A DNA stretch of 64,000 bases from Candidatus Limnocylindria bacterium (GCA_035708065.1 DASSTC010000029.1:7959-71958), one strand, 5' to 3'. Counted from the first letter of the stretch, positions 1 to 64,000 are shown. The notes: generated by a model from the sequence alone, not told the origin. Made by a program: numbers and translations.

Positions 1-1
1 T

Positions 2-565
2 CGCCAGATCCAGGCCGGTGACGCCAGCCAGACGAGCGCCGAGCAGCTGAACAACCTGATCCAGACCGATGCGGCCATCAACCCCGGCAACTCGGGCGGT
101 CCGCTCGTCGACAGCGGTGGCAACGTGATCGGCATCAACACCGCGGTGTCCAACAACGCGCAGGGCATCGGCTTCGCCATCCCGGTCGACGTCGCGAAGC
201 CGATCATGCAGCAGGCAGCGGCCGGCAAGCCGATCGCGCGTCCGTGGATCGGCGTCTACTACCAGCAGATCACCAAGCAGCTGGCCGCCGAGAAGAACCT
301 GCCGGTCGACCAGGGCGTCCTCATCGAGCCGCCGCGGGAAGGCACGCCGGCGGTCTTCCCGGGCAGCCCGGCCGCCAACGCCGGCCTGGCGGATGGCGAC
401 GTCGTCGTGGCGGTCGATGGCCAGAAGCTCGACATGACCCACGACCTGTCGGCCCTGATCCTGCCGCACGAGCCGGGCGACACGGTCACGCTGCGGGTGC
501 TGCGCCGCGACAGCACCTCCGAGGTCGAGGTCACGCTCGGCACGCTGCCGAACCAGAACAGCTGA
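2..565 (+). CDS. HtrA/DegP-family serine protease, C-terminal part (5' end outside window)
   Basis: Frame is open from the window edge. Translation carries the trypsin-fold catalytic-Ser box [16 protein letters not shown], followed by a PDZ-like segment ([20 protein letters not shown]). Confidence 0.85.
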
Positions 566-689
566 GACGCAGCCGGCCACGCTCATGTGCGTCGTTACGG
601 GCTCCGTTCAGGGCTCGCCGACGCGGTTAGTGCGCACGAGGGCGACATTTGGGCGTTCGAGGACGAGCCGCCCGCCCTCGTGGCCAGTG

Positions 690-852
690 GGTGGCTCTAT
701 CGGCGATCGAGCAGCGGGTCGAGGCCCGGGACCCCGCGTTCGGCCGTCAATATCGCCAGCCGGTGGCTGCATCAGTGGCTGAGACGGACCGTTCGGTCGT
801 TGAGGCCCCGATTCCTGCGCTTCAGGCCTCCTTGTTCGTCGATAGAGCCGCC
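690..852. repeat. Copy 1 of an inverted-repeat-bounded ~140-165 bp element (MITE-like or structured RNA); copy 2 at 62586-62726
   Basis: The termini GGTGGCTCTATCGGCGATCGAGC and CTTGTTCGTCGATAGAGCCGCC are inverted repeats. Internal blocks (ATATCGCCAGCCGGTGGCT, GATTCCTGCGCTTCAGGC) are colinear with the 62.6 kb copy. The element overlaps the last ~30 nt of the folB ORF. Confidence 0.6.
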
Positions 853-1235
853 TGCTGGCTCCGACCCGCGCGACCGAGGCAGACCTCCACCGTCTCGAAC
901 GATCCAGGCAGCGGCGCGTTGGGCTTGCGCACTCGCACCTCGATGCTCGCCACCCGCGGCTGCGCGGCGAGCACCGCGTCGATCACCGCGCCGGCCAGCG
1001 CCTCGATGAGCCGGAAGCTGCGCTGTTCGACGACCTCCTGCACCTGGCCGAAGACGGCCGAGTAGTCAACGGTGTCCGCGAGTTCGTCGCTGGAGGCGGC
1101 CATCGCGAGGTCGGCCCACATCGTCACGTCGACCTCGAACGGCTGCGGCTCCATGCGCTCCTCGAGCGTGACGCCGTGGCGTCCAAGGAAGCGCATCCCG
1201 TGCAGCGTGATGCGGTCGTGCGAGGGGCGGCTCAT
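822..1235 (-). CDS. folB: Dihydroneopterin aldolase
   Basis: 137-aa ORF with a FolB-like N-terminus (ITLHGMRFLGRHGVTLEERMEPQPFEVDV). Its start overlaps the folP stop (ATGA, 1232-1235). Confidence 0.85.
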   Translation of the reverse strand: MSRPSHDRITLHGMRFLGRHGVTLEERMEPQPFEVDVTMWADLAMAASSDELADTVDYSAVFGQVQEVVEQRSFRLIEALAGAVIDAVLAAQPRVASIEVRVRKPNAPLPGSFETVEVCLGRAGRSQQAALSTNKEA

Positions 1236-2086
1236 CCCCGCAGTCTGACGATCGCGTCGGCGACGCGCACCGTCCGCGCGATGTGCTCGACGTCGTGGAC
1301 GCGGACCGCGTCAGCGCCCTGCGCGATCGCCAGGGCCACCGTCGCGGCGGTTCCCTCGACCCGCTCGGCCGGCGGCACGCCCCCCAGGATCTCGCCGATG
1401 AACCGTTTGCGGCTGGTCCCGACCAGCATCGGCAGCCCGCCCAGCGCGGCCTTCAGCTCTCCGAGCCGATGCAGCAGCTCGATCGAATGCTCCGGCTTCT
1501 TGCCGAAGCCGATCCCCGGGTCGACCAGCAGCCGATCGCGAGGCACGCCGGCGGCGACGGCGGCATCGATCGCACGCGTCAGCCAAACGACGACCTCGTC
1601 GAAGACGCCGTGCTCGTAGTGCGCGCGCTCCTGGTTGTGCATCAGCACCAGGTGGGCGCCACGCTCGGCCGCCGCCGTGGCGGTTTCCGGGTCACGTCGT
1701 GCGGCCCACACGTCGTTGACCATCCGCGCCCCGGCGGCCAGCGCCGCCCGCGCCACGTCGCCCTTCGACGTGTCGATGCTGACCAGCGCGCGGTCGCCCA
1801 CCTCGCGCACCAGCGCCGCGACCACCGGCGCCGCCAGCGAGATCTCGGTTGCGGCATCCACCTCGGGATGCTCGCCATAGACCGATGCCGGCCGCGTCGA
1901 CTCCGCTCCCACGTCCAGGATGTCGGCTCCCGCCTCCACGAAGGCGCGTGCCTGCGCCAGCGCGGTGGCGACGACCTCGTTCGTGCTGCGTCCCTCGGGC
2001 GCGATGCCGTCGCCGGAGAACGAGTCGGGCGTGACGTTGATGATTCCCATGAGGTACGTCTTCTCGCCCCAGCGCAGGCTGGTCAT
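1232..2086 (-). CDS. folP: Dihydropteroate synthase
   Basis: Only the C-terminal 284 aa of the 515-aa ORF look real (MTSLRWGEKTYLMGIINVTPDSFSGDG...VDPGIGFGK). The upstream part is Arg-rich and overlaps folC. The ATG at 2084-2086 overlaps the folC stop. Confidence 0.9.
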   Translation of the reverse strand: MTSLRWGEKTYLMGIINVTPDSFSGDGIAPEGRSTNEVVATALAQARAFVEAGADILDVGAESTRPASVYGEHPEVDAATEISLAAPVVAALVREVGDRALVSIDTSKGDVARAALAAGARMVNDVWAARRDPETATAAAERGAHLVLMHNQERAHYEHGVFDEVVVWLTRAIDAAVAAGVPRDRLLVDPGIGFGKKPEHSIELLHRLGELKAALGGLPMLVGTSRKRFIGEILGGVPPAERVEGTAATVALAIAQGADAVRVHDVEHIARTVRVADAIVRLRG

Positions 2087-3405
2087 GTCGCCTCCGCCTC
2101 CCCTAGGAGCAGGCCGCGCAGCGCGCCGACGAGGTAGAGCGAGCCCGCAACGACGATCGGCTGGTCGCGGGCGCCGAGCGTTGCGGCCATGCGCAGTGCC
2201 GCTTCCGGCGGCGACCCCGTGCGTGCGCGACGTCCGGTCAGCCGCTGCCACAACGTCGCCAGCTCGGCGGGCGGCAGCGCGCCGTGGTCGTCGACCGCGG
2301 TGAAGATCGGTGTCGGCTCGAGCTCGGCGAGGGCGCCGAGGATCGCGTTCACCCGCTTGCCGCGCATGGCGCCGAAGACGATCGCCGGCCGCCGCATGCC
2401 GAGCTCGCGCAGCGCAGCCGTCAGGGCGCGGGCACCGGCCGGGTTGTGCGCCCCGTCGAGCAGGACGCGTCCGATGCCCAGTCGCGACCCGTCGACGAGC
2501 TCCAGCCTGCCCGGCCACTCGGCCGCGGCGAAGCCGCGCCGCACGTCGTCCTCGCTGAAGCGGGTTCCGTGGCGCTCGCGCAGGGCATCGAGCAGGGCCA
2601 GCGCCACGGCCGCGTTGTCGGCTTGGTGCCCGCCGAGCAGCCCGATCCGCAGGTCGCGCAGCTCGCCGTCGGGCGTGATGGCGTCGGCCAGCAGGCCGTG
2701 CCAGCCGGCGTCGCGCAGCATGACGCGATACGGCCGGCGCGGGCCGGCGCGTCGCAGCGGGACCTCGAGCGCGGCGCATCGGTCCAGGATCGGGCGCAGC
2801 CCGCGGCCGGAGGCGCCGGTGACCGCGAGGTCGCCACGCTCGATGATCGCGGCCTTCTCGCGCCCGATGGCGGCAAGCGTCGAGCCGAGGTAGCGCTCGT
2901 GGTCCTTCTGCACGTTGGTGATCGCCGCCACGCCGAGGTCGGCGGCATGCGTGGCGTCAAGCCGGCCGCCGAGGCCGACCTCCACCAGCGCGACGTCGAC
3001 CGACGACCGCGCCAGCTCGGCGTAGGCGGCGGCGGTCAGCACCTCGAACTCGGTCGGCGGGCCGAGCCGGCCAGCCACCGAATCCACGGCCGGAAGCACG
3101 CGCTCGATCGCGGCGGCAAAGCGATCCTCCCCCAGCGCCTCGCCGTTGATCGCGATGCGCTCGCGGTAGGCGACGAGGTGCGGCTTCGGCATGGTGCCGA
3201 CGCGGTGACCGGCCGCCTGGAGCACCGCGCGACTGAGCGCCACGACGCTGCCCTTGCCATTCGTGCCGCCGACCAGCGCCCCATGCAGTGCGCGTTCGGG
3301 ATGGTCGAGCTCGTCGAGGATCGCGCGGATCCGATCCAGGCCAAGGCTGATGCCGAAGCGACCCCGCGCACGGAGGGCGTCGACCGCATCGGCGTAGGTC
3401 AGCAC
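2083..3405 (-). CDS. folC: Bifunctional folylpolyglutamate synthase/dihydrofolate synthase
   Basis: 440-aa ORF with a Mur-ligase-type P-loop (VGGTNGKGSV) and a FolC-like N-terminus. GTG start. Confidence 0.85.
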   Translation of the reverse strand: MLTYADAVDALRARGRFGISLGLDRIRAILDELDHPERALHGALVGGTNGKGSVVALSRAVLQAAGHRVGTMPKPHLVAYRERIAINGEALGEDRFAAAIERVLPAVDSVAGRLGPPTEFEVLTAAAYAELARSSVDVALVEVGLGGRLDATHAADLGVAAITNVQKDHERYLGSTLAAIGREKAAIIERGDLAVTGASGRGLRPILDRCAALEVPLRRAGPRRPYRVMLRDAGWHGLLADAITPDGELRDLRIGLLGGHQADNAAVALALLDALRERHGTRFSEDDVRRGFAAAEWPGRLELVDGSRLGIGRVLLDGAHNPAGARALTAALRELGMRRPAIVFGAMRGKRVNAILGALAELEPTPIFTAVDDHGALPPAELATLWQRLTGRRARTGSPPEAALRMAATLGARDQPIVVAGSLYLVGALRGLLLGEAEAT

Positions 3406-3418
3406 GCCGGGCGCCGGG

Positions 3419-3982
3419 TCAGTCGGCAGCGTCGTCCTCGTAGAAGACGCAGTCGTTGAACTGGCCGGTCAGGCACAGGTCGGTGACGTAACCGGTGTCG
3501 AGGTGCACGCCGGGGCGCAGCTCGCATCGGCTGACGATCCCCTCCTGCTTCATGAGCGTGCGCAGCATCTGTGGCGCCTGGATCGGGACCCGGCCCTTCG
3601 AGCCGTTGGTCAGGTAGAAGTGCGGGCAGGTGTGGCGTCGCGGGCGGCCGTAGCCGAGCGGCACGCCACGACGGCCGACGTGGACGGTGAGCGGCGGCTT
3701 CTCGATCCCAGCGAAGCGCTTCTCGGCGATGACGCAGCGACCGGGCTCGCACTCCTTGTCGTTGTAGCAGCACGCGCGCTCCGGGCCGACACCCTCGACC
3801 GCCCACAGCTCCCAGCAGGGACGGCGCAGGATGAAGGCCGGGCACCGATAGCGGATGGTGAGATCGCAGTTCTCGACCTCCCAGCACATCTGGCGTCGAT
3901 CGGCCTCGCGGCGATCCGGCGCGAATGGATCGACGCCCTGGCGTCGATCGGTACCCCTCCGTCGCTCGGTCTTGATGATCAT
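3419..3982 (-). CDS. Cysteine-rich hypothetical protein with N-terminal DRR repeats and a two-CW-like motif
   Basis: Start chosen at MIIKTERRRGTDRR (ATG 3980-3982, GGAGGG upstream). The protein has 12 Cys, including CWEVENC...CPAF...PCWELW. It lies 13 nt upstream of folC on the same strand. Confidence 0.55.
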   Translation of the reverse strand: MIIKTERRRGTDRRQGVDPFAPDRREADRRQMCWEVENCDLTIRYRCPAFILRRPCWELWAVEGVGPERACCYNDKECEPGRCVIAEKRFAGIEKPPLTVHVGRRGVPLGYGRPRRHTCPHFYLTNGSKGRVPIQAPQMLRTLMKQEGIVSRCELRPGVHLDTGYVTDLCLTGQFNDCVFYEDDAAD

Positions 3983-4094
3983 GGGCGCGCTGGTGAATTC
4001 CCTCCGTTCACGTCGCGGAGTGTAGCGGCGTCCGCCCGGCCATGAGCGATGCCGGCCGTTGGGCCGGCCGGCATGTGGCGAACGCGGCACGGAG

Positions 4095-4415
4095 CTAGAG
4101 GAATCGGCTGAGGCGTTCCTCCATCGACTCCTGCGGCATGTAGCCGACCAAGCGGGTCGCCTCCGTGCCATTCTTGAACAGGATCAGGGTGGGGATGCTG
4201 AAGATGCTGTAGCGCATCGCCAGCTGCTGGTTCTCGTCGGTGTTGACCTTGGCGACGTGCAGCTTTTCTGCATGGCTCTCGCCGAAGCTCTCGACCACCG
4301 GCGACACCATGCGACATGGGCCGCACCACGGCGCCCAGAAGTCGACCAGCACCGGCTTGTCGCTGCCGAGCACTTCGGCGTCGAAGCTCGTTTCGTCAAC
4401 CGTTATCGGTGACAT
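4095..4415 (-). CDS. trxA: Thioredoxin
   Basis: 106 aa with a WCGPC active site. AAGGAGG Shine-Dalgarno upstream. Confidence 0.95.
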   Translation of the reverse strand: MSPITVDETSFDAEVLGSDKPVLVDFWAPWCGPCRMVSPVVESFGESHAEKLHVAKVNTDENQQLAMRYSIFSIPTLILFKNGTEATRLVGYMPQESMEERLSRFL

Positions 4416-4517
4416 GGGTTGAAGTTCAGGACCTCCTTGAGGGTCAAAGGACGCTGGGCATGATAGACCGATGCGCCCGCGGCCTCCTCCGAGCGGCCCT
4501 CACGGAAGGGCCGTTCC

Positions 4518-6143
4518 TCAGGTGGCGGTCGGTCCCGGGGTCGGCGTCGGTGGCTCAGGCGTCGGCGTGGGTGCGGGCGTGGGTGCCGGCGTGGGCTCAG
4601 GCGTGGGCTCAGGTGTCGGGCTGGGCGTCGGGCCGAGCGACAGCACGACGTCGACCGGCGTGTCGGCCGGGACCGGGCTGCCGACGACCGGCGTCGTGCG
4701 AATGACCGTTCCCTCGGCGTCCGCGCTGTTCTCGCGGGTCACGTTGCCAAGCCGCAAGCCGGCTGCCTCGAGGTTCGCGCGGGCGGTCTGCAGGTCCTGG
4801 CCGATGATCGGCGGTACGTTGACATCGCCCTTCCCGCTGCTCGCGATGATCGTCACCGTGTCGCCGTCGGCGACTGTGCTGCCGGCCGGCGGATCGGTGC
4901 GGATCACGCGCCCCTCCTCGACGGTGTCGCTCGCCTCGGAGGGTCCGACCCTGACCGTCAGCGACGGGCCGAGGCCGTTCAGCGCCTGGCGCGCCTCGGT
5001 GATCGTCTTGCCCTCGAGTGGCGGAATGGTCGCGGTCTGCGCCGATGGGCTCGGCGTGGTCGACGGTGAGCCGAGGCCGGAGAAGACCTGCGCGGCGAGG
5101 AAGCCGATCGTGCCGAGCAGCACGATCGCCAGCAGCGCCAGCAGCCAGATCCACCACGGCTGCCCATCGCGACGGCGCTCGGTCATCACCGGCCGATACG
5201 GCGGCGGCGCGACCGGTGCCCGATCCGATGGCCGGGCGACCCGCGGCGGGACATAGACCGTCGGCTCACCGCGCGGCGGCAGCGCGGCGACGGCCGCGGC
5301 CGGCACCTCGTCGGGCTGCTTCTGCCAGGCGCGCAGCGCCTCGGCGAACGATCCGGCATCCGGGAAGCGGCGTGAGGGGTCGCGCTCGAGTGCGCGCATC
5401 ACCACCGCGACGAGTCCCGGCGGCAGCTCGGGGCGGTAGCGCGTTGGCGGCGGCGGCTCCTCGTTGAGCCGTTTGAGCGCCACGCCCGCCGCCGAGTCGC
5501 CCTCGAACGGGCGGCGCCCGGTGAGCATCTCGTAGAGCACGATGCCCAGCGAGTACACGTCGGAGGCGCCGGTGACCTCGTCGCCGCGCGCCTGCTCCGG
5601 GCTGAAGTAATGCACCGACCCGAGCGTCGTGCCGGTCACCGTCATCGACGTCTCGCTCACGGCCCGCGCGATGCCGAAGTCGGTGACCTTCACCTCGCCG
5701 TCGTCGGTGATCAGGATGTTGCCCGGCTTCACGTCACGGTGGACGATCCCGCGACGGTGCGCCGCCTCGAGCGCCGAGGCGACGCCGACCGCCACGCGCA
5801 CCGCGTCGTCGATCGACAGCGTGCCGCGGTCGCGCAGCAGCGTCGACAGGTCCTGGCCGTCGACCAGCTGCATGACGATGTACTGGCCGTCGTCCTCCGG
5901 ATCGGTGCCGTAGTCGTAGACCGAGACGATGTTCGGGTGGGCAAGCGACCCGGCCGCGCGCGCCTCCTGCTTGAAGCGCGCGGCGAAGCCCGGATCGGTG
6001 GAGTACTGCGGGCGGAGGATCTTGACCGCGACCTCGCGGTCGAGCTGCTCGTCTACGGCGCGCCACAGCGTGGCCATGCCGCCTTCGCCCAGCGGGGCGA
6101 TGAGGCGGTAGCGACCGCCGATCAGCCTGCCGATCATCTCCAC
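4518..6143 (-). CDS. Ser/Thr protein kinase with extracellular PASTA repeats (PknB-like)
   Basis: Kinase motifs are present (GGMATLWRA, VAVK, HRDVKPGNIL, DFG), followed by one TM segment, repeated PASTA-like units and a Pro/Thr-rich tail. The start may instead be the ATG at 6137. Confidence 0.9.
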   Translation of the reverse strand: MEMIGRLIGGRYRLIAPLGEGGMATLWRAVDEQLDREVAVKILRPQYSTDPGFAARFKQEARAAGSLAHPNIVSVYDYGTDPEDDGQYIVMQLVDGQDLSTLLRDRGTLSIDDAVRVAVGVASALEAAHRRGIVHRDVKPGNILITDDGEVKVTDFGIARAVSETSMTVTGTTLGSVHYFSPEQARGDEVTGASDVYSLGIVLYEMLTGRRPFEGDSAAGVALKRLNEEPPPPTRYRPELPPGLVAVVMRALERDPSRRFPDAGSFAEALRAWQKQPDEVPAAAVAALPPRGEPTVYVPPRVARPSDRAPVAPPPYRPVMTERRRDGQPWWIWLLALLAIVLLGTIGFLAAQVFSGLGSPSTTPSPSAQTATIPPLEGKTITEARQALNGLGPSLTVRVGPSEASDTVEEGRVIRTDPPAGSTVADGDTVTIIASSGKGDVNVPPIIGQDLQTARANLEAAGLRLGNVTRENSADAEGTVIRTTPVVGSPVPADTPVDVVLSLGPTPSPTPEPTPEPTPAPTPAPTPTPEPPTPTPGPTAT

Positions 6144-6221
6144 TCGGGTCTATCCCTTCTTGACGCGCGGCGTCCCGGACGGGGCACAGGGTAACCGCCG
6201 AGCGGCCTCGCCGCCGTGCGT

Positions 6222-7094
6222 TTAGTCGCGGACGTCGAGGCTCCGGATGTAGGCGCGGAACTCGTCCGCGTCCTCCGAGTCGAGGCCGACGGCCACGTTC
6301 GCCTCGAGCCAGCCGATGCGCGTGCCGGCATCGTGCCGCACGCCCTCGAACTGGTAGCCGAAGACCGGCTGCTCCTGCATCAGCATCTTGATCGCATCGG
6401 TCAGCTGGATCTCACCACCCGCACCGCGCTGGGTCTGCTCGAGCATGTCGAAGATCTTCGGGGTGAGGACGTACCGGCCGAGGACCGCCAGGTCCGAGGG
6501 CGCATCGGCGACCGCCGGCTTCTCGACGAGGTCGTTGATCTCGTACAGGCGGCCCTCGGAGTGGACCGTCTGGACGATGCCGTAGCGGGTGACCTCGTCG
6601 TGCGGGACGCGCTGGACCGCAACGACGCTGCCGCGGTGGTTGACGTGGGCGTCGATGAGCTGCTTGGTCACCGGCTCACCGCCGGGATTGAGCATCACGT
6701 CGTCCGACAGCAGGACCGCGAACGGCTCGTCACCGACCAGCTCCTTGGCCATGAGCACCGCGTGGCCCAGGCCGAGCTGCTCTTTCTGGTGGACGAAGGC
6801 GATCGGCCCGATCTCGCTGATGCGCCGAACCTGGCGCAGCATGTCGATGTCGCCGCGCTCCTCGAGCCATCGGTCGAGGGTCGGGTTGGAGTCGAAGTGG
6901 TCCTCGATGGCACTGCGTCCGGTGGCGATCACGATGATGATCTGCTCGATCCCCGATGCGACAGCCTCCTCGACGGCGTACTGGATGATCGGCTTGTCGA
7001 CCAGTGGCAGGACCTCTTTGGGGATCGCCTTGGTCGCGGGGAGGAAGCGGGTACCGAAGCCTGCGGCGGGCAGGACGGCTTTTCGGACGCGCAC
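6222..7094 (-). CDS. galU: UTP--glucose-1-phosphate uridylyltransferase
   Basis: N-terminus AVLPAAGFGTRFLPATKAIPKEVLP. GTG start with AGGAGA upstream. Confidence 0.9.
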   Translation of the reverse strand: MRVRKAVLPAAGFGTRFLPATKAIPKEVLPLVDKPIIQYAVEEAVASGIEQIIIVIATGRSAIEDHFDSNPTLDRWLEERGDIDMLRQVRRISEIGPIAFVHQKEQLGLGHAVLMAKELVGDEPFAVLLSDDVMLNPGGEPVTKQLIDAHVNHRGSVVAVQRVPHDEVTRYGIVQTVHSEGRLYEINDLVEKPAVADAPSDLAVLGRYVLTPKIFDMLEQTQRGAGGEIQLTDAIKMLMQEQPVFGYQFEGVRHDAGTRIGWLEANVAVGLDSEDADEFRAYIRSLDVRD

Positions 7095-7199
7095 GATGGT
7101 GATCAGTCTCCTAGCGTGTTGAGCGTGGGCGCAGCCGGTCTGATCGGCGTCATTGCATGCGGCACGCCGCGTCGTTCCGGGACGCCTGCGGGGGATTGA

Positions 7200-7208
7200 A
7201 GTATACCA
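7200..7208 (-). promoter_or_regulatory. Putative extended -10 promoter (TGGTATACT) for galU
   Basis: AT-rich TGGTATACT on the minus strand, ~105 nt upstream of the galU start. The identical 9-mer lies upstream of the IscA-like gene at 62403-62411. Confidence 0.4.
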
Positions 7209-7260
7209 AGCAGGCCGGTTCGGGCCCCGCCGGCCGTCTGGACGCTAGAATCGGATACCG

Positions 7261-7752
7261 ATGCTCCAGTCGCTCAAGCGCACCTTCCTCGGCCCCAGCC
7301 GCGATCCGCGGATGCTGGCCTACATCAGCCGTCCGCTCCCGCGCGACCTGCCCGACGACGATGTCGTGGCGGCGCTCGATATCGCGTTCCGACACAACCC
7401 CGATCCGGGCTACCTCGTCGAGACGCTGCGGCCGGCGCTGCTCGAGGTGACCGGGCACGACTACGAGGTCCTGGACCGATCCGTCCGTGACGTGACCGGT
7501 GCCTTCACCAAGACGATGGTCATGATCCGCGACGGCGACATCGGCCTGTGGCCCGGCTTCGCGGCACGCTCCTACCCGCTCATCCGGCCGAGCGACAAGA
7601 CGGCGGAGACGGCGACGGCCATCGCCGGAGCCGATGCGCCGCCACAGCGCAAGCCTGGCTGGGAGCCCCCTGCACCGACCACGCCGCAGGAGCGCGAGAC
7701 GATCGAGCACAGCGCGCCGCTGGTCGGCGGGCCCGACGGCGAGCACCAGTAG
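7261..7752 (+). CDS. Hypothetical protein
   Basis: 163-aa ORF with normal amino-acid composition. TAGAAT box 9 nt upstream and no SD. No family recognised. Confidence 0.5.
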   Translation: MLQSLKRTFLGPSRDPRMLAYISRPLPRDLPDDDVVAALDIAFRHNPDPGYLVETLRPALLEVTGHDYEVLDRSVRDVTGAFTKTMVMIRDGDIGLWPGFAARSYPLIRPSDKTAETATAIAGADAPPQRKPGWEPPAPTTPQERETIEHSAPLVGGPDGEHQ

Positions 7753-7769
7753 GCGGAACGAACAGCAGC

Positions 7770-7949
7770 ATGGCACGCCAGAACCTTCCGCGCGACCAGT
7801 GGCTCGAGATCGGCAGCGAATGCCCGCACTGCGGCGAACGGATCGGCGAGGATCTCGTGTATTCGCTGCGCCCGATCCCCGAGGACCCGAAACTCGCCCT
7901 GCTCTACTGCGCGAACTGCGGTCGAAGGATCGAGATCAACTTCGTCTGA
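7770..7949 (+). CDS. Small zinc-ribbon protein
   Basis: 59 aa from the internal ATG at 7770, with two CxxC pairs (CPHCGER...CANCGRR). The N-terminal part of the longer ORF is Arg-rich and overlaps the previous gene. Confidence 0.5.
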   Translation: MARQNLPRDQWLEIGSECPHCGERIGEDLVYSLRPIPEDPKLALLYCANCGRRIEINFV

Positions 7950-8006
7950 CGCGACGCGACCGACGTCAGCCTACGTGAATGCGGCCGCGCTTGGAGCCGG
8001 GCGGCG

Positions 8007-8083
8007 TGGTGCCCCCAAGGGGATTCGAACCCCTGATCTCCACCTTGAAAGGGTGGCGTCCTAGGCCTCTAGACGATGGGGGC
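8007..8083 (-). tRNA. tRNA-Glu (anticodon UUC), CCA encoded
   Basis: The reverse complement reads GCCCCCATCGTCTAGAGGCCTAGGACGCCACCCTTTCAAGGTGGAGATCAGGGGTTCGAATCCCCTTGGGGGCACCA. It has a 7-bp acceptor stem, the anticodon loop CTTTCAA and a GGTTCGAATCC T-loop. Confidence 0.95.
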
Positions 8084-8140
8084 ATGAGCTCCGTCCGCGT
8101 CAGATGCTACCAGCGCCGAACCGATGCCCCGGACCCATCG

Positions 8141-8452
8141 TCAGCCCAGGTAGAAGAGCAGCACCAGCATCACCGCGCCGGCCAGGGCACCGGCGGCCAT
8201 CACGATCATCAGCCCGCCGGCCAGCGCGATGGCCACCGACCGGCCCGCATCGCCGCGTCGAGCGACGCGCTGCGACCAGATCCAGCCCTGCACGAACAGG
8301 AAGATGCCGATCGCGGTCGCCATGAGCGCCGACGCGAGCATGGCCAGCACCGACAGGCTCGAGTTCGTGCCGAGCAGCGCCAGGGCGGAGAGTCCGCCGG
8401 CGATGAGCAGGCCGACGATGCCGATCACCAGGTTGCGCAGGAACGGATGCAT
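8141..8452 (-). CDS. Small integral membrane protein (3 predicted TM)
   Basis: 103 aa, dominated by hydrophobic stretches. No family recognised. Confidence 0.5.
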   Translation of the reverse strand: MHPFLRNLVIGIVGLLIAGGLSALALLGTNSSLSVLAMLASALMATAIGIFLFVQGWIWSQRVARRGDAGRSVAIALAGGLMIVMAAGALAGAVMLVLLFYLG

Positions 8453-8622
8453 GAGCGCGCCATTCTAGCCATGCAGCCGGGGCCCGCCGCACGGCGCATT
8501 CGGCCGGCGGCGAGACTGAGGAGGGTGCCGGCGCCTGCTTGCCCAGTCGCCGCGCGCCTGCTCTACGGGTACGCAACTTGCACCCGGCCGGCCAGTACCT
8601 GAGACGACTTTGGAGGCGCCTG

Positions 8623-8865
8623 ATGGCGGACACCGATAACGGCGGCATGAGCGTCCGCGAGGCGGGGCGCAAGGGCGGCAAGACGACGCGGCAGCGCTAC
8701 GGCGCCGAGTTCTACCAGGAGATCGGCCAGAAGGGCGGCAAGACCGTCAGCGAGCGCTACTCGCACGAGCATTTCCAGAACATCGGTCGCAAGGGCGGAC
8801 GCAAGGTCGCCGAGCTGATCGATCGCGCCAAGCGGATGGACGAGACCGGCAGCTCGTCGTCCTAG
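8623..8865 (+). CDS. KGG-repeat general stress protein (YciG-like)
   Basis: 80 aa from ATG 8623 (TGGAGG 7 nt upstream). Three repeats of the GxKGGKT/RKGGRK type (AGRKGGKTT, GQKGGKTV, GRKGGRKV). Confidence 0.75.
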   Translation: MADTDNGGMSVREAGRKGGKTTRQRYGAEFYQEIGQKGGKTVSERYSHEHFQNIGRKGGRKVAELIDRAKRMDETGSSSS

Positions 8866-8943
8866 GCGTCGATCACCTTCTTCCGCGAGCTGGACATGCG
8901 GCGGCGGCCGTCGCCCGGCCGATGCCACGGTCGAGCGGCTGGC

Positions 8944-8949
8944 TAGACT
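8944..8949 (+). promoter_or_regulatory. -10-like box TAGACT, 6 nt upstream of the ligase GTG (leaderless-type arrangement)
   Basis: TAGACT-N6-GTG with no purine-rich SD in the gap. Confidence 0.35.
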
Positions 8950-8955
8950 CGACTG

Positions 8956-10659
8956 GTGTCAAGCCGGTTTGCCTCGTTCGCCCGCACGGCCGATGCACTG
9001 GCCGCCACGACCTCCAAGCTGCGCAAGCGCGACCTGCTGGCGGCCTACCTGCGCGAGCTGCCGGCTGACGACCTGCCGGTCGCCGCGACCTTCTTCGCGG
9101 GGCGGCCACTTCCCGGGGCATCTGACCGGCTGGGCCTTGGCGGCATGCAGGGGTCGGCGGCACTGCTGGCGGCATCGGGCGCCAGCGAGCAGCAGCTCGG
9201 GCAGGCGTACCTGCGGCACTCCGACTTCGGCGATGCCGCGGCCGAGCTCATCGGCGAGGCTCGCGGAGCACCGCTCACCCTGCGCGACGTGGCGGACGGC
9301 TTCGCGGCGATGTCGGTGGCCGCCAACAGCGAGCAGCGGATCGGGCTGATGACCGGGCTCTTCCAGCGTGCGACGCCGGCCGAGGCGCGCTATGTCGCGC
9401 GGATCGCCGGGCGCGAGCTGCGGATCGGGCTGCGCGAGGGACTGCTCGAGGAGGCGATCGCGGCCGCGTTCGAACGACCGATCGCCGACGTGCGTCGCGC
9501 GTTGATGCTCGTCGCGGAGCCGGGCGAGACGGCGACGCTCGCTCGCGAAGATCGACTGGACGAGGCAGCGCTGCACATCGGCCGCCCGATCCGCTTCATG
9601 CTCGCCACCCCGGTGGCCGACGCCGGCGAGGTGATGCGCCGCGTCGGCGGCGAGGCGTGGATCGAGGACAAGTACGACGGCATCCGCGCCCAGCTGCACC
9701 TGACGCGGGACGGCGCGCAGCTCTTCAGCCGGGACCTCAACGAGATCAGCGGGTCGTTCCCCGAGGTCATCGCCGCCGCGCAGGCGTTGGATCGTTCGCT
9801 GGTCATCGACGGCGAGCTCGTCCCGTGGAAGGAGGGCAGCGTCCTCGACTTCGCCTCACTCCAGACACGGCTCGGCAGGGTCAACCCGAGCGACCAGCTG
9901 ATCGCCGGCGTGCCGGTGGCGCTCGTCGCCTTCGACCTGCTGCACCTCGACGGCGGGGACCTGCTCGACACGACGCTGCGGCGGCGCCGCCACGCGCTCG
10001 AGGCGCTGCAGCTCCCCGAGCGCACCGCTGAGCGGATCCTCTACTCGCATCTCGAGATGGCGCGCTCGGCGGCCGAGGTCGACGCACGCTTCGACGAGGC
10101 GCGGGAGCGCCGCAACGAGGGGCTGATGATCAAGGATCCCGCATCGGTCTATCAACCCGGACGGCGTGGGCTGGGCTGGCTCAAGCTCAAGCGCCCGCTG
10201 TCGACCCTCGACTGCGTGGTGGTCGGCGTCGAGTGGGGCCACGGCAAGCGCCGCGGCGTGCTGTCGGACTACACGTTCGCCGTGCGCGAGACCGATGGCG
10301 ACCGGCTGCTGACCATCGGCAAGGCCTACACCGGCCTGACCGATGCCGAGATCGCCGAGATGACGTCGCGCTTCCAGGTGCTGACCGTGCGCGATTTCGG
10401 CCGGTACCGCTCGGTCGTGCCGGAGGTCGTGGTCGAGATCGCGTTCGACCGGATCCAGCGCTCCGCGCGCCACAAGAGCGGATATGCCCTCCGCTTCCCG
10501 AGGATCGTGCGGATCCGGACCGACAAGGGACCGGCGGACATCGACGACCTGGCCGCGGTGGAGCGCGTCTTCGCGCAGCAGGCGTCCGGGCGGATCCTGC
10601 TCGCCACCGGCGCGCGTGGGGAGACCGAGCGCATCGCGGCGACCGGCGAGACGGAGTAG
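8956..10659 (+). CDS. ATP-dependent DNA ligase (three-domain, Lig1/LigB-like)
   Basis: 567 aa. Adenylation motif I EDKYDGIRAQLH has an intact Lys. Also present: motif III LVIDGELV, motif IV NEGLMIKD, and motif V with the OB region (WLKLK). Confidence 0.9.
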   Translation: MSSRFASFARTADALAATTSKLRKRDLLAAYLRELPADDLPVAATFFAGRPLPGASDRLGLGGMQGSAALLAASGASEQQLGQAYLRHSDFGDAAAELIGEARGAPLTLRDVADGFAAMSVAANSEQRIGLMTGLFQRATPAEARYVARIAGRELRIGLREGLLEEAIAAAFERPIADVRRALMLVAEPGETATLAREDRLDEAALHIGRPIRFMLATPVADAGEVMRRVGGEAWIEDKYDGIRAQLHLTRDGAQLFSRDLNEISGSFPEVIAAAQALDRSLVIDGELVPWKEGSVLDFASLQTRLGRVNPSDQLIAGVPVALVAFDLLHLDGGDLLDTTLRRRRHALEALQLPERTAERILYSHLEMARSAAEVDARFDEARERRNEGLMIKDPASVYQPGRRGLGWLKLKRPLSTLDCVVVGVEWGHGKRRGVLSDYTFAVRETDGDRLLTIGKAYTGLTDAEIAEMTSRFQVLTVRDFGRYRSVVPEVVVEIAFDRIQRSARHKSGYALRFPRIVRIRTDKGPADIDDLAAVERVFAQQASGRILLATGARGETERIAATGETE

Positions 10660-10673
10660 CTACCATCACGCCC

Positions 10674-11447
10674 ATGACCGAGCTGCCCGAGCATGTCGTC
10701 CGCAACCGCGCCGCGTGGGACGCGAAGGCGCCCGAGTACGCCGGCCACGGCGAGCGCGCCTGGCGTGAGGAGGAGCCGAGCTGGGGCATCTTCGGCGTGC
10801 CCGAGTCGCAGCTCCACGTCCTGCCCGAGGCGCTCGACGGTCGGGACGCCATCGAGCTCGGCTGCGGGACGGCGTACGTGTCGGCCTGGCTGGCGCGCCG
10901 CGGCGCGCGTGTCGTCGGGATCGACAACAGCCCGCGCCAGCTCGAGACGGCGCGCCGGCTGCAGGCCGAGCACGGGATCGACTTCCCGCTGTTGCTCGGC
11001 AACGCCGAGGCGGTGCCGTACCCCGACGCCAGCTTCGACCTCGCGATCAGCGAGTACGGCGCCTGCCTGTGGGCCGATCCGCAGCGCTGGATCGCCGAGG
11101 CGTCGCGCCTGCTGCGTCCCGGCGGCGAGCTGATCTTTTTGACCAACGCAGCGCTGTGGATCGTGTGCGTGCCCGAAACGGACAACGAGGGACCGGTGGG
11201 CGACCGGCTGCTGCGGCCCTACTTCGGGATGTACCGCTTCGAATGGCCCGACGAAGACGGTGTCGAGTTCCATCTCGGCCACGGCGACTGGCTGCGGCTG
11301 CTCCGCGCCAACGGCTTCGAGGTGACCGACCTCATCGAGGTGCAGCCGCCCCAGGACGCGACGTCGAGCTTCGAGCTGACGACCATCGAGTGGGCGCGGC
11401 AGTGGCCGTGCGAGGAAATCTGGAAGGCAAGGAAGGTGGACCGATGA
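10674..11447 (+). CDS. Class I SAM-dependent methyltransferase
   Basis: 257 aa from the internal ATG. SAM-binding motif AIELGCGTAY, plus VVGIDNS and LRPGGELIF. Begins 14 nt after the ligase stop. Confidence 0.8.
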   Translation: MTELPEHVVRNRAAWDAKAPEYAGHGERAWREEEPSWGIFGVPESQLHVLPEALDGRDAIELGCGTAYVSAWLARRGARVVGIDNSPRQLETARRLQAEHGIDFPLLLGNAEAVPYPDASFDLAISEYGACLWADPQRWIAEASRLLRPGGELIFLTNAALWIVCVPETDNEGPVGDRLLRPYFGMYRFEWPDEDGVEFHLGHGDWLRLLRANGFEVTDLIEVQPPQDATSSFELTTIEWARQWPCEEIWKARKVDR

Positions 11448-12067
11448 GCTTCGACCCGTTCGCCCCCGCATCGGTCGACCGCGTGGCGGTCGAGGTCTAC
11501 ACCTCCGCCTATCGGGTGTCCGGAACGACGCGAACGCGCTTCCAGCGGGTCGGCGACATCGTGAACCAGCTCCCGACCTCGCATCTCATCATCGACGAGG
11601 CGACGATCACCGAGTACGCCGCGCCGGACGCGCCGAGCACCGCCGGGGAGGTCCTGGTCGCGGCCGACCAGATCCTGTTCCTGGTGGCCCCCGGCTCGAG
11701 CAGCGAGCCGCGTGCCGAGATGCGCATCCCGAAGCGTGCCGTGCGCGTCGAGCTGCTCGCGCCGCCGTTCCGGGTGAGCGGGGCGGTCCACATCCCGCAG
11801 GGCAGCCGGCCGATGGATGGACTGCTCAACGCGGCGGATCGGTTCATCGCCATCACCGACGTGAGTATCGCCTGCGCGCAGTTCCCGGCCTTTGCGGCGA
11901 GCCACGAGGTCGTCGCCATGCAGCGCTCGCTGTCGCAGGTGCTCATCGTCAGCGACGACGAGCGGGCGGAGAAGCTGCTCGCCGACGTGATCGACGAGAC
12001 GACGGCGCAGGGCTGGCTGCATCGCGACCCGTCCCGTGAGACGGGCCGGGATCCGGGAGCGTTCTAG
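11444..12067 (+). CDS. Hypothetical protein with internal duplication
   Basis: 207 aa from ATG 11444 (ATGA overlap with the methyltransferase stop). Contains two related halves (VEVYTSAYRVSGTT...IIDEATI and VELLAPPFRVSGAV...IAITDVSI). Confidence 0.55.
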   Translation: MSFDPFAPASVDRVAVEVYTSAYRVSGTTRTRFQRVGDIVNQLPTSHLIIDEATITEYAAPDAPSTAGEVLVAADQILFLVAPGSSSEPRAEMRIPKRAVRVELLAPPFRVSGAVHIPQGSRPMDGLLNAADRFIAITDVSIACAQFPAFAASHEVVAMQRSLSQVLIVSDDERAEKLLADVIDETTAQGWLHRDPSRETGRDPGAF

Positions 12068-12828
12068 CGGCTCTCCGGCACGGTTGACGGTGCGGCGGCC
12101 GCCGCGCGCTGGTGCAGGCGCTCCGACGCGGTCATCACCGCGTCGACGACGCGGGCAACGTCCGCCGGATCGAGGCGCTGCAGCTTGCCGATGCGCTGCG
12201 CCCACCACGGCGCGTTGTCGGCGGTCACGATCTCCTCGTCCGGCTCCTCGAGCACGACGCGGCTGTGGCGCTCCGGGAAGACGATCGCGGGCTCGATCTG
12301 CAGGTGGAGCGGCAGGTCGGCCTGCTGTGCCCAGCGGACGACGGCCTGGTTGACGCGGCCCGCCTCGAACGACGGGTTGGTGCGGCAGCTGATCCAGCCG
12401 CGCCGCCCGCGGGTGTGGTAGTCCCAGCTGCGACCGCGGACGCGGTAGCGGCCGTCCCAGTCGCGAACGATCAGCGCCCGGGCGGCGGCAGGGCCGACCA
12501 GCAGGGCGGCGAGGTCGGCCGGGACGCCCGGCAGGTGTGGCTGCACGACGAGCGCGTAGCTGTCGTCGAAGCTCGGGCCGAGCAGCGCCGCGAGGTCGTC
12601 GGCCAGCCGGCGCTGCGGCGTGCGCTGCAGCGAGCGCAGGACATACGCGCCGCCGATGCCAAGGCCGAGCGCCGCGGCAATGCCCAGCGCGGCGACCGCG
12701 TTCGGGCTGCTCGACGGGACGAACGCGAGCATGGTGGCGGCGACCGCGCCGACGAAGAGCATCGCCATGGCCGGAAGCAGCGCGCGGCGGCGGCCGTCGG
12801 GCGGCTGCGCCGGCCGAATCACGCGCAT
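12064..12828 (-). CDS. Membrane protein with NERD-like domain
   Basis: Two N-terminal TM segments, then ADLAALLVGPAAARALIVRDWDGRY, which resembles the NERD core. The assignment is tentative. Confidence 0.45.
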   Translation of the reverse strand: MRVIRPAQPPDGRRRALLPAMAMLFVGAVAATMLAFVPSSSPNAVAALGIAAALGLGIGGAYVLRSLQRTPQRRLADDLAALLGPSFDDSYALVVQPHLPGVPADLAALLVGPAAARALIVRDWDGRYRVRGRSWDYHTRGRRGWISCRTNPSFEAGRVNQAVVRWAQQADLPLHLQIEPAIVFPERHSRVVLEEPDEEIVTADNAPWWAQRIGKLQRLDPADVARVVDAVMTASERLHQRAAAAAPSTVPESR

Positions 12829-12851
12829 CGGTCTGCTGCTAGGCTGCGGTC

Positions 12852-13325
12852 GTGGGAAACGAAGTCACAGCGCGGTTCGCCGACACCGCGCGGATGCGGA
12901 TCGACATCCGGACCGGCAGCGGTCATCTGGTCGGCGTGGACGTCGGACCGGACGAGGGGGACGACAGCGGCCCGACGCCGATGGAGCTCGTCCTCGTGGC
13001 GCTGGCCGGATGCACCGCCATGGACGTCATCAGCATCCTGCGCAAGAAGCGGCAGATTCCGACCAGCTACGAGATCGATGCCCGAGGCGAGCGGACCGAC
13101 GACCATCCGCGGGTCTACACCCGGATCGTGGTGGAGCATCGCGTCGATGCCTCGGTCGAGGGAGAGGCGATTCGCCGGTCGGTCGAGCTGTCGGCCACGA
13201 AATATTGCCCGGTGAGCGCGATGCTCTCGCTGGGCACGGTCATCGAGCATCGGTACCGGATCGGCGAGGCCGGCGAGTCGCTGCTCGCGCTGGTCACCGG
13301 CCCAGAGGGCGCCGTCGCCGCCTGA
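12852..13325 (+). CDS. OsmC/Ohr-family peroxiredoxin-like protein
   Basis: 157 aa with the two conserved Cys contexts (LAGCTAMDV and TKYCPVSAM). GTG start, 6 nt after TAGGCT. Confidence 0.8.
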   Translation: MGNEVTARFADTARMRIDIRTGSGHLVGVDVGPDEGDDSGPTPMELVLVALAGCTAMDVISILRKKRQIPTSYEIDARGERTDDHPRVYTRIVVEHRVDASVEGEAIRRSVELSATKYCPVSAMLSLGTVIEHRYRIGEAGESLLALVTGPEGAVAA

Positions 13326-13345
13326 CGATCCCGGCGCGAGCGGCG

Positions 13346-13777
13346 TCACGACGCGTGGCGCATCCCGGTGGGTGCGTCGATCGCGTCCAGCACGGCGTCG
13401 CGGAACGTGTCGAGGTCGAACGGCTTTGGCACGACCGGCCCGATATCGGCCAGCTCGGCGAGGCGCTCGCGCGCCGCGGCGCTGACGATCACCACCGGGA
13501 TGCCGGGCCAGGCGCTGCGCAGCAGCTCGGTGATGTCGCCGCCGTCGCCGTCGGGGAGCATCACGTCGACGACGAGCAGGTGCGGCAGGGCCAGCTCCAT
13601 GAGGTCGCCGAGCTCGACGATCCGCGTGCAGGTGACCACCGTGAAGCCGAGGTCGCGGAGCAGATCCGCCTCGAGCGCGGCGATGTCCGCGTCGTCCTCC
13701 AGGACGTAGGCACGCTGCAGCTCCTCGGCGCCGGCGGCGCGGAGGACGATCGGATCGTCGGTCGCTGGTTGATGCAT
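13346..13777 (-). CDS. Stand-alone response-regulator receiver (CheY-like)
   Basis: Acidic pocket LEDDAD, phospho-acceptor LLVVDVMLPDGDG, and conserved Lys in VVPKPFD. Start chosen at MHQPATDD; the ORF could extend to 13882. Confidence 0.75.
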   Translation of the reverse strand: MHQPATDDPIVLRAAGAEELQRAYVLEDDADIAALEADLLRDLGFTVVTCTRIVELGDLMELALPHLLVVDVMLPDGDGGDITELLRSAWPGIPVVIVSAAARERLAELADIGPVVPKPFDLDTFRDAVLDAIDAPTGMRHAS

Positions 13778-13926
13778 GCGGCCATGTTCCGGGCGCGTCC
13801 CGCCCAGGGCAATGGCCGCATGGTCCCAACCGGTCGACCCGATCGCCGTGTTGGCGGGCGACTTGCCAGGCGGTTGTATCATTCGCGGCCCGCGGCGGAA
13901 GACGGCACGGAGGCATCCTGGAGCCC

Positions 13927-14799
13927 ATGGCGCGATCGATGTGGAGGGGGGCGATCCAGTTCGGTCTGGTGACGATCCCGGTGAAGCTGTACCTGGCCAC
14001 CGAGACCGGCGGCATCGGCTTCAACATGCTGCACGCCAGCTGTCTGAACCGGATCCAGATGAAGATCTACTGCCCGTACCACGACGAGGTCGTGCCGCGG
14101 TCGGAGACGGTGCGCGGCTACGAGTACGCCAAGGGGCGCTACGTGGTGGTGACCGACGAGGACGTCGACTCCATTCCGCTCAAGACGCTGCGGGCCATCG
14201 AGATCGAGATGTTCGTCGATGCCCGCAACGAGGCGCATGGCGCGCAGTTCGTCAAGCAGGCGTACTACCTCGAGCCCGATGAGATCGGCCGCAAGGCGTT
14301 CTACCTGCTGAAGTCCGTCCTGGCCGATACGGGCAAGAGCGCGATCTGCAAGATCGTGCTCAAGGACCGCGAGCAGCTGGCGGCCCTCAACCCGTACTCC
14401 AGCACGATGCTGCTGACCACGCTGCACTGGCCCGACGAGGTCCGCTCGATCGAGGAGCTCACGCTGCCCGAGGACCAGGTCACGTTCAAGCCGGGCGAGC
14501 GCGCCATGGCCGAGCAGCTCGTCGCCTCGATGACCGGCGAATTCAGTGCCGACGACTACCGGGACGACTACCGCCAGGCCCTGATGGCCGTCATCGAGCG
14601 CAAGGTCTCCGGAGAGGCCCCGGAGCCGGCGGTGCGCGCCGAGCCGACGAACATCGGCGACCTCATGGCCGCGCTCGAGGCATCGGTCGCCGCCGCGCGC
14701 GAGAGCCGCGCGCGGGCCGCCGAGGCGCCGATCGAGGTGCCCGTGGCCGCGGCCGAACCGGAGCCCGCGCCCCGCCAGCGCCGCCGCAAGACCGCCTAG
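13927..14799 (+). CDS. ku: Ku protein (non-homologous end joining)
   Basis: N-terminus MARSMWRGAIQFGLVTIPVKLY, typical of bacterial Ku, with a basic/Ala-rich C-terminal tail. Confidence 0.9.
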   Translation: MARSMWRGAIQFGLVTIPVKLYLATETGGIGFNMLHASCLNRIQMKIYCPYHDEVVPRSETVRGYEYAKGRYVVVTDEDVDSIPLKTLRAIEIEMFVDARNEAHGAQFVKQAYYLEPDEIGRKAFYLLKSVLADTGKSAICKIVLKDREQLAALNPYSSTMLLTTLHWPDEVRSIEELTLPEDQVTFKPGERAMAEQLVASMTGEFSADDYRDDYRQALMAVIERKVSGEAPEPAVRAEPTNIGDLMAALEASVAAARESRARAAEAPIEVPVAAAEPEPAPRQRRRKTA

Positions 14800-14807
14800 C
14801 GCAGGTC

Positions 14808-15500
14808 GTGCCCGGCGAGCAGCTGCCGCTTTCGATCGGACGGGTCGCGGCCCGGCGGCTGCCCGCTCGGATCGTCCCGATGCAGGCGACCGGCGTCGGC
14901 GCGCCGTTCGACGACCCCGACTACTGGTTCGAGCCGTGGTGGCCCGGTGTTCGGGCGCAGGCCTTCGTCGAGGGCGGCCGCCTGCGGCTGAGCGCCGAAG
15001 GGCTCAACGACGCGCTGGCCGCGCTACCCGAGCTATCCGACCTGCCCGCGCAGCTCGACGCGGATGGCGTCGTGCTCGACGGGACGCTGCTCGTCCTCGA
15101 CGCGGACGGGCGGCCCGACGCCGAGCTGCTGCGCCGCCGCCTGGCGGAGGGCCGGGGGCCGGGCGGGGCGGCGTTCGTCGCCAGCGATCTGCTCTTCATC
15201 CACGGCGCGCCACTCGGCCGCAGGTCGTACCGCGCCCGGCGCGCGCAGCTCGAGGCGGTGCTGCGCACCGGCGACCGCGTGGCGGTCGGGCGCGGCCATG
15301 TCGCGGAGGGACTGCTCATGGCCGAGGCGCTCCACGAGCTGGGCGTCGCCCAGCTGTCGGCGAGACGGCTCGCCGCCCGGTATCGGTCCGGCTCGGCCGG
15401 TGAGCGCTGGCTGCGCGCGCCGACCGCGCTGCCCGGCGCCGAGCCGGTGCGCGATCGACGGCCGTCGCTCGCCCTGATCATGCGGCTGCCCCTCGACTGA
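14808..15500 (+). CDS. LigD-ligase-like nucleotidyltransferase domain with degenerate catalytic motifs (probable pseudo-enzyme or gene remnant)
   Basis: Colinear with LigD ligase domains (PMQAT..WFEP). Motif I reads WWPGVR instead of KxDGxR, motif III reads LDGTLLV (no Glu), and the Lys residues of motifs IV/V are Glu/Arg. No OB-fold follows. Confidence 0.6.
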   Translation: MPGEQLPLSIGRVAARRLPARIVPMQATGVGAPFDDPDYWFEPWWPGVRAQAFVEGGRLRLSAEGLNDALAALPELSDLPAQLDADGVVLDGTLLVLDADGRPDAELLRRRLAEGRGPGGAAFVASDLLFIHGAPLGRRSYRARRAQLEAVLRTGDRVAVGRGHVAEGLLMAEALHELGVAQLSARRLAARYRSGSAGERWLRAPTALPGAEPVRDRRPSLALIMRLPLD

Positions 15501-15503
15501 GGC

Positions 15504-17678
15504 TCAGGCCGGCGGCAGCAGCGGCTCCAGGAACCAGGGCCACGGTCGCTGGGTGATCAGCCGCACGGCCGGCTCCACGAACCCGTCGCGGGGGTAGATG
15601 CGGAACGAGGCGATGTCGTAGGTCAGGCCGCCGATCTCGGGCGGCTGGTCGGTGATCGCCTTGCCGCGCAGCGCGGTGTCGATGGCGCGGACGCGGTCGA
15701 CCGGCTCCCCCCAGTGCGTCCGCAGCAGCAGCTCCACGTCCCAGGTGGTGGGGATCTCGCGATCGACGTCGCGCGCGCGCTGCAGCGCCTGCTCGGCGGT
15801 CTGCCGGTCGCCGGCCATCGCGGCAGCCAGCGCTCGCGCGGCGGCGTCCTGGTAGTGGGTCGGATCGATCGGCAGTCCGAGGGCGCGCCGTGCGACGGCG
15901 AGGTTCGTCTCGCCGGAGGTCTGGCCGATCTCGGCCGCCAGCTGGGTGCCCACGTCGACTCGGCGCGGCCACGGCACGACGAAGCTGGTCGCGACGTTGG
16001 TCAGCAGCGACAGCCGGTAGGCGGCGTCGGCGGCATCGGTCTCGCCGAGCCGATCGAGCACGAGCGCCGCGTTGGCCAGCTCGTTGCCGAACAGCGACGC
16101 ATAGTCGACCGCCTGGTGCGCGGCGCGCGAGGCACACGCCCGGTCGCCGCCCTCCAGGCACAGGATCGCCAGGTTCGTCCACGACGGCCCGTCGCCGGCG
16201 TTCAGCTCGGTGGCCCGTTCGGCGGCCCGCCGCGCCGTCGCGTCGTCGCCGGCCATGTCGGCCGCCACGCTCAGCGACTTTGGCCCGGACGGGTGCCATG
16301 GGTCGAGCGCCACCGCCTCGCCGAACCAGCGCTGCGCCGCCGGCCAGTCGCGGTTGGCCGAGGCATCGGCACCGAAGCGGTAGTCGATCGCGGCGCCGTC
16401 GACGATCAGCGCGACGAGCAGCAGCGCGCCGGCGCCCAGGGCGCCTCCCACGGCCAGCGGACGAGCCAGGCGCAGGCGCTGCCAGGAGACGGCGCCCGCA
16501 TCGGTCAGGACCTGGGCGACCAGCAGCAGCACCAGCAGGTTGAAGCCTGGCAGGAACGTGAGATCCTCGAAGAAGCTGGCGACCGCGAAGCCGATGAGGA
16601 CCGCGAATGCGCCCCTGCCGCCGACCGTCCGGCTGCGCCACGGGCCGGCGACCACCATGAAGGTCGCGAACAGGACGAGCGCCGCGGCGAGCCCCATGAG
16701 CCCCGCGTCGCCGAGGATGCCGAGCGCGACGTCGTGCGAGTGCGGCTGCCTGACCGGGAAGCTGAGCGGCGGTGCCGCCGCCTGCCGGGCCCACGGCATG
16801 ATCCCCGGACCGATGCCGGTGATCGGCGACGCCGACCAGGCGGCGAGCGTGTCGCGCCACAGATAGCCGCGGTAGATGAGCGAGGTCACCGCGGTCAGCC
16901 GTGGCGCGATGATCGCCAGCGCGGCGGCCGCCGCGACCACGGCGAGCGCGCCGAGCGCGACCGAGCGCACGTCCCAGTGCCGAGGCAGCCGGACCCGGCG
17001 GACGGCCGGTGCGGCGAAGACAAGGACCGCCACGCCGATGGCCAGCCACGCGGAACGCGAGCCGGAGAGCAGCGTCAACGGGACGCCGACGACCAGCAGC
17101 GTGACCTGGATCCAGCGCCGGACACGCGGCTCGGCGATGTGGATCGTCAGCGGCAGCACCGCGAGCAGCACGAAGGGCGGCACCGCCACCGAGCCGAACG
17201 GCGTGCCCTCGGCCGGCATGCGGATCGGCGGCAGCCCGGGGCCACCGGCGGCGACCCATTCGGCTCGCCGGGCGAGCATCACCGCCAGCGCGCCGGCGGA
17301 GAGCAGGATGATCGGGACCGCGGCGAGCATGGCCGTCAGCGCGGCTCGGTGGCGGATGAGCACCAGGGCAAGGGGCAGCAGTGCCGCGGCGGTGACGATC
17401 ACCGCCAGCGAGCGCAGCGACATGCCCTGGTTCTGGGCGAAGAGCGTGGCGATGCCGAATGCGGCGAGAAGCGCCAGGATCGGCAGGTCGAGCGGCGTGC
17501 GCGGCACCTCGAGCCCGCGCAGGGCGAGGAGCAGCAGCGCCCCGAGCGCCACGGCGGCGCCGGCGTGCAGGACCAGCTGGAAGCGGGCGTCCCACAGCGC
17601 GCCGTCCCAGGCGACGTAGCCCCACAGCGCCAGGCCGCCGGCCGCGGCCAGCAGCTCCAGCCGGGTGCGAGCGGTCAT
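15504..17678 (-). CDS. O-antigen ligase (Wzy_C)-family polytopic membrane protein with C-terminal TPR repeats
   Basis: Start at MTARTRLELL (ATGA overlap with the CYTH stop). About 12 TM segments, a PHSHDVALGILGDAGLMG loop typical of the O-antigen ligase family, and a C-terminal TPR-like Ala-rich helical region. The upstream 163 aa of the ORF are an Arg-rich artefact. Confidence 0.7.
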   Translation of the reverse strand: MTARTRLELLAAAGGLALWGYVAWDGALWDARFQLVLHAGAAVALGALLLLALRGLEVPRTPLDLPILALLAAFGIATLFAQNQGMSLRSLAVIVTAAALLPLALVLIRHRAALTAMLAAVPIILLSAGALAVMLARRAEWVAAGGPGLPPIRMPAEGTPFGSVAVPPFVLLAVLPLTIHIAEPRVRRWIQVTLLVVGVPLTLLSGSRSAWLAIGVAVLVFAAPAVRRVRLPRHWDVRSVALGALAVVAAAAALAIIAPRLTAVTSLIYRGYLWRDTLAAWSASPITGIGPGIMPWARQAAAPPLSFPVRQPHSHDVALGILGDAGLMGLAAALVLFATFMVVAGPWRSRTVGGRGAFAVLIGFAVASFFEDLTFLPGFNLLVLLLVAQVLTDAGAVSWQRLRLARPLAVGGALGAGALLLVALIVDGAAIDYRFGADASANRDWPAAQRWFGEAVALDPWHPSGPKSLSVAADMAGDDATARRAAERATELNAGDGPSWTNLAILCLEGGDRACASRAAHQAVDYASLFGNELANAALVLDRLGETDAADAAYRLSLLTNVATSFVVPWPRRVDVGTQLAAEIGQTSGETNLAVARRALGLPIDPTHYQDAAARALAAAMAGDRQTAEQALQRARDVDREIPTTWDVELLLRTHWGEPVDRVRAIDTALRGKAITDQPPEIGGLTYDIASFRIYPRDGFVEPAVRLITQRPWPWFLEPLLPPA

Positions 17679-18337
17679 CGCGCCGGCGTGGAGCGATCGA
17701 GCAGCGCCAGCGCGCGTTCGAGCTTCGTGGCGCGATCGGGCACCAGCCCGTCGAGCCCCGCCAGCGCGCGGGCGAGCTCGCCGAGCCGTGCTTCGGCGGC
17801 CGCCGGCGCGAGCTCGAGCTCGACGACGTGCAGCTCGCCCAGCTCCTCGCCGCCGTGCAGGACCGCGACCCGGTCCAGGCTCAGCGTGCCGAGCCGCGCG
17901 CCGTCGACCAGCACGGCGCGCTCGGTGCGCCGCTGGCGCAGCGCGAGCCGCTCGACGAGTGGCTCGCCGGCGCGCAGCCGGTCGACGAAGTCGCGCCCCG
18001 GCGAACGTGGCCACCAGCGCGGGTCGAGGTCGTCGGTCGCGGGCCCTTCGACCTCCGGTCGCCGGTGAAGCGCGGCGCCGGCGCCTGCGCTCTTCGACCC
18101 GGTCGTCTGCTCGGCGGGGCCCTTGAGCGACACGATCGTCCGGTCGCCGCGCGTTCGCAGCCGGCACGCCCAGCGCGCCGCGGCGAAGCGGCCGTCGGCG
18201 GTGTCGAGGTAGCGGTCCAGCTCATCGGCGGTCTCGGGCGGACCGAGCTCGGCCGGGCCGAGCCGCTGGGCGGAGGCCAACGCCTCCAGCGGCGCGTCGT
18301 TCTCCGCGGTGAGCTTCAGCTCGACCTCAACGGGCAT
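17675..18337 (-). CDS. CYTH-domain protein (triphosphate tunnel metalloenzyme)
   Basis: Starts MPVEVELKL (ExExK signature). Also RLRTRGD, SLKG and VVELEL strands. Overlaps the WYL gene end by 11 nt. Confidence 0.75.
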   Translation of the reverse strand: MPVEVELKLTAENDAPLEALASAQRLGPAELGPPETADELDRYLDTADGRFAAARWACRLRTRGDRTIVSLKGPAEQTTGSKSAGAGAALHRRPEVEGPATDDLDPRWWPRSPGRDFVDRLRAGEPLVERLALRQRRTERAVLVDGARLGTLSLDRVAVLHGGEELGELHVVELELAPAAAEARLGELARALAGLDGLVPDRATKLERALALLDRSTPAR

Positions 18338-19352
18338 GCGCGGACTCGTAGCGACGTGCGGCGGCCTGCACGGCGGTCGCGATCGCGGTGCGCAGCTCGG
18401 ACGGCTCGAGGACCTCGACGGCATCGCCCCACGACAGGATCCAGGGCCGGATCTCGACGGTTCCTGCCACGCGGAACGTCATCTCGATCGCGCCATCCGC
18501 CAGCTCGGTGACTTCCTGCGAGGGATGCCAGATCGCCTCGCGGACCCAGTGCGCCACGCGCGCATCGAAGCGCAGGCGGATCGCCTCGACCGGCGTGCCG
18601 TCGCTCGACCAGATGCCCCACGAGTGCTGGAGCCACTGCTGCGCGTCGAAGTCGGCGGGGATCTCGTATCGGTCGAGCGTGACAACCGATGAACGGATGC
18701 GCTCGATCTTGTAGGTCCGCATGGCACCCGCCGGCTCGTCGAAGCCGATGAGGTAGACGCTGTGCGTCGCGCCGTCCGGCTCCAGGAAGTACGGCCGCAC
18801 GCGGGTCGTCTTGCGGTCGCCCTCGAACGACTCGTAGTCGATCTGGACGACGCGGCCGTCGGCCCAGGCCAGCGCCACGTTGCCGAAGTTCCGGGTGAAC
18901 GGATCGTTGGCGCCGTGCGCGCCGACCGCCAGCATCGAGGCGGTCACCTGCCGGGCGATCGGCTGCGGCAGGAGATCGGCGAGCTTGGTGAAGGCGCTGA
19001 CCACCACCTGGTCGTACTCGTCGCTCCAGCGCGCGATGAGCCGCGCGGCGACGAACAGGACGATCGCCTCAGCGACCGACAGGCGCAGCGGCGGCAGGAA
19101 GAACTTCTTGTCGATCCCGTATCGCCCGCGCCCGGCCTCGAAGACCGGGATCGACAGCTCGTCCTCCAGCGCCCGCAGGTCGCGGTAGACGGTCCGCCGG
19201 TTCATGCCGGTGAGGCGCGCGATCTCCTCGACCGGCACGCCGCTCTCGTCATTGCCGCGCGAGTACAGGATCGAGGCGACGCTCAGCAGGCGCGCGGTCC
19301 GGTCGCGCTTGCGACCCCTGGCATCGTCGGCCGCTCCCCATCCGTCGTGCAT
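18327..19352 (-). CDS. WYL-domain transcriptional regulator (HTH-WYL-WCX architecture)
   Basis: N-terminal wHTH (VEEIARLTGMNRRTVYRDLRAL), a central WYL-like region (RVRPYFLEPDGATHSVYLIGFD) and a C-terminal extension. TATGAT box 6 nt upstream of the ATG. Confidence 0.75.
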   Translation of the reverse strand: MHDGWGAADDARGRKRDRTARLLSVASILYSRGNDESGVPVEEIARLTGMNRRTVYRDLRALEDELSIPVFEAGRGRYGIDKKFFLPPLRLSVAEAIVLFVAARLIARWSDEYDQVVVSAFTKLADLLPQPIARQVTASMLAVGAHGANDPFTRNFGNVALAWADGRVVQIDYESFEGDRKTTRVRPYFLEPDGATHSVYLIGFDEPAGAMRTYKIERIRSSVVTLDRYEIPADFDAQQWLQHSWGIWSSDGTPVEAIRLRFDARVAHWVREAIWHPSQEVTELADGAIEMTFRVAGTVEIRPWILSWGDAVEVLEPSELRTAIATAVQAAARRYESAHAR

Positions 19353-19400
19353 CGGCCGATCATACGGCCGGCGCCGGGCGGCGGCGCCGGGCGCATCGGT

Positions 19401-20483
19401 CTACGGCGTCAGGAAGAAGAAGGCGATGGCCAGGATCAGATAGACCGATGTCAGCTGCAGGCCCTCGACCCAGTTCGACTGGCCATCGAGCGCGATGAAG
19501 CCTGCGATGAAGACGCCGACCCCGACCGCCACCACCTCGAGCGGGGTGAAGACCAGCGTCAGGGGGTGGCCGAACACGAGCCCGAAGAGCACGAGCACCG
19601 GCACGGCGAACAGAGCGATCTGCGTGGCCGAGCCGATCGACGTGATCAGGCTGAAGTCCATCTTGTTCTTGTAGGCCAGGGTGATGCCCACGACGTGCTC
19701 GGCCAGGTTACCGATCAGCGGGATGAGGATGATCCCGATGAAGAACTCGCTGATCCCGAGCGACGCGACGGCCGGCTCCAGGGTGTGGACCAGCACCTCG
19801 CTGGCGAAGGTCAGCGCGGCGGCCGATGCGAGCAGCACCACCAGCGCCACCTTCCAGCTCCACTCGGCGATCTCCTCCTCCTGGTCGTGCGCCGCGGGCG
19901 GCGCCGCCGGTGAGCGCAGGAAGAAGAAGGTCTGGGCGGCGTAGGTCGTGATCAGCAGGATCGCGACCCCGACGGTCAGCGCCTCGATCTGGAAGAACTG
20001 CGGGTCGCCCGGCGCGGTGCCCTCCCCACCGCCGATGAGGAAGGCGAACGTGGCCGGCACGATGAGCCCGATGGTGGCCAGGATCAGCGACGCGGCGTTC
20101 ATGCCGGTCAGCTGCGCGTCGTAGCGCTGCACGCCGTTCTTGATGCCGCCGACGAGCAGCGAGGCGCCGAGCACCAGCAGCAGGTTGCCGATGATCGAGC
20201 CGGTGATCGAGGCGTGGACGATCTCGATCTTGTCGTCGACGATCAGGAACGCGGCGATGATGATCTCGCCGATATTGCCGACCGTCGCGTTCATGATCCC
20301 GCCGATGCGCGGGCCGGTGGCGATCCCCAGCTGCTCGGTGGCGTGGCCGAGCACGTAGGCCAGGCCGAGGATCGTCAGCGCGCTGACGCCGAAGGTGAGG
20401 GTCGCGTCGGCGTCGAGCAGCCGCAGCGCCAGGGTGACGATGGTCCCCCCGATCGACAGGGCGTAGGCGATCAGGGAGAACAT
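19401..20483 (-). CDS. Ca2+/H+ antiporter (CaCA family, Cax/ChaA-like)
   Basis: 360 aa, ~11 TM, with two alpha-repeat motifs (GNIGEIIIA and GNLAEHVVG). Confidence 0.85.
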   Translation of the reverse strand: MFSLIAYALSIGGTIVTLALRLLDADATLTFGVSALTILGLAYVLGHATEQLGIATGPRIGGIMNATVGNIGEIIIAAFLIVDDKIEIVHASITGSIIGNLLLVLGASLLVGGIKNGVQRYDAQLTGMNAASLILATIGLIVPATFAFLIGGGEGTAPGDPQFFQIEALTVGVAILLITTYAAQTFFFLRSPAAPPAAHDQEEEIAEWSWKVALVVLLASAAALTFASEVLVHTLEPAVASLGISEFFIGIILIPLIGNLAEHVVGITLAYKNKMDFSLITSIGSATQIALFAVPVLVLFGLVFGHPLTLVFTPLEVVAVGVGVFIAGFIALDGQSNWVEGLQLTSVYLILAIAFFFLTP

Positions 20484-20528
20484 CCGCCGATGGTAGCCGC
20501 TGGCGTCATGGCCACGCGACGCCCGACG

Positions 20529-21329
20529 TCAGGACGCGGCGGGAGTCGTGGACGGGCTGACCGAGGCGCTCGGCGTCGCGCTGCGACTCGGGCTCGGGCT
20601 GGGGCTGGGGCTGGGTGCCGGCTCGCCGGGCAGGCCCGCGAGCATGGCCGCGTTGATCTTGGCATCGGTGCCGATCATCAGGAAGACGTAGTCGTCCGCG
20701 GCCCACGTGTAGATCATCGTCCCGGCGGCGGTGGCGTTGTCCTCGGGACGGACCCAGACCGTGTTGCCGCCGACCGTCTGGCGCTTCCACGCCTCGGGGT
20801 GCAGGCCGGCGATCCCGACGTAGCGGCCGGCCGTGGCGAGATACGGGCGCAGCTCAGCAGTCTTCACCGGCTGTCCCTCGACGCGCATGGCGTAGAGCGA
20901 CAGCTTGCGTGGCTCGACGTAGGCGAGCGCCAGGGAACGGAATCGGCTGCCGATCGACCCGAACGCCTGCGCCACGTCACCGGGGGTCAGGCCGTACTCG
21001 TCGGGCGGAGGCTTGACGACCGGCGAGCCGGCGACGGTGTCCGGAATGACGGCCTCCAGGGCTGCGTCCGGCGGGTTGGTGTACGACGGCGTCGGGGACG
21101 GGGTGGGAACCGGCGTGGGGGTCGGCGCCGGCGTGGCGGAGGCTGCGGCCGAGGCCGGCAGCGAGACGCTCGCGGAGCCGGTCGGCGTGGTGCTCCCGCA
21201 GGCGGCGAGCAGCAGGGTGATGACCAGAAGCGCCACGGCGCCGGCGGACACGCCGGGGTTGGTCGGGCGCAGCGCGACAGAGCGAGGGATCCGCATGGGA
21301 GCGGCGATCATAGCATCGCCGCTGGTCAC
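20529..21329 (-). CDS. Lipoprotein of unknown function
   Basis: Signal peptide with lipobox LLLAAC, plus Pro/Thr/Ser-rich linkers at both ends. The GTG start overlaps the upstream gene's stop (GTGA). Confidence 0.6.
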   Translation of the reverse strand: MTSGDAMIAAPMRIPRSVALRPTNPGVSAGAVALLVITLLLAACGSTTPTGSASVSLPASAAASATPAPTPTPVPTPSPTPSYTNPPDAALEAVIPDTVAGSPVVKPPPDEYGLTPGDVAQAFGSIGSRFRSLALAYVEPRKLSLYAMRVEGQPVKTAELRPYLATAGRYVGIAGLHPEAWKRQTVGGNTVWVRPEDNATAAGTMIYTWAADDYVFLMIGTDAKINAAMLAGLPGEPAPSPSPSPSPSRSATPSASVSPSTTPAAS

Positions 21330-24300
21330 GCTGCCCCGGCCACCTCGTCGTCGGGCGGGGGAACGAGCGAGGTCGGCTCGGCGGGGCTCGAAGCGGTTTC
21401 GGAGGGCTGCCGATCGGCGCGGCGGCGACGAGGCGCCGTCGGTCGTGCCGGTGCGGCGGCGGCGGCGAGCGCGTCGAGCACGTCGGGGCGGAAGCGGCGC
21501 TTCTCGGCTCGCAGCTCGGTGAGGGCGACCGAGCGCGACAGCCGCTTGCCGCCGACGCCGTTGGTCATGACGTCATAGGCGTTCGCCGCAGCGACGATCT
21601 GCGCCGAGATCGGGCGGGTGCGCGCCTCCCGGCTGCGCCGCGCCCAGTGCATCACATCGTCGACGGCGGCCAGCGACGGGATGCCGTGCAGCTCTCCGGT
21701 GGTCACGAGCTCCAGGCCGTGCAGCCGCGCGGCGAGCTCCACGTTGCGCGCGTCGTTCTCGTCGCAGCCGAGGCGGCGGGCCATGGCCGCGGCCAGCCGG
21801 CCGACACGGTTGGCGTGCGCCCAGCTCGCCGCGCCCCGCGCGTCGAGCGTGCGGGCCATTGACAGCAGCGCGTCGCGGATGGCCGGGTCGTCGGTATCGG
21901 CGCCGATCCGCGTGGCGTGCTCGACGAGATGCTCGACGGCTCGCGGTTCGTCGGCGCGGAGCAGCGCGGCGCGTGCCAGCTGGTCGAGCGTGCCGCGCAG
22001 ATCGCGCATCTCGCTCGGGACGTCGGCGGCGAGCACCACGCGATCCTCGCCGGACTGCTTCCCGAAGTAGAGGGCGGTATCCGCCGCGCCGATGAGCGCG
22101 TTCTTGTCGTCGGCATCGCTCGGGTGGCTGGCCACACCGACGGTGATCGTCACCGGGCTCAGCTCCTTGGCGGTCAGCCGCGCCACCGCGCGGCGCACCC
22201 GCTCGCCGATCGTGGCCCCGGTGGCGGCATCGACGCCGCGCAGGATCAGGGCGAACTCGTCGCCGCCGTAGCGGTAGACACCATCGTTGGCGCGCGCCGA
22301 CTCACGGATCGCCGCGCCGATGGCGTGGAGCAGCGCGTCGCCGGCGGGGTGTCCCAGCCGGTCGTTGTACGCCTTGAAGTTGTCGAGGTCCATCATCAGC
22401 AGCGCGACCGGCTCGTCGGCATCCGCGGCCTGCTCGAGCACCTCGGCCAGGTTGAGCTGGAAGGCGCCGTGGTTGCCCAGCTCGGTCAGGGCATCGGTCT
22501 GACCCCGAACGACGACGGCGTGGTGCGTGTCGGCATTACGCAGGGCGATCGAGGCCTGGCCGGCGAACAGCTTCACCAGCTCGAGGTCGTTCTGGCTGAA
22601 GTAGACCTCCGGACCGCCAACGCGGCTGATGTTCAGCGAGCCGGTGACGATTCCGTCGCTGATCAGCGGGACGACGATCAGTGCCTCCGGATCGTCCGGC
22701 GTACCGGGGATCTGCGCGACGCGCGGGTCGGCCAGTGCGTCGTTGGCCAGCACCGCCTGGCGGTGGTCGACCGCCCAGCCCATCAGGCCGTGACCGAACG
22801 GCACGATGTAGCGCTGCACCTGCTCGGCGTGCCGTTCGCGGGCAAGCACCGGCAGGAGCACCTGCTGGGTATGGTCCGCGCGGTAGATCGACAGGTTGTC
22901 GTAGTGGACGACGCTCTTCAGGCTGTCGGCGATCAGCTCGAAGACGCTCTTCGGGTCGAGGGTGCCGAGCAGCCGATCGTTGATCTCCAGCAGCCGCCGC
23001 TGAGAGTCGAGCTGGCGCGCCAGCTCGGCCGACTGCTCCGCCAGCCGCTCGTAGGCAGTGGCATTCGCCATCGCCTGCGCCGCGTAGCCGGCGAAGATCT
23101 TCATCGTCTGCAGGTCGTCCTCGGTGAACTGGTTGAGCCCCAGCTTCGAAAGGGCGAGGACCCCGAGCGCACGCTCTTCGTAGAGCATCGGGACCACGAG
23201 CATCGACTCGTCGATGTCATCGGTCCCGTCGATCGTCAGGCCACGCTCGTCCGCCAGCGCGTCGTTGATGAGCAGCGCCTCGCCGGTCTCGGCCACGGTG
23301 CCGGTGAACGAGCCGGGGCCGATGTCGACCTTCAGCCGCTCCTCGAAATCGCCGTCACCCAGCAGGCGGCGGGTGTAGGCCACCGGCTCGCAGGTGCGCG
23401 TGGTCCAGTCGACGGTGTAGATCCGGATGTCGTGGTACGCGGCCAGCGTGCTCGCCTCGGCGACGATCGCTTCGGCGATCGCCTTGACATCGGTCAGGCG
23501 GTTCAGGCGCGCCGAGAGGTCCTGGATCGACTTCATGCGTGCCGCCTGCTCCGCGGCGGACCGATACAGCCGCGCGTTGCTGATGGCGACCGCCGCCTGG
23601 TTGGCGAAGGCCTGCGCCAGCGCGAGCTCGTCCTCGGGCCACTCGTGGTCACGGCCGTGGTACAGGCCCAGGACGCCGACCGCCCGGTCGTGGGACAGCA
23701 GCGGCACGATGCAGGCAGTGCGGATCCCGTCGCGCTGGTAGGTCTCGCGCATGACCCCGACACTGCCGCGACTGTCGGCATGGTCGACGACGTAGGTCCG
23801 CCGATCGCGGACGGCGTAGATGCCCAGGGAGGGGCTTTCCAGCGTCAGCTCGGCGACCGATGCGTGGAACTCGTCGCTGATGCCCCGCGAGGCCGCGGGT
23901 TCGAACGGGTGCTCGGGGTCGTCGGTGATGAGCCACAGGCCGGCCTTGTCGGCGTCGAACAGGAGCCGGGTACGGTCGATGATGTCGCTCAGCACCACGT
24001 TCAGGTCGAGCTTGCCGGTGAGCTCCTGGGTGATGCCGCGCAGCGCCCGCGCCCTGGTCAGCTCGCGGCGGACGCGGCTCAGCAGGCGCGCGCTGTGGAT
24101 GGCGACCGCGATGGCGTTGCCGGCGGTGCGCAGGAACGGCAGGTGGCCGACACTCAGCACGCCACCCGGCTCGTCCGCGACGAGCAGCTGGCCGACGATC
24201 TCGCCGGCGGCGCGCAACGGCAGCCGAACCTCGGTGAGCGACGACGCGTGGTCGGTCGCGCGCTGGACCGATTCGGCGAGCGGCTCTCCGTCGCCCTCGG

Positions 24301-24742
24301 CGACGTCGATGCTGGTCGGCGGCGTCATCCGGTAGCCGGCGTGCGTCTCGAGCGCCAGCGATCCGTTGCGAACAAGGTAGATGGCGATGCGCGGGTAGTC
24401 GAAGCGCGAGCGGATCGCCTCGACCGCGACGCGGCAGACCGCCGAGACGTTCGAGGCAGCGGCCGCTCCCTGCGCCAGCCGCGCGAGGACGGCGAGCTCG
24501 GCGTCGCGCTGCTCGTCGGCGACCGGCAGGGCCGGCTCCGCCTCGGCACCCTCGGCGAGCAGGCGCTCGACATCGCCGCGCCGATAACGACGGTCACCGC
24601 GCGGGTTGATGCGGTACGCCGTCAGCCGGCCGGCCTCGGTCCAGGCGCGGATCGTGTTCGGGTGAACGCCGAGCAACGCCGCCGCCTGGGCGACGCCGAT
24701 CAGGGCGTCGTCCGCGACCCGGTCGCGAAGGGGGTTCGCCAC
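21326..24742 (-). CDS. Multidomain signalling protein: excisionase/MerR-type HTH, multiple GAF domains, GGDEF diguanylate cyclase, degenerate HD(-GYP)-like domain
   Basis: 1138 aa. HTH at IGVAQAAALLGVHPNTIRAWTEAGRL. At least four GAF-like repeats. GGDEF is intact (RYGGDEFALIL) with an RxxD I-site (RAND) 5 aa upstream. The C-terminal HANRVG...ARLHGLE lacks the Asp of the HD dyad. Confidence 0.8.
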   Translation of the reverse strand: MANPLRDRVADDALIGVAQAAALLGVHPNTIRAWTEAGRLTAYRINPRGDRRYRRGDVERLLAEGAEAEPALPVADEQRDAELAVLARLAQGAAAASNVSAVCRVAVEAIRSRFDYPRIAIYLVRNGSLALETHAGYRMTPPTSIDVAEGDGEPLAESVQRATDHASSLTEVRLPLRAAGEIVGQLLVADEPGGVLSVGHLPFLRTAGNAIAVAIHSARLLSRVRRELTRARALRGITQELTGKLDLNVVLSDIIDRTRLLFDADKAGLWLITDDPEHPFEPAASRGISDEFHASVAELTLESPSLGIYAVRDRRTYVVDHADSRGSVGVMRETYQRDGIRTACIVPLLSHDRAVGVLGLYHGRDHEWPEDELALAQAFANQAAVAISNARLYRSAAEQAARMKSIQDLSARLNRLTDVKAIAEAIVAEASTLAAYHDIRIYTVDWTTRTCEPVAYTRRLLGDGDFEERLKVDIGPGSFTGTVAETGEALLINDALADERGLTIDGTDDIDESMLVVPMLYEERALGVLALSKLGLNQFTEDDLQTMKIFAGYAAQAMANATAYERLAEQSAELARQLDSQRRLLEINDRLLGTLDPKSVFELIADSLKSVVHYDNLSIYRADHTQQVLLPVLARERHAEQVQRYIVPFGHGLMGWAVDHRQAVLANDALADPRVAQIPGTPDDPEALIVVPLISDGIVTGSLNISRVGGPEVYFSQNDLELVKLFAGQASIALRNADTHHAVVVRGQTDALTELGNHGAFQLNLAEVLEQAADADEPVALLMMDLDNFKAYNDRLGHPAGDALLHAIGAAIRESARANDGVYRYGGDEFALILRGVDAATGATIGERVRRAVARLTAKELSPVTITVGVASHPSDADDKNALIGAADTALYFGKQSGEDRVVLAADVPSEMRDLRGTLDQLARAALLRADEPRAVEHLVEHATRIGADTDDPAIRDALLSMARTLDARGAASWAHANRVGRLAAAMARRLGCDENDARNVELAARLHGLELVTTGELHGIPSLAAVDDVMHWARRSREARTRPISAQIVAAANAYDVMTNGVGGKRLSRSVALTELRAEKRRFRPDVLDALAAAAAPARPTAPRRRRADRQPSETASSPAEPTSLVPPPDDEVAGAA

Positions 24743-24887
24743 GCGTCAACCTCCGCTGTGTTGCCGGCTGGCTATCCAGCGCTCGGGATGGAAGTTCTGG
24801 TAGGTGCCGTATACCGGATGGTATTGGTGGCAACCGCGACGGCCGATGCCCCGTTCGTACCAATTCGCCCGGTACGAGCGCCGTTGC

Positions 24888-25631
24888 CTACACCAGCGCG
24901 GCCACCAGCGCCAGCGCCAGACCGATGCCCCCCAGGACGCCGCCGAGCACCGCGGCGAGCACCGCGACCGGCAGCCAGCGCCGGCGGGGTCCGCCGAGCA
25001 GCCGCATCGCCTCGTCGAGCTCGAGCGCCGAGATGAGGTAGCCGCCCGGCGGCGGAGCCAGCCGCAGCCGGTCGCCGATGCGCTCGGGGGTTGCCAGCAC
25101 CAGCAGCCGGTCGACGACGCTGATCATCCGCGTCTCGGCACGCGCGGCAGTGACCGGTCCGAACTGGGCGCTCAGTCGGGCGATCGCCGGCTGATACGTC
25201 TCGTCCAGCTCGTCGGCGCGCCCGTTCCAGACGTGCGGGATGGCCACCAGCGGTTCGGCGGCCTCCGCGGGGTCCAGCGTCAGCGCGCCGTCGTGGTCCC
25301 ACAGCTCGAAGCTGCGTGTCTCGCGCCGGTGCTCGATGCTGCGCCAGCCGTCTCGCGTCTTCACCTCGACGTCCCGGTGCCAGGCCACGAGGCGCTCGTC
25401 CTCCTCGCTGACCAGTGGGTCGGCGCAGCGCACGCGCCCGATCACGCGGACCGGCCGGTCGGGAGGATCAGCGGTGTCGAGCAGCTCGCCGACCTTGACC
25501 TGTCGGGCGCCGCCGAGCCGGCGCGCCATGCGGAAATGCGCGTGGCTGGTGGCGAGGGTCAGCAGGCCGCCGGCGAGCAGGGCAAGCCCGACCAGGGCAA
25601 CGACCAGCCAGGCGAGCACGGCGGGGGGCAT
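24888..25631 (-). CDS. Membrane protein with N- and C-terminal TM anchors (GIDE-like)
   Basis: 247 aa from MPPAVLAW. TM segments at both ends. The central beta-rich region (VRVIGRVRCADPLVSEE...SFELWDHDGALTLDP) resembles bacterial GIDE-domain proteins. Tentative. Confidence 0.45.
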   Translation of the reverse strand: MPPAVLAWLVVALVGLALLAGGLLTLATSHAHFRMARRLGGARQVKVGELLDTADPPDRPVRVIGRVRCADPLVSEEDERLVAWHRDVEVKTRDGWRSIEHRRETRSFELWDHDGALTLDPAEAAEPLVAIPHVWNGRADELDETYQPAIARLSAQFGPVTAARAETRMISVVDRLLVLATPERIGDRLRLAPPPGGYLISALELDEAMRLLGGPRRRWLPVAVLAAVLGGVLGGIGLALALVAALV

Positions 25632-25756
25632 CGGCGCGGAGTATATCGGCCCGTTCGGGGTGGCAGATCGTCGCAGAGATGTCGGTCGTCGCATCTGCCC
25701 GCGTTCCCGCTGCCTGCGGAGCGTTAGCCGGCAGACTTGTGTCAGATCCCGAAGAC

Positions 25757-25878
25757 TGACCGATACATCGGCCGAAGTTACCGCAAGCGCCTTCCGCGCT
25801 GCGAATGACCGATATGTCGGACAGCAGCCAGCGTGAGCGGCGCGGCCGCGCGCACTTCGTGCGGAATAGTGACCGATA
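25757..25878. repeat. Three direct copies of TGACCGATA in a 360-bp non-coding, lower-GC spacer
   Basis: Copies at 25757-25765, 25806-25814 and 25870-25878. The first two extend to dyads (CCGATACATCGG and CCGATATGTCGG). Confidence 0.5.
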
Positions 25879-25994
25879 AAGCCGCCAACCGCAGCGCGAA
25901 CCGCGATTCGCGTGAAATTCAACCGACACAGCGATCACTCAACGCCGAGCGGCACAGACGGGGACTCCCGCGGCGTCAGGCCGAAGCGTTGGTG

Positions 25995-26429
25995 TCATTG
26001 CGGAAACATCGCTCGGATGTACGAGCCGTCGATGACCCACCCATCGGCCGGTCGGATCGTCACCACGGCGCGGAAGAGCGCCGGCGGCTGGTCGACCAGA
26101 CCCCGTAGCTCGACGATGACCGCGTCCTGGGGATTGAATACCCCCGCACCGCCCATGTCGCACTCCAGGCGGCTGATGCCGGTCGCACCGTGGACACCCA
26201 TGGCTGTGATTTCACGCGCCTGCGGCACTCGAGACAGCACCCAGCCCGACGCAATGTCGACGAAGTGCTGCCGATCCTCGGGTTTCGGAAGGAAGCTTGC
26301 CTGAGCCGTGACGAGACACTGTGCGGTCCGCCAGGCCTTATGCGGCGCCACAGCGGAATCTGGTTGGAGCAGGCACCCTGCGAGAACGATCGAGAGCGTC
26401 AACGTGCCGATCGTCACGAGGCGACTCAT
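25995..26429 (-). CDS. Small lipoprotein of unknown function
   Basis: 144 aa from MSRLVTIGTLTLSIVLAGC (lipobox). ATGA overlap with the ybaK-like stop. The longer ORF upstream is Arg-rich and overlaps that gene. Confidence 0.55.
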   Translation of the reverse strand: MSRLVTIGTLTLSIVLAGCLLQPDSAVAPHKAWRTAQCLVTAQASFLPKPEDRQHFVDIASGWVLSRVPQAREITAMGVHGATGISRLECDMGGAGVFNPQDAVIVELRGLVDQPPALFRAVVTIRPADGWVIDGSYIRAMFPQ

Positions 26430-26902
26430 TCGGCGATGTCGACGACCAGTGCGCCAGCGGCGCGCTGGAGCTCCGCGGGCGACACCGAGAAGACGGCGTC
26501 CGGCAAGCCCGCGGCGGCCCACACGACGTCGAACCCGAGCAGCGCGCGGTCCATGAGCACCGACAGCGGCTGGGAGTGGCCCAGCGGTGGCACGCCGCCG
26601 ATGGCGTAACCGGTCGCCGCGCGCGCCTCGTCGCCGGTTGCGCGTCGCACCGACGCAACATCCACGTCGAGCACGCCCCCCAGCCGCGCCACCGACAGCC
26701 GGTCCGCGCCGGAGAGCAGGGCCACGACGGGCACGTCGCCAGCAATGAACACGAGGGACTTCACGATCTGGGCGACGTCGCAGCCGACGGCACGAGCGGC
26801 ATCGGTCGCCGTTCGGGTGCCTTCCGGGAAGCGCGTGACCGAGATGGCGAGGCCCGCATCGGCTGCGGCAGCCACGACGCGCGACACGTTGGCGTGCTCC
26901 AT
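26426..26902 (-). CDS. YbaK/EbsC-family aminoacyl-tRNA deacylase domain protein
   Basis: 158 aa with QIVKSLVF and GYAIGGVPPLGH motifs, typical of YbaK/ProX editing domains. Confidence 0.75.
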   Translation of the reverse strand: MEHANVSRVVAAAADAGLAISVTRFPEGTRTATDAARAVGCDVAQIVKSLVFIAGDVPVVALLSGADRLSVARLGGVLDVDVASVRRATGDEARAATGYAIGGVPPLGHSQPLSVLMDRALLGFDVVWAAAGLPDAVFSVSPAELQRAAGALVVDIAE

Positions 26903-26924
26903 GAGGCCGATGATGACAGCCCTG

Positions 26925-26933
26925 TGCTAGGCT
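26925..26933 (+). promoter_or_regulatory. Putative extended -10 promoter (TGcTAGGCT) of the thiamine operon
   Basis: Located ~15-20 nt upstream of the TPP aptamer. Confidence 0.4.
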
Positions 26934-26945
26934 CATCGGACCAAC

Positions 26946-27036
26946 CTGGGACGACAGGGGAGCGCGAAAGCGCTGAGAGTGCGGACCACCGCAGACCCTC
27001 GAACCTGATCTGGGTCATGCCAGCGCAGGGAGTTCG
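26946..27036 (+). promoter_or_regulatory. TPP (THI-box) riboswitch aptamer
   Basis: CAGGGGAGCGCGAAAGCGCTGAGAGTGCGGACCACCGCAGACCCTCGAACCTGATCTGGGTCATGCCAGCGCAGGGAG matches the conserved GGGG.GC...CTGAGA...ACCC...GAACCTGATC.GG.TAATGCC.GCG.AGGGA core. A GC hairpin (about 27042-27064) follows. Confidence 0.9.
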
Positions 27037-27087
27037 GTAGCGAAGCGCCGCAGCGCCTTCCTCTTGAGTCCATCAAGGACCGATGCA

Positions 27088-27747
27088 GTGGAGGCCGCCG
27101 TGCGCGCGGTGATCGTCGCCGGGGGTGACCCGGATCCAAGCGACGTCAGCTGGCTGACCGATGCCGGCCTGCTCGTCGCCGCCGACTCCGGCGCGTCCTG
27201 GCTCGACGAGCTCGGGATCACGCCCGACCTGCTGGTCGGCGACCTCGACTCTGTCGGAGAAGCGCTTGTCGACCGCCTCGCGGCGGCCGGCGTCACCATC
27301 GAGCGGCACGCGGCCGACAAGGACGAGTCGGACGCCGAGCTGGCGCTCGCCCGGGCGGTGGAGTCGGGCGCCGAGACGATCGTGATCCTCGGCGCGCTCT
27401 CCGGGGAGCGGCTGGACCACGAGCTGGCCAACCTGCTGCTCCTCGCCGACCCGGCGTGGCGTGGGCGCGACGTCCGCATCGTGCGTGGTACCACCAGCGT
27501 TCGTGCCCTGCACGGCGGGGAGTCGCTCGAGCTGACCGGCCAACCGGGCGATGTGGTCACGCTCCTGCCGGTGCGTGGCGACGCGCAGGGCGTCACCACC
27601 GACGGCCTGCGCTATCCCCTGGCCGACGAGGAGCTGCGCTTCGGGCGGTCCCGCGGGCTGTCCAACGTGGTGGAGCGGGCGGGGGCATCGGTCTGGTTGA
27701 AGAGCGGAACGCTGCTGGTGATCGAAAGCCGGGAGCAGGGAGAATGA
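27088..27747 (+). CDS. thiN: Thiamine diphosphokinase
   Basis: AVIVAGGD...VAADSGA...LLVGDLDS...HAADKDESDAELAL motifs of TPK. Start set at GTG 27088; the ORF is open from TTG 27064. Confidence 0.8.
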   Translation: MEAAVRAVIVAGGDPDPSDVSWLTDAGLLVAADSGASWLDELGITPDLLVGDLDSVGEALVDRLAAAGVTIERHAADKDESDAELALARAVESGAETIVILGALSGERLDHELANLLLLADPAWRGRDVRIVRGTTSVRALHGGESLELTGQPGDVVTLLPVRGDAQGVTTDGLRYPLADEELRFGRSRGLSNVVERAGASVWLKSGTLLVIESREQGE

Positions 27748-28340
27748 GCATGAACCAGGAAGCGGCGCCGGCTGGCTGGCGCACGGTCGACATCGTGGTG
27801 GTCGCGGTCATCGCTGTCGCCTTCGGGGCAGTGTTCCAGGCGTGGAATGTCGTATGGGAGGCGGTGAGGCCCGCGTTCGCCGCCCTCCCGCCGCTGCAGG
27901 GGCTGATCTATGGCGTCTGGATGCTGCCGGCGGTGATCGCGCCGCTCGTCGTGCGCAAGCCCGGCGCGGCCCTGTTCGCCGAGCTCGTGGCTGCCAGCGC
28001 ATCCGCGCTGTTCGGCGCGCCGTGGGGACTGCTGACCATCGTCTACGGCCTGGTCGAAGGCGGCGCGGCCGAACTCATCTTCGCGATGACCGGCTATCGC
28101 CGCTGGAACGTCGGCGTGGCAATCATCGCCGGGGCCGCGGCGGGCGTCGGCGGCGCGCTGCTCGACCTGGTGATGTACTACCCGAGCTGGGCGGCGAGCT
28201 GGCAGGTGACCTATGCGGTGCTGGTGACGGCAAGCTCGGCGGTCGTCGCCGGCCTGGGTGGCTGGCTGCTGACCCGGGCGCTGGCCGACACCGGCGTCCT
28301 GGCGCCGTTCCCGTCTGGGCGTTCGCAGCGCACGGTCTGA
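27744..28340 (+). CDS. ykoE: ECF-transporter substrate-capture (S) component, YkoE-like (HMP/thiamine)
   Basis: 198 aa from ATG 27744 (ATGA overlap), ~6 TM. Position and size match Bacillus ykoE in THI-box operons. Confidence 0.7.
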   Translation: MSMNQEAAPAGWRTVDIVVVAVIAVAFGAVFQAWNVVWEAVRPAFAALPPLQGLIYGVWMLPAVIAPLVVRKPGAALFAELVAASASALFGAPWGLLTIVYGLVEGGAAELIFAMTGYRRWNVGVAIIAGAAAGVGGALLDLVMYYPSWAASWQVTYAVLVTASSAVVAGLGGWLLTRALADTGVLAPFPSGRSQRTV

Positions 28341-28376
28341 GCCGCCGCGCGCGCATCGGTCTGCTTTGATGGACCG

Positions 28377-29873
28377 ATGAGGCCGGCGGCCAGCATCGAG
28401 GCGCGCGGCTGGGGCTGGCGGCACGCCGGCCGGCGCGAGTGGGCGGTGCGCGGACTCGACCTGCGCATCGAGGCGGGCGAGCGGGTCCTGCTGCTCGGCC
28501 CGTCAGGCGCCGGGAAATCGACGCTGCTGGCGGGGCTTGCCGGGCTGCTCGACCGCGCCGGCGGCGGCGAGTCCGAGGGGGAGCTGCTGGTGGGCGACGT
28601 GCGTCCGGCGGCCGCGCGCGATCGCGTCGGCATCCTGTTCCAGGACCCGGAGACGCAGCTCGTCATGGCGCGGGCCGGTGACGACGTCGCCTTCGGGCTG
28701 GAGAACCGATGCGTCGCGGCCGATGCGATTCCCGGGCGCGTGGACGCGGCGCTCGAGGCCGTCGAGTTCCCGTATCCGGTTGACCGTTCGACGGCGGCGC
28801 TGTCGGGCGGCGAGAAGCAGCGGCTGGCGCTGGCGGGAACGCTGGCTCTCGCGCCGTCGCTGCTGCTGCTCGACGAGCCAACGGCCAATCTGGATCCGTC
28901 GGGCGCTCGCGAGGTTCGCTCGGTGGTGGGGCGCGCGGTGGACAGGCTGGGCGCCACGCTGCTGATGGTTGAGCACCGGGTCGAGGCGGCGCTGCCGCTG
29001 GTCGATCGGGTCGTGGTGCTGGAAGCGGGCGGCGGGGTCGTGGCCGACGGCCGGCCGGCCGAGGTCTTCGCGACGGAGGGCGACCGGCTGGCCGAGGCGG
29101 GAGTGTGGGTTCCCGACGTCCCGCTGCCGTTGCCGCCGCGCCGCGCCCGCTCGACACCGCAGACGCTGCTGCTTGCCGAGCAGGCCGGATTCCGCTACCC
29201 CGGGGCGGAGGTGCCGGCGCTGGGTGGGGTCGACCTCGGCGTGCGCTCCTTCGAGGCCCTGGCCATCCTGGGTCCGAACGGCAGCGGCAAATCGACCTTG
29301 CTGCTGCTGCTCGCCGGGCTGCTGCGCCCGGGGAGTGGCGCGGTCGTCGCAGGCGAGGCGCTGCGCTCCGGGCACGGGCACGAGCCGATCTGGCGTTGGC
29401 CGGCGAGACGGTTGGTCGAGGCGATCGGCACCGTCTTCCAGGACCCCGAGCACCAGTTCCTGACCGGCAGCGTCCGCGAGGAGCTCGTGCTGGGTCCGAT
29501 GCGCGCCGGGCTCGCGCGCCGAATCGCCGAGCGTCGGGCGGACGAGCTGCTCGAGCGGCTGCACCTCGACCCGCTGGCCGGCGCGAACCCGTTCACCCTG
29601 TCCGGGGGTGAGAAGCGGCGGCTGTCGGTCGCCACGGCGCTCGCCACCGCGCCGTCGATCCTGCTGCTCGACGAGCCGACGTTCGGCCAGGATCGACGAA
29701 CGTGGATCGAGCTCCTGCAGCTGCTCGCGGCGCTGCGCGACTCCGGTCGCGGGGTCGGCTTCGTGACCCACGACCTCGACTTCGCCAGCGCGCTTGCCGA
29801 CGCTTCCCTTCAGCTCTCCGGCGGGCATGCCACCGCCAGGACCGATGCAGCTCTTCACGCCGCTCACGCCTGA
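28377..29873 (+). CDS. ykoD: ECF-transporter duplicated ATPase (YkoD-like)
   Basis: 498 aa with two ABC cassettes (GPSGAGKST/LSGGEKQRL/LLLDEP and GPNGSGKST/LSGGEKRRL/LLLDEP). Confidence 0.9.
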   Translation: MRPAASIEARGWGWRHAGRREWAVRGLDLRIEAGERVLLLGPSGAGKSTLLAGLAGLLDRAGGGESEGELLVGDVRPAAARDRVGILFQDPETQLVMARAGDDVAFGLENRCVAADAIPGRVDAALEAVEFPYPVDRSTAALSGGEKQRLALAGTLALAPSLLLLDEPTANLDPSGAREVRSVVGRAVDRLGATLLMVEHRVEAALPLVDRVVVLEAGGGVVADGRPAEVFATEGDRLAEAGVWVPDVPLPLPPRRARSTPQTLLLAEQAGFRYPGAEVPALGGVDLGVRSFEALAILGPNGSGKSTLLLLLAGLLRPGSGAVVAGEALRSGHGHEPIWRWPARRLVEAIGTVFQDPEHQFLTGSVREELVLGPMRAGLARRIAERRADELLERLHLDPLAGANPFTLSGGEKRRLSVATALATAPSILLLDEPTFGQDRRTWIELLQLLAALRDSGRGVGFVTHDLDFASALADASLQLSGGHATARTDAALHAAHA

Positions 29874-30648
29874 CCCCACCGCGCCCCTGGCGCGAGCGAA
29901 CGCCGTCGCCAAGCTTGCGGCGGCAGGCGTGCTGATGCTGGCATGCTTCCTGGCGGTCGACCTGCTCACGCCCGTGCTGATCCTCGCCGTGGAGCTGCTG
30001 GCCACGCTGTTCAGCGGGCTCTCGGCGCGTGCGCTCGTCGGCCGGGCCTGGCCGTTGCTGATCGGCGCGCTGGGGATCGGTCTCGCCAACGCGCTCTTCC
30101 CGGGCGAGGCTTCGGGGACGCTGTTGATCTCGTTCGGACCGATCCGGCTGACGACCGCCAGCCTGCTGACCGGCCTGGGATTGGCACTGCGCCTGCTCGG
30201 CATCGCGTTCGCCGGCGTGCTGGCCCTGGCAACCACCGATCCGACCGACCTGGCGGAATCGCTCGCCCAGCAGCTGCACCTTTCCCCACGCTTCGCCATC
30301 GGCGCACTGGCCGCCGTGCGCCTGCTGCCGCTCCTCGGCCAGGAGTGGCAGACGATCTCGCTGGCGCGCCGGGCACGTGGCGTCGATGCCGGCGGCTCGC
30401 CGGCCGCCGCCGTTCGGCTCTTCGCCGGGATGTTGCTGGCGCTGCTCGTCGCCGGCATCCGTCGCGGGACGCGCCTCGCCATGGCGATGGACGCGCGCGG
30501 CTTCGGCGCCCGCGACTGCCGGACGTGGTCACATCCGCAGCGGATGTCAGCCGGCGATTGGTGGCTGGTGGTGGGTGCGCTGGCCATCGCGGCCGGCGCG
30601 ACCGCGGCGAGCGTGGCGATCGGCAGCTGGCGCTTCCTCTTCGGCTGA
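29845..30648 (+). CDS. ykoC: ECF-transporter transmembrane (T) component (YkoC/EcfT-like)
   Basis: Polytopic protein with the ARGxxxG-type coupling motif (LARRARGVDAGG...LAMAMDARGFG). The start is uncertain (ATG 29827 or 29845; the ORF is open from 29794). Confidence 0.75.
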   Translation: MQLFTPLTPDPTAPLARANAVAKLAAAGVLMLACFLAVDLLTPVLILAVELLATLFSGLSARALVGRAWPLLIGALGIGLANALFPGEASGTLLISFGPIRLTTASLLTGLGLALRLLGIAFAGVLALATTDPTDLAESLAQQLHLSPRFAIGALAAVRLLPLLGQEWQTISLARRARGVDAGGSPAAAVRLFAGMLLALLVAGIRRGTRLAMAMDARGFGARDCRTWSHPQRMSAGDWWLVVGALAIAAGATAASVAIGSWRFLFG

Positions 30649-30798
30649 CCACGTTCCGAAGCCCGCGGGTGTCGCCCGCGCCTGCCATCCGGAGGAATTG
30701 ATGGTCGATCTATCGCCTGTCGCGCACATTCCGGGGACTCAGCCCCGCGAAGGTCCTCCCGCGACGACAACGCGCCGGCGCCTCGCGCGACTGAGCGC

Positions 30799-32079
30799 TC
30801 AGGGGTGGGACTGAAACGGCTCCAGCCAGGTCGGCTCGTGCGCGGCGCCGACGTACCGCGCGGGATCGAACGGGGCCAATGACAACGTGCGCGCGGCGCC
30901 CGACGCGATCAGCTCCCCGAGCAGCATGCCCATGACCGGCGCGTACGGCAGCCCGTGGCCGGTGAAGCCGCAGGCCAGGTAGCCGCCGGGCATCGGCCGA
31001 CCGTCGGGATCCGGCAACCAACCGACCATCGGGATCTCGAGCGAGGCGAAGTCGAGCAGTCCCGCCCACGAGCGCACGATGCGCACGTCGCGCAGCGCTG
31101 GATGCAGGCGGCCGAGCAGCCCCGCCAGCAGCGGCGGCATGTGCGGGCGCACCAGCATCGAGTACGAGCCGATCCCCATCTCCTCGTCGGCCACCGCGAA
31201 CCCGCCGATCAGCACCTCGCCGGTGCGCATCTGGCGCCAGTACTCGTTGCAGCTGTTCGTCTCGAAGCCCGGGCGCAGCATCGGCGGCAGCTGCTCGGTG
31301 ACGAGGACGTGCTCGCGGATGGGCGTCAGGTTCTGACCGATGCCTCCGACGAGCGCCGGCGTCCAGGCATTCGTCGCCACGAGCACCGCGTCCGCGGCGA
31401 CCTCGCCGGCGGACGTCGCCACGCCGGTCACGCGGCCACCACGAAACAGCAGGCGCTCGACGCGCACGCCGGTGACCACGGTGGCGCCCCCGCGAGCGGC
31501 CGCTTCGAGCAGGCCATAGACCAGGCGGAACGGGTTCAGCTTCCCGTCGCGCGGCGTCCACTTGGCGGCGAGGACCTGTGACACGTCGATCGCCGGCGCC
31601 AGCTCGCCGAGCTCGTTGGTGTCGATAACGCGCACGTCGAGACCCTCGGCAGTCTGGGCGGCGGCCATGGCCCGACCATGCGCCAGTTCACCCTCGGTCA
31701 TCAGCAGGTCGAGCGAGCCGAAGCGGTCCCACTCGATCCCGCCGGGCAGCTCGGCGTCGAGCTCCTCGAGCAGGTCGAGCGAACGGCAGGTGTAGTCCAG
31801 GATCGAGCGACCCTCGGCCTGCTGGACGAGCGCGGTGACGCGCGGGAAGTGGCCGCCCAGCCCAGCCAGCGCCATCCCCGCCAGCCGTCCGCTGGCCCCC
31901 GATGCCGGCGCGTTGGCCTCGATGACCAGTGGCCGCATCCCGACCTGCGTCAGCCGGTACGCCGCCGACGCGCCGGCCATCCCGGCGCCGACCACCACCA
32001 CCTCGGCGTGGCGCGGCAGCTCGGCGGCCGGCGAGGGCGTGAAGGGAACCGCCTCCGGCGGTGGCGCGAAGCGCGGCAT
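30799..32079 (-). CDS. FAD-dependent oxidoreductase (DAO family)
   Basis: 426 aa with an N-terminal dinucleotide fold (VVVVGAGMAGASAAYRL). Length and C-terminal GHG motif are typical of the sarcosine/glycine-oxidase-like family. Confidence 0.75.
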   Translation of the reverse strand: MPRFAPPPEAVPFTPSPAAELPRHAEVVVVGAGMAGASAAYRLTQVGMRPLVIEANAPASGASGRLAGMALAGLGGHFPRVTALVQQAEGRSILDYTCRSLDLLEELDAELPGGIEWDRFGSLDLLMTEGELAHGRAMAAAQTAEGLDVRVIDTNELGELAPAIDVSQVLAAKWTPRDGKLNPFRLVYGLLEAAARGGATVVTGVRVERLLFRGGRVTGVATSAGEVAADAVLVATNAWTPALVGGIGQNLTPIREHVLVTEQLPPMLRPGFETNSCNEYWRQMRTGEVLIGGFAVADEEMGIGSYSMLVRPHMPPLLAGLLGRLHPALRDVRIVRSWAGLLDFASLEIPMVGWLPDPDGRPMPGGYLACGFTGHGLPYAPVMGMLLGELIASGAARTLSLAPFDPARYVGAAHEPTWLEPFQSHP

Positions 32080-32102
32080 CCGGTCGAGTGTACCCTCGCG
32101 CC

Positions 32103-33083
32103 ATGCCGAGATCGGAGGAGGTCACCTTCAGCGCCGGCGAGATCGAGCTCGCCGGCACGCTGACCCTGCCCGACGACCCGCCCGCGCCGGAGGCGCCGGG
32201 CCGCTACCCGAACGTCGTGCTGCTCGCCAGCTGGCTGCCGCGCGACCGGGATGGCGCCTACGACCGTATCGGTCAGCCGACCTGGTTCGGCCATGGACCG
32301 ATGGGGGTCGACGAGGACGCCCTGCTCCATCGACTGGCCGATGCGCTGGCGGCGCACGGCGTCGCCAGCCTGCGCTACGACAAGCGCGGGTGTGGCGCAT
32401 CGGGCGGCTCATGGGCCGATGCCGACCTGTTCACGCTCATCGACGACGTGCGCGATGCCCTCGGCTGGGTGCGTTCGCGACGCGACCTCGACCTGCGGCG
32501 GACCGGCCTGGCCGGCCACGGCGAGGGCGTCGGGCTGGCGCTGAGCGTGGCGATCAGCGATCCGGCGGTCGGGGCATTGACGCTGATCGGCGGGTCGGCG
32601 AGATCGTTTCGCGACGCGCTGCGGCGCGCGGTGGCCGAGCGGGCTCGGACCGGCTGGGACCGCGACCAGCCGCTGGTCGTGGCCCTGGACCGTGCCGCCG
32701 AGGAGCTGATCGAGCGGGCAGACCGCGGCGAGCGTGGCTTCGAGCTGCCGATCCCCGGCGGACAGCGCGCGACGCTCTCGCTGGCCTGGTGGGAGCAGGC
32801 ATTCCGCACCCCGCCGCTGGCACTGGCGACCATGCTGCATCGGTCCGTGGCGCTGGTCCACGGGGAGCTGGATGCCTGGGCGGATCCGGCGGAGAGCCGG
32901 CTGCTCGAACGGTTCCTGCTCGAAGGAGGCAACCAGCCGTCGCTGCGGGTCGTGAGCGGGGCGCGGCACGAGCTGGCCGAGGCGCCGGACGGAGTGATCG
33001 ACGAGATCGCCGCCGACCTTGCAGCGCGGCTCCTGCCCCGCGAGCTGCCGCCGGTGCTCCTGGCGATCGAGGGCAGCGAGTGA
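32103..33083 (+). CDS. Alpha/beta-hydrolase-fold protein with atypical nucleophile elbow
   Basis: 326 aa from ATG 32103 (TGTACCCT box 6 nt upstream). The fold pattern is recognisable, but the elbow reads GHGEG rather than GxSxG. Confidence 0.6.
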   Translation: MPRSEEVTFSAGEIELAGTLTLPDDPPAPEAPGRYPNVVLLASWLPRDRDGAYDRIGQPTWFGHGPMGVDEDALLHRLADALAAHGVASLRYDKRGCGASGGSWADADLFTLIDDVRDALGWVRSRRDLDLRRTGLAGHGEGVGLALSVAISDPAVGALTLIGGSARSFRDALRRAVAERARTGWDRDQPLVVALDRAAEELIERADRGERGFELPIPGGQRATLSLAWWEQAFRTPPLALATMLHRSVALVHGELDAWADPAESRLLERFLLEGGNQPSLRVVSGARHELAEAPDGVIDEIAADLAARLLPRELPPVLLAIEGSE

Positions 33084-33233
33084 TCGCGCCGGAGGGACGC
33101 CGTCGATGCGCCGTGACCGGCAGATTTCCGTCACGTGCGAGTTAGGCTGCTGAACCCGGCGTTGTCGCCGGCGAGCAGGCATGCGCACGCTCGCACCGGC
33201 TCAGCGGGCGCCTCGAATTCGCCTTCTACGCGC

Positions 33234-33319
33234 CTAATTCCTGCCTGACAGGAATCTGTCAGCGAATCCGGCGCGCGCCGCGCTAATTCCACCCTGGCAG
33301 GAATCTGCCAACGAATCCG
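33234..33319 (+). repeat. Two tandem 37-nt units (period 49 bp), each containing a dyad TG(A/G)CAG-GAAT-CTG(T/C)CA
   Basis: Unit 1 (33234-33270) and unit 2 (33283-33319) are 32/37 identical. Two paired substitutions keep the inverted repeat intact. The units sit about 60-150 bp upstream of bcp. Confidence 0.7.
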
Positions 33320-33389
33320 TTGTGCCTCGACCCGCAATCGACCTGCGCCGCCACGCCTCGTCCTGCGCAACCGGGCTAGGATTGACGGC

Positions 33390-33875
33390 ATGACACAGCA
33401 GACAGAAGTGACCCGCCGTCTCGAGGCGGGCGAGCGGGCACCCGAATGGAGCATGACTGCCGACGACGAATCGACGGTCAGCAGCGACGCCCTCGCCGGC
33501 GAGCGGTACGTCCTCTACTTCTACCCCAAGGACGACACCCCCGGCTGCACGAAGCAGGCGTGCGGCATCCGCGACAACATCGGCCGCGTGACCGCTACGG
33601 GCGTGAAGCTGTTCGGGGTGTCGCCGCAGAGCGTGAAGAGCCATCAGAAGTTCCGCGACAAGTACGCGCTGCCGTATCGCCTGCTGGCCGATGATGACCA
33701 CCGCGTCGCCGATGCGTTCGGCGTCTGGATCCAGAAGTCCTTCGCCGGCAAGAGCTATTACGGCAACGAGCGCAGCACGTTCGTCATCGGTGCGGACGGC
33801 GTGATCGAGCACGTGCTGGCGAAGGTGAAGCCCGAGGAGCACGTCGACCAGCTGCTCGAGGTGCTGGCGGCGTGA
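33390..33875 (+). CDS. bcp: Thioredoxin-dependent thiol peroxidase (Bcp-type peroxiredoxin)
   Basis: 161 aa with YFYPKDDTPGCTKQACG, including the peroxidatic Cys context. TAGGAT box 7 nt upstream of the ATG. Confidence 0.9.
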   Translation: MTQQTEVTRRLEAGERAPEWSMTADDESTVSSDALAGERYVLYFYPKDDTPGCTKQACGIRDNIGRVTATGVKLFGVSPQSVKSHQKFRDKYALPYRLLADDDHRVADAFGVWIQKSFAGKSYYGNERSTFVIGADGVIEHVLAKVKPEEHVDQLLEVLAA

Positions 33876-33985
33876 ACGGGCACCAGGACCGGACGAACGT
33901 CATCGTGTCGATTGCCGTCGTCGTGGTTCTGCTGCTGATCGTGGCGGCGGTACTCGGTCTGATGATGTTGCTGAAACCGTTCTAG
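33872..33985 (+). CDS. 37-aa single-TM peptide (not in ORF track)
   Basis: The GTG overlaps the bcp stop (GTGA). Translation is MNGHQDRTNVIVSIAVVVVLLLIVAAVLGLMMLLKPF. Confidence 0.4.
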   Translation: MNGHQDRTNVIVSIAVVVVLLLIVAAVLGLMMLLKPF

Positions 33986-33992
33986 GCCACCG

Positions 33993-34133
33993 ATGCTCTG
34001 GGTCGTTCTTGCCGTCGTCCTCGTCGCCTGGTTGGCCGGCCTGCTGCTGCAGATCGGCCCGATCGTGAACCTGCTGCTGGTGATCGCCGCGATCCTGCTG
34101 GTGGTGCAGGTGCTCAACGAGCGCGAGGCCTAG
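33993..34133 (+). CDS. lmo0937-family small membrane protein (46 aa, not in ORF track)
   Basis: MLWVVLAVVLVAWLAGLLLQIGPIVNLLLVIAAILLVVQVLNEREA. Paralogous to the next ORF (MLW...LW/WL...LLLVIAAI pattern). Confidence 0.6.
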   Translation: MLWVVLAVVLVAWLAGLLLQIGPIVNLLLVIAAILLVVQVLNEREA

Positions 34134-34206
34134 CAACGGTTCGCTCGCCGGGCTGGCATGCGATGTGCGTTCGAGTCTCGCATAACCGAAAGGAGGCTCG
34201 AACCGG

Positions 34207-34353
34207 ATGCTGTGGACGATCATCGTCATCCTGCTGGTTCTGTGGCTGCTCGGGCTGATCACGGGGGCAGTGGGAAACCTCATCTGGATCCTGCTGGTGA
34301 TCGCCGCGATCGTGCTGCTCTATCAGCTGATCACCGGCCGCCGCGCGGTCTGA
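34207..34353 (+). CDS. lmo0937-family small membrane protein (48 aa, not in ORF track)
   Basis: MLWTIIVILLVLWLLGLITGAVGNLIWILLVIAAIVLLYQLITGRRAV, with AGGAGG 10 nt upstream. Matches the family hallmark MLWTIIVILL...GRR. Confidence 0.75.
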   Translation: MLWTIIVILLVLWLLGLITGAVGNLIWILLVIAAIVLLYQLITGRRAV

Positions 34354-34560
34354 CCCTCGCCCATTCGCGTCACGCCACAGCGTGACGATCGCGTCGTTGC
34401 TCGCTCGTTCCGGTCGTGCCCGGCCGGGGCGGGCGAGCAGCCCTATTCGAGCAGCGGGGCTGATCTCGGGCCTGCCTCCGACGCGGGCGGCAGCGTCGAG
34501 ATCGTTGCCCCTCCCACGCGACACCCGAGCTGTCACGAGCATCGGCTACCCTTGGGCGCG

Positions 34561-35889
34561 GTGCCGTCGATCCAGCCGTTCCGCTTCCTGCACACCGGCG
34601 ATCTCCACCTCGACAGCCCGTTCGAGGGGATCAGCGCCGACGCGCCTGCCGACATCGTGGCGACCCTCCGACAGGCGACGACCGCGGCCTGGCGCAATGT
34701 CGTCCAGGTGGCGATCGCCGAGCGGGTCGACTTCGTGGTCATCGCCGGGGACGTCTTCGAGAATCGCAGCCCGACGCTGCTGGGACAGACCCGTTTCCGT
34801 GACGGTCTGGCCGAGCTCGCCGAGCAGGGCATTCCGAGCTTCGTGGTGCACGGCAACCATGATCCGCTCGACGGCCATTCGTGGTCGCCCAGCCTGGCAT
34901 TTCCGTCGCTGACGCATCGGTTCGGTACCAATGCGGTCGAGGCGGTGCCGGTCATGCGCGACGGCCGGGAGCTCGCACGGGTGTACGGGCGGAGCTTCGA
35001 CCGGGCTGCGGTGACCGCCAACCTGGCGGCCGGCTTCCGGCGTGATGCCGACGCCCCGTTCGCCATCGGCCTGCTGCACACCAACGTGGGGGACCGGCCG
35101 GGGCACGGCAATTACGCGCCATCATCGGTCGAGGACCTGCGTGCGTCGGGGATGGACTACTGGGCGCTCGGGCACATCCACAAGCCGGGGATCGTCATCG
35201 ATCGCCAGCCGCTGGCCGCCTACTGCGGCATCCCGCAGGGCCGCGATCCCGGCGAGACGGGCGCGCGAGGCTGCTGGCTGGTCGAGGTCGATGGCAGCGG
35301 CACGCCGTCGGCACGCTTCATCGAGACCGATGCGGTTCGCTGGCTCCATCTCGAGCAGTCGATCGAGTCACTCGGCGACGACGAGTCGCTCAACCGCGTC
35401 CTCCGATCACGCCTGGCCGATGCGGTGGCCGATGCCGGCCGTCGCTCGTTGGTGGTGCGCGTTCATCTCACGGGACGCGGCCCGCTGCACGCCCACCTGC
35501 GGCGCTCCGGCTACCTCGCCGACCTGCGCGAGCTGCTCAACGACGAGGCGACCGCCACGCTGCCATTCGCCTGGGTCGAGTCGATCCGCGACGCCACGCG
35601 GCCGCAGGTCGACCTCGCGGCGCGGCGCGCCACGCCCGACTTCGTCGGCGACTTCCTGCGGACCGCGCAGGCCGCGAGACGTGCCGAGCGCACGACCGAT
35701 CCGGACGAGCACGATGCCTGGCTGGCCACGCTTCGCGGCGCGGTGGCGCCGCTCTTCGACGACGCGCCACGTGGGCGCAAGCACCTCGGCGGCGCCCGCC
35801 CGGACGATGCGGCGCTGTTCGGGGAGCTGCTCGACGAGGCGGAGGTGCTCGCGCTCGACCTGCTGCTCGCCGCGGAAGAGGAGCGCTAG
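34561..35889 (+). CDS. Mre11/SbcD-type metallophosphoesterase (YhaO/SbcF-like)
   Basis: Phosphoesterase motifs HTGDLHLD, AGDVFE and GNHDP. Start set at GTG 34561 (TACCCT box 8 nt upstream); the ORF is open from TTG 34552. Confidence 0.8.
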   Translation: MPSIQPFRFLHTGDLHLDSPFEGISADAPADIVATLRQATTAAWRNVVQVAIAERVDFVVIAGDVFENRSPTLLGQTRFRDGLAELAEQGIPSFVVHGNHDPLDGHSWSPSLAFPSLTHRFGTNAVEAVPVMRDGRELARVYGRSFDRAAVTANLAAGFRRDADAPFAIGLLHTNVGDRPGHGNYAPSSVEDLRASGMDYWALGHIHKPGIVIDRQPLAAYCGIPQGRDPGETGARGCWLVEVDGSGTPSARFIETDAVRWLHLEQSIESLGDDESLNRVLRSRLADAVADAGRRSLVVRVHLTGRGPLHAHLRRSGYLADLRELLNDEATATLPFAWVESIRDATRPQVDLAARRATPDFVGDFLRTAQAARRAERTTDPDEHDAWLATLRGAVAPLFDDAPRGRKHLGGARPDDAALFGELLDEAEVLALDLLLAAEEER

Positions 35890-35893
35890 GCGG

Positions 35894-38893
35894 ATGCGCA
35901 TCGAGCGGATCGAGCTCGACGGATTCGGCCGCTTTGCGGACGCCGAGTGGACGCTGAACGAAGGCATGACCGTCCTGCTCGGCGCGAACGAGGCCGGCAA
36001 GACGACGCTGCTCAACGCCGTCCGCGCGCTGCTGTTCGGCTTCGAATCGACTCGCGATGGCCGGACGTGGTACCCGGCTCTCGCCGGCGGCCGGCGTGGC
36101 GGCCGGCTGTGGCTGCGCACCGCTGACGGCCAGCGCTGGCGTGTCGAGCGCCACGGCGAGCGCGGCGGCGTCGGCGCGCTGGTGGTCGAGGCGCCGAACG
36201 GCAACCTCGGCGGCCAGGAGGAGCTGAACCGGCTGTTGGGTGGCGCCGACCGCGACCTGTTCAACAACATCTTCGCCTTCGGCCTGGGCGAGCTCGAGGC
36301 GTTCAGCAGCCTTTCCGGCGAGGGCGTCCGCAGCCGGATCTACGGGGCGGGCAGCGGCCTCGGAGGCACGAGCGTCGTCGACATCGAGCGCCGCCTGCGG
36401 GCCGAGCAGGAGGCGTCCTACAAGCCGCGTGGCAGCGAGCAGACGCTCGCCAAGCTGCTTGGCCGGATGGAGGAGCTGCGCGGCACGGTCGCGACGCTCG
36501 AGCAGCAGCCGGCGACGTACGAGGCGGCTCGCGCCGAGCTCGCCACGCTGCAGGGGAACCGTGCCGAGCTGCGCGACGAGCGCCGCCGGGTCGTCGAGCG
36601 GCGCGAACACCTTCGTCGCGTGCTCGACGCCCAGCCCGCCGCCGCGCGGCTGACGACGCTCGAGCGCTCGCTCGCGGAGTCGGATCCGGCGCTCGACAGC
36701 TTGCCCGACGACGCGGAGGCGCAGCTCGACCGGTTGCTCCAGGCGCGCGACGCGGCCTCCGCCACGCTGGCAAACGTCGACGAGCAGCTCGCCGACGCCG
36801 AGCGACGCCGCGGCCTGATCGCCATCGACCAGGCGCTGCTTGCGGAGGGCGCCGAAATCGAGGCGCTGCGCGACGAGCGGCTGGCGCACGAGGCGCGAAC
36901 TGCGGACCGCGAAGCTGCGACCGCGGCCGCCAAACGGCTCGACGGGGAGCTGCGTGATCTGCTGCAGCGGATCGGCGTGGTCGACGAAGCGCAGGCGTTG
37001 GCGCTCGACGACTCGATTCCTTCGATCCAGGCAGTTCGCGACATGGAAGCACGGCTCGGGACCACCTCGGCGGCGGCTGACCGCCTGGGCGCGCGCGTCG
37101 ACTCGGCGCGCCGCGACCTGGCGAACGCCGAGGCCGAGCTGCCGGCCGACGAGGCGGATGCTGAGCAGGTGGCCGCACGCCGGCGGGCCGTGGCCGCGCT
37201 CGTCGATCTGCGCGTCGAGGCCGCCATGCTCCAGGAGCGGGAGCGCGTCGGGACGAGCGCCGGACGGCTGCCGTCGTGGCTGCTCCCCGCGGCGGCAGGA
37301 GTGCTGACCTTCGCGGTCATGGCGCTCGGCGCAACGATCCTCGGGATCCAGCCGTGGGGGACCGCCGTTGGCCTGTTCGTTGCCGCGGCCGCGGCCGTGG
37401 TCGCTCGGGCGACGCGGCGCTCGTCGGCTGGGATCCCCGGCGGCCCGGCACTCGACCTGCGCTCGCTGGCGGCGCGGCGGCGCGCCCTCCTGGCCGATGC
37501 CAATCTGCCGGCGGACGCCGACGACGCGGCGATCTCCGCGGCGGCCGAGGAGCTTGCCATGTGGCAGGCCGCGCTTCGCTCCTCCGAGGCGCAGCGGGCC
37601 CGGCTGGCCGAGCGGCGCGCCTCCCTCGAGCGGCTGGAAGCCGAGCTGCGCGACGCCGCCGAGGCGCGTGACGACGCTCGACGGTCGTGGGCCGCGTGGC
37701 TCGAGGGCCACCTACTGGCGACGGATCTCTCGCCCGACGCCGCACGCCAGGTCTTGGAAGCGGTGGCGAACGTTCGCCGCCTGGCCCGGCAGCGGGACGA
37801 GCAGCACGAGCGCGCGGCTGCCATCGGCGATGCTGCGGCCGCCTACGACGCTCGCCTCGACGCGCTGCTCGGGCGCCTCGGACGCCCGGCGGGCACCGAT
37901 GCAAGCCTTCGCCCGTCGACCGTCGTCGCCCTCGCGACCGAGCTGCAGGAGACGGTCGCAGCCAGGCAGCGTGCCGCCGACCTGGAGGCCGGCCTCGCCG
38001 ACCTCGGCGCCCGCCGCGTCCGGCTGGTCGCGGCGGCCGAAGCAGCTGACCGTGCGCTATCCGACCGGCTGGCGGACTGGAACGCGACGGACCCGGATCA
38101 GCTTCGGACCGCGGCACGGGCCGCCGCGCAGCGCCGGTCGCTCCGGCAGGCGATCGCCCAGGAGACCGCCACGCTCGTTGCGCTCGCCGGCAGCGAGGCG
38201 GCCGTCACGACGCTGCTGGCAGAGGCATCGGCCGGCGATCCCGCGAGCCTGGAGGCGCAGCTGACGGATGCGGCGACCGACGCCGATCGGCTGGAAGCCG
38301 CCGAATCTGAGGCGCTCACGCGCGAGGGCGAGCTGCGCAACGAGATCGCTCGGCTGGAGACGAGCGACGAGCTCGGTGCGGCGCGGCAGGAGCTGGCCGT
38401 GCTGCAGGGACGTGCCGAGGAGGAGTCGCGGCAATGGGCCGTTCGGGCGATCGCCCTGGCGCTGCTCTCCGAGACGCGTCAGCGGTACGAGCGCGAGCGC
38501 CAGCCGCAGGTCGTCCACGATGCCCAGCGCTTCTTCGCCTCGATCACCGACGGTCGCTACGCGCGGATCGTGGCGCCGCCGGGCGAGTCGAATGTCCGCG
38601 TCGAGCCCGAGTCCGGTTCGCCGCGCACCACCGAGGAGCTGAGCAGAGGCACCGCCGAGCAGCTCTACCTGGCGTTGCGCTTCGGGCTGATCGAGCAGTT
38701 CGCGCGCAACGCCGAGGGCCTTCCGGTGGTGATGGACGACATCCTCGTGAACTTCGATCGGCAGCGCGCGACGCGTGCGGCCCGTGCCATCCGCGACCTT
38801 GCCACTCGCCACCAGATCGTCTTCTTCACCTGCCATCCGCAGACCGCCGAGCTGCTCGATCCCGACGGCGTGGCGACCCTGCGCCTCGACTGA
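35894..38893 (+). CDS. SMC/Rad50-like AAA ATPase (YhaN/SbcE-like) with a membrane-like hairpin in the coiled coil
   Basis: 999 aa from ATG 35894. Walker A GANEAGKTTLL, a long Ala/Glu/Arg/Leu coiled coil, a central hydrophobic pair (LPSWLLPAAAGVLTFAVMALGATILGIQPWGTAVGLFVAAAAAVVARA), and C-terminal LSRGTAEQLYLALRF...VVMDD. Confidence 0.8.
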   Translation: MRIERIELDGFGRFADAEWTLNEGMTVLLGANEAGKTTLLNAVRALLFGFESTRDGRTWYPALAGGRRGGRLWLRTADGQRWRVERHGERGGVGALVVEAPNGNLGGQEELNRLLGGADRDLFNNIFAFGLGELEAFSSLSGEGVRSRIYGAGSGLGGTSVVDIERRLRAEQEASYKPRGSEQTLAKLLGRMEELRGTVATLEQQPATYEAARAELATLQGNRAELRDERRRVVERREHLRRVLDAQPAAARLTTLERSLAESDPALDSLPDDAEAQLDRLLQARDAASATLANVDEQLADAERRRGLIAIDQALLAEGAEIEALRDERLAHEARTADREAATAAAKRLDGELRDLLQRIGVVDEAQALALDDSIPSIQAVRDMEARLGTTSAAADRLGARVDSARRDLANAEAELPADEADAEQVAARRRAVAALVDLRVEAAMLQERERVGTSAGRLPSWLLPAAAGVLTFAVMALGATILGIQPWGTAVGLFVAAAAAVVARATRRSSAGIPGGPALDLRSLAARRRALLADANLPADADDAAISAAAEELAMWQAALRSSEAQRARLAERRASLERLEAELRDAAEARDDARRSWAAWLEGHLLATDLSPDAARQVLEAVANVRRLARQRDEQHERAAAIGDAAAAYDARLDALLGRLGRPAGTDASLRPSTVVALATELQETVAARQRAADLEAGLADLGARRVRLVAAAEAADRALSDRLADWNATDPDQLRTAARAAAQRRSLRQAIAQETATLVALAGSEAAVTTLLAEASAGDPASLEAQLTDAATDADRLEAAESEALTREGELRNEIARLETSDELGAARQELAVLQGRAEEESRQWAVRAIALALLSETRQRYERERQPQVVHDAQRFFASITDGRYARIVAPPGESNVRVEPESGSPRTTEELSRGTAEQLYLALRFGLIEQFARNAEGLPVVMDDILVNFDRQRATRAARAIRDLATRHQIVFFTCHPQTAELLDPDGVATLRLD

Positions 38894-38943
38894 GCGATCC
38901 CCGGGACGAGGCCGCTCCGGCTGCTAGCATCCGCCGCAGACCG

Positions 38944-39663
38944 ATGCCCAACGACCGCCTGCCCACCCCCGAACGCGTCCTGGTCGTCGCCGCGCATCCG
39001 GACGACATCGAGTTCGGGGCGGCGGGCACCGTCGCGCGCTGGATCGACGAGGGAGCGACGGCCCATTACCTGGTCGTCACCCGCGGCGACAAGGGGAGCG
39101 ACGATCCATCGGTCGACGTGGCGGAGCTCGCGGTGCTGCGCGAGCGGGAGCAGCGCGCCGCCGCCGCCGAGATCGGCGTATCGGGCGTCGACTTCCTCGA
39201 TGAGCCGGACGGCCAGGTGGAGGCGAGCCTGCGGCTGCGCGAGCGGATCACGTACGCGATCCGCGCCCTGCGTCCCGAGGTGGTGATGACCCACGACCCG
39301 ACCGTCCTGTTCGTCAACAACGAGTGGGTCAACCATCCCGACCACCGCGCCGTCGGGCAGGTCACCGTCGACGCCGTCTTCCCGACGGCCCGCGACCCGC
39401 TGAACTTCCGCGAGCACCTCGACCGCGGGCTCGAGCCATGGAAGGTTGCCGAGCTGTTCATGTGGTCGACTAACGAAGCGAACCAGATCGTCGACATCTC
39501 CGACACGCTCGACCGCAAGATCGCGGCGCTCGAGCAGCATCGCAGCCAGTTCCGTGACTTCCCCGAGACGGCGCGCTGGCTGCGCCGCCGCTCCGAGGAG
39601 CTCGGCGAGCGCGCCGGCTACCGGGCCGCCGAGGGATTCCGACGGGTGATGCTGGCGCGATGA
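38944..39663 (+). CDS. PIG-L/LmbE-family deacetylase
   Basis: 239 aa from ATG 38944 with VVAAHPDDIEFG and HPDHRAVG metal-site motifs. Confidence 0.8.
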   Translation: MPNDRLPTPERVLVVAAHPDDIEFGAAGTVARWIDEGATAHYLVVTRGDKGSDDPSVDVAELAVLREREQRAAAAEIGVSGVDFLDEPDGQVEASLRLRERITYAIRALRPEVVMTHDPTVLFVNNEWVNHPDHRAVGQVTVDAVFPTARDPLNFREHLDRGLEPWKVAELFMWSTNEANQIVDISDTLDRKIAALEQHRSQFRDFPETARWLRRRSEELGERAGYRAAEGFRRVMLAR

Positions 39664-41693
39664 GGCGTCTGGCTGCCGTTCGAGTGCTCGCCACGTCGCT
39701 CGTCGTCGCGCTGCTCGCCACCGCGTGCGGCCCGACGCAGCCGACGCCGACCCCATACCCGAGCGGGCCGCCCCCGGCCTCGCCGAACGCCGCGCGCGAG
39801 ATGGCCGACGCCTTCGTCGCCGCCTGGAGCCGTGGCAACTACGACGCGATGTGGCAGATGCTGGCGCCCGCCGACCGCGCCCGCCACTCGAGGGCCGAGT
39901 TCGCGGCGCTCTACAGGCAGTTCGCCGACCTCGTACGCCTCACCGACCTGACGGCGACGAGCGGGACGCCCGAGCCGATCGCGCTGCCGCCGCAGCCACG
40001 TCCCGACGACTTGCCGCCACCCTCGCCGACACCGGCGCCCGCGTCGAGCGGGTCCGCCGGCGCCGCGCCGACGCCAACCGCCTCGCCGGGGCCGTCCGGC
40101 CCACCGCCGGTGTTGCCCGGGCCGGTGCCCGGCATCGGCGTGCCGCTGCGGCTCTCGCTGACCACCGACGTGTTCGGTGCCGTGAGCCTGGACCGGGAGC
40201 TGCCGTTCAGCGAGGGCGCGAATGGCTGGCAGGTGCGCTGGAGCCCGGCGCAGCTCTTCCCCGAGCTCGGCGACGCCGGCACGCTGAAGCTGAAGCGAAC
40301 ACTGCCCTTCCGGGGAAAGATCGTATCGGTCTCCGGCGACGTCTTTGCCGAGACGCGCAAGGATGGCGCGCGGGTCTACCCGCAGGAGTGGCTGGCGGGC
40401 CAGACGATCGGCTACGTCGGCGAGGTCACCGCCGAGGATCTCGACACGCTGTCGGCGAAGGGCTATCGCGCCGGCGACGTCATCGGTCGGTCGGGCCTGG
40501 AGGCAGGTGCGGAGGACCTGCTGCGCGGCCAGCCGGGCTTCGTCCTCAGCGCCGTCCCCGCCGAGGGTGACGCCGTGACCGTCCTCGAGAAGCAGATGGT
40601 TCCGGGCGCGGATGTCACGATCACCATCCGTCCCCGGCTGCAGGCAACTGCCGAGGCGGGCCTGCGCGTTCATCCCAACGGCGCCACCGTGGCGCTCGAC
40701 CCGGCGACCGGCGACGTCTGGGCGCTGGCCAGCGCCCCGGCGTTCAACCCCAACTCGATGACGATCGGCACCACGCTCGGCGGCGCGAAGCTGGCCCGCG
40801 GAACCCAGGCGCAGCGCCTGAACCGTGCCGTGCTGGGGACCTACCCGGCGGGCTCCTCTTTCAAGCCGTTCACCCTGGCCGCGGCCCTGGAGACCGGCGT
40901 CGCGACGCCGCAGAGCCGCGTCGCCTGCCCGCCGACCTGGCCTTTCTCGAGCGACTTCACCGCGCACAACTACAAGGACCACTCGCTGCCGGGCCTGGTG
41001 ACCCTCGTCCAGGCGATGGCTTTCAGCTGCAACACGACTTACATGCCGCTCGCCCTGGAGGTCTATCGCAAGGATCCGACGGCGTTGACCGAGCTGCTGC
41101 GTGACTTCGGCTTCGGTTCCAAGACCGGGATCCAGCACCTGGCCGAGGCGGCGGGCGTCGTTCCGGACGACAGCTACCTGTCGAAGCTCGACCCACCGCG
41201 CGAGTACGGCGCCTTCGACCAGATCCAGCTTGCGATCGGGCAGGGCCTCTACGTCGGCACGCCGCTGCAGCTGGCGAATGCCTACGCGGCGATCGCCGAC
41301 GGCGGCACGCGCTGGGTGCCACGGCTGGTCACCCAGGCCACCCTGCCCGACGGCACGGTCGTCGAGACGATCGATCCCACGGTCGCCACGAAGCTGCCCG
41401 TCACGCAGAAGCACCTCGACTACATCACGGAGTCGCTGAAGGGCGTCGTGAACCTGTCGTATGGGACGGGCTTCCCGGCGTTCCGTGGCTTCGGCATCCC
41501 GGTCGCCGGCAAGAGCGGCACGGCCGAGACCGGCACTCCCGATCCGCACGCCCTCTTCCCGGCGTTCGCGCCGGCGGACAAGCCGGAGATCGTGGTCGCG
41601 ACGATCCTGGCCTACGTGCCGCTCGGCACCGGAGGCGATCGGGCCGCGCCGCTGGTCCGCCAGGTCATGGCGCGCTACTTCTCGAGCCGATGA
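39660..41693 (+). CDS. Penicillin-binding protein (class B transpeptidase) with lipobox and NTF2-like N-terminal domain
   Basis: 677 aa, ATGA overlap with the previous gene. Lipobox LLATAC. Transpeptidase motifs SSFKPF (SxxK), SCN (SxN) and KSGTAE (KTG-like). Confidence 0.85.
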   Translation: MRRLAAVRVLATSLVVALLATACGPTQPTPTPYPSGPPPASPNAAREMADAFVAAWSRGNYDAMWQMLAPADRARHSRAEFAALYRQFADLVRLTDLTATSGTPEPIALPPQPRPDDLPPPSPTPAPASSGSAGAAPTPTASPGPSGPPPVLPGPVPGIGVPLRLSLTTDVFGAVSLDRELPFSEGANGWQVRWSPAQLFPELGDAGTLKLKRTLPFRGKIVSVSGDVFAETRKDGARVYPQEWLAGQTIGYVGEVTAEDLDTLSAKGYRAGDVIGRSGLEAGAEDLLRGQPGFVLSAVPAEGDAVTVLEKQMVPGADVTITIRPRLQATAEAGLRVHPNGATVALDPATGDVWALASAPAFNPNSMTIGTTLGGAKLARGTQAQRLNRAVLGTYPAGSSFKPFTLAAALETGVATPQSRVACPPTWPFSSDFTAHNYKDHSLPGLVTLVQAMAFSCNTTYMPLALEVYRKDPTALTELLRDFGFGSKTGIQHLAEAAGVVPDDSYLSKLDPPREYGAFDQIQLAIGQGLYVGTPLQLANAYAAIADGGTRWVPRLVTQATLPDGTVVETIDPTVATKLPVTQKHLDYITESLKGVVNLSYGTGFPAFRGFGIPVAGKSGTAETGTPDPHALFPAFAPADKPEIVVATILAYVPLGTGGDRAAPLVRQVMARYFSSR

Positions 41694-41765
41694 CCGCGCC
41701 GCGCGGCATGGTTCTCGCTCGTGTCGACGAAGGCGCGGCCAGCGTCCGCCGAGCGCGCCCGATCT

Positions 41766-41795
41766 TTGACACGCCGAGCGCGGGGCGGGTAGCAT
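41766..41795 (+). promoter_or_regulatory. Sigma-70-type promoter (TTGACA-N18-TAGCAT) of the bc-complex operon
   Basis: TTGACA at 41766-41771 and TAGCAT at 41790-41795, ~70 nt upstream of the GTG at 41863. Confidence 0.55.
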
Positions 41796-41862
41796 CGGTC
41801 AGCCGCTCCTTCGACCTGTTGTCTTCGCGTGGAACCCACCTGGAGAGCGACCGTCAACGCCC

Positions 41863-43836
41863 GTGATCTCTGAGAATGCGATTCCGCTGAGGTTCCAGAC
41901 CGCCGAGGTCGGCGTCGACTGGCTTCAGTGCAACATCGAGTGCCAGGAAGGCTGCCCGGTCAACACGAACTGCCGCGGCTACCTGATGCTGGCCGCCGAG
42001 GGCCGGTTCGAGGAGGGCTACATCCTCGCGCGCGACCCGAACCCGGTGGCGGCCATCTGCGGCTACGTGTGCAGCCATCCCTGTGAAACCGCGTGCCGCC
42101 GCGCCGACATCGACAAGCCACTCTCGATCCGCGCCATGAAGCGCTTCCTGGTCGACTGGCATTACAGCAACAACATGCCGGACAACGTGCAGGTCATGCC
42201 CGCCACGGGCAAGACCGTGGCGGTGATCGGCGCCGGTCCCGCCGGGCTCAGCGTGGCGAAGGAGCTCGCCACCTACGGCCACGAGGTGCATGTCTATGAC
42301 GCGCTGCCGTCCGGCGGCGGGACCACGCTGATTGGCGTGCCGGCCTTCCGCCTGCCGCGCGACGTGATCGAGCTCGACGTGAACTGGGTGGCCAAGCACG
42401 GCGTGCAGTTCCACTGGAGCGTCGAGATCGGCCGCGACATCACCATGGACCAGCTCCGCGAGCGCCACGACGCGGTCGTGGTGGCGACCGGCTGCATGTT
42501 CCCGGTGGCCATGAACGTCCCCGGCGAGGAGTCCGAGGGCGTCATCTACGGGGTCGACTTCCTGAAGCGCGCGAACCTGGGCCAGGAGCAGTGGGTCGGC
42601 GAGCACGTGGTCGTCGTCGGCGGCGGGTACACCGCCATGGACTCGTCGCGCACGGCACTGCGCCTGGGCGCCAAGACGAGCACGATCGTCTACCGCCGCG
42701 GCCCGGAGGAGATGGTGGTCGACGAGGAGGAGCAGCACGAGACCCTCTTCGAGGGCGTCCAGTTCGAGTTCTTCGCTTCGCCGGTCGACATCGTCGCCGG
42801 ACCGGATGGGCACGTCTCCGGGATCACGTTCCAGCGCACCCAGCTCGGCGCGCCGGACGCCACCGGCCGCCGTTCGGCGGAGCCGATCCCCGGCAGCGAA
42901 TTCACGGTTCCCTGCGACATGGTCATCCCGTGCACCAGCCAGGCGTCGGACAACAACGTGCTCGGCGAGTACGGCGCGCACCTGAACCGCCACCTGGGCG
43001 TCACCGACCCGCGCAGCGTGCTCGAGGGCGGATCGGTCTCCAGCTGGCGCACGCCGCCGCTGAATGGCTCGACCCCGACCGATGCGGACGGCAACAAGCT
43101 CAACGACCTCGCCTTCAACATGAAGCGGGGCAATGTCGTCACCAACGCCGATACGTTCCAGACCAGTGTCGACGGCATCTTCGCCTGCGGCGACTTCGTC
43201 ACCGGCCCGGCCACGATCATCGAGGCGGCCGGCCGTGGCCGATCCACCGCTCGCTCGGTGGATCGCTGGCTCGCCGGCGTCCGCGGCGCCGACCTGGAGG
43301 AGCTGCCGGTCATCAATCGCGCGACGGTCACCGTGGCGCTCGAGCACGACATGCCACCGAACTACGAGGCGATCGAGCGACAGCACATTCCCATGGCGCC
43401 GCCGGAGCTGCGCCGGGACTTCACCAGCCTGGTCGAGGTCGGCTACGACAGCCGCAGCGCGATCGCGGAGGGCAGCCGCTGCCTGCAGTGCAATCACAAC
43501 ATCGCGATCGATGGGCCACGCTGTATCCTGTGCGGACTCTGCGCCGACGTCTGCCCCGAGGGCGTGATCTACATGATCGACAAGGCGCAGGTCGGCGGCG
43601 ACGACCCGGAGATCGATCTCTTCCAGTCGTGGCCACGCGGGATTGCCATGATCATCGACGAGGAGCGTTGCATCCGCTGCAACCTCTGCGTCGAACGATG
43701 CCCGGTCAACTGCATCACCATGGATCGGCTCGAGCTTGAGCGATTCACGCCGGACGGGAAGGTTCTGTTGGAGAGCTACAAGGACAACGTTCTGGGGCAG
43801 ATCGGCCAGGAGGCTGGTCCGGTGGTGGAGCGATGA
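41863..43836 (+). CDS. GltD/NfnB-like NAD(P)H-dependent flavo-iron-sulfur oxidoreductase fused to a C-terminal 2x[4Fe-4S] ferredoxin domain
   Basis: 657 aa. N-terminal Cys clusters ([11 protein letters not shown]; [14 protein letters not shown]), an FAD fold ([11 protein letters not shown]), an NAD(P) fold ([12 protein letters not shown]), the FACGDF motif, and then [12 protein letters not shown] and [12 protein letters not shown]. The stop overlaps the cytochrome b ATG (ATGA, 43833-43836). Confidence 0.85.
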
Positions 43837-44567
43837 GCGTTCCCGGCCCGGGCGACCTGGTCCGTTACGTCAAGTCCTCGCAGGTATGGCGCAGCCTCTT
43901 CCGGCAGCCCTATCCGACGACGAGCCGCACGCGCTCGCTGGCCGTCTTCAACAACGTCTTCCTGCACCTGCACCCGGTGCGCGTCAAGCGGCACGCCGTC
44001 CGGTACACGTACACGTTCTGCCTGGGCGGGATCAGCTTCTTCCTGTTCCTGGCGCTGACCGTCACCGGCCTGTACCTGATGTTCTTCTACGTGCCGTCGG
44101 TGAGCCGCGCCTACCAGGACATCCAGGCGATCTCGACATCGGTCGCCTTCGGCGATCTCGTGCGCAACATGCATCGCTGGGCGGCGCACCTCATGGTGCT
44201 GACCGTCTTCCTGCACATGATCCGCGTCTTCTACCACGGCGCCTACAAGCCGCCGCGCGAGTTCAACTGGGTCATCGGCGTCGTGCTGCTGCTGCTGACC
44301 CTGCTGCTCAGCTTCACCGGCTACCTGCTGCCGTGGGATCAGATCGCCTTCTGGGCCATCACCGTCGGTACGCAGATGGCGCAGTACGCACCGCTGCTGG
44401 GTTCGCAGACGAGCTTCTTCCTGCTGGGCGGCATCGAGGTCGGCCAGAACACGCTGCTGCGCTTCTACGTGCTGCACGTCATCTTCCTGCCGCTCATCGC
44501 CGCCATCCTGATGATCGTCCACTTCTGGCGCATCCGGAAGGACGGCGGGATCTCGGGGCCGGTCTAG
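43833..44567 (+). CDS. Cytochrome b6-type subunit (N-terminal four-helix half of cytochrome b)
   Basis: 244 aa. Helix B His pair in [16 protein letters not shown] (14 residues apart) and helix D His pair in [17 protein letters not shown] (15 apart, the b6-type spacing). Conserved Cys in FCLGGISF (heme ci-type position). Confidence 0.9.
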
Positions 44568-44571
44568 GCAC

Positions 44572-45192
44572 ATGACCATCGAGAAGCGACCGAACGCCAC
44601 CGCCGACAAGAACGCGCCGAGCCAGGCGCCGGCACGCGCACCGCTGGCCGAGCCGACGCTGCCTGGCCCGAAGCTTCCGGGCCCGCCCGGGGTGCCCGGC
44701 ACGGAGCGCTTCCGCCTGCTCGCCTACGTCAAGCAGGAGTCGATGGTCCGCGTCGACAAGCGACCGGACGAGACGGTGCTGGTCTGGCCACACCTCCTAC
44801 GGGCCGAGTTCCTCATGGCGGCCCTGATCAGCGCGCTGCTGGTGATCGCCTCGTTCCTCATCAAGGCGCCCCTCGAGGAGATGGCCAACGCCGGCGTCAC
44901 GCCGCACGTCGCCAAGGCACCGTGGTACTTCCTCGGCCTGCAGGAGATCCTCAGCTACTTCAACCCGACGGTCGCGGGCGTCATCGTGCCGACGTTCTAT
45001 CTCGCTGGCCTCGCGATCATCCCGTTCGTCGACCGCTCCCCGTACAAGGCGGCCCGCGACCGCAAGCTGATCTGGATCTTCTTTCTGACACTGATGATCA
45101 CCGGCCTGCTGGTGACGTTCATCGGCTCGTTCTTCCGCGGCCCGGGATGGAACTGGGTCTGGCCATGGGAGGGGCTCTTCTTCAACCTATGA
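44572..45192 (+). CDS. Cytochrome bc-complex subunit IV (C-terminal half of cytochrome b, PetD-like)
   Basis: 206 aa with three TM segments. The Qo-loop segment KAPWYFLGLQEIL aligns with the PEWYF region of PetD. Confidence 0.85.
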   Translation: MTIEKRPNATADKNAPSQAPARAPLAEPTLPGPKLPGPPGVPGTERFRLLAYVKQESMVRVDKRPDETVLVWPHLLRAEFLMAALISALLVIASFLIKAPLEEMANAGVTPHVAKAPWYFLGLQEILSYFNPTVAGVIVPTFYLAGLAIIPFVDRSPYKAARDRKLIWIFFLTLMITGLLVTFIGSFFRGPGWNWVWPWEGLFFNL

Positions 45193-45836
45193 CCACGCAC
45201 ACCTCCTACGGCGAGGTCCACGGACCGAACGTCGGCGAGATCAGCCGCCGCAGCTTCATGCGACGCATGCTGGGGGTCGGCATGGGCCTCCTCAGCCTCG
45301 AGTTCCTCGGCGGGACGCTCGCCTTCCTGTGGCCGAACCTGACCGGTGGCCTCGGCGGCCAGATCGAGATCGGCACCGCCGCGGACATCAACTCGCAGCA
45401 GCCAGCCTGGAAGACCGGCGAGCCGTACATCTACACCAAGGCGCGCCTCTTCTTCGTCAACGTGCCGGCCGCGAAGTCACTGGTCGACGGCTCGAACCAG
45501 ACGGTCGAGGACCCCGGCGACAAGATCTCGCCCGATCTGGAGCCGGCCGACCGCTCCGTCCTGGCGCTGTATCGCAAGTGCCCGCACCTCGGCTGCCAGA
45601 TCCCGCAGCTGTGCGACAAGAGCCACTGGTTCGAGTGCCTGTGCCACGGCAGCAAGTACACCGTGCTCGGCGAGAAGCGTGACGGTCCGGCGCCGCGCGG
45701 CATGGACCGCTTCGACGTGACCATGAACGGCGACGTCTACACGGTCGATACCTCGAAGATCGTCACCGGCCCGCCGATCGGCACCGCGACGTTCGACAGC
45801 CGTGGCCCCGGCGACATGCAGCACTGCACGGGCTGA
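45189..45836 (+). CDS. Rieske [2Fe-2S] subunit with Tat-type signal anchor
   Basis: 215 aa from ATG 45189 (ATGA overlap). SRRSFMRRMLG twin-Arg motif, and cluster boxes CPHLGC and CLCHGS. Confidence 0.9.
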   Translation: MTTHTSYGEVHGPNVGEISRRSFMRRMLGVGMGLLSLEFLGGTLAFLWPNLTGGLGGQIEIGTAADINSQQPAWKTGEPYIYTKARLFFVNVPAAKSLVDGSNQTVEDPGDKISPDLEPADRSVLALYRKCPHLGCQIPQLCDKSHWFECLCHGSKYTVLGEKRDGPAPRGMDRFDVTMNGDVYTVDTSKIVTGPPIGTATFDSRGPGDMQHCTG

Positions 45837-45841
45837 GCGGG

Positions 45842-46642
45842 ATGCGACTCAAGACGCTTGGCGTGTTCGTCGTCACCCTGCTCGCCCTGTTCACCCTGTT
45901 CTACTGGATGACCGATGGGCCACGTCGCGCGGAGGCGACCACGACCCAGGAAGACGAGCTGCTCAACTACGGCAAGGTCGTCTTTGCCAACGACCCGGCC
46001 AATCCGGCGTCGGCCGGCTGCGCGCGCTGCCACGGCGACGACGGCAAGGGCGGCAAGGTGCCCAACGATCCCAACGGCGCCATCGCGCCGAACCTGCACA
46101 GCGCAAGCATCGCCAGCAAGCTGAAGGTCAATCCCGACTACGTCCACTTGGCGGTGAGCTACGGCGGCGTGGTCGTTTCCGGCAACGTCAACTCGCCGAT
46201 GCCCGCCTGGAGCACCGACGTCGGCGGCCCGCTGACGGTCCAGCAGATCGACGCCGTCGTCGCACTGGTCACGAGCTGGGCCGAGGCTGCGCCGCCCGCT
46301 CCGGCGGAGGTGCCGAACACCGCCGAGGCCGGGCAGCAGGTGTACAACTCGTCCGGCTGCGCCGGCTGCCACGGCGCACAGCTCGAGGGTGGCGTCGGCC
46401 CCGACCTGCAGACCATCGGCAGCCAGCTGGTCACCGAGAACCTGCCCGTTCCGCCGTCCGGGCTCGACCAGATGAAGGCGGACTACGCCGCGGATCCGAA
46501 GGACTTCCTCGACAAGTGGATCCGGGACTCGGCGAACAACTACAACAACGGCACGCCGACCGGCATGCCGCCGCATCCGCCGGACCAGATGAGCGACTCG
46601 CAGCTGCAGGCGCTCATCACCTTCCTGATGGAGCAGAAGTAG
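45842..46642 (+). CDS. Membrane-anchored dihaem cytochrome c
   Basis: 266 aa with an N-terminal TM and two CxxCH motifs (CARCHG, CAGCHG). Confidence 0.9.
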   Translation: MRLKTLGVFVVTLLALFTLFYWMTDGPRRAEATTTQEDELLNYGKVVFANDPANPASAGCARCHGDDGKGGKVPNDPNGAIAPNLHSASIASKLKVNPDYVHLAVSYGGVVVSGNVNSPMPAWSTDVGGPLTVQQIDAVVALVTSWAEAAPPAPAEVPNTAEAGQQVYNSSGCAGCHGAQLEGGVGPDLQTIGSQLVTENLPVPPSGLDQMKADYAADPKDFLDKWIRDSANNYNNGTPTGMPPHPPDQMSDSQLQALITFLMEQK

Positions 46643-47250
46643 TGAGCGTCTACCGGCCCAGCCGCCAGCAGGGCGTCTTCGAGCGGCCGATCGCCTTCGC
46701 CGACGACTTCATGAACTGGATGCTGTACGGCAAGGAGACCTGGCTCGTCGCGCTGCTCAAGGGCGTGCCGCTGTTCATCTACGTCTACTTCCTGCTGACG
46801 TACGTGCCGAACTACGTCTACTACCTCGTGACGCAGTACATCCCCTTCCTGAAGTTCAGCGAGGACGTCGGCTTCCTGATCGCCATGTCGGTAGCCGGCG
46901 GCAACTTCGTGGTGCTCATCATCCTGGCGCTGTGGACCCAGGGCGCTCGCGGCCGCCGCGGCTTCGCGTGGAGCCTGATCCGCATCCTCGACCTGCTGCA
47001 GTACGTCGGCATCGTGCTGCTGCTCAGCCCGCTGCTGCTCTTCAACCTCGGTGGGGGAACGTTCGTGCCGACCACGCCGGCACAGGCCGAGAACCCGTTC
47101 CCGCTCCAGGCGCTGGTCCTCGGCGCGATCGGCTTCGTCATCGGGCTTGCGGCGCTCGGCTACATGTACCTCGAGTACCGGCGCGTCACCGCGAGCGACG
47201 CGCGGGCGGCGGAGGCGGCCTCCCGCTCCGCGGCGCTCACCACCGGCTGA
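46642..47250 (+). CDS. Polytopic membrane protein, possible accessory subunit of the bc complex
   Basis: 202 aa from a GTG that overlaps the cytochrome c stop by 1 nt, with ~4 TM. No family recognised. Confidence 0.5.
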   Translation: MSVYRPSRQQGVFERPIAFADDFMNWMLYGKETWLVALLKGVPLFIYVYFLLTYVPNYVYYLVTQYIPFLKFSEDVGFLIAMSVAGGNFVVLIILALWTQGARGRRGFAWSLIRILDLLQYVGIVLLLSPLLLFNLGGGTFVPTTPAQAENPFPLQALVLGAIGFVIGLAALGYMYLEYRRVTASDARAAEAASRSAALTTG

Positions 47251-47600
47251 TCGCACCCGACGTCCGGCGGCTCCTGGCGGCACACCTCACCTGGTCGGCG
47301 CTGGTCGTCGCCGGCGTGGCGCTCCTGCTGTGGACCGATGCCTCCGCCGCGTGTCCGCCGGGCGGTCCGCTCGATTTCGGCGACTGCGCGGCGATCCGTC
47401 CGTTCGTGATCGGGATCGGCGTCACCGCGTCCGCGCTCTACGTCGTCGGGCTGTCGGCAGTGCTGTGGTGGGTTGCCGGGTTGCGTGCCCGTCGCGTGGC
47501 CGATGCACGCGCCGCGCGCGACTGGTATCTGCTCGCTGCGGGCATCGGTCTGGCGATTGCACCGTTGCTGGCATTCACGCTGCTCTCCGCCCTTCGCTAG
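47247..47600 (+). CDS. Small membrane protein (start uncertain)
   Basis: The C-terminal ~115 aa of the frame show 3 hydrophobic segments. There is no in-frame ATG; candidate starts are CTG 47247 or GTG 47316. Confidence 0.3.
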   Translation: MIAPDVRRLLAAHLTWSALVVAGVALLLWTDASAACPPGGPLDFGDCAAIRPFVIGIGVTASALYVVGLSAVLWWVAGLRARRVADARAARDWYLLAAGIGLAIAPLLAFTLLSALR

Positions 47601-47625
47601 CATTGGACCCACTGGAGGCCGATTC

Positions 47626-49089
47626 ATGACGTTCCGCTCAGCCGACGACCTGCGCAACCGCCTCTCGGGGATCGCCCGCATCGACGGGGAGCGCCTCGAG
47701 ATCAGCGACGAGGCGCGGCTGCGCGACGAGCTCATGGACGAGCTGGTCTTCGAGGCGGTGTTCAACGACGACGCCGCGCTGCGCGATGCCTGCCGCTGGG
47801 TGATCTGGTCCGCCAGCCAGGCGCTCGGCTCGGGATCGGCGTCGATCCAGGACCTGTACATGGCCCGCGGCCGCGAGGAGTTCGACCCGACCCGGTTCAC
47901 CGTGCCGGCGGTCAACGTGCGGGCGAGCACCTACCTCACCGCGCGGCAGGCGTTCGCCGCCGCGCGCGAGCGTGATGCCGGGACGCTGATCTTCGAGATC
48001 GCCAAGTCGGAGATGGCCTACACCGAGCAGCGACCGGCCGAGTACGCGGCGGTGATCCTTGGCGCCGCCATTCGCGAGCGCTGGCCGGGTCCGGTCTTCC
48101 TGCAGGGCGACCACTTCCAGTTCAACGTCAAGAAGTGGGCCGCCGATCCGAAGGCCGAGATGGAAGGCCTGCGCGACCTCACGCGCGAGGCGATCGCCGC
48201 GGGGTTCTGCAACATCGACATCGACTCGTCGACGCTGGTCGACCTGTCGCTGCCGACCGTTACCGAGCAGCAGCAGGTCAACGCCGACAACACCGCGTCG
48301 CTGACGCAGCTGATCCGCTCGCTCGAGCCGGCCGGGGTGACGATCAGCATCGGCGGCGAGATCGGCGAGGTCGGCAAGGAGAACTCGACGGAAGCTGAGC
48401 TGCGCGCCTACCTCGACGAATACGATCGCCGTCTCGCAGCCGGTGACGGCGGGGCGCCGAGCGGGATCAGCAAGATCAGCGTCCAGACCGGCACCTCGCA
48501 CGGTGGCGTGCCGCTGCCGGACGGCAGCATGGCGCCGGTGAGCATCGACTTCGACACGCTGCGCCGCCTCTCCGCGCTGGCGCGTCACGAGTACGGGCTC
48601 GCCGGCTGTGTGCAGCACGGTGCCTCGACGCTGCCGGACGAGGCGTTCCACCACTTCCCGGCGAACGGCACGGCCGAGATCCACCTGGCGACCGGGTTCC
48701 AGAACATCCTGTACGACGCCGGCGGCCTGCCCGCCGAGCTGAAGGCCGAGATGATGGCCTGGTGCCGCGACAACCTCGCCGACGAGCGGACGCCGGGGCA
48801 GACCGACGAGCAGTTCCTCTACAAGACGCGCAAGAAGGCGATCGGACCGTTCAAGCGCCAGCTGTGGACCTTGCCCGATGCGGCCGCTGCCGAGATCGCC
48901 GGGCACCTGCGCCGTAAGTTTGACCAGCTGTTCGACGAGCTCGGCATCGCCGGCAACCGCTCGTTGGTCGAGCGCTACGTCGAGGCGCCCGACCTGCCGC
49001 GGCCGCTGCCCCCGGCCCTGGGCGGCCAGGAGCGCACGGCGGTCGCCGCCGGTGCGTCGGTCTTCGAGGGAGACGAGTCGGGGGAGTAG
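47626..49089 (+). CDS. Class II (metal-dependent) ketose-bisphosphate aldolase family protein, long form
   Basis: 487 aa from ATG 47626 (GGAGG upstream). Metal/active-site contexts FLQGDHFQ, QTGTSHGG and CVQHGAST. Confidence 0.7.
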   Translation: MTFRSADDLRNRLSGIARIDGERLEISDEARLRDELMDELVFEAVFNDDAALRDACRWVIWSASQALGSGSASIQDLYMARGREEFDPTRFTVPAVNVRASTYLTARQAFAAARERDAGTLIFEIAKSEMAYTEQRPAEYAAVILGAAIRERWPGPVFLQGDHFQFNVKKWAADPKAEMEGLRDLTREAIAAGFCNIDIDSSTLVDLSLPTVTEQQQVNADNTASLTQLIRSLEPAGVTISIGGEIGEVGKENSTEAELRAYLDEYDRRLAAGDGGAPSGISKISVQTGTSHGGVPLPDGSMAPVSIDFDTLRRLSALARHEYGLAGCVQHGASTLPDEAFHHFPANGTAEIHLATGFQNILYDAGGLPAELKAEMMAWCRDNLADERTPGQTDEQFLYKTRKKAIGPFKRQLWTLPDAAAAEIAGHLRRKFDQLFDELGIAGNRSLVERYVEAPDLPRPLPPALGGQERTAVAAGASVFEGDESGE

Positions 49090-49098
49090 GGTCCGCGG

Positions 49099-49782
49099 TC
49101 AGCGCAGGAAGCGCGTGAGGCCGAGCATCCGCCGGGCCGACTTCGGCGATAGTCGCGACACCGCCTGCACGCCGTCGATGACGTCGTCGACCGGCATCTC
49201 GTCGAGCAGCTTCCATAGCCGCTCCACCGTCGCGTCGTCGATCCGCCCGACCACCTCGAACAGCCGGGCGATCGAGCGCGGGCTGGCGTGGACCACGTCG
49301 CCGACGCCGCGGTCGAACAGCTGGACGAAGCTGAGCAGGCCGCGCAGCCGGCGCGTCAGGTCATCCAGCTCCGCATCGTCGCCCGCTGCCTCCGCCAGCC
49401 GGACGCAGCGCTCGATGGCCGGGATGACGGGCCGCGTCTCGCGCTCGCGCCTCGCTCGAGCCACGCGGCGGAACCACTCCCAGTGGTCGCCGACCACGAC
49501 ATAGGCCACCGCCGCGGGACCGCGCCGGCCCGACCTTCGCGGCTCGGCTCGCTCCAGGACGCCCCACTCCTCGCACTGCCGCAGCGCGACGCTGGTGGCA
49601 CGGTGGCTCAGTCCCAGTGCGCGGCGGATCTCCGGCTCGGTCAGCGGTTCCGGGTGGACGAGCAGGTAGCCCTGCACCGCGGCGGTCGACGGCGCGACGC
49701 CCCACGCCGCGCCGATCTCGCCCCAGGCCGCCGCGAACGCGCGTCGGATCTGCTCGGCGGTCGCCGGCGGGCTGGCGTTCAT
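49099..49782 (-). CDS. GbsR/MarR-family transcriptional regulator
   Basis: The wHTH segment (QGYLLVHPEPLTEPEIRRALGLSHRATSVALRQCEEWGVLERA) resembles GbsR-type regulators. Start set at ATG 49782. Confidence 0.65.
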   Translation of the reverse strand: MNASPPATAEQIRRAFAAAWGEIGAAWGVAPSTAAVQGYLLVHPEPLTEPEIRRALGLSHRATSVALRQCEEWGVLERAEPRRSGRRGPAAVAYVVVGDHWEWFRRVARARRERETRPVIPAIERCVRLAEAAGDDAELDDLTRRLRGLLSFVQLFDRGVGDVVHASPRSIARLFEVVGRIDDATVERLWKLLDEMPVDDVIDGVQAVSRLSPKSARRMLGLTRFLR

Positions 49783-49835
49783 GCTCCTCGACACTAGCAC
49801 ACGAGCGCGGCCGCTCCCGTTGCCCGGCAGGGCGT

Positions 49836-50957
49836 TCAGCCGAAGATGCGCGGCAGGCGGCCGTTGAGGCGCACGCCGATCTCCTGCGGGATCGTGCCGG
49901 CCGCTGCGGCCATCTGCTCGATGCTGATCGCCCGATCGCCGTCACGCCCGAGCAGGGTGAAGACGTCGTTCGGCCCGATCCCCGGCAGGCCGGTGACGTC
50001 GACCACCAGCGAGTCCATGCTGATCCGGCCGACGATCGGCACCGCCTGGCCGTGCACCAGCGCGGACCCATGGCCGTTGCCAAGCGTGCGCGCGATGCCG
50101 TCGGCATAGCCGAGTGGCAGGGTGGCCAGGCGTGACTCGGCAGCGGTGACGAAGGTGCCGCCGTAACCGACGGGCGTTCCGGCGGGCACGTCGACCAGGC
50201 GGACGGGCCGCGCGCGCACCGCCATCGCCGGCCGCAGCACGATCGGGGAGCTGCGCCCGGCGGCGCTGAACTCGTCGGGAATCGCGCCGTAGAGCGCCAT
50301 GCCGGGTCGCACCACGTCCTCGTCGGCCACCGCTCGCGAGAGGATTGCCGCGGACGCCGATGCGTGACGCTCGCCGTGCACACCGACCGCAGCGAGTGCC
50401 GCGACCGCCTGCCCGAAGGCCTCACGCTGGCCGGCCGCGGACGCGGCATCCGCGCCGTCGCGCAGATGGGTCCAGATGCCGGTGATCCACGGCGTCGCAT
50501 CGCGCAGGTCGGCTTCGACGGCCGGGATCTCGGCGACCGGGATGCCCTGGCGGGTCATGCCGGTGTCGATCTTGAGGTGCACGTAGCGGCGGCGCCGAGC
50601 GCCCGCGGTCAGCGCCCGAAGCGCGGCAACGCTTCCCGCCGAGAGCTCCAGCTTGGCGGCCGCCGCGTCGACCACCGCATCGGGCGGGATGTCGTACAGC
50701 ACCAGGATGCGGCCGTCGATCCCGGCGTCGCGCAGGGCCAGCGCCTCGTCGAGGGTCGCCACGCCGAAGCGGTCGACACCCGCACGCTGCAGCGCCAGCG
50801 AGACGGGGATCGCGCCGTGGCCGTAGGCATCGGCCTTCACGACGGCCATCAGCGGGACGGAGGCGGGCAGCAGCGAGCCGAGCGCCGCGGCATTGGCCAC
50901 GACGGCATCGAGGTCGACCTCGATCCAGGCTCGTCGATGGGTGGGCAGAATCGGCAT
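49836..50957 (-). CDS. alr: Alanine racemase
   Basis: 373 aa from MPILPTHRRAWIEVDL, with the PLP-Lys motif VVKADAYGHG and the C-terminal GRISMD motif. The upstream 335 aa of the ORF are antisense to lacI and artefactual. Confidence 0.9.
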   Translation of the reverse strand: MPILPTHRRAWIEVDLDAVVANAAALGSLLPASVPLMAVVKADAYGHGAIPVSLALQRAGVDRFGVATLDEALALRDAGIDGRILVLYDIPPDAVVDAAAAKLELSAGSVAALRALTAGARRRRYVHLKIDTGMTRQGIPVAEIPAVEADLRDATPWITGIWTHLRDGADAASAAGQREAFGQAVAALAAVGVHGERHASASAAILSRAVADEDVVRPGMALYGAIPDEFSAAGRSSPIVLRPAMAVRARPVRLVDVPAGTPVGYGGTFVTAAESRLATLPLGYADGIARTLGNGHGSALVHGQAVPIVGRISMDSLVVDVTGLPGIGPNDVFTLLGRDGDRAISIEQMAAAAGTIPQEIGVRLNGRLPRIFG

Positions 50958-51022
50958 CGGAATCGGTCGAACGGACGAACGGGGTTGACGTGGGCGAACG
51001 GCTGTCGGTACTGTAGCAGCGC

Positions 51023-51040
51023 GTAGCAAACCTTTTCTAC
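51023..51040. promoter_or_regulatory. Candidate LacI-family operator (imperfect palindrome GTAGCAAACCTTTTCTAC)
   Basis: 14/18 self-complementary and AT-rich. It lies between a TTGACG-N18-TACTGT promoter-like pair (50985-51014) and the regulator GTG at 51051. Confidence 0.35.
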
Positions 51041-51050
51041 GAGGGACCGC

Positions 51051-52145
51051 GTGGCATCGATCACCGATGTGGCGAGGCTCGCCGGCGTATCGCCGGCAAC
51101 CGTTTCGCGCGTGCTGTCGTCGGCCCACTACGCCGTGAGCCCCGCGACCCGCGAGCGGGTGCTCGAGGCCGCGCGGACGCTCGACTTCGTGCCGAATGCC
51201 CTCGCCCGCGGCCTCCTGAAGAGCTACGTGCCGGTGGTCGGCGTGATCGTGCACGACATCACCGACCCGTATTTCGCCGATGTGGTGCGGGGCGTCGAGG
51301 ACGCGGCGGCAGCCGGGAATTACCTGGTCATCACCTGCAGCTCGGATCGCATTGCCGAACGTGAGAACTCGTACGTCCGTCTGCTGCGCTCGATGCGCGC
51401 GTCGACGCTGATCTTCGCCGGCTCGGGCCTCGACGACCCGGCCCTCAACCAGGAGGTTCGAAAGCACATCGCCGCCATGCGCGCGTACGGCGCCGCGGTC
51501 GTGCATCTCTCCCCGCACCCGTTCGGTGATCCCGAGGTGAGCGTGGACAACGCCCGCGGCATGACGCGCATCGTCGAGGCGCTCATTGCGCTCGGGCACC
51601 AGCGCATCGCCTTCCTGCCCGGACCGTCGACGCTGTACGTCGGCCGGCACCGTCACGAGGGATACAAGCAGGCGCTGACCAATGCCGGCATCGCCTACGA
51701 CCCGCGTCTGGTGGTGAGCACCTCGTTCAACCGCGAGGGCGGTGTCGAAGCGGTCGACCGGCTGCTCGCCGGCGACGCGCCGTTCACGGCGGTCTGTGCG
51801 GCGAATGATCTGATGGCGCTCGGCGCTCTGCAGCGCTTCGCCGAGCTCGGCATCGGCGTGCCCGAGGCGGTCTCGGTGACCGGCTTCGACGATATCCGCA
51901 TGGCCTCGATGGTGGCGCCGAGCCTGTCGACGGTCCGGCTGCCGCTGTACGACCTCGGTCACCGAGGCTTCGAATTCGCCGAGAAGCTGCTGGCCGGCAG
52001 CCGGCCTCGGCGCCAGACGCTGCCGACCGAGGTGGTGATGCGCAACTCGACCGCTCGTGCCCCGGCGGCAGCCCTGCCCGGCGCCTTCCGGCGCGGTGCC
52101 ACGGCCGTCCCCGAGGCTGCGGCTTCCATGGCGGCCCGAGCATGA
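51051..52145 (+). CDS. LacI-family transcriptional regulator
   Basis: N-terminal HTH (ITDVARLAGVSPATVSRVLS) and a periplasmic-binding-protein-like core. The stop overlaps the next ATG. Confidence 0.9.
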   Translation: MASITDVARLAGVSPATVSRVLSSAHYAVSPATRERVLEAARTLDFVPNALARGLLKSYVPVVGVIVHDITDPYFADVVRGVEDAAAAGNYLVITCSSDRIAERENSYVRLLRSMRASTLIFAGSGLDDPALNQEVRKHIAAMRAYGAAVVHLSPHPFGDPEVSVDNARGMTRIVEALIALGHQRIAFLPGPSTLYVGRHRHEGYKQALTNAGIAYDPRLVVSTSFNREGGVEAVDRLLAGDAPFTAVCAANDLMALGALQRFAELGIGVPEAVSVTGFDDIRMASMVAPSLSTVRLPLYDLGHRGFEFAEKLLAGSRPRRQTLPTEVVMRNSTARAPAAALPGAFRRGATAVPEAAASMAARA

Positions 52146-52957
52146 CGACGGGCGTGGCCGCAGTCCCGGCCGTCGAGCGCGGCTCCGCGCAGATCACGCT
52201 GCGCGGCGCCGCCAAGCGGTACCGGTCGCCGCATGGCGGCAGCCAGGAGGCGCTTGCATCGGTCGACCTCGAGATTCCGCGCGGCCAGTTCGTATCGCTG
52301 CTCGGCCCCTCGGGCTGTGGGAAGACCACGCTGCTCAAGATCATCGGCGGGCTGGTGGAACGCAGCTCCGGTGAGCTGCAGATCGACGGCGAACCGGTGC
52401 AGGCCGCGTTGAAGCAGCGCAAGTTCGGCTTCGTCTTCCAGGACGCCACGCTCCTGCCCTGGAAGAACGTGATCGACAATGCCAGCCTGCTGCTCGACAT
52501 CACCCGGCAGCGGGAGGGCCACGATCGCGTACGCGACCTGCTGGCGATGGTCGGCCTGACCGGCTTCGAGGAGTTCTACCCCGCGCAGCTGTCGGGCGGC
52601 ATGAAGCAACGGGTCTCCCTGGCGCGCGCGCTGGCGCTCGGCCCCGAGATCCTGCTCATGGACGAGCCGTTCGCCGCGCTCGACGCGATCACCCGTGACC
52701 GAATGGGCGAGGAGCTGCTCAAGATCCTGGACGGCAGTCGCACGGTCGTGTTCGTCACGCACTCCATCCCGGAGGCGGTGCTGCTCTCGGATCGGGTGGT
52801 GGTGATGTCCGCGCGGCCGGGGCGGGTCGTCGCCGACATCCCGATCGAGCTGCCGCGACCCCGTTCGGGCGAGATCCGGCGCAGCCCGGCGTTCAGCGAG
52901 TACGAGTACCAGCTGCGCAGCTACATCGAGGACGGGCCGGAGGGCCACCGTGGCTGA
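52142..52957 (+). CDS. ABC transporter ATP-binding protein (NitT/TauT family)
   Basis: Walker A GPSGCGKTT, signature LSGGMKQRV and Walker B LLMDEP. Confidence 0.9.
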   Translation: MTTGVAAVPAVERGSAQITLRGAAKRYRSPHGGSQEALASVDLEIPRGQFVSLLGPSGCGKTTLLKIIGGLVERSSGELQIDGEPVQAALKQRKFGFVFQDATLLPWKNVIDNASLLLDITRQREGHDRVRDLLAMVGLTGFEEFYPAQLSGGMKQRVSLARALALGPEILLMDEPFAALDAITRDRMGEELLKILDGSRTVVFVTHSIPEAVLLSDRVVVMSARPGRVVADIPIELPRPRSGEIRRSPAFSEYEYQLRSYIEDGPEGHRG

Positions 52958-53798
52958 GCGGCTGACCGCGGCACCACGGGCCGAAGGCTCCGCCCTGGCG
53001 GGCGTCGAAGGCCGTCGGGCATCCGCCTCGTCGCGCGCGATGCAGCGCCTCTTGCCGGCCGCGTTCCTCCTGGCGCTGATCGTGATCTGGGAGATCGTTG
53101 CGCGCTTTGGCAGCGTCCCGGTCTACATCCTCCCCGCGCCCACGGCGATCGCCGAACGGCTGGTCCGGTCGTGGTCGAACCTCTGGGACGCGACCCTGAT
53201 CACGACCAGCGAGGTGCTCATCGGCTTTGCGATCGGCGTCGTGCTCGGCATTGCGCTGGCCATCCCGATCGCCTATTCGCGGCTGGTGCGCAACACGCTC
53301 TATCCGCTGATCGTCGCCTCACAGGCCGTGCCCAAGATCGCCATCGCGCCACTGCTGGTGCTGTGGCTCGGCTTCGAGATCTGGCCGAAGATCGCCGTCA
53401 CCGCGCTGATGGTCTTCTTCCCGGTGACGGTGACCGCCGCCGAGGGCTTCGCATCGGTCGATCGCAACCTGCTCGACCTGCTGCGATCGGTGAACGCGAC
53501 GCCCGCCCAGATCTTCTTCCGCATCCGATTCCCGCACGCGCTGCCGCACATCTTCAGCGGCCTGAAGGTCGGCATCACGCTGGCGGTCGTCGGCGCCGTG
53601 GTCGGCGAGTGGGTCGGCGCCGACAGCGGGCTCGGGTACCTGCTCACCTACGCGAACACGCTGCTCGACTCGACGCTGCTGTTCGCCGCGCTCTTCCTGC
53701 TCATCGTCCTGGGCGTCGTGCTGTTCATCATCGTCGATCTCGCCGAGCGGGTGCTGCTGCCGTGGCACCACGACGACTCGGTCGCCCTCGGCAACTGA
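52950..53798 (+). CDS. ABC transporter permease (NitT/TauT family)
   Basis: 282 aa, 6 TM, with an EAA-like loop (AAEGFASVDRNLLDLLRSVNATPAQIF). Confidence 0.85.
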   Translation: MAERLTAAPRAEGSALAGVEGRRASASSRAMQRLLPAAFLLALIVIWEIVARFGSVPVYILPAPTAIAERLVRSWSNLWDATLITTSEVLIGFAIGVVLGIALAIPIAYSRLVRNTLYPLIVASQAVPKIAIAPLLVLWLGFEIWPKIAVTALMVFFPVTVTAAEGFASVDRNLLDLLRSVNATPAQIFFRIRFPHALPHIFSGLKVGITLAVVGAVVGEWVGADSGLGYLLTYANTLLDSTLLFAALFLLIVLGVVLFIIVDLAERVLLPWHHDDSVALGN

Positions 53799-53864
53799 CC
53801 TCGCGTCCCATTCGGGAGTAGTCGTTCAATCGTTGGCAACCAAGGATGGAGGAAACTGGAGATC

Positions 53865-54908
53865 ATGAAAACGATTCCACGGCGACGCGGCACCGGACTG
53901 GCGGCGGTACTGGCAGCGACGCTGCTGCTCGCCGCCTGCAGCAACAGCGGCTCGTCGCCAAGCGCGACAGCCGCCAGCGGCGGCGCGTCGGGGACCGCTG
54001 CCCCGACGGCCCCGGCCGAGCTTACGAAGGTCCAGTTCAGGCTCAACTGGGTGCTTGCCGGCAATCACGCCCCGTTCTACCTGGCGCAGAAGGAAGGCTT
54101 CTGGAAGGCATGCGGACTCGACGTGTCGATGGCGGCGGGCAAGGGCTCCGGCGACACCGCGCAGCTGGTCGCCAACGGCTCCCAGCAGTTCGGCCTGACC
54201 GATGCGGTATCGATCGCAGCCGGTCGCACCAAGGGCCTGCAGGTCAAGTCGCTGGGCGTCCTGTACCAGACCAATCCGGCATCCATCGTCTCGTACAAGA
54301 AGACGAACCTCACCACCCTGGACGACGTCAAGGGCAAGACCTGGGGCGCCGTGCCGGGCGGCTCGCCGTACCTGCTCCTCAAGGCGCTCTTCAAGGAGAA
54401 GGGCATCGCCGACTCGGACTACCGCGAGGTCAGCGTGCCGGCGCCCGGCATCGCCCAGCTCAAGGCGGGCCAGGTGGACTTCATCACCTTCTTCGCCAAT
54501 GAGGCGGCGAATATCGATCCCGATCCCAAGGCCAACCTGAACGTGCTGCCCTTCAAGGACTTCGGGCAGGACATCTATGGCCTGGCGATCGCCAGCAACG
54601 ACAGCTACATCAAGAGCAATCCGCAGCAGGTCCAGTGCTTCGTCGACGGTGTGAAGAAGGGCCTGGACGCGGCGAAGGCCGATCCGGATGCGGCGCTCGC
54701 GGCGCTGTACGAGGCGGCTCCCGAGACGGAGGAGAAGGCAGACGCGATGCGCGCCCTGCTTGACGGCGTCTACGAGTACGCCGGCTCCACGTTCCTGGAG
54801 CAGAACGCCGAGAAGTGGGATGCGACCCAGAAGGTGCTCGCCGACGCCGGGATCATCGACAAGACGATCGACGCGACAGAGTTCTTCACGGACGAATTCC
54901 TGAAGTAA
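53865..54908 (+). CDS. ABC substrate-binding lipoprotein (NMT1/THI5-like)
   Basis: Lipobox LLLAAC, then the pattern KVQFRLNWVLAGNHAPFYLAQKEGFW, typical of the NMT1/THI5/SsuA-like fold. Confidence 0.8.
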   Translation: MKTIPRRRGTGLAAVLAATLLLAACSNSGSSPSATAASGGASGTAAPTAPAELTKVQFRLNWVLAGNHAPFYLAQKEGFWKACGLDVSMAAGKGSGDTAQLVANGSQQFGLTDAVSIAAGRTKGLQVKSLGVLYQTNPASIVSYKKTNLTTLDDVKGKTWGAVPGGSPYLLLKALFKEKGIADSDYREVSVPAPGIAQLKAGQVDFITFFANEAANIDPDPKANLNVLPFKDFGQDIYGLAIASNDSYIKSNPQQVQCFVDGVKKGLDAAKADPDAALAALYEAAPETEEKADAMRALLDGVYEYAGSTFLEQNAEKWDATQKVLADAGIIDKTIDATEFFTDEFLK

Positions 54909-54941
54909 GCAATCTCCGCTAGACCACTCGAAAGGAGCGGC

Positions 54942-55856
54942 ATGTCTCTCAATCTCCGCGGCATCGTGCCGGCGTGCATCACCACGCTCGACGCGACCGG
55001 TGCGTTCGACGAGGCAGCGTATCGGCGCTACCTGCAATGGCTCCTCCCCCAGGGGCCGGTGGCGCTGGCCATCAACGCCGATACCGGCGAAGGGCCGCAC
55101 CTGTGGCCCGATGAGCGCGAGCGCGTCCTGCGTGTTGCCGTGGAGGAGGCCGGCGACGTTCCCGTCGTCGCCGGCCTGGCGGCTTCGTTCACCGCCCAGG
55201 CGGTGGAGGAGGCCAAGCGCGCCGAGCAGGCCGGAGCGGCCGGCCTGCTCGTCTTCCCCATCCCGGCATACCAGGGCACGCCACTCGACCCGGCGCTGCC
55301 GGTCGCCTATCACGAGGCCGTGGCGGAGGGCTGCGGCCTGCCACTGGTCGCGTTCCAGCTCCAGCCGGCGCTCGGCGGGGTGATCTTCAGCGAGGAAACG
55401 CTGGGCCGCATCGCGGCGATCGACAGCGTGGTGGCCATGAAGGAGGCGTCCTTCGACGCTCGGCTGTATCTCGCCACGCGCCGGATGGTCGAGCGACTGC
55501 CGCGCCGCATCGATCTGCTCACCGGGAACGACAACTTCATCTACGAGTCGTTCGTGCTCGGCGCCGAGGGGGCGCTCATCGGATTCGGCACGCTCGCCAC
55601 CGACCTGCAGGTCCAGATGTACCAGCTCGCCTGCCAGGCGAAGTGGGGCGAGGCGCAGGCCATCTGGGAGCGGATCCTGCCGCTCGAGGAAGCGGTCTAC
55701 GCCCAGCCGGTGCGCAACTACCGAGCGCGCACGAAGGTCGCCCTCAAGGCGCTCGGTGTCATCGACAGCACGGTGATGCGTCCGCCGCTGATGCCTGTCG
55801 ACGGCCCGGACGCGGATCGCGTTGCAGCAGCGCTCACCCAGGTCGGCCTCGCCTGA
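54942..55856 (+). CDS. Dihydrodipicolinate synthase/N-acetylneuraminate lyase-family (class I aldolase) protein
   Basis: 304 aa with a Schiff-base Lys context VVAMKEAS and a GEGPHL motif. Confidence 0.75.
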   Translation: MSLNLRGIVPACITTLDATGAFDEAAYRRYLQWLLPQGPVALAINADTGEGPHLWPDERERVLRVAVEEAGDVPVVAGLAASFTAQAVEEAKRAEQAGAAGLLVFPIPAYQGTPLDPALPVAYHEAVAEGCGLPLVAFQLQPALGGVIFSEETLGRIAAIDSVVAMKEASFDARLYLATRRMVERLPRRIDLLTGNDNFIYESFVLGAEGALIGFGTLATDLQVQMYQLACQAKWGEAQAIWERILPLEEAVYAQPVRNYRARTKVALKALGVIDSTVMRPPLMPVDGPDADRVAAALTQVGLA

Positions 55857-56611
55857 TGAGCGGCGCGCTCGAGGATCGCGTCGTCCTCGTCACCGGCAGC
55901 GGCCGCGGCATCGGCGCCGAGATCGCGGTCAAGGCGGCCGCGGCCGGCGCCAGCGTGGCGGTCCACTACCACCGCTCGGCGGATGGCGCGCAGCGCACGC
56001 TAGAGCGGGTGCGGGCGCACCGTGGCGAGGCGGACAGCTTCGCCGCTGACGTGGCGAACGGCGGAGCGGCGGAGGAGCTGGTCGAGCGCGTCATCGGCCG
56101 CTTCGGTCGGGTCGATGCGCTGGTGAACAACGCCGGCCTGATGCCGACCACGCCATTCCTCGAGATCGAGCCGGCCGAATGGGATGCGGTGATTCGCACC
56201 GACCTGACCGCAGCGTTCCATACCACCCGCGCGGTGCTGCCTTCGATGCTCGAGCACGGCAGCGGCTCGATCGTGAACATCGCCTCGCGGCTGGGCCAGA
56301 TCGGCGCCCGGGACGTTGCGCACTACTGTGCGGCGAAAGCAGGCCTCATCGGTCTGACCAGGGCGCTGGCCCGCGAGTTCGGGCCGCGCGGGATCCGGGT
56401 CAACGCCGTGGCGCCGGGCGTCACCGAGAGCGACATGACGACCGAGCTGATGGCCAGCGAGGAGGGCCAGCGCCGACTGCGCGAGATGCCGCTCGGCCGG
56501 TTCGGGCGGCCCGAGGAGGTCGCCGAGGCCGTTATCTTCCTGCTGTCCGACGCCTCGAGCCTGTTCGTCGGCCAGACGCTCAATCCGAACAGCGGGGGCT
56601 ACATGCCGTGA
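55856..56611 (+). CDS. Short-chain dehydrogenase/reductase (FabG-like)
   Basis: 251 aa. Motifs TGSGRGIG, NNAG and YCAAK. Confidence 0.85.
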   Translation: MSGALEDRVVLVTGSGRGIGAEIAVKAAAAGASVAVHYHRSADGAQRTLERVRAHRGEADSFAADVANGGAAEELVERVIGRFGRVDALVNNAGLMPTTPFLEIEPAEWDAVIRTDLTAAFHTTRAVLPSMLEHGSGSIVNIASRLGQIGARDVAHYCAAKAGLIGLTRALAREFGPRGIRVNAVAPGVTESDMTTELMASEEGQRRLREMPLGRFGRPEEVAEAVIFLLSDASSLFVGQTLNPNSGGYMP

Positions 56612-58200
56612 GCGCCGCATCCGGCAAGGTGATCGGCGTCGATGAGGCGGTTCGGCTCGTGCCGGACGGCGCGACGCTCCTGATCGGCGGGTCCGGAGCC
56701 GGGCACGCCGTGCCGCAGCGCTTCATCGACGAGCTGGCGGCGATCTACGCCTCCGAGGGCCGGCCGCGTGATCTGACCACGGTGCGCATCGTGGGCATCG
56801 GTGACTTCGCCGAGCGCGGCTTCAGCCAGCTGGGGCTGCCGGGCCTGCAGAAGCGCACGATCGGCAGCAATATCGGCAACGAGCCGCGGCTCGGTGCGCT
56901 GGTCGAGGCGAACGAGATCGAGGCCTACTCGTTCCCGCAGGGCGTGCTGTCGCAGCTCATGCGCGAGATCGCCGCCGGGCGGCCGGGCCTGGTCACGCAC
57001 GTCGGCCTGGGCACCTACGTCGATCCGCGGCAGACCGGCGGCAAGCAGAACGCGCGGACCACCGAGGACCTCGTGGAGCTCGTCGAGCTGCGCGGCCGTG
57101 AGTGGCTGCTGTTCCACGCCTTCCCGATCGACGTGGCGGTCATCCGGGGCACGACGGCCGACGAGGACGGCAACATCACCATGGAGTCCGAGGCGGTCCA
57201 GGGCGAGATGCTGGCGATGGCCATGGCCGCGCACAACAGCGGCGGGATCGTCATCGCCCAGGTCCGCCAGCTCGCGCCGCGGGGCAGCCTGACGCCGCGA
57301 TCGGTGCGCATCCCCGCCGCGTTGGTCGACCACGTCTTCGTCGACCCCGACCAGTGGCAGACCTACATCACCCGCGACTCGCCGTACTACGCCGGCGCCT
57401 TCCGCAAGCCCGTCACGCCCGAGCCGCCGTTGCCGCTCGACGTGCGCAAGATCATCGCGCGGCGCTCGCTCCTCGAGTTCCCGCCTGGCGCGATCTGCAA
57501 CCTGGGCTTCGGCATCAGCCAGCTGATCGGCCGCGTGGCGTGGGAGGAGGGGATCACCGATCGCCTGGTGCTGACCGTCGAGCAGGGCATCTTCGGCGGC
57601 GCGCCGGTGGCCGGCAACGAGGGCGGTGCCGGGTTCAACTACCAGGCCATGATCGACCAGCCGTACATGTTCGACTTCTACGACGGCGGCGGGCTCGACG
57701 TGGCCAGCCTGTCGTTCGCCGAGGTGGACCCCGAGGGCAACGTCAACGTGCACGCCTTCGAGGGCCGGGTGCGCGGCCCCGGTGGATTTCCGAACATCAG
57801 TGCTCGGACCGGCAAGATCTGCTTCGTCGGCACGCTGACGGCGCGCGGCCTGGAGATCGAGATCGACGACGGCGTCCGCATCCGGCACGAGGGCAGCCTG
57901 CGCAAGTTCGTGCCGGAGGTCCGCCAGATCTCGTTCAACGGCAAGCTCGCCCGGCAGCGCGGCCAACAGGTCCGCTACATCACCGATCGCGCCGTCTTCG
58001 CGCTGGAGGACGACGGGCTGGTGCTCGTCGAGGTGGCGCCCGGGATCGAGGTCGAGCGCGACGTGGTCGGCCAGATGGGCTTCCGCCCACGGATCGCCGA
58101 CAACCTGCGAACGATGGATCCGAGGCTCTACGCGACCGGCGCGATGGGCCTGGCCGCGACGTTCGGCACCGGCGACGAGGATGGCGGAGGACCGCGGTGA
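56608..58200 (+). CDS. Family I CoA-transferase (fused A/B, YdiF-like)
   Basis: 530 aa from GTG 56608 (GTGA overlap). Two CoA-transferase halves, with GGSGAGHAVP at the N-terminus and an EQGIFGG-type Glu segment. Confidence 0.75.
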   Translation: MSAASGKVIGVDEAVRLVPDGATLLIGGSGAGHAVPQRFIDELAAIYASEGRPRDLTTVRIVGIGDFAERGFSQLGLPGLQKRTIGSNIGNEPRLGALVEANEIEAYSFPQGVLSQLMREIAAGRPGLVTHVGLGTYVDPRQTGGKQNARTTEDLVELVELRGREWLLFHAFPIDVAVIRGTTADEDGNITMESEAVQGEMLAMAMAAHNSGGIVIAQVRQLAPRGSLTPRSVRIPAALVDHVFVDPDQWQTYITRDSPYYAGAFRKPVTPEPPLPLDVRKIIARRSLLEFPPGAICNLGFGISQLIGRVAWEEGITDRLVLTVEQGIFGGAPVAGNEGGAGFNYQAMIDQPYMFDFYDGGGLDVASLSFAEVDPEGNVNVHAFEGRVRGPGGFPNISARTGKICFVGTLTARGLEIEIDDGVRIRHEGSLRKFVPEVRQISFNGKLARQRGQQVRYITDRAVFALEDDGLVLVEVAPGIEVERDVVGQMGFRPRIADNLRTMDPRLYATGAMGLAATFGTGDEDGGGPR

Positions 58201-58976
58201 GCGAGCTGGTCCGCCTGCAGCTCGGCGCCGTCGCGCACCTCGAGCTTGTCAATCCGCCGCTCAACCTCGTCACGCGGGAGCTGACCGAGCAGCTGCACCT
58301 GGCCCTCGGCCGGCTTGCCGGGGCCGCGCCCAACGACGTGCGCGCCGTCGTCGTCAGCGGTAGCGGCGAGCGCGCCTTCTGCGCCGGCTCGCACATCGGC
58401 GAGTTCGAGGGGCTGCGCGGGCGCGTCGCCGAGGGAAAGCTGCTGCTCGAGAAGCTCGTCTACCGCCAGCTCGCCGATCTGCCGATGCCGACGATCGCCG
58501 CCATCGAGGGCGACGCGCTGGGTGGCGGCCTGGAGCTGGCGCTGTGCTGTGACCTGCGGATCGCGTCGGTCAAAGCCAAGCTCGGCATGCCCGAGGTACG
58601 CCTGGCGGTACTGCCCGGCAGCGGCGGCACGCAGCGCCTGCCGCGGGTGGTCGGACCGGCTAGGGCCAAGGAGATGATCCTGACCGGGCAGATCGTGACG
58701 GCGGAGGGAGCCGAGCGCATCGGCCTGGTCAACCGCGTCGTCCCCGCCGGGGAGGCCCGTCGTGCGGCCGACGAGATTGCCGAAGAGATCGCCCGCCGCG
58801 GTCCGCTGGCGGTTCGCGAGGCGAAACGGCTGATCGACGCGGCCGCCGACCTCGACCTGGACGCCGGCCTTGCTGCGGAGCTGGACGCATCGGAACGAGT
58901 CTTCGACAGCGAGGACATGCTGGAGGGAGCGGCCGCCTTCTTCGGAAAGCGGGATCCCGAGTATCGAGGCCGTTGA
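58197..58976 (+). CDS. Enoyl-CoA hydratase/isomerase (crotonase) family protein
   Basis: 259 aa. Motifs RAFCAGSHIGEF and GDALGGGLELALCCDLRIA. Confidence 0.85.
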   Translation: MSELVRLQLGAVAHLELVNPPLNLVTRELTEQLHLALGRLAGAAPNDVRAVVVSGSGERAFCAGSHIGEFEGLRGRVAEGKLLLEKLVYRQLADLPMPTIAAIEGDALGGGLELALCCDLRIASVKAKLGMPEVRLAVLPGSGGTQRLPRVVGPARAKEMILTGQIVTAEGAERIGLVNRVVPAGEARRAADEIAEEIARRGPLAVREAKRLIDAAADLDLDAGLAAELDASERVFDSEDMLEGAAAFFGKRDPEYRGR

Positions 58977-59031
58977 CGCCGGGATCGGCGCACGACGGCG
59001 TGAGGCAACCCAACGAGAGGAACGAAGCCCA

Positions 59032-60075
59032 ATGAGTGACATCGGCCGATTCGGAGTCTTCCTGCCCTCCTATATCTGGGAGGGCGACGGCGCCGAGCGC
59101 GCCCGCAACATCAAGCAGTTCGCGCGCACCGTGGAGGATCTCGGCTTCGACTCGCTGTTCATCACCGATCACCTGCTCGCCGCGAAGAACTTCTACTCGG
59201 TCTCGTGGCTCGAGCCGGTGTCCGCGCTCTCGGTGGCCGCCGGCGTCACCGAGCGCGTGCGACTGGGCACCTCGATCATGATCCTGCCGCTGCGCAACCC
59301 GGTGGTGCTCGCCAAGGAGCTCGCCACGCTGCAGTTCCTGAGCGAGAACCGGGTCGTGCTGGGTGCCGGTGTCGGCTGGTACCCGCCCGAATACGAGGCG
59401 GTCGGCGTGCACAAGTCGGAGCGGGGCAAGCGCACCGACGAGATCCTCGACATCATCATCCCGCTCCTCGAGGGCGAGCGGGTGACCTACCACGGCAAGT
59501 TCTACTCGATCGACGACGTGCTCATCGAGCCGCGATCGTCGCAGCGCCCCGAGATCTGGGTCGGCGGTGGCTCGCAGCTGGCGGATCCCAAGTCGCCCGA
59601 CCTGCCACGCTTCGTCGAGTCGGTGAAGGCGCGCGTGATGCGCACCGATGGCTGGATCCCGCGTCCCACCTGCCCGCCCGAGGAGATCGCGCGCGACTGG
59701 CGCGAGCTGCAGGAGTACTACCGCGAGCACGGCCGCGACCCGGACGAGTGCGTGGTGGCCCACGAGAACTTCCTGCACCTGGTGATGACCAACGACCCGG
59801 CGCAGGCCCGGGCGGAGCAGCACGAGGCCTTCCTGCGCGTGATGAGCAACGAGCGCGGGCCGAACTACCTCGAGTCGGTCTACCTGTTCGGCACGCCGGA
59901 CGAGGTGATCGCCTCGCTGCAGGCCCGCATCGACGCCGGGGTCGAGTACTTCATGCTGCACACCATGACGCCCGATCCGGCGCAGCTGCGCAACTGGGTC
60001 GACGAGATCATCCCGAACCTGACCTTCCCCGCCACGGCCGGTCCGGTTCGGCGGATGGCCGGCGCCCTGTCGTGA
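59032..60075 (+). CDS. LLM-class (luciferase-like) flavin/F420-dependent oxidoreductase
   Basis: 347 aa with GFDSLFITDHLL and LGTSIMILPLRNPV, typical of the LLM fold. Confidence 0.75.
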   Translation: MSDIGRFGVFLPSYIWEGDGAERARNIKQFARTVEDLGFDSLFITDHLLAAKNFYSVSWLEPVSALSVAAGVTERVRLGTSIMILPLRNPVVLAKELATLQFLSENRVVLGAGVGWYPPEYEAVGVHKSERGKRTDEILDIIIPLLEGERVTYHGKFYSIDDVLIEPRSSQRPEIWVGGGSQLADPKSPDLPRFVESVKARVMRTDGWIPRPTCPPEEIARDWRELQEYYREHGRDPDECVVAHENFLHLVMTNDPAQARAEQHEAFLRVMSNERGPNYLESVYLFGTPDEVIASLQARIDAGVEYFMLHTMTPDPAQLRNWVDEIIPNLTFPATAGPVRRMAGALS

Positions 60076-60093
60076 TGCTGTCGTGACATTATC

Positions 60094-60951
60094 GTGACCC
60101 GTCGCGTCGCGCTGCTCGGCAACCCGTTGCGACGGCGGCACTCGCAGGTGATGCACGACGCGGCGTTCGCCGCCGCAGGGATCGACGCCCGCTACGAGCT
60201 GCTGGAGCTCGAAGCCGATGCGGTTCCGGCGGCGGTTGCCGCGGCGCGCGGCCCGGACTGGCTCGGGCTGCAGGTGACCGCGCCCTACAAGCTGATGGTC
60301 GCCGAGCTGGTGGACGAGGTCGAGCCCGATGCCCGGGCGATCGGTGCCGTCAACAGCGTGGCACGGTCGGAGGACGGCCGCCTCATCGGCTTCAACACCG
60401 ATGCGCCCGGCTTCCGCGCCGGCGTGGAGCTGGCGATGGGCCGGCCGCTGGCCGGCGCCCGGGTGACGGTCGCCGGCGCGGGAGGCGCCGCGCACGCGGT
60501 CGTCTTCGCGCTGCTCGATGCCGGAGCCTCAAGCGTCACCATCGGCAACCGCAACGCCGACGCCGCTCAAACGCTGGGGGCGAGGTTTGCGGGCACCGGC
60601 ACGGGGCAGGTGCGCGGGGTCGAGCTCGGCGGCGGGGACTTCGCCGATGCGCTGCACGCCGCCGACCTGGCGGTGAACGCGACGACCGTGGGCATGACCT
60701 CGGCCGGCACGAGCTTCGACGTCGCCCTGCTGCCCGAGCATGCGACCGTCTTCGACCTCGTCTACGTTCCGCCCCAGACCGAGCTGCTGCGCGCGGCACG
60801 AGTAAGGGGCCTGCGCGCGGCCAACGGCTCGGAGATGCTCGTGCAGCAGGCCGCGATCGCCTTCGAGCGCTGGACCGGCGTGAGCGACATGGCCGGCGTC
60901 ATGCGCGATGCCGTGGCGCCGCTGCTCGCCGACGCGGCCGCTCGCGCCTGA
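60094..60951 (+). CDS. aroE: Shikimate/quinate dehydrogenase family protein
   Basis: 285 aa. Motifs LLGNPLRRRHS, LQVTAPYK, IGAVNSV, GFNTDAPGF and GAGGAAHAV. Confidence 0.8.
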   Translation: MTRRVALLGNPLRRRHSQVMHDAAFAAAGIDARYELLELEADAVPAAVAAARGPDWLGLQVTAPYKLMVAELVDEVEPDARAIGAVNSVARSEDGRLIGFNTDAPGFRAGVELAMGRPLAGARVTVAGAGGAAHAVVFALLDAGASSVTIGNRNADAAQTLGARFAGTGTGQVRGVELGGGDFADALHAADLAVNATTVGMTSAGTSFDVALLPEHATVFDLVYVPPQTELLRAARVRGLRAANGSEMLVQQAAIAFERWTGVSDMAGVMRDAVAPLLADAAARA

Positions 60952-60977
60952 GCGCCTGAGCGCCCGGGCGTTCTGCC

Positions 60978-61829
60978 GTGCGGCTCGCCACCATCGTCCG
61001 GGACGGCCATCCGTCGGTCGCCCTCGTGCGCGACCGCGGGGTGCTGCCGCTCCAGATGGGCGAGGAGTGGGCTGCGTCGATGCGCGGCATCGCCGCCCGC
61101 GGCGCCCCCGCTCGCGAGTCCATCGCTGATTGGGCCGCGCAACAGCCGGCATCGGCGGATCTGCCGCTCTCCGAGGTCGCGCTCGGGCCGGTCGTCCCCG
61201 ATCCCGGCGCGATCTTCACCATCGGCCTCAACTACGCGGCTCCCGGCGACGACCCGCGCGAGCGACCCGAGCGGCCGCTCGTCTTCGGCAAGCTGCCGAG
61301 CTCGGTGTGCGGCGACGGGGCGGTCGTCAGCTGGGATCGCGGCCTCACCGACAACGTGGACGGCGAGTCGGAGCTCGGCGTCGTCATCGGCCCGCCGGCG
61401 TGGCAGGTCGAGCCCGATGCCGCCATGGACCACGTCTTCGGCTACACCTGCATCAACGACTTCGGCTCGCGCGATCCGTGGTTCGACGGCGACCAGTGGC
61501 TGCTCGGCAAGTCGTTCGCCGGCTTCTGCCCGGTCGGCCCGTGGATCGTCACGCCCGATGAGCTCGGCGACCCCGGCAACCTGCGGCTCGGCGCCACGAT
61601 CAACGGCATCCCGATCCAGGACGGCCGCACCTCGCAGATGCGCTACTCGATCGGCGAGATCATCAGCTTCCTGAGCCGGCACGTGGTGCTGCGCCCCGGC
61701 GACCTGATCGCCACCGGCACGCCCGTCCGCCTGGACGGGCGCATTGGCCCGGAGCGCCGCCTGCAGCCCGGCGACGTGATGACCGTCTGGGTCGAGGGCA
61801 TCGGCGAGCTGACCACCTCGATCGGCTGA
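60978..61829 (+). CDS. Fumarylacetoacetate hydrolase (FAH)-family protein
   Basis: 283 aa with ESELGVVIG, NDFGSRD and GDLIATGTP, typical of the FAH fold. Confidence 0.85.
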   Translation: MRLATIVRDGHPSVALVRDRGVLPLQMGEEWAASMRGIAARGAPARESIADWAAQQPASADLPLSEVALGPVVPDPGAIFTIGLNYAAPGDDPRERPERPLVFGKLPSSVCGDGAVVSWDRGLTDNVDGESELGVVIGPPAWQVEPDAAMDHVFGYTCINDFGSRDPWFDGDQWLLGKSFAGFCPVGPWIVTPDELGDPGNLRLGATINGIPIQDGRTSQMRYSIGEIISFLSRHVVLRPGDLIATGTPVRLDGRIGPERRLQPGDVMTVWVEGIGELTTSIG

Positions 61830-61837
61830 TCGCCCAC

Positions 61838-61871
61838 GAAGAAGCCCCGGCATCGCTGCCGGGGCTTCTTC
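61838..61871. terminator. Perfect 14-bp GC-rich hairpin between convergent genes
   Basis: GAAGAAGCCCCGGC-atcgct-GCCGGGGCTTCTTC. There is no long U-tract on either side. Confidence 0.6.
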
Positions 61872-61913
61872 GGTCTAGGGGCAGGCGCGAACCGCGCCAG
61901 GGTCTGGGTCAGG

Positions 61914-62345
61914 TCAGTGGGCGCAGCCGCCTGCGCGGCTCGGCGACCCGTCGGTGTTGAACGAGGAGCCGCAGGCGCACGAGCTCACCGCGTTCGGGTT
62001 GTTGATCGCGAAGCCCGATCCCATCAGCGAGTCGACGTAGTCGATCTCGGCACCGTCGACGTACTGGGCGCTGAACTTGTCGATCACCACCGGCACGCCG
62101 TCATGGAGCTCGACCCGGTCGTCGTCGGCCAGGTTCGAGTCGAACGCCAGGCCGTAGCTGAAGCCGGAGCAGCCGCCGCTCTTCACGAAGAGGCGCAGGC
62201 GCGCGTCTTCCTTGCCCTCGCGGGAGCGCAGCTCGAGCACCTTCTTGCCGGCGGCCTCGGTCACGGTGACGAGCTGCTCGGTCGAGATGGGCGGTACGCT
62301 GACCGGCGTCTGCGGCTGCGTCTGCGGCGTCTCGGACATGGTCAT
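61914..62345 (-). CDS. HesB/IscA/ErpA-family iron-sulfur cluster insertion protein with N- and C-terminal extensions
   Basis: 143 aa from MTMSETPQ. Cys ligands in GGCSGFSY and CACGSSF, plus an extra tail NTDGSPSRAGGCAH. Confidence 0.8.
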   Translation of the reverse strand: MTMSETPQTQPQTPVSVPPISTEQLVTVTEAAGKKVLELRSREGKEDARLRLFVKSGGCSGFSYGLAFDSNLADDDRVELHDGVPVVIDKFSAQYVDGAEIDYVDSLMGSGFAINNPNAVSSCACGSSFNTDGSPSRAGGCAH

Positions 62346-62402
62346 GGTTGCTGTGATCTCCCTCTCGCCCTGCGGCGCGGATTCGCTTGGTTCGCTTCGG
62401 AA

Positions 62403-62411
62403 AGTATACCA
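62403..62411 (-). promoter_or_regulatory. Putative extended -10 promoter (TGGTATACT) for the IscA-like gene
   Basis: Same 9-mer as at 7200-7208, located ~57 nt upstream of the start codon. Confidence 0.4.
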
Positions 62412-62585
62412 GCGGCCCCCGTTCGTCCAGTCCTGTCCTCCTGTTCGGGGGTCCTCCCCCAAGCGTTCACTCATTGAACTCCTGCGCGAGGGAGCACCCG
62501 AGGGCCACCCGTCCCCGGCTGCACGCCTCGTTCCAAACCGCTCGCTTCAAGCGCGGGGTTTCCGTGTCGCGACGATCGCCAGCCC

Positions 62586-62726
62586 GTGGCTCTATCAGCG
62601 AACGAGCACAGCCCGTCCGTCGAAATCGCCACCAGGTGGCTCGGACAGCGAACGAACCGGCCACATGGCGCCCATTCCCGACCTGAGGCACGGCCAGCAG
62701 CCCGTTCGTTCCCCAATAGAGCCACC
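62586..62726. repeat. Copy 2 of the inverted-repeat-bounded element (see 690-852)
   Basis: The termini GTGGCTCTATCAGCGAACGAGC and CCCGTTCGTTCCCCAATAGAGCCAC are inverted repeats. There is an internal third GTGGCTC..AGCGAACGA unit at 62637-62658. Confidence 0.6.
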
Positions 62727-62990
62727 ACGTGGCTCCCGCCGCTGCTCGCTTCGGGCCCGGCGCATGCCGCATGCACCAGGCGCATACAACGCGGCGCCAA
62801 ACTCGCTTCCTGCAGGGTTTCATGCGCCGGACGGCATCACTTCGAGCGCAAACGGCCCGTCACGCGCGTGCATGCGCCTGACGCATGAACGCAATCCCCG
62901 GGACCACCGTGGCGAGCGCCACGGCACCAGACCCGGCATCACGCCGGCATCGGTACACTTAAGCCCGTCCGCACGAGGAGCCACCAAGAC

Positions 62991-64000
62991 GTGAAGCTTG
63001 CGAACCGCATGGAGCGGATCGGCACCGAGACCGCCTTCGAGGCCGCAGCCCGCGCGCGTGCGCTGGAGGCGACCGGCCGCGACGTCATTCACCTGGAAAT
63101 CGGCGAGCCCGATTTCGACACCCCGCGCAACATCAGCGAGGCTGCCGCCGACGCGCTGCTCAACAAGGGCATGACCCACTACACGCCGGCGACCGGCATC
63201 CCGCAGCTGAAGCAGGCGATCATCGAGGACGCGCAGCGCCACAAGGGGATCAGCGCCACGCCGGAGCAGGTGATCGTCACGCCCGGCGCCAAGCCGATCA
63301 TGTTCTACGCCATGCTGGCCCTGCTCGAGGAGGGCGACGAGGCGATCTACCCGAACCCCGGCTTCCCGATCTACGAGTCGATGATCGAGTTCGTCGGTGC
63401 GCGCGCCGTCGCGGCGCAGCTGCGCGCCGAGAACGACTTCCGCATGGATGTCGACGAGGTCGCGTCGCTTGTCAGCGACCGCACGCGGCTGATCGTGCTG
63501 AACTCCCCGCAGAACCCGACCGGATCGGTCCTCACCGAGGACGACCTGCGCGCCATCGCCAAGCTGGCCGTCGACCACGACCTGGTCGTCCTGACCGATG
63601 AGATCTACGGCCGCCTGCAGTACGAGGGTGAGCCGCTCTCGATCGCGACCCTGCCCGGCATGGCGGAGCGGACGATCACGCTCGATGGCTTCAGCAAGAC
63701 GTACGCGATGACCGGCTGGCGGATGGGGTATGGCATCGTGCCGGCCGAGCTGGCACCCGCCTTCAGCACGCTCGTCATCAACAGCGTGTCCTGCACGAAC
63801 GCCTTCGCCCAGGCCGGCGCGGCCGAGGCGCTCACCGGCCCGCAGGACGCGGCCGATGCCATGCGCCAGGAGTTCATCGCCCGGCGCTCGCTGGTGATCG
63901 ACGGCCTGAACGCCATTCCGGGTGTGACCTGCGTCATGCCGCACGGCGCCTTCTACGCCTTCCCGAACGTGAGCTCCTTCGGCCGCAGCAGCGCCGAGAT
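62991..64000 (+). CDS. Class I/II pyridoxal-phosphate aminotransferase (AspC-like), 3' end outside window
   Basis: Not in the ORF track because no stop is reached. GTG start with GAGGAG 10 nt upstream. Translation is VKLANRMERIGTETAFEAAARARALEATGRDVIHLEIGEPDFDTP...NSPQNPTG...GFSKTYAMTGWRMGY (PLP-Lys). Confidence 0.85.
   Translation, partial: MKLANRMERIGTETAFEAAARARALEATGRDVIHLEIGEPDFDTPRNISEAAADALLNKGMTHYTPATGIPQLKQAIIEDAQRHKGISATPEQVIVTPGAKPIMFYAMLALLEEGDEAIYPNPGFPIYESMIEFVGARAVAAQLRAENDFRMDVDEVASLVSDRTRLIVLNSPQNPTGSVLTEDDLRAIAKLAVDHDLVVLTDEIYGRLQYEGEPLSIATLPGMAERTITLDGFSKTYAMTGWRMGYGIVPAELAPAFSTLVINSVSCTNAFAQAGAAEALTGPQDAADAMRQEFIARRSLVIDGLNAIPGVTCVMPHGAFYAFPNVSSFGRSSAE

Follow-up and report, generated by a model that had tools for sequence, protein, structure and literature searches.

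On the plus strand of the window (the whole 64 kb stretch of Limnocylindria, Chloroflexota, DNA that was analysed), seven tightly packed genes, here called A to G, occupy positions 41863-47600. An earlier note on this DNA had proposed a flavoprotein, a cytochrome b6, subunit IV, a Tat-type Rieske protein, a dihaem cytochrome c and membrane proteins, and all of these were found at the coordinates given below, with two membrane proteins at the end of the string. A putative promoter, TTGACA-18 nt-TAGCAT (41766-41795, plus strand), lies within the 169-nt gap between a penicillin-binding-protein (PBP) gene and gene A, 67 nt 5' of the GTG start of A. It is the sole promoter-like site across 41500-47900 (the mean for shuffled sequence being 0.5 sites) and, with 10/12 matches, the near-consensus promoter claimed ahead of the operon stands as a promoter-like site, as read from the sequence. 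The ATG of the b6 gene lies within the stop codon of A (ATGA, a 4-nt overlap), just as had been described; there follow a 4-nt gap (B/C), a 4-nt overlap (C/D), a 5-nt gap (D/E) and one nucleotide common to the stop codon of E and the start of F. The claim that all genes are joined by overlaps or gaps of 5 nt or less consequently holds from A to F and fails at F/G, where the gap is about 11 nt.

Gene A (41863-43836, plus strand, GTG start) encodes a soluble iron-sulfur flavoprotein of 657 aa with no predicted membrane helices. Pfam assigns Fer4_20 (residues 21-104), Pyr_redox_2/Pyr_redox (118-324) and a 4Fe-4S dicluster (553-617), and the motifs comprise an N-terminal NfnB/GltD-type FeS domain with cysteines C23/C27/C31 and C66/C70/C74/C78, a FAD fold with GAGPAG from residue 123, a NAD(P) fold with GGGYTA from residue 253 and a YRR motif, and a C-terminal 2x[4Fe-4S] domain with cysteines C554/557/560/564 and C603/606/609/613. 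By both Pfam and motifs, the N-terminal Cys clusters, the FAD and NAD(P) folds and the C-terminal ferredoxin domain claimed for this protein are therefore confirmed. We take YRR after the second Rossmann strand to be the NADPH-type signature of GltD/NfnB proteins. A further motif, R539-C540-x2-C543, is invariant, and a lineage-specific insert of about 45 aa is found near residues 375-425. PDB relatives of A include NfnABC (9bov/9bp5) and FwdF (5t5i); the AlphaFold2 monomer gives low confidence for the FeS domains (mean pLDDT 59).

The remaining genes, all on the plus strand, encode membrane and redox subunits. Cytochrome b6 (gene B, 43833-44567; Pfam Cytochrome_B, 1.7e-48) has 244 aa and 4 transmembrane helices, and its haem ligands, H114/H128 (H-x13-H) and H215/H230 (H-x14-H), show the b6-type His spacing that had been noticed before. 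Its Cys63, in TFCLGG, aligns with Cys35 of spinach/Chlamydomonas b6 (YCLGG), which is the haem ci position, while a 59-residue N-terminal extension on the n-side carries invariant W19, R24, N41 and His45, and R235/K236 sit at the C-terminus. Subunit IV (gene C, 44572-45192; Pfam Cytochrom_B_C), with 206 aa and 3 transmembrane helices, has a proline-rich N-terminal region and the Qo motif APWY at residues 116-119. The Rieske [2Fe-2S] protein (gene D, 45189-45836, 215 aa; Pfam Rieske) contains the Tat-type twin-arginine motif SRRSFMRR, box I CPHLGC and box II CLCHGSKY with both Ser and Tyr, and its best PDB matches are two Kuenenia Rieske proteins (9rk3 and 9rk4). Gene E (45842-46642) encodes a membrane-anchored dihaem cytochrome c of 266 aa with an N-terminal anchor helix, two cytochrome c domains (Pfam) and the haem motifs CARCH and CAGCH. 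Genes F (46642-47250, GTG start, 202 aa, about 4 transmembrane helices) and G (47262-47600, about 112 aa, about 3 transmembrane helices) encode membrane proteins that match no family, both conserved in Limnocylindria only (47-85% identity over 65 loci and 44-78% over 59 loci, respectively); the start codon of G is uncertain, the GTG at 47262 being the first start past the F stop.

As far as the contigs reach, the order A-B-C-D-E-F-G is kept in 80 of 80 species-level Limnocylindria genomes, so the string is not a chance arrangement. The b6 gene lies directly 3' of A in 79/80, the exception being a contig that ends 83 nt past A, and the 4-nt A/b6 overlap recurs in 73/77 genomes. Identity across the 80 species is 82-90% for A, 76-95% for b6 and 44-75% for the flanking PBP gene, i.e., A is conserved as well as b6 and far more than the PBP gene. 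When distant relatives of A were inspected singly, seven of ten lay within Rieske/b6 operons, in hosts of Ca. Angelobacter (Acidobacteriota), Deltaproteobacteria RBG_16_49_23 type, Limnocylindrales, Dehalococcoidia and anammox type. A diverse set of 80 metagenomic loci gave 63 in which a b6 gene adjoins the flavoprotein gene, the gene order being of three kinds, and at three loci (L002, L088 and L089) the flavoprotein gene overlaps the next complex gene by 4 nt as well. Co-occurrence of the flavoprotein with the complex in related genomes, which the earlier note had made a matter for a survey of petB-like neighbourhoods, is thus well attested, and the linkage extends over Chloroflexota, Acidobacteriota, Deltaproteobacteria-type and anammox-type genomes. 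The flavoprotein-b6 arrangement is not rare, and its persistence while the order of the genes changes points to a functional link. Regulatory domains accompany the flavoprotein in some relatives, as a receiver domain (L172) or a neighbouring cNMP-binding gene (L003 and L088).

The comparison with anammox bacteria that had been suggested proved to be one of real homology, not analogy. The flavoprotein of the Kuenenia stuttgartiensis complexes Kustd1480-1485 / Kuste4569-4574 (PMC12954380) is homologous to A, with identical domain order; A is 37% identical over residues 9-623 (E = 6e-129) to the flavoprotein of a Kustd1480-1485-type operon (Kustd1483-type), and for b6 the identity to its counterpart there is 59%. 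The Kuenenia models rested on the same PDB relatives as those of A, 9bov/9bp5 and 5t5i (PMC12954380). The two systems also agree in placing the flavoprotein gene within the operon, in having b6 and subunit IV split, and in keeping the cysteine for haem ci and an APWY motif at Qo; box II of the Rieske protein contains Ser in each (CLCHGSKY in the window, CPCHGSKY in 9rk4). The Kuenenia b6 has the same N-terminal extension, with Arg266/Lys267 corresponding to R235/K236, and His45 is the exact counterpart of Kustd1481 His62, the 204-residue spacing to Arg266/Lys267 matching; His62 is the proposed ligand of an extra haem (PMC12954380). However, the gene order is A-b6-IV-Rieske-c in the window and Rieske-b6-A-IV-c in the anammox type, where the cytochrome c is hexa-/octahaem (936 aa in L085) with an HAO-like partner, instead of a 266-aa membrane-anchored dihaem protein, and where subunit IV has 5 predicted helices instead of 3. 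The membrane proteins F and G are extra in the window, the 45-aa insert sets A apart from the anammox flavoprotein, and the host belongs to Chloroflexota, with no anammoxosome and no nitrite/hydrazine chemistry nearby. Judged by sequence, the operon represents, in Limnocylindria, a large family to which both unusual anammox complexes belong.

Within this family, all 147 flavoprotein-linked b6 proteins compared have His45, just as they have the four canonical haem ligands, and a flavoprotein-less paralogous cytochrome b of the same acidobacterial genome has neither a His45 equivalent nor the N-terminal extension. The His45 region may be a clade trait rather than a docking feature. The cysteine at the haem ci position, to which the earlier note had drawn attention, is present here and in 77/77 Limnocylindria genomes, but only in 29/62 metagenomic members, and acidobacterial members lack it. 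With the cysteine missing from part of the family, haem ci cannot be a site where the flavoprotein must dock or electrons must enter.

Among other known systems, the b6 core of cyanobacterial and chloroplast cytochrome b6f (6rqf, 1q90, 1vf5) matches gene B with E = 9e-52, and in both complexes the haem ligands are spaced H-x13-H / H-x14-H, the cysteine for haem ci is present, b6 and subunit IV are split and the Rieske protein has the CxH...CxCH boxes and disulfide cysteines. The window has no cytochrome f and no PetG/L/M/N, its b6 N-terminus is 28 residues longer (the first 59 residues being unaligned), and its Qo motif is APWY in place of PEWY. Plant b6f is reported to bind FNR on the n-side, so the concept of an n-side pyridine-nucleotide flavoenzyme is common to both, although b6f recruits a plant-type FNR peripherally, whereas the flavoprotein of the window is of the NfnB/GltD-type FeS kind and operon-encoded. 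Menaquinol:cytochrome c reductases of Firmicutes, Heliobacteria and Actinobacteria also have a split b6/IV, a haem ci cysteine and an anchored dihaem c, and gene E weakly matches the actinobacterial QcrC model; we know of no pyridine-nucleotide module in their operons, and the window differs from them in the b6 His45 extension and the Rieske high-potential Ser/Tyr signature. In Geobacter sulfurreducens, the extHIJKLMNOPQS cluster (PMC5877670) includes genes for a Rieske protein (ExtO), a cytochrome b (ExtP) and a membrane protein (ExtQ). The window b6 reaches 308.5 bits on NCBIfam NF040969 (cytb_ExtP), above the 290-bit equivalog cut-off, subunit IV is a weak match to memb_ExtQ (55 bits, the cut-off being 150), and both the ExtP system and the window fall in the APWY clade of Kao and Hunte. 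The window has no porin, rhodanese or multihaem ExtKLMNS genes and the ext cluster, unlike the window, has no flavoprotein in its published description (PMC5877670); the b6 clade is therefore not exclusively flavoprotein-linked. The automatic name 'ExtP' for gene B would be misleading.

We are fairly confident that the flavoprotein is a wired partner of the Rieske/b6 complex; most likely it sits on the n-side as a subunit through which NAD(P)(H) is connected with the b haems. The b6-type Rieske/cytochrome b complex would carry this dedicated NADP(H)-binding FeS flavoprotein on its cytoplasmic (n-side) face. Starting at NAD(P)(H), the wire would pass through FAD, the pair of N-terminal FeS clusters and the pair of C-terminal [4Fe-4S] clusters, reach an additional haem held by His45 between the two b6 copies, and end at haem bN (together with haem ci in those members that have it); electrons could probably move along it either way. 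In the preferred direction, quinol would be oxidised at Qo with bifurcation, the high-potential branch running from the Rieske centre via the dihaem c to a terminal oxidase, and the low-potential branch from the b haems via the flavoprotein to NADP+, which would be reduced. A Ser/Tyr pair is linked to Rieske redox potentials above +300 mV in Kuste4569 (PMC12954380), and it can be argued that Ser/Tyr in Rieske box II, together with a low-potential quinone, would bring the potential of haem bP down to where NAD(P)+ can be reduced. That thermodynamic case assumes menaquinone in the host, and the rationale for uphill NADP+ reduction is weakened in that an aerobic heterotroph is not obviously short of NAD(P)H. 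What we infer is that the subunits assemble physically, that there is a fifth haem and which way the electrons run; to the whole statement, i.e., an n-side wired flavoprotein together with quinol-driven NADP+ reduction, we assign a probability of about 0.5.

The same assembly may possibly work with reverse flow. The flavoprotein would then be the complex's own NAD(P)H dehydrogenase, passing electrons to quinone at Qi through the FeS chain and the n-side haems, which would make the complex a NAD(P)H:quinone / NAD(P)H:cytochrome c oxidoreductase and a hard-wired form of the FNR/ferredoxin:plastoquinone reductase proposed for b6f. We hold this direction only tentatively, although all structural evidence for the preferred reading fits it equally, the reduction of menaquinone by NAD(P)H is strongly downhill, and the host class is described as soil/freshwater heterotrophs, whose ordinary need is NAD(P)H oxidation. 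The Qi-site haem ci cysteine, kept throughout Limnocylindria, agrees with such an input, but the acidobacterial members without it mean that a haem ci-centred Qi input is not general; the receiver domain and cNMP-binding genes of relatives would suit a gated input. In addition, the anammox authors argue that about 250 mV would be wasted if a coupled complex I is available, and with reverse flow the Ser/Tyr high-potential Rieske signature has no obvious purpose.

It is rather improbable that the flavoprotein acts on its own, as a soluble NAD(P)H-dependent oxidoreductase that is merely co-transcribed and not complex-bound, and whose acceptor might be ferredoxin-like or a small-molecule substrate. 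The lack of a predicted membrane helix in A would fit, as would stand-alone homologues of the same architecture, found in one Nitrospinota genome and two other lineages (L087 adjoining a nitroreductase gene, L090, and L091 with a rubredoxin-like N-terminus) and at no fewer than, i.e., at least, 7/80 metagenomic loci. Because of these, adjacency by itself is no proof of co-assembly, and the flavoprotein is able to work without a b6 partner. However, a rough neighbour-joining tree places the stand-alone members in a group of their own, separate from the linked ones, linkage to b6 is met again across at least four phyla and in three gene orders, and the conserved 4-nt coupling, the conservation of A on a par with b6 and the invariant N-terminal extension of linked b6, absent from the flavoprotein-less paralogue, all speak against independence. 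We give next to no credence to A being GltD, the small subunit of NADPH-dependent glutamate synthase, or NfnB of NfnAB, with its partner elsewhere. Its N-terminal 370 residues are clearly NfnB/GltD-like (4ylf_B 3e-79, 5jca_L 3e-67, 2vdc_G 1e-62), relatives of A are named 'glutamate synthase beta subunit-like' by JGI, and Fer4_20 and the FAD/NAD(P) Rossmann folds are common to A and the NfnB/GltD/NfnC-type proteins (4ylf_B, 5jca_L, 2vdc_G, 9bov_A; E = 1e-62 to 4e-97). On the other hand, A adds the C-terminal R-C-x2-C and 2x[4Fe-4S] domain, a dicluster region of about 170 aa that is absent from canonical GltD and NfnB (456-482 aa in PDB), and its conserved genomic partner is not NfnA or GltB but the membrane cytochrome b6. 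A also scores under all curated GltD cut-offs (TIGR01317 200 vs 448, TIGR01318 257 vs 483, TIGR01316 309 vs 472), and no GltB or NfnA gene was found anywhere in the 64 kb window. The glutamate synthase small subunit, an identity that the earlier note had itself raised, is strongly disfavoured by these scores and by the lack of GltB in the window.

To our knowledge, a flavoprotein-bearing Rieske/b complex has hitherto been discussed only for anammox bacteria. The flavoprotein-linked Rieske/b6 design is far more widespread than the anammox literature suggests and, if the proposed wiring is true, direct electron transfer between quinol and NAD(P)H via a respiratory Rieske/b6 complex would be possible.

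The seven plus-strand genes of the operon (A to G) are almost free of spacers and lie between a penicillin-binding-protein (PBP) gene (39660-41693) and a class II aldolase-like gene (47626-49089), the G+C content of the window being about 70%. Gene A (41863-43836) encodes a flavoprotein with the Pfam families Fer4_20, Pyr_redox_2/Pyr_redox and the 4Fe-4S dicluster domain, and shares a 4-nt ATGA overlap with gene B (43833-44567), which encodes a cytochrome b/b6 protein (PF00033, 244 aa). Gene C (44572-45192), encoding subunit IV, the C-terminal cytochrome b part (PF00032, 206 aa), follows after a gap of 4 nt, and is itself overlapped by 4 nt by the Rieske gene D (45189-45836). Gene E (45842-46642), with two Pfam cytochrome c domains, comes after a gap of 5 nt, F (46642-47250) overlaps E by 1 nt, and G (about 47262-47600) is separated from F by approximately 11 nt. 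A sigma-70-like site, TTGACA-18-TAGCAT (41766-41795), is the only one in the interval 41500-47900, where a mean of 0.5 such sites is expected in shuffled sequence. Since the translations themselves show the haem-ligand spacing, Cys63, the twin-arginine signal and the two CXXCH motifs, the operon anatomy described in the earlier note is confirmed.

The gene downstream encodes a class II fructose-bisphosphate-aldolase-like protein of 488 aa and starts 25 nt past G, with no terminator-like site in that interval. Its position is conserved in 58 Limnocylindria loci (65-82% identity), and the gene may be co-transcribed with the operon. Unrelated to the operon, the window also contains a non-homologous end-joining pair about 3 kb apart, namely an ATP-dependent DNA ligase (8956-10659) and Ku (13927-14799), together with a PASTA-domain Ser/Thr kinase (4518-6143) and a large MerR-GAF-GGDEF protein (21326-24742).

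Cytochrome b is split into a four-helix b6 (B) and a three-helix subunit IV (C), as counted from hydropathy. The haem ligands of b6 are H114/H128 in helix B (H-x13-H) and H215/H230 in helix D (H-x14-H), which are invariant in relatives. Cys63, which lines up with Cys35 of b6 from spinach and Chlamydomonas, is the predicted haem ci cysteine near the N-terminus of helix A; it is present in 77 of 77 Limnocylindria sequences and in 29 of 62 metagenomic relatives, and is replaced in the acidobacterial type. A further histidine, His45, is invariant, as are the four canonical haem ligands, in all 147 scorable b6 proteins encoded beside the flavoprotein gene, and it has no counterpart in the second cytochrome b of the Angelobacter locus L002, which is encoded without a flavoprotein. 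As the Qo motif reads APWY in every one of the 130 sequences scored, the complex belongs to the uncharacterised “APWY clade” of Kao and Hunte.

The Rieske protein D has a twin-arginine signal and the boxes CPHLGC and CLCHGSKY. The latter, box II (45636-45659), is found as CLCHGSKY in 68 of 72 Limnocylindria genomes, where Leu replaces the near-universal Pro of CPCHG, the form present in every other lineage examined. The E protein is a dihaem class I cytochrome c with two CXXCH motifs and an N-terminal anchor. Neither F nor G matched any Pfam or NCBIfam family or showed similarity to operon subunits of other phyla; both are without relatives outside this lineage, yet since they are conserved across Limnocylindria loci (F 47-85% and G 44-78% identical), we consider them real genes.

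An exact-sequence look-up of protein A in public assemblies returned no record, and the nearest relatives of the window are metagenome-assembled genomes labelled Candidatus Limnocylindria or Chloroflexota. With one genome per species, the motif RCL[QM]C[QND][LHY]NI, taken from a six-sequence alignment of the C-terminal domain of A, matched at least 592 species-representative genomes, and the best 80, all close and Limnocylindria-type, were kept. Among these best 80 of at least 592, no contig departs from the order PBP-A-B-C-D-E-F-G-aldolase as far as it extends, and b6 is next after A in 79, the exception being a contig that ends 83 nt past A; on the co-occurrence check proposed in the earlier note, the flavoprotein gene thus does accompany those of the complex in related genomes. 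Identity across the 80 species is 82-90% for A, 76-95% for b6 and 44-75% for the flanking PBP gene, which means that A is as conserved as b6 and far more so than its other neighbour. For A and b6, the 4-nt overlap is available in 73 of 77 genomes; for subunit IV and Rieske, in 57 of 68. Seven contigs (L008, L009, L023, L026, L032, L058 and L064) are 88-94% identical to the Limnocylindria operon and come from bins labelled Steroidobacteraceae, Actinomycetota, Zixiibacteriota or Gaiellales, which is most likely due to mis-binning.

Residues 21-375 of A match NfnB/GltD/NfnC-type PDB entries (1e-62 to 1e-97), so its assignment as GltD, the small subunit of glutamate synthase, had to be considered. 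This candidate was rejected, as A scores under the cut-off of every curated GltD model (TIGR01317, 200 against 448; TIGR01318, 257 against 483). Additionally, A has a C-terminal extra module, consisting of an invariant R-C-x2-C and then two CxxCxxCxxxCP motifs, no GltB or NfnA gene was found within the 64 kb window, and the conserved partner is b6. Therefore, A is neither a GltD nor an NfnB. The R539-C540-x2-C543 element (in the segment of residues ~515-564, 43404-43554) is located just upstream of the first ferredoxin motif and shows no variation among 43 diverse family members or among a further 34. Because eight cysteines are already in place for the two [4Fe-4S] clusters, the C540/C543 pair is dispensable for these, and it may coordinate an additional metal or be structural. 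The idea that it represents a circularly permuted GltD “RCxxC” completing the N-terminal clusters was dropped: the PDB matches of the segment are solely polyferredoxin and NuoI-type motifs, and the nearest flavoprotein relatives also open their FeS domain with C-x3-C-x3-C-P, without RCxxC. The FAD domain holds an insert of about 45 aa (residues ~375-425, 42985-43135) that is missing from the anammox-type homologue (L085), and AlphaFold2 confidence is low over this insert. The AlphaFold2 monomer (34-sequence alignment) has a mean pLDDT of 59, with the FeS domains below 50, which is too poor for cluster geometry.

Since all 80 kept genome loci are close Limnocylindria relatives, the breadth of the family was taken from single look-ups and a metagenome scan. 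The same full architecture occurs in about 65 clusters (search of 50%-identity cluster representatives), with members in Limnocylindrales, Dehalococcoidia, Nitrospinota, Ca. Angelobacter/Terriglobales and a Deltaproteobacteria bacterium. Ten distant contexts were inspected individually, and seven of them are Rieske/b6 operons. The order is A-Rieske-b6-IV-multihaem c in Angelobacter (L002) and in L004, A-b6-...-Rieske-multihaem c in the Deltaproteobacteria type (L003, L088), and Rieske-b6-A-IV-936-aa multihaem c in the anammox type (L085 and L086, one context); the other two operons are from Limnocylindrales (L089) and Dehalococcoidia (L172, 1429-3621), the latter with a response-regulator receiver domain fused to the N-terminus of the flavoprotein. 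The flavoprotein gene stands alone in the remaining three (L087 of Nitrospinota, L090 and L091). In the metagenome scan, which was seeded with a consensus sequence and covered 80 diverse loci, b6 adjoins the flavoprotein gene in 63 loci, the gene is clearly alone in 7, and 10 are too short to judge; the stand-alone flavoproteins group together in a rough neighbour-joining tree. The pairing of flavoprotein and b6 is thus the majority state, found in several phyla and three gene orders, yet it is not obligatory for the family, since stand-alone homologues exist.

Several of these loci have features of their own. The Deltaproteobacteria-type loci L003 and L088 have a gene for a cNMP-binding protein (7531-8004 and 7516-7989, respectively) abutting or overlapping that of the flavoprotein, and a molybdopterin oxidoreductase/NrfD/cytochrome c cluster upstream. 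That two lineages have regulatory domains on or beside the flavoprotein suggests a gated module. The Ca. Angelobacter locus (L002, 8001-17935, GCA_035307585.1) has two tandem Rieske/cytochrome b operons, both with a CarboxypepD_reg/cupredoxin-like gene in front; the first contains the flavoprotein and a split b6/subunit IV, whereas the second has an unsplit 439-aa cytochrome b and neither a flavoprotein nor a His45-type extension. In Nitrospinota (L087, 10891-17833, GCA_016194325.1), the stand-alone flavoprotein and nitroreductase genes adjoin an apparent diversity-generating retroelement (reverse transcriptase, Avd-like and mtd-like genes), located beside phage baseplate and tail genes.

Among PDB entries, the Rieske protein D is best matched by the two Rieske domains of Kuenenia (9rk3 and 9rk4). 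When a 63-aa piece of 9rk3 served as the query, the Kuenenia protein itself was not recovered, and a 92% identical protein on an anammox-type contig (L085/L086) was used as a proxy; this contig adjoins an ammonium transporter gene, and its gene order is that of Kustd1480-1485 as described in PMC12954380. Its flavoprotein is 37% identical to A over residues 9-623, the C-terminal module included, and its b6 is 59% identical to that of the window, the N-terminal extension included. Both types therefore share an operon-encoded flavoprotein with NfnB/GltD-like FeS, FAD, NAD(P) and C-terminal dicluster domains, and the same n-side core. In the AlphaFold3 models of PMC12954380, an extra haem b is held by His62 of two copies of Kustd1481 (His43 in Kuste4571), with Arg266/Lys267 near the propionates of this predicted haem. 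In the alignment with L085, His45 of the window falls on H38 and R235/K236 on R242/K243, residues numbered H62 and R266/K267 in L086, whose gene call is longer; by this alignment and the identical 204-residue spacing, the window residues are the counterparts of His62 and Arg266/Lys267 of Kustd1481. The window complex is nevertheless set apart from the anammox type by its C of three predicted helices, against five in L085, and by its E with two CXXCH motifs, a simpler p-side than the hexa- or octahaem cytochrome c, with or without an HAO-like partner, of the anammox type. It also differs in its two lineage-specific membrane subunits and in host physiology. Outside anammox, no flavoprotein-Rieske/cytochrome b cluster is described in the searchable literature, and mention in subscription reviews is possible.

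With b6f-type (“green clade”) complexes, the window shares the split b6/subunit IV, the H-x13-H/H-x14-H spacing and the predicted haem ci cysteine, but neither cytochrome f nor PetG/L/M/N is among the operon products, the c-type subunit being the dihaem class I cytochrome, and F and G matching no family. On the NCBIfam model ExtP (“selenite/tellurite reduction operon b-type cytochrome ExtP”), b6 scores 308.5 bits against an equivalog cut-off of 290, so automatic annotation would give it this misleading name, whereas subunit IV scores 54.8 on the ExtQ model (cut-off 150). At the level of sequence models, the ExtP score also connects the clade of this b6 with extOPQ of Geobacter. The porin, rhodanese and multihaem genes of the ext cluster of PMC5877670 are all absent from the window, and no flavoprotein is described for that cluster (PMC5877670). 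The flavoproteins themselves carry the database labels “FAD-dependent oxidoreductase”, “glutamate synthase beta subunit-like” and “formate dehydrogenase beta subunit”, which we regard as mis-annotation.

Judging from the sequences, the best-supported reading is that A would be an n-side subunit forming an electron wire, leading from NAD(P)(H) through FAD, four FeS clusters and a His45-bound haem to haem bN, and to haem ci where present. Evidence counting against such a wired complex is the existence of stand-alone flavoprotein homologues, the passage of b6 over the ExtP equivalog cut-off when the Geobacter cluster has no described flavoprotein, and the poor monomer model of A. As for direction, we lean towards quinol-driven NADP+ reduction by bifurcation at Qo, in which the dihaem cytochrome c, leading to an oxidase, would be the exergonic branch, and a low-potential quinone (menaquinone being assumed) together with a high-potential Rieske protein would drive the b-haem chain low enough. 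This is because CLCHGSKY of the window keeps the Ser/Tyr pair of Rieske box II that is associated with potentials above +300 mV in Kuste4569 (PMC12954380). The reverse direction, with NAD(P)H feeding the Qi side, stays a strong rival, since the quinol-driven direction depends on the assumed menaquinone, and since a heterotroph host has no clear physiological need for it.

To hypothesize, in the aerobic Limnocylindria and Acidobacteriota, which are abundant in soil and freshwater, NADPH might be made straight from quinol by Qo bifurcation in a Rieske/b6 complex, driven by oxygen respiration via the dihaem cytochrome c, with a fifth, inter-monomer haem on His45 handing electrons to the FeS flavoprotein; we hold this tentatively, at a rough probability of 0.3. 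If true, this form of “reverse electron transport” would be general, requiring neither complex I nor a membrane potential, and not an anammox speciality.

Textbooks present Rieske/cytochrome b complexes as quinol:cytochrome c or plastocyanin oxidoreductases. To our knowledge, an n-side pyridine-nucleotide module has been proposed for two anammox complexes only, and has never been biochemically shown. The anammox flavoprotein and its b6 partner are now seen as members of a large family that is spread over several phyla, some very abundant soil lineages among them, and whose pairing survives gene-order shuffling, is evolutionarily sticky, and accompanies an invariant extra b6 histidine, a putative extra-haem ligand, which is conserved like a haem ligand. 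Simpler versions, with a dihaem cytochrome c and no HAO partner, become available for biochemistry and cryo-EM, and the residue His45, together with the predicted five b-type haems per dimer, gives handles for distinguishing Qo bifurcation for NAD(P)+ reduction from entry of NAD(P)H into Qi. What had been an anammox curiosity thereby becomes a general, testable design.
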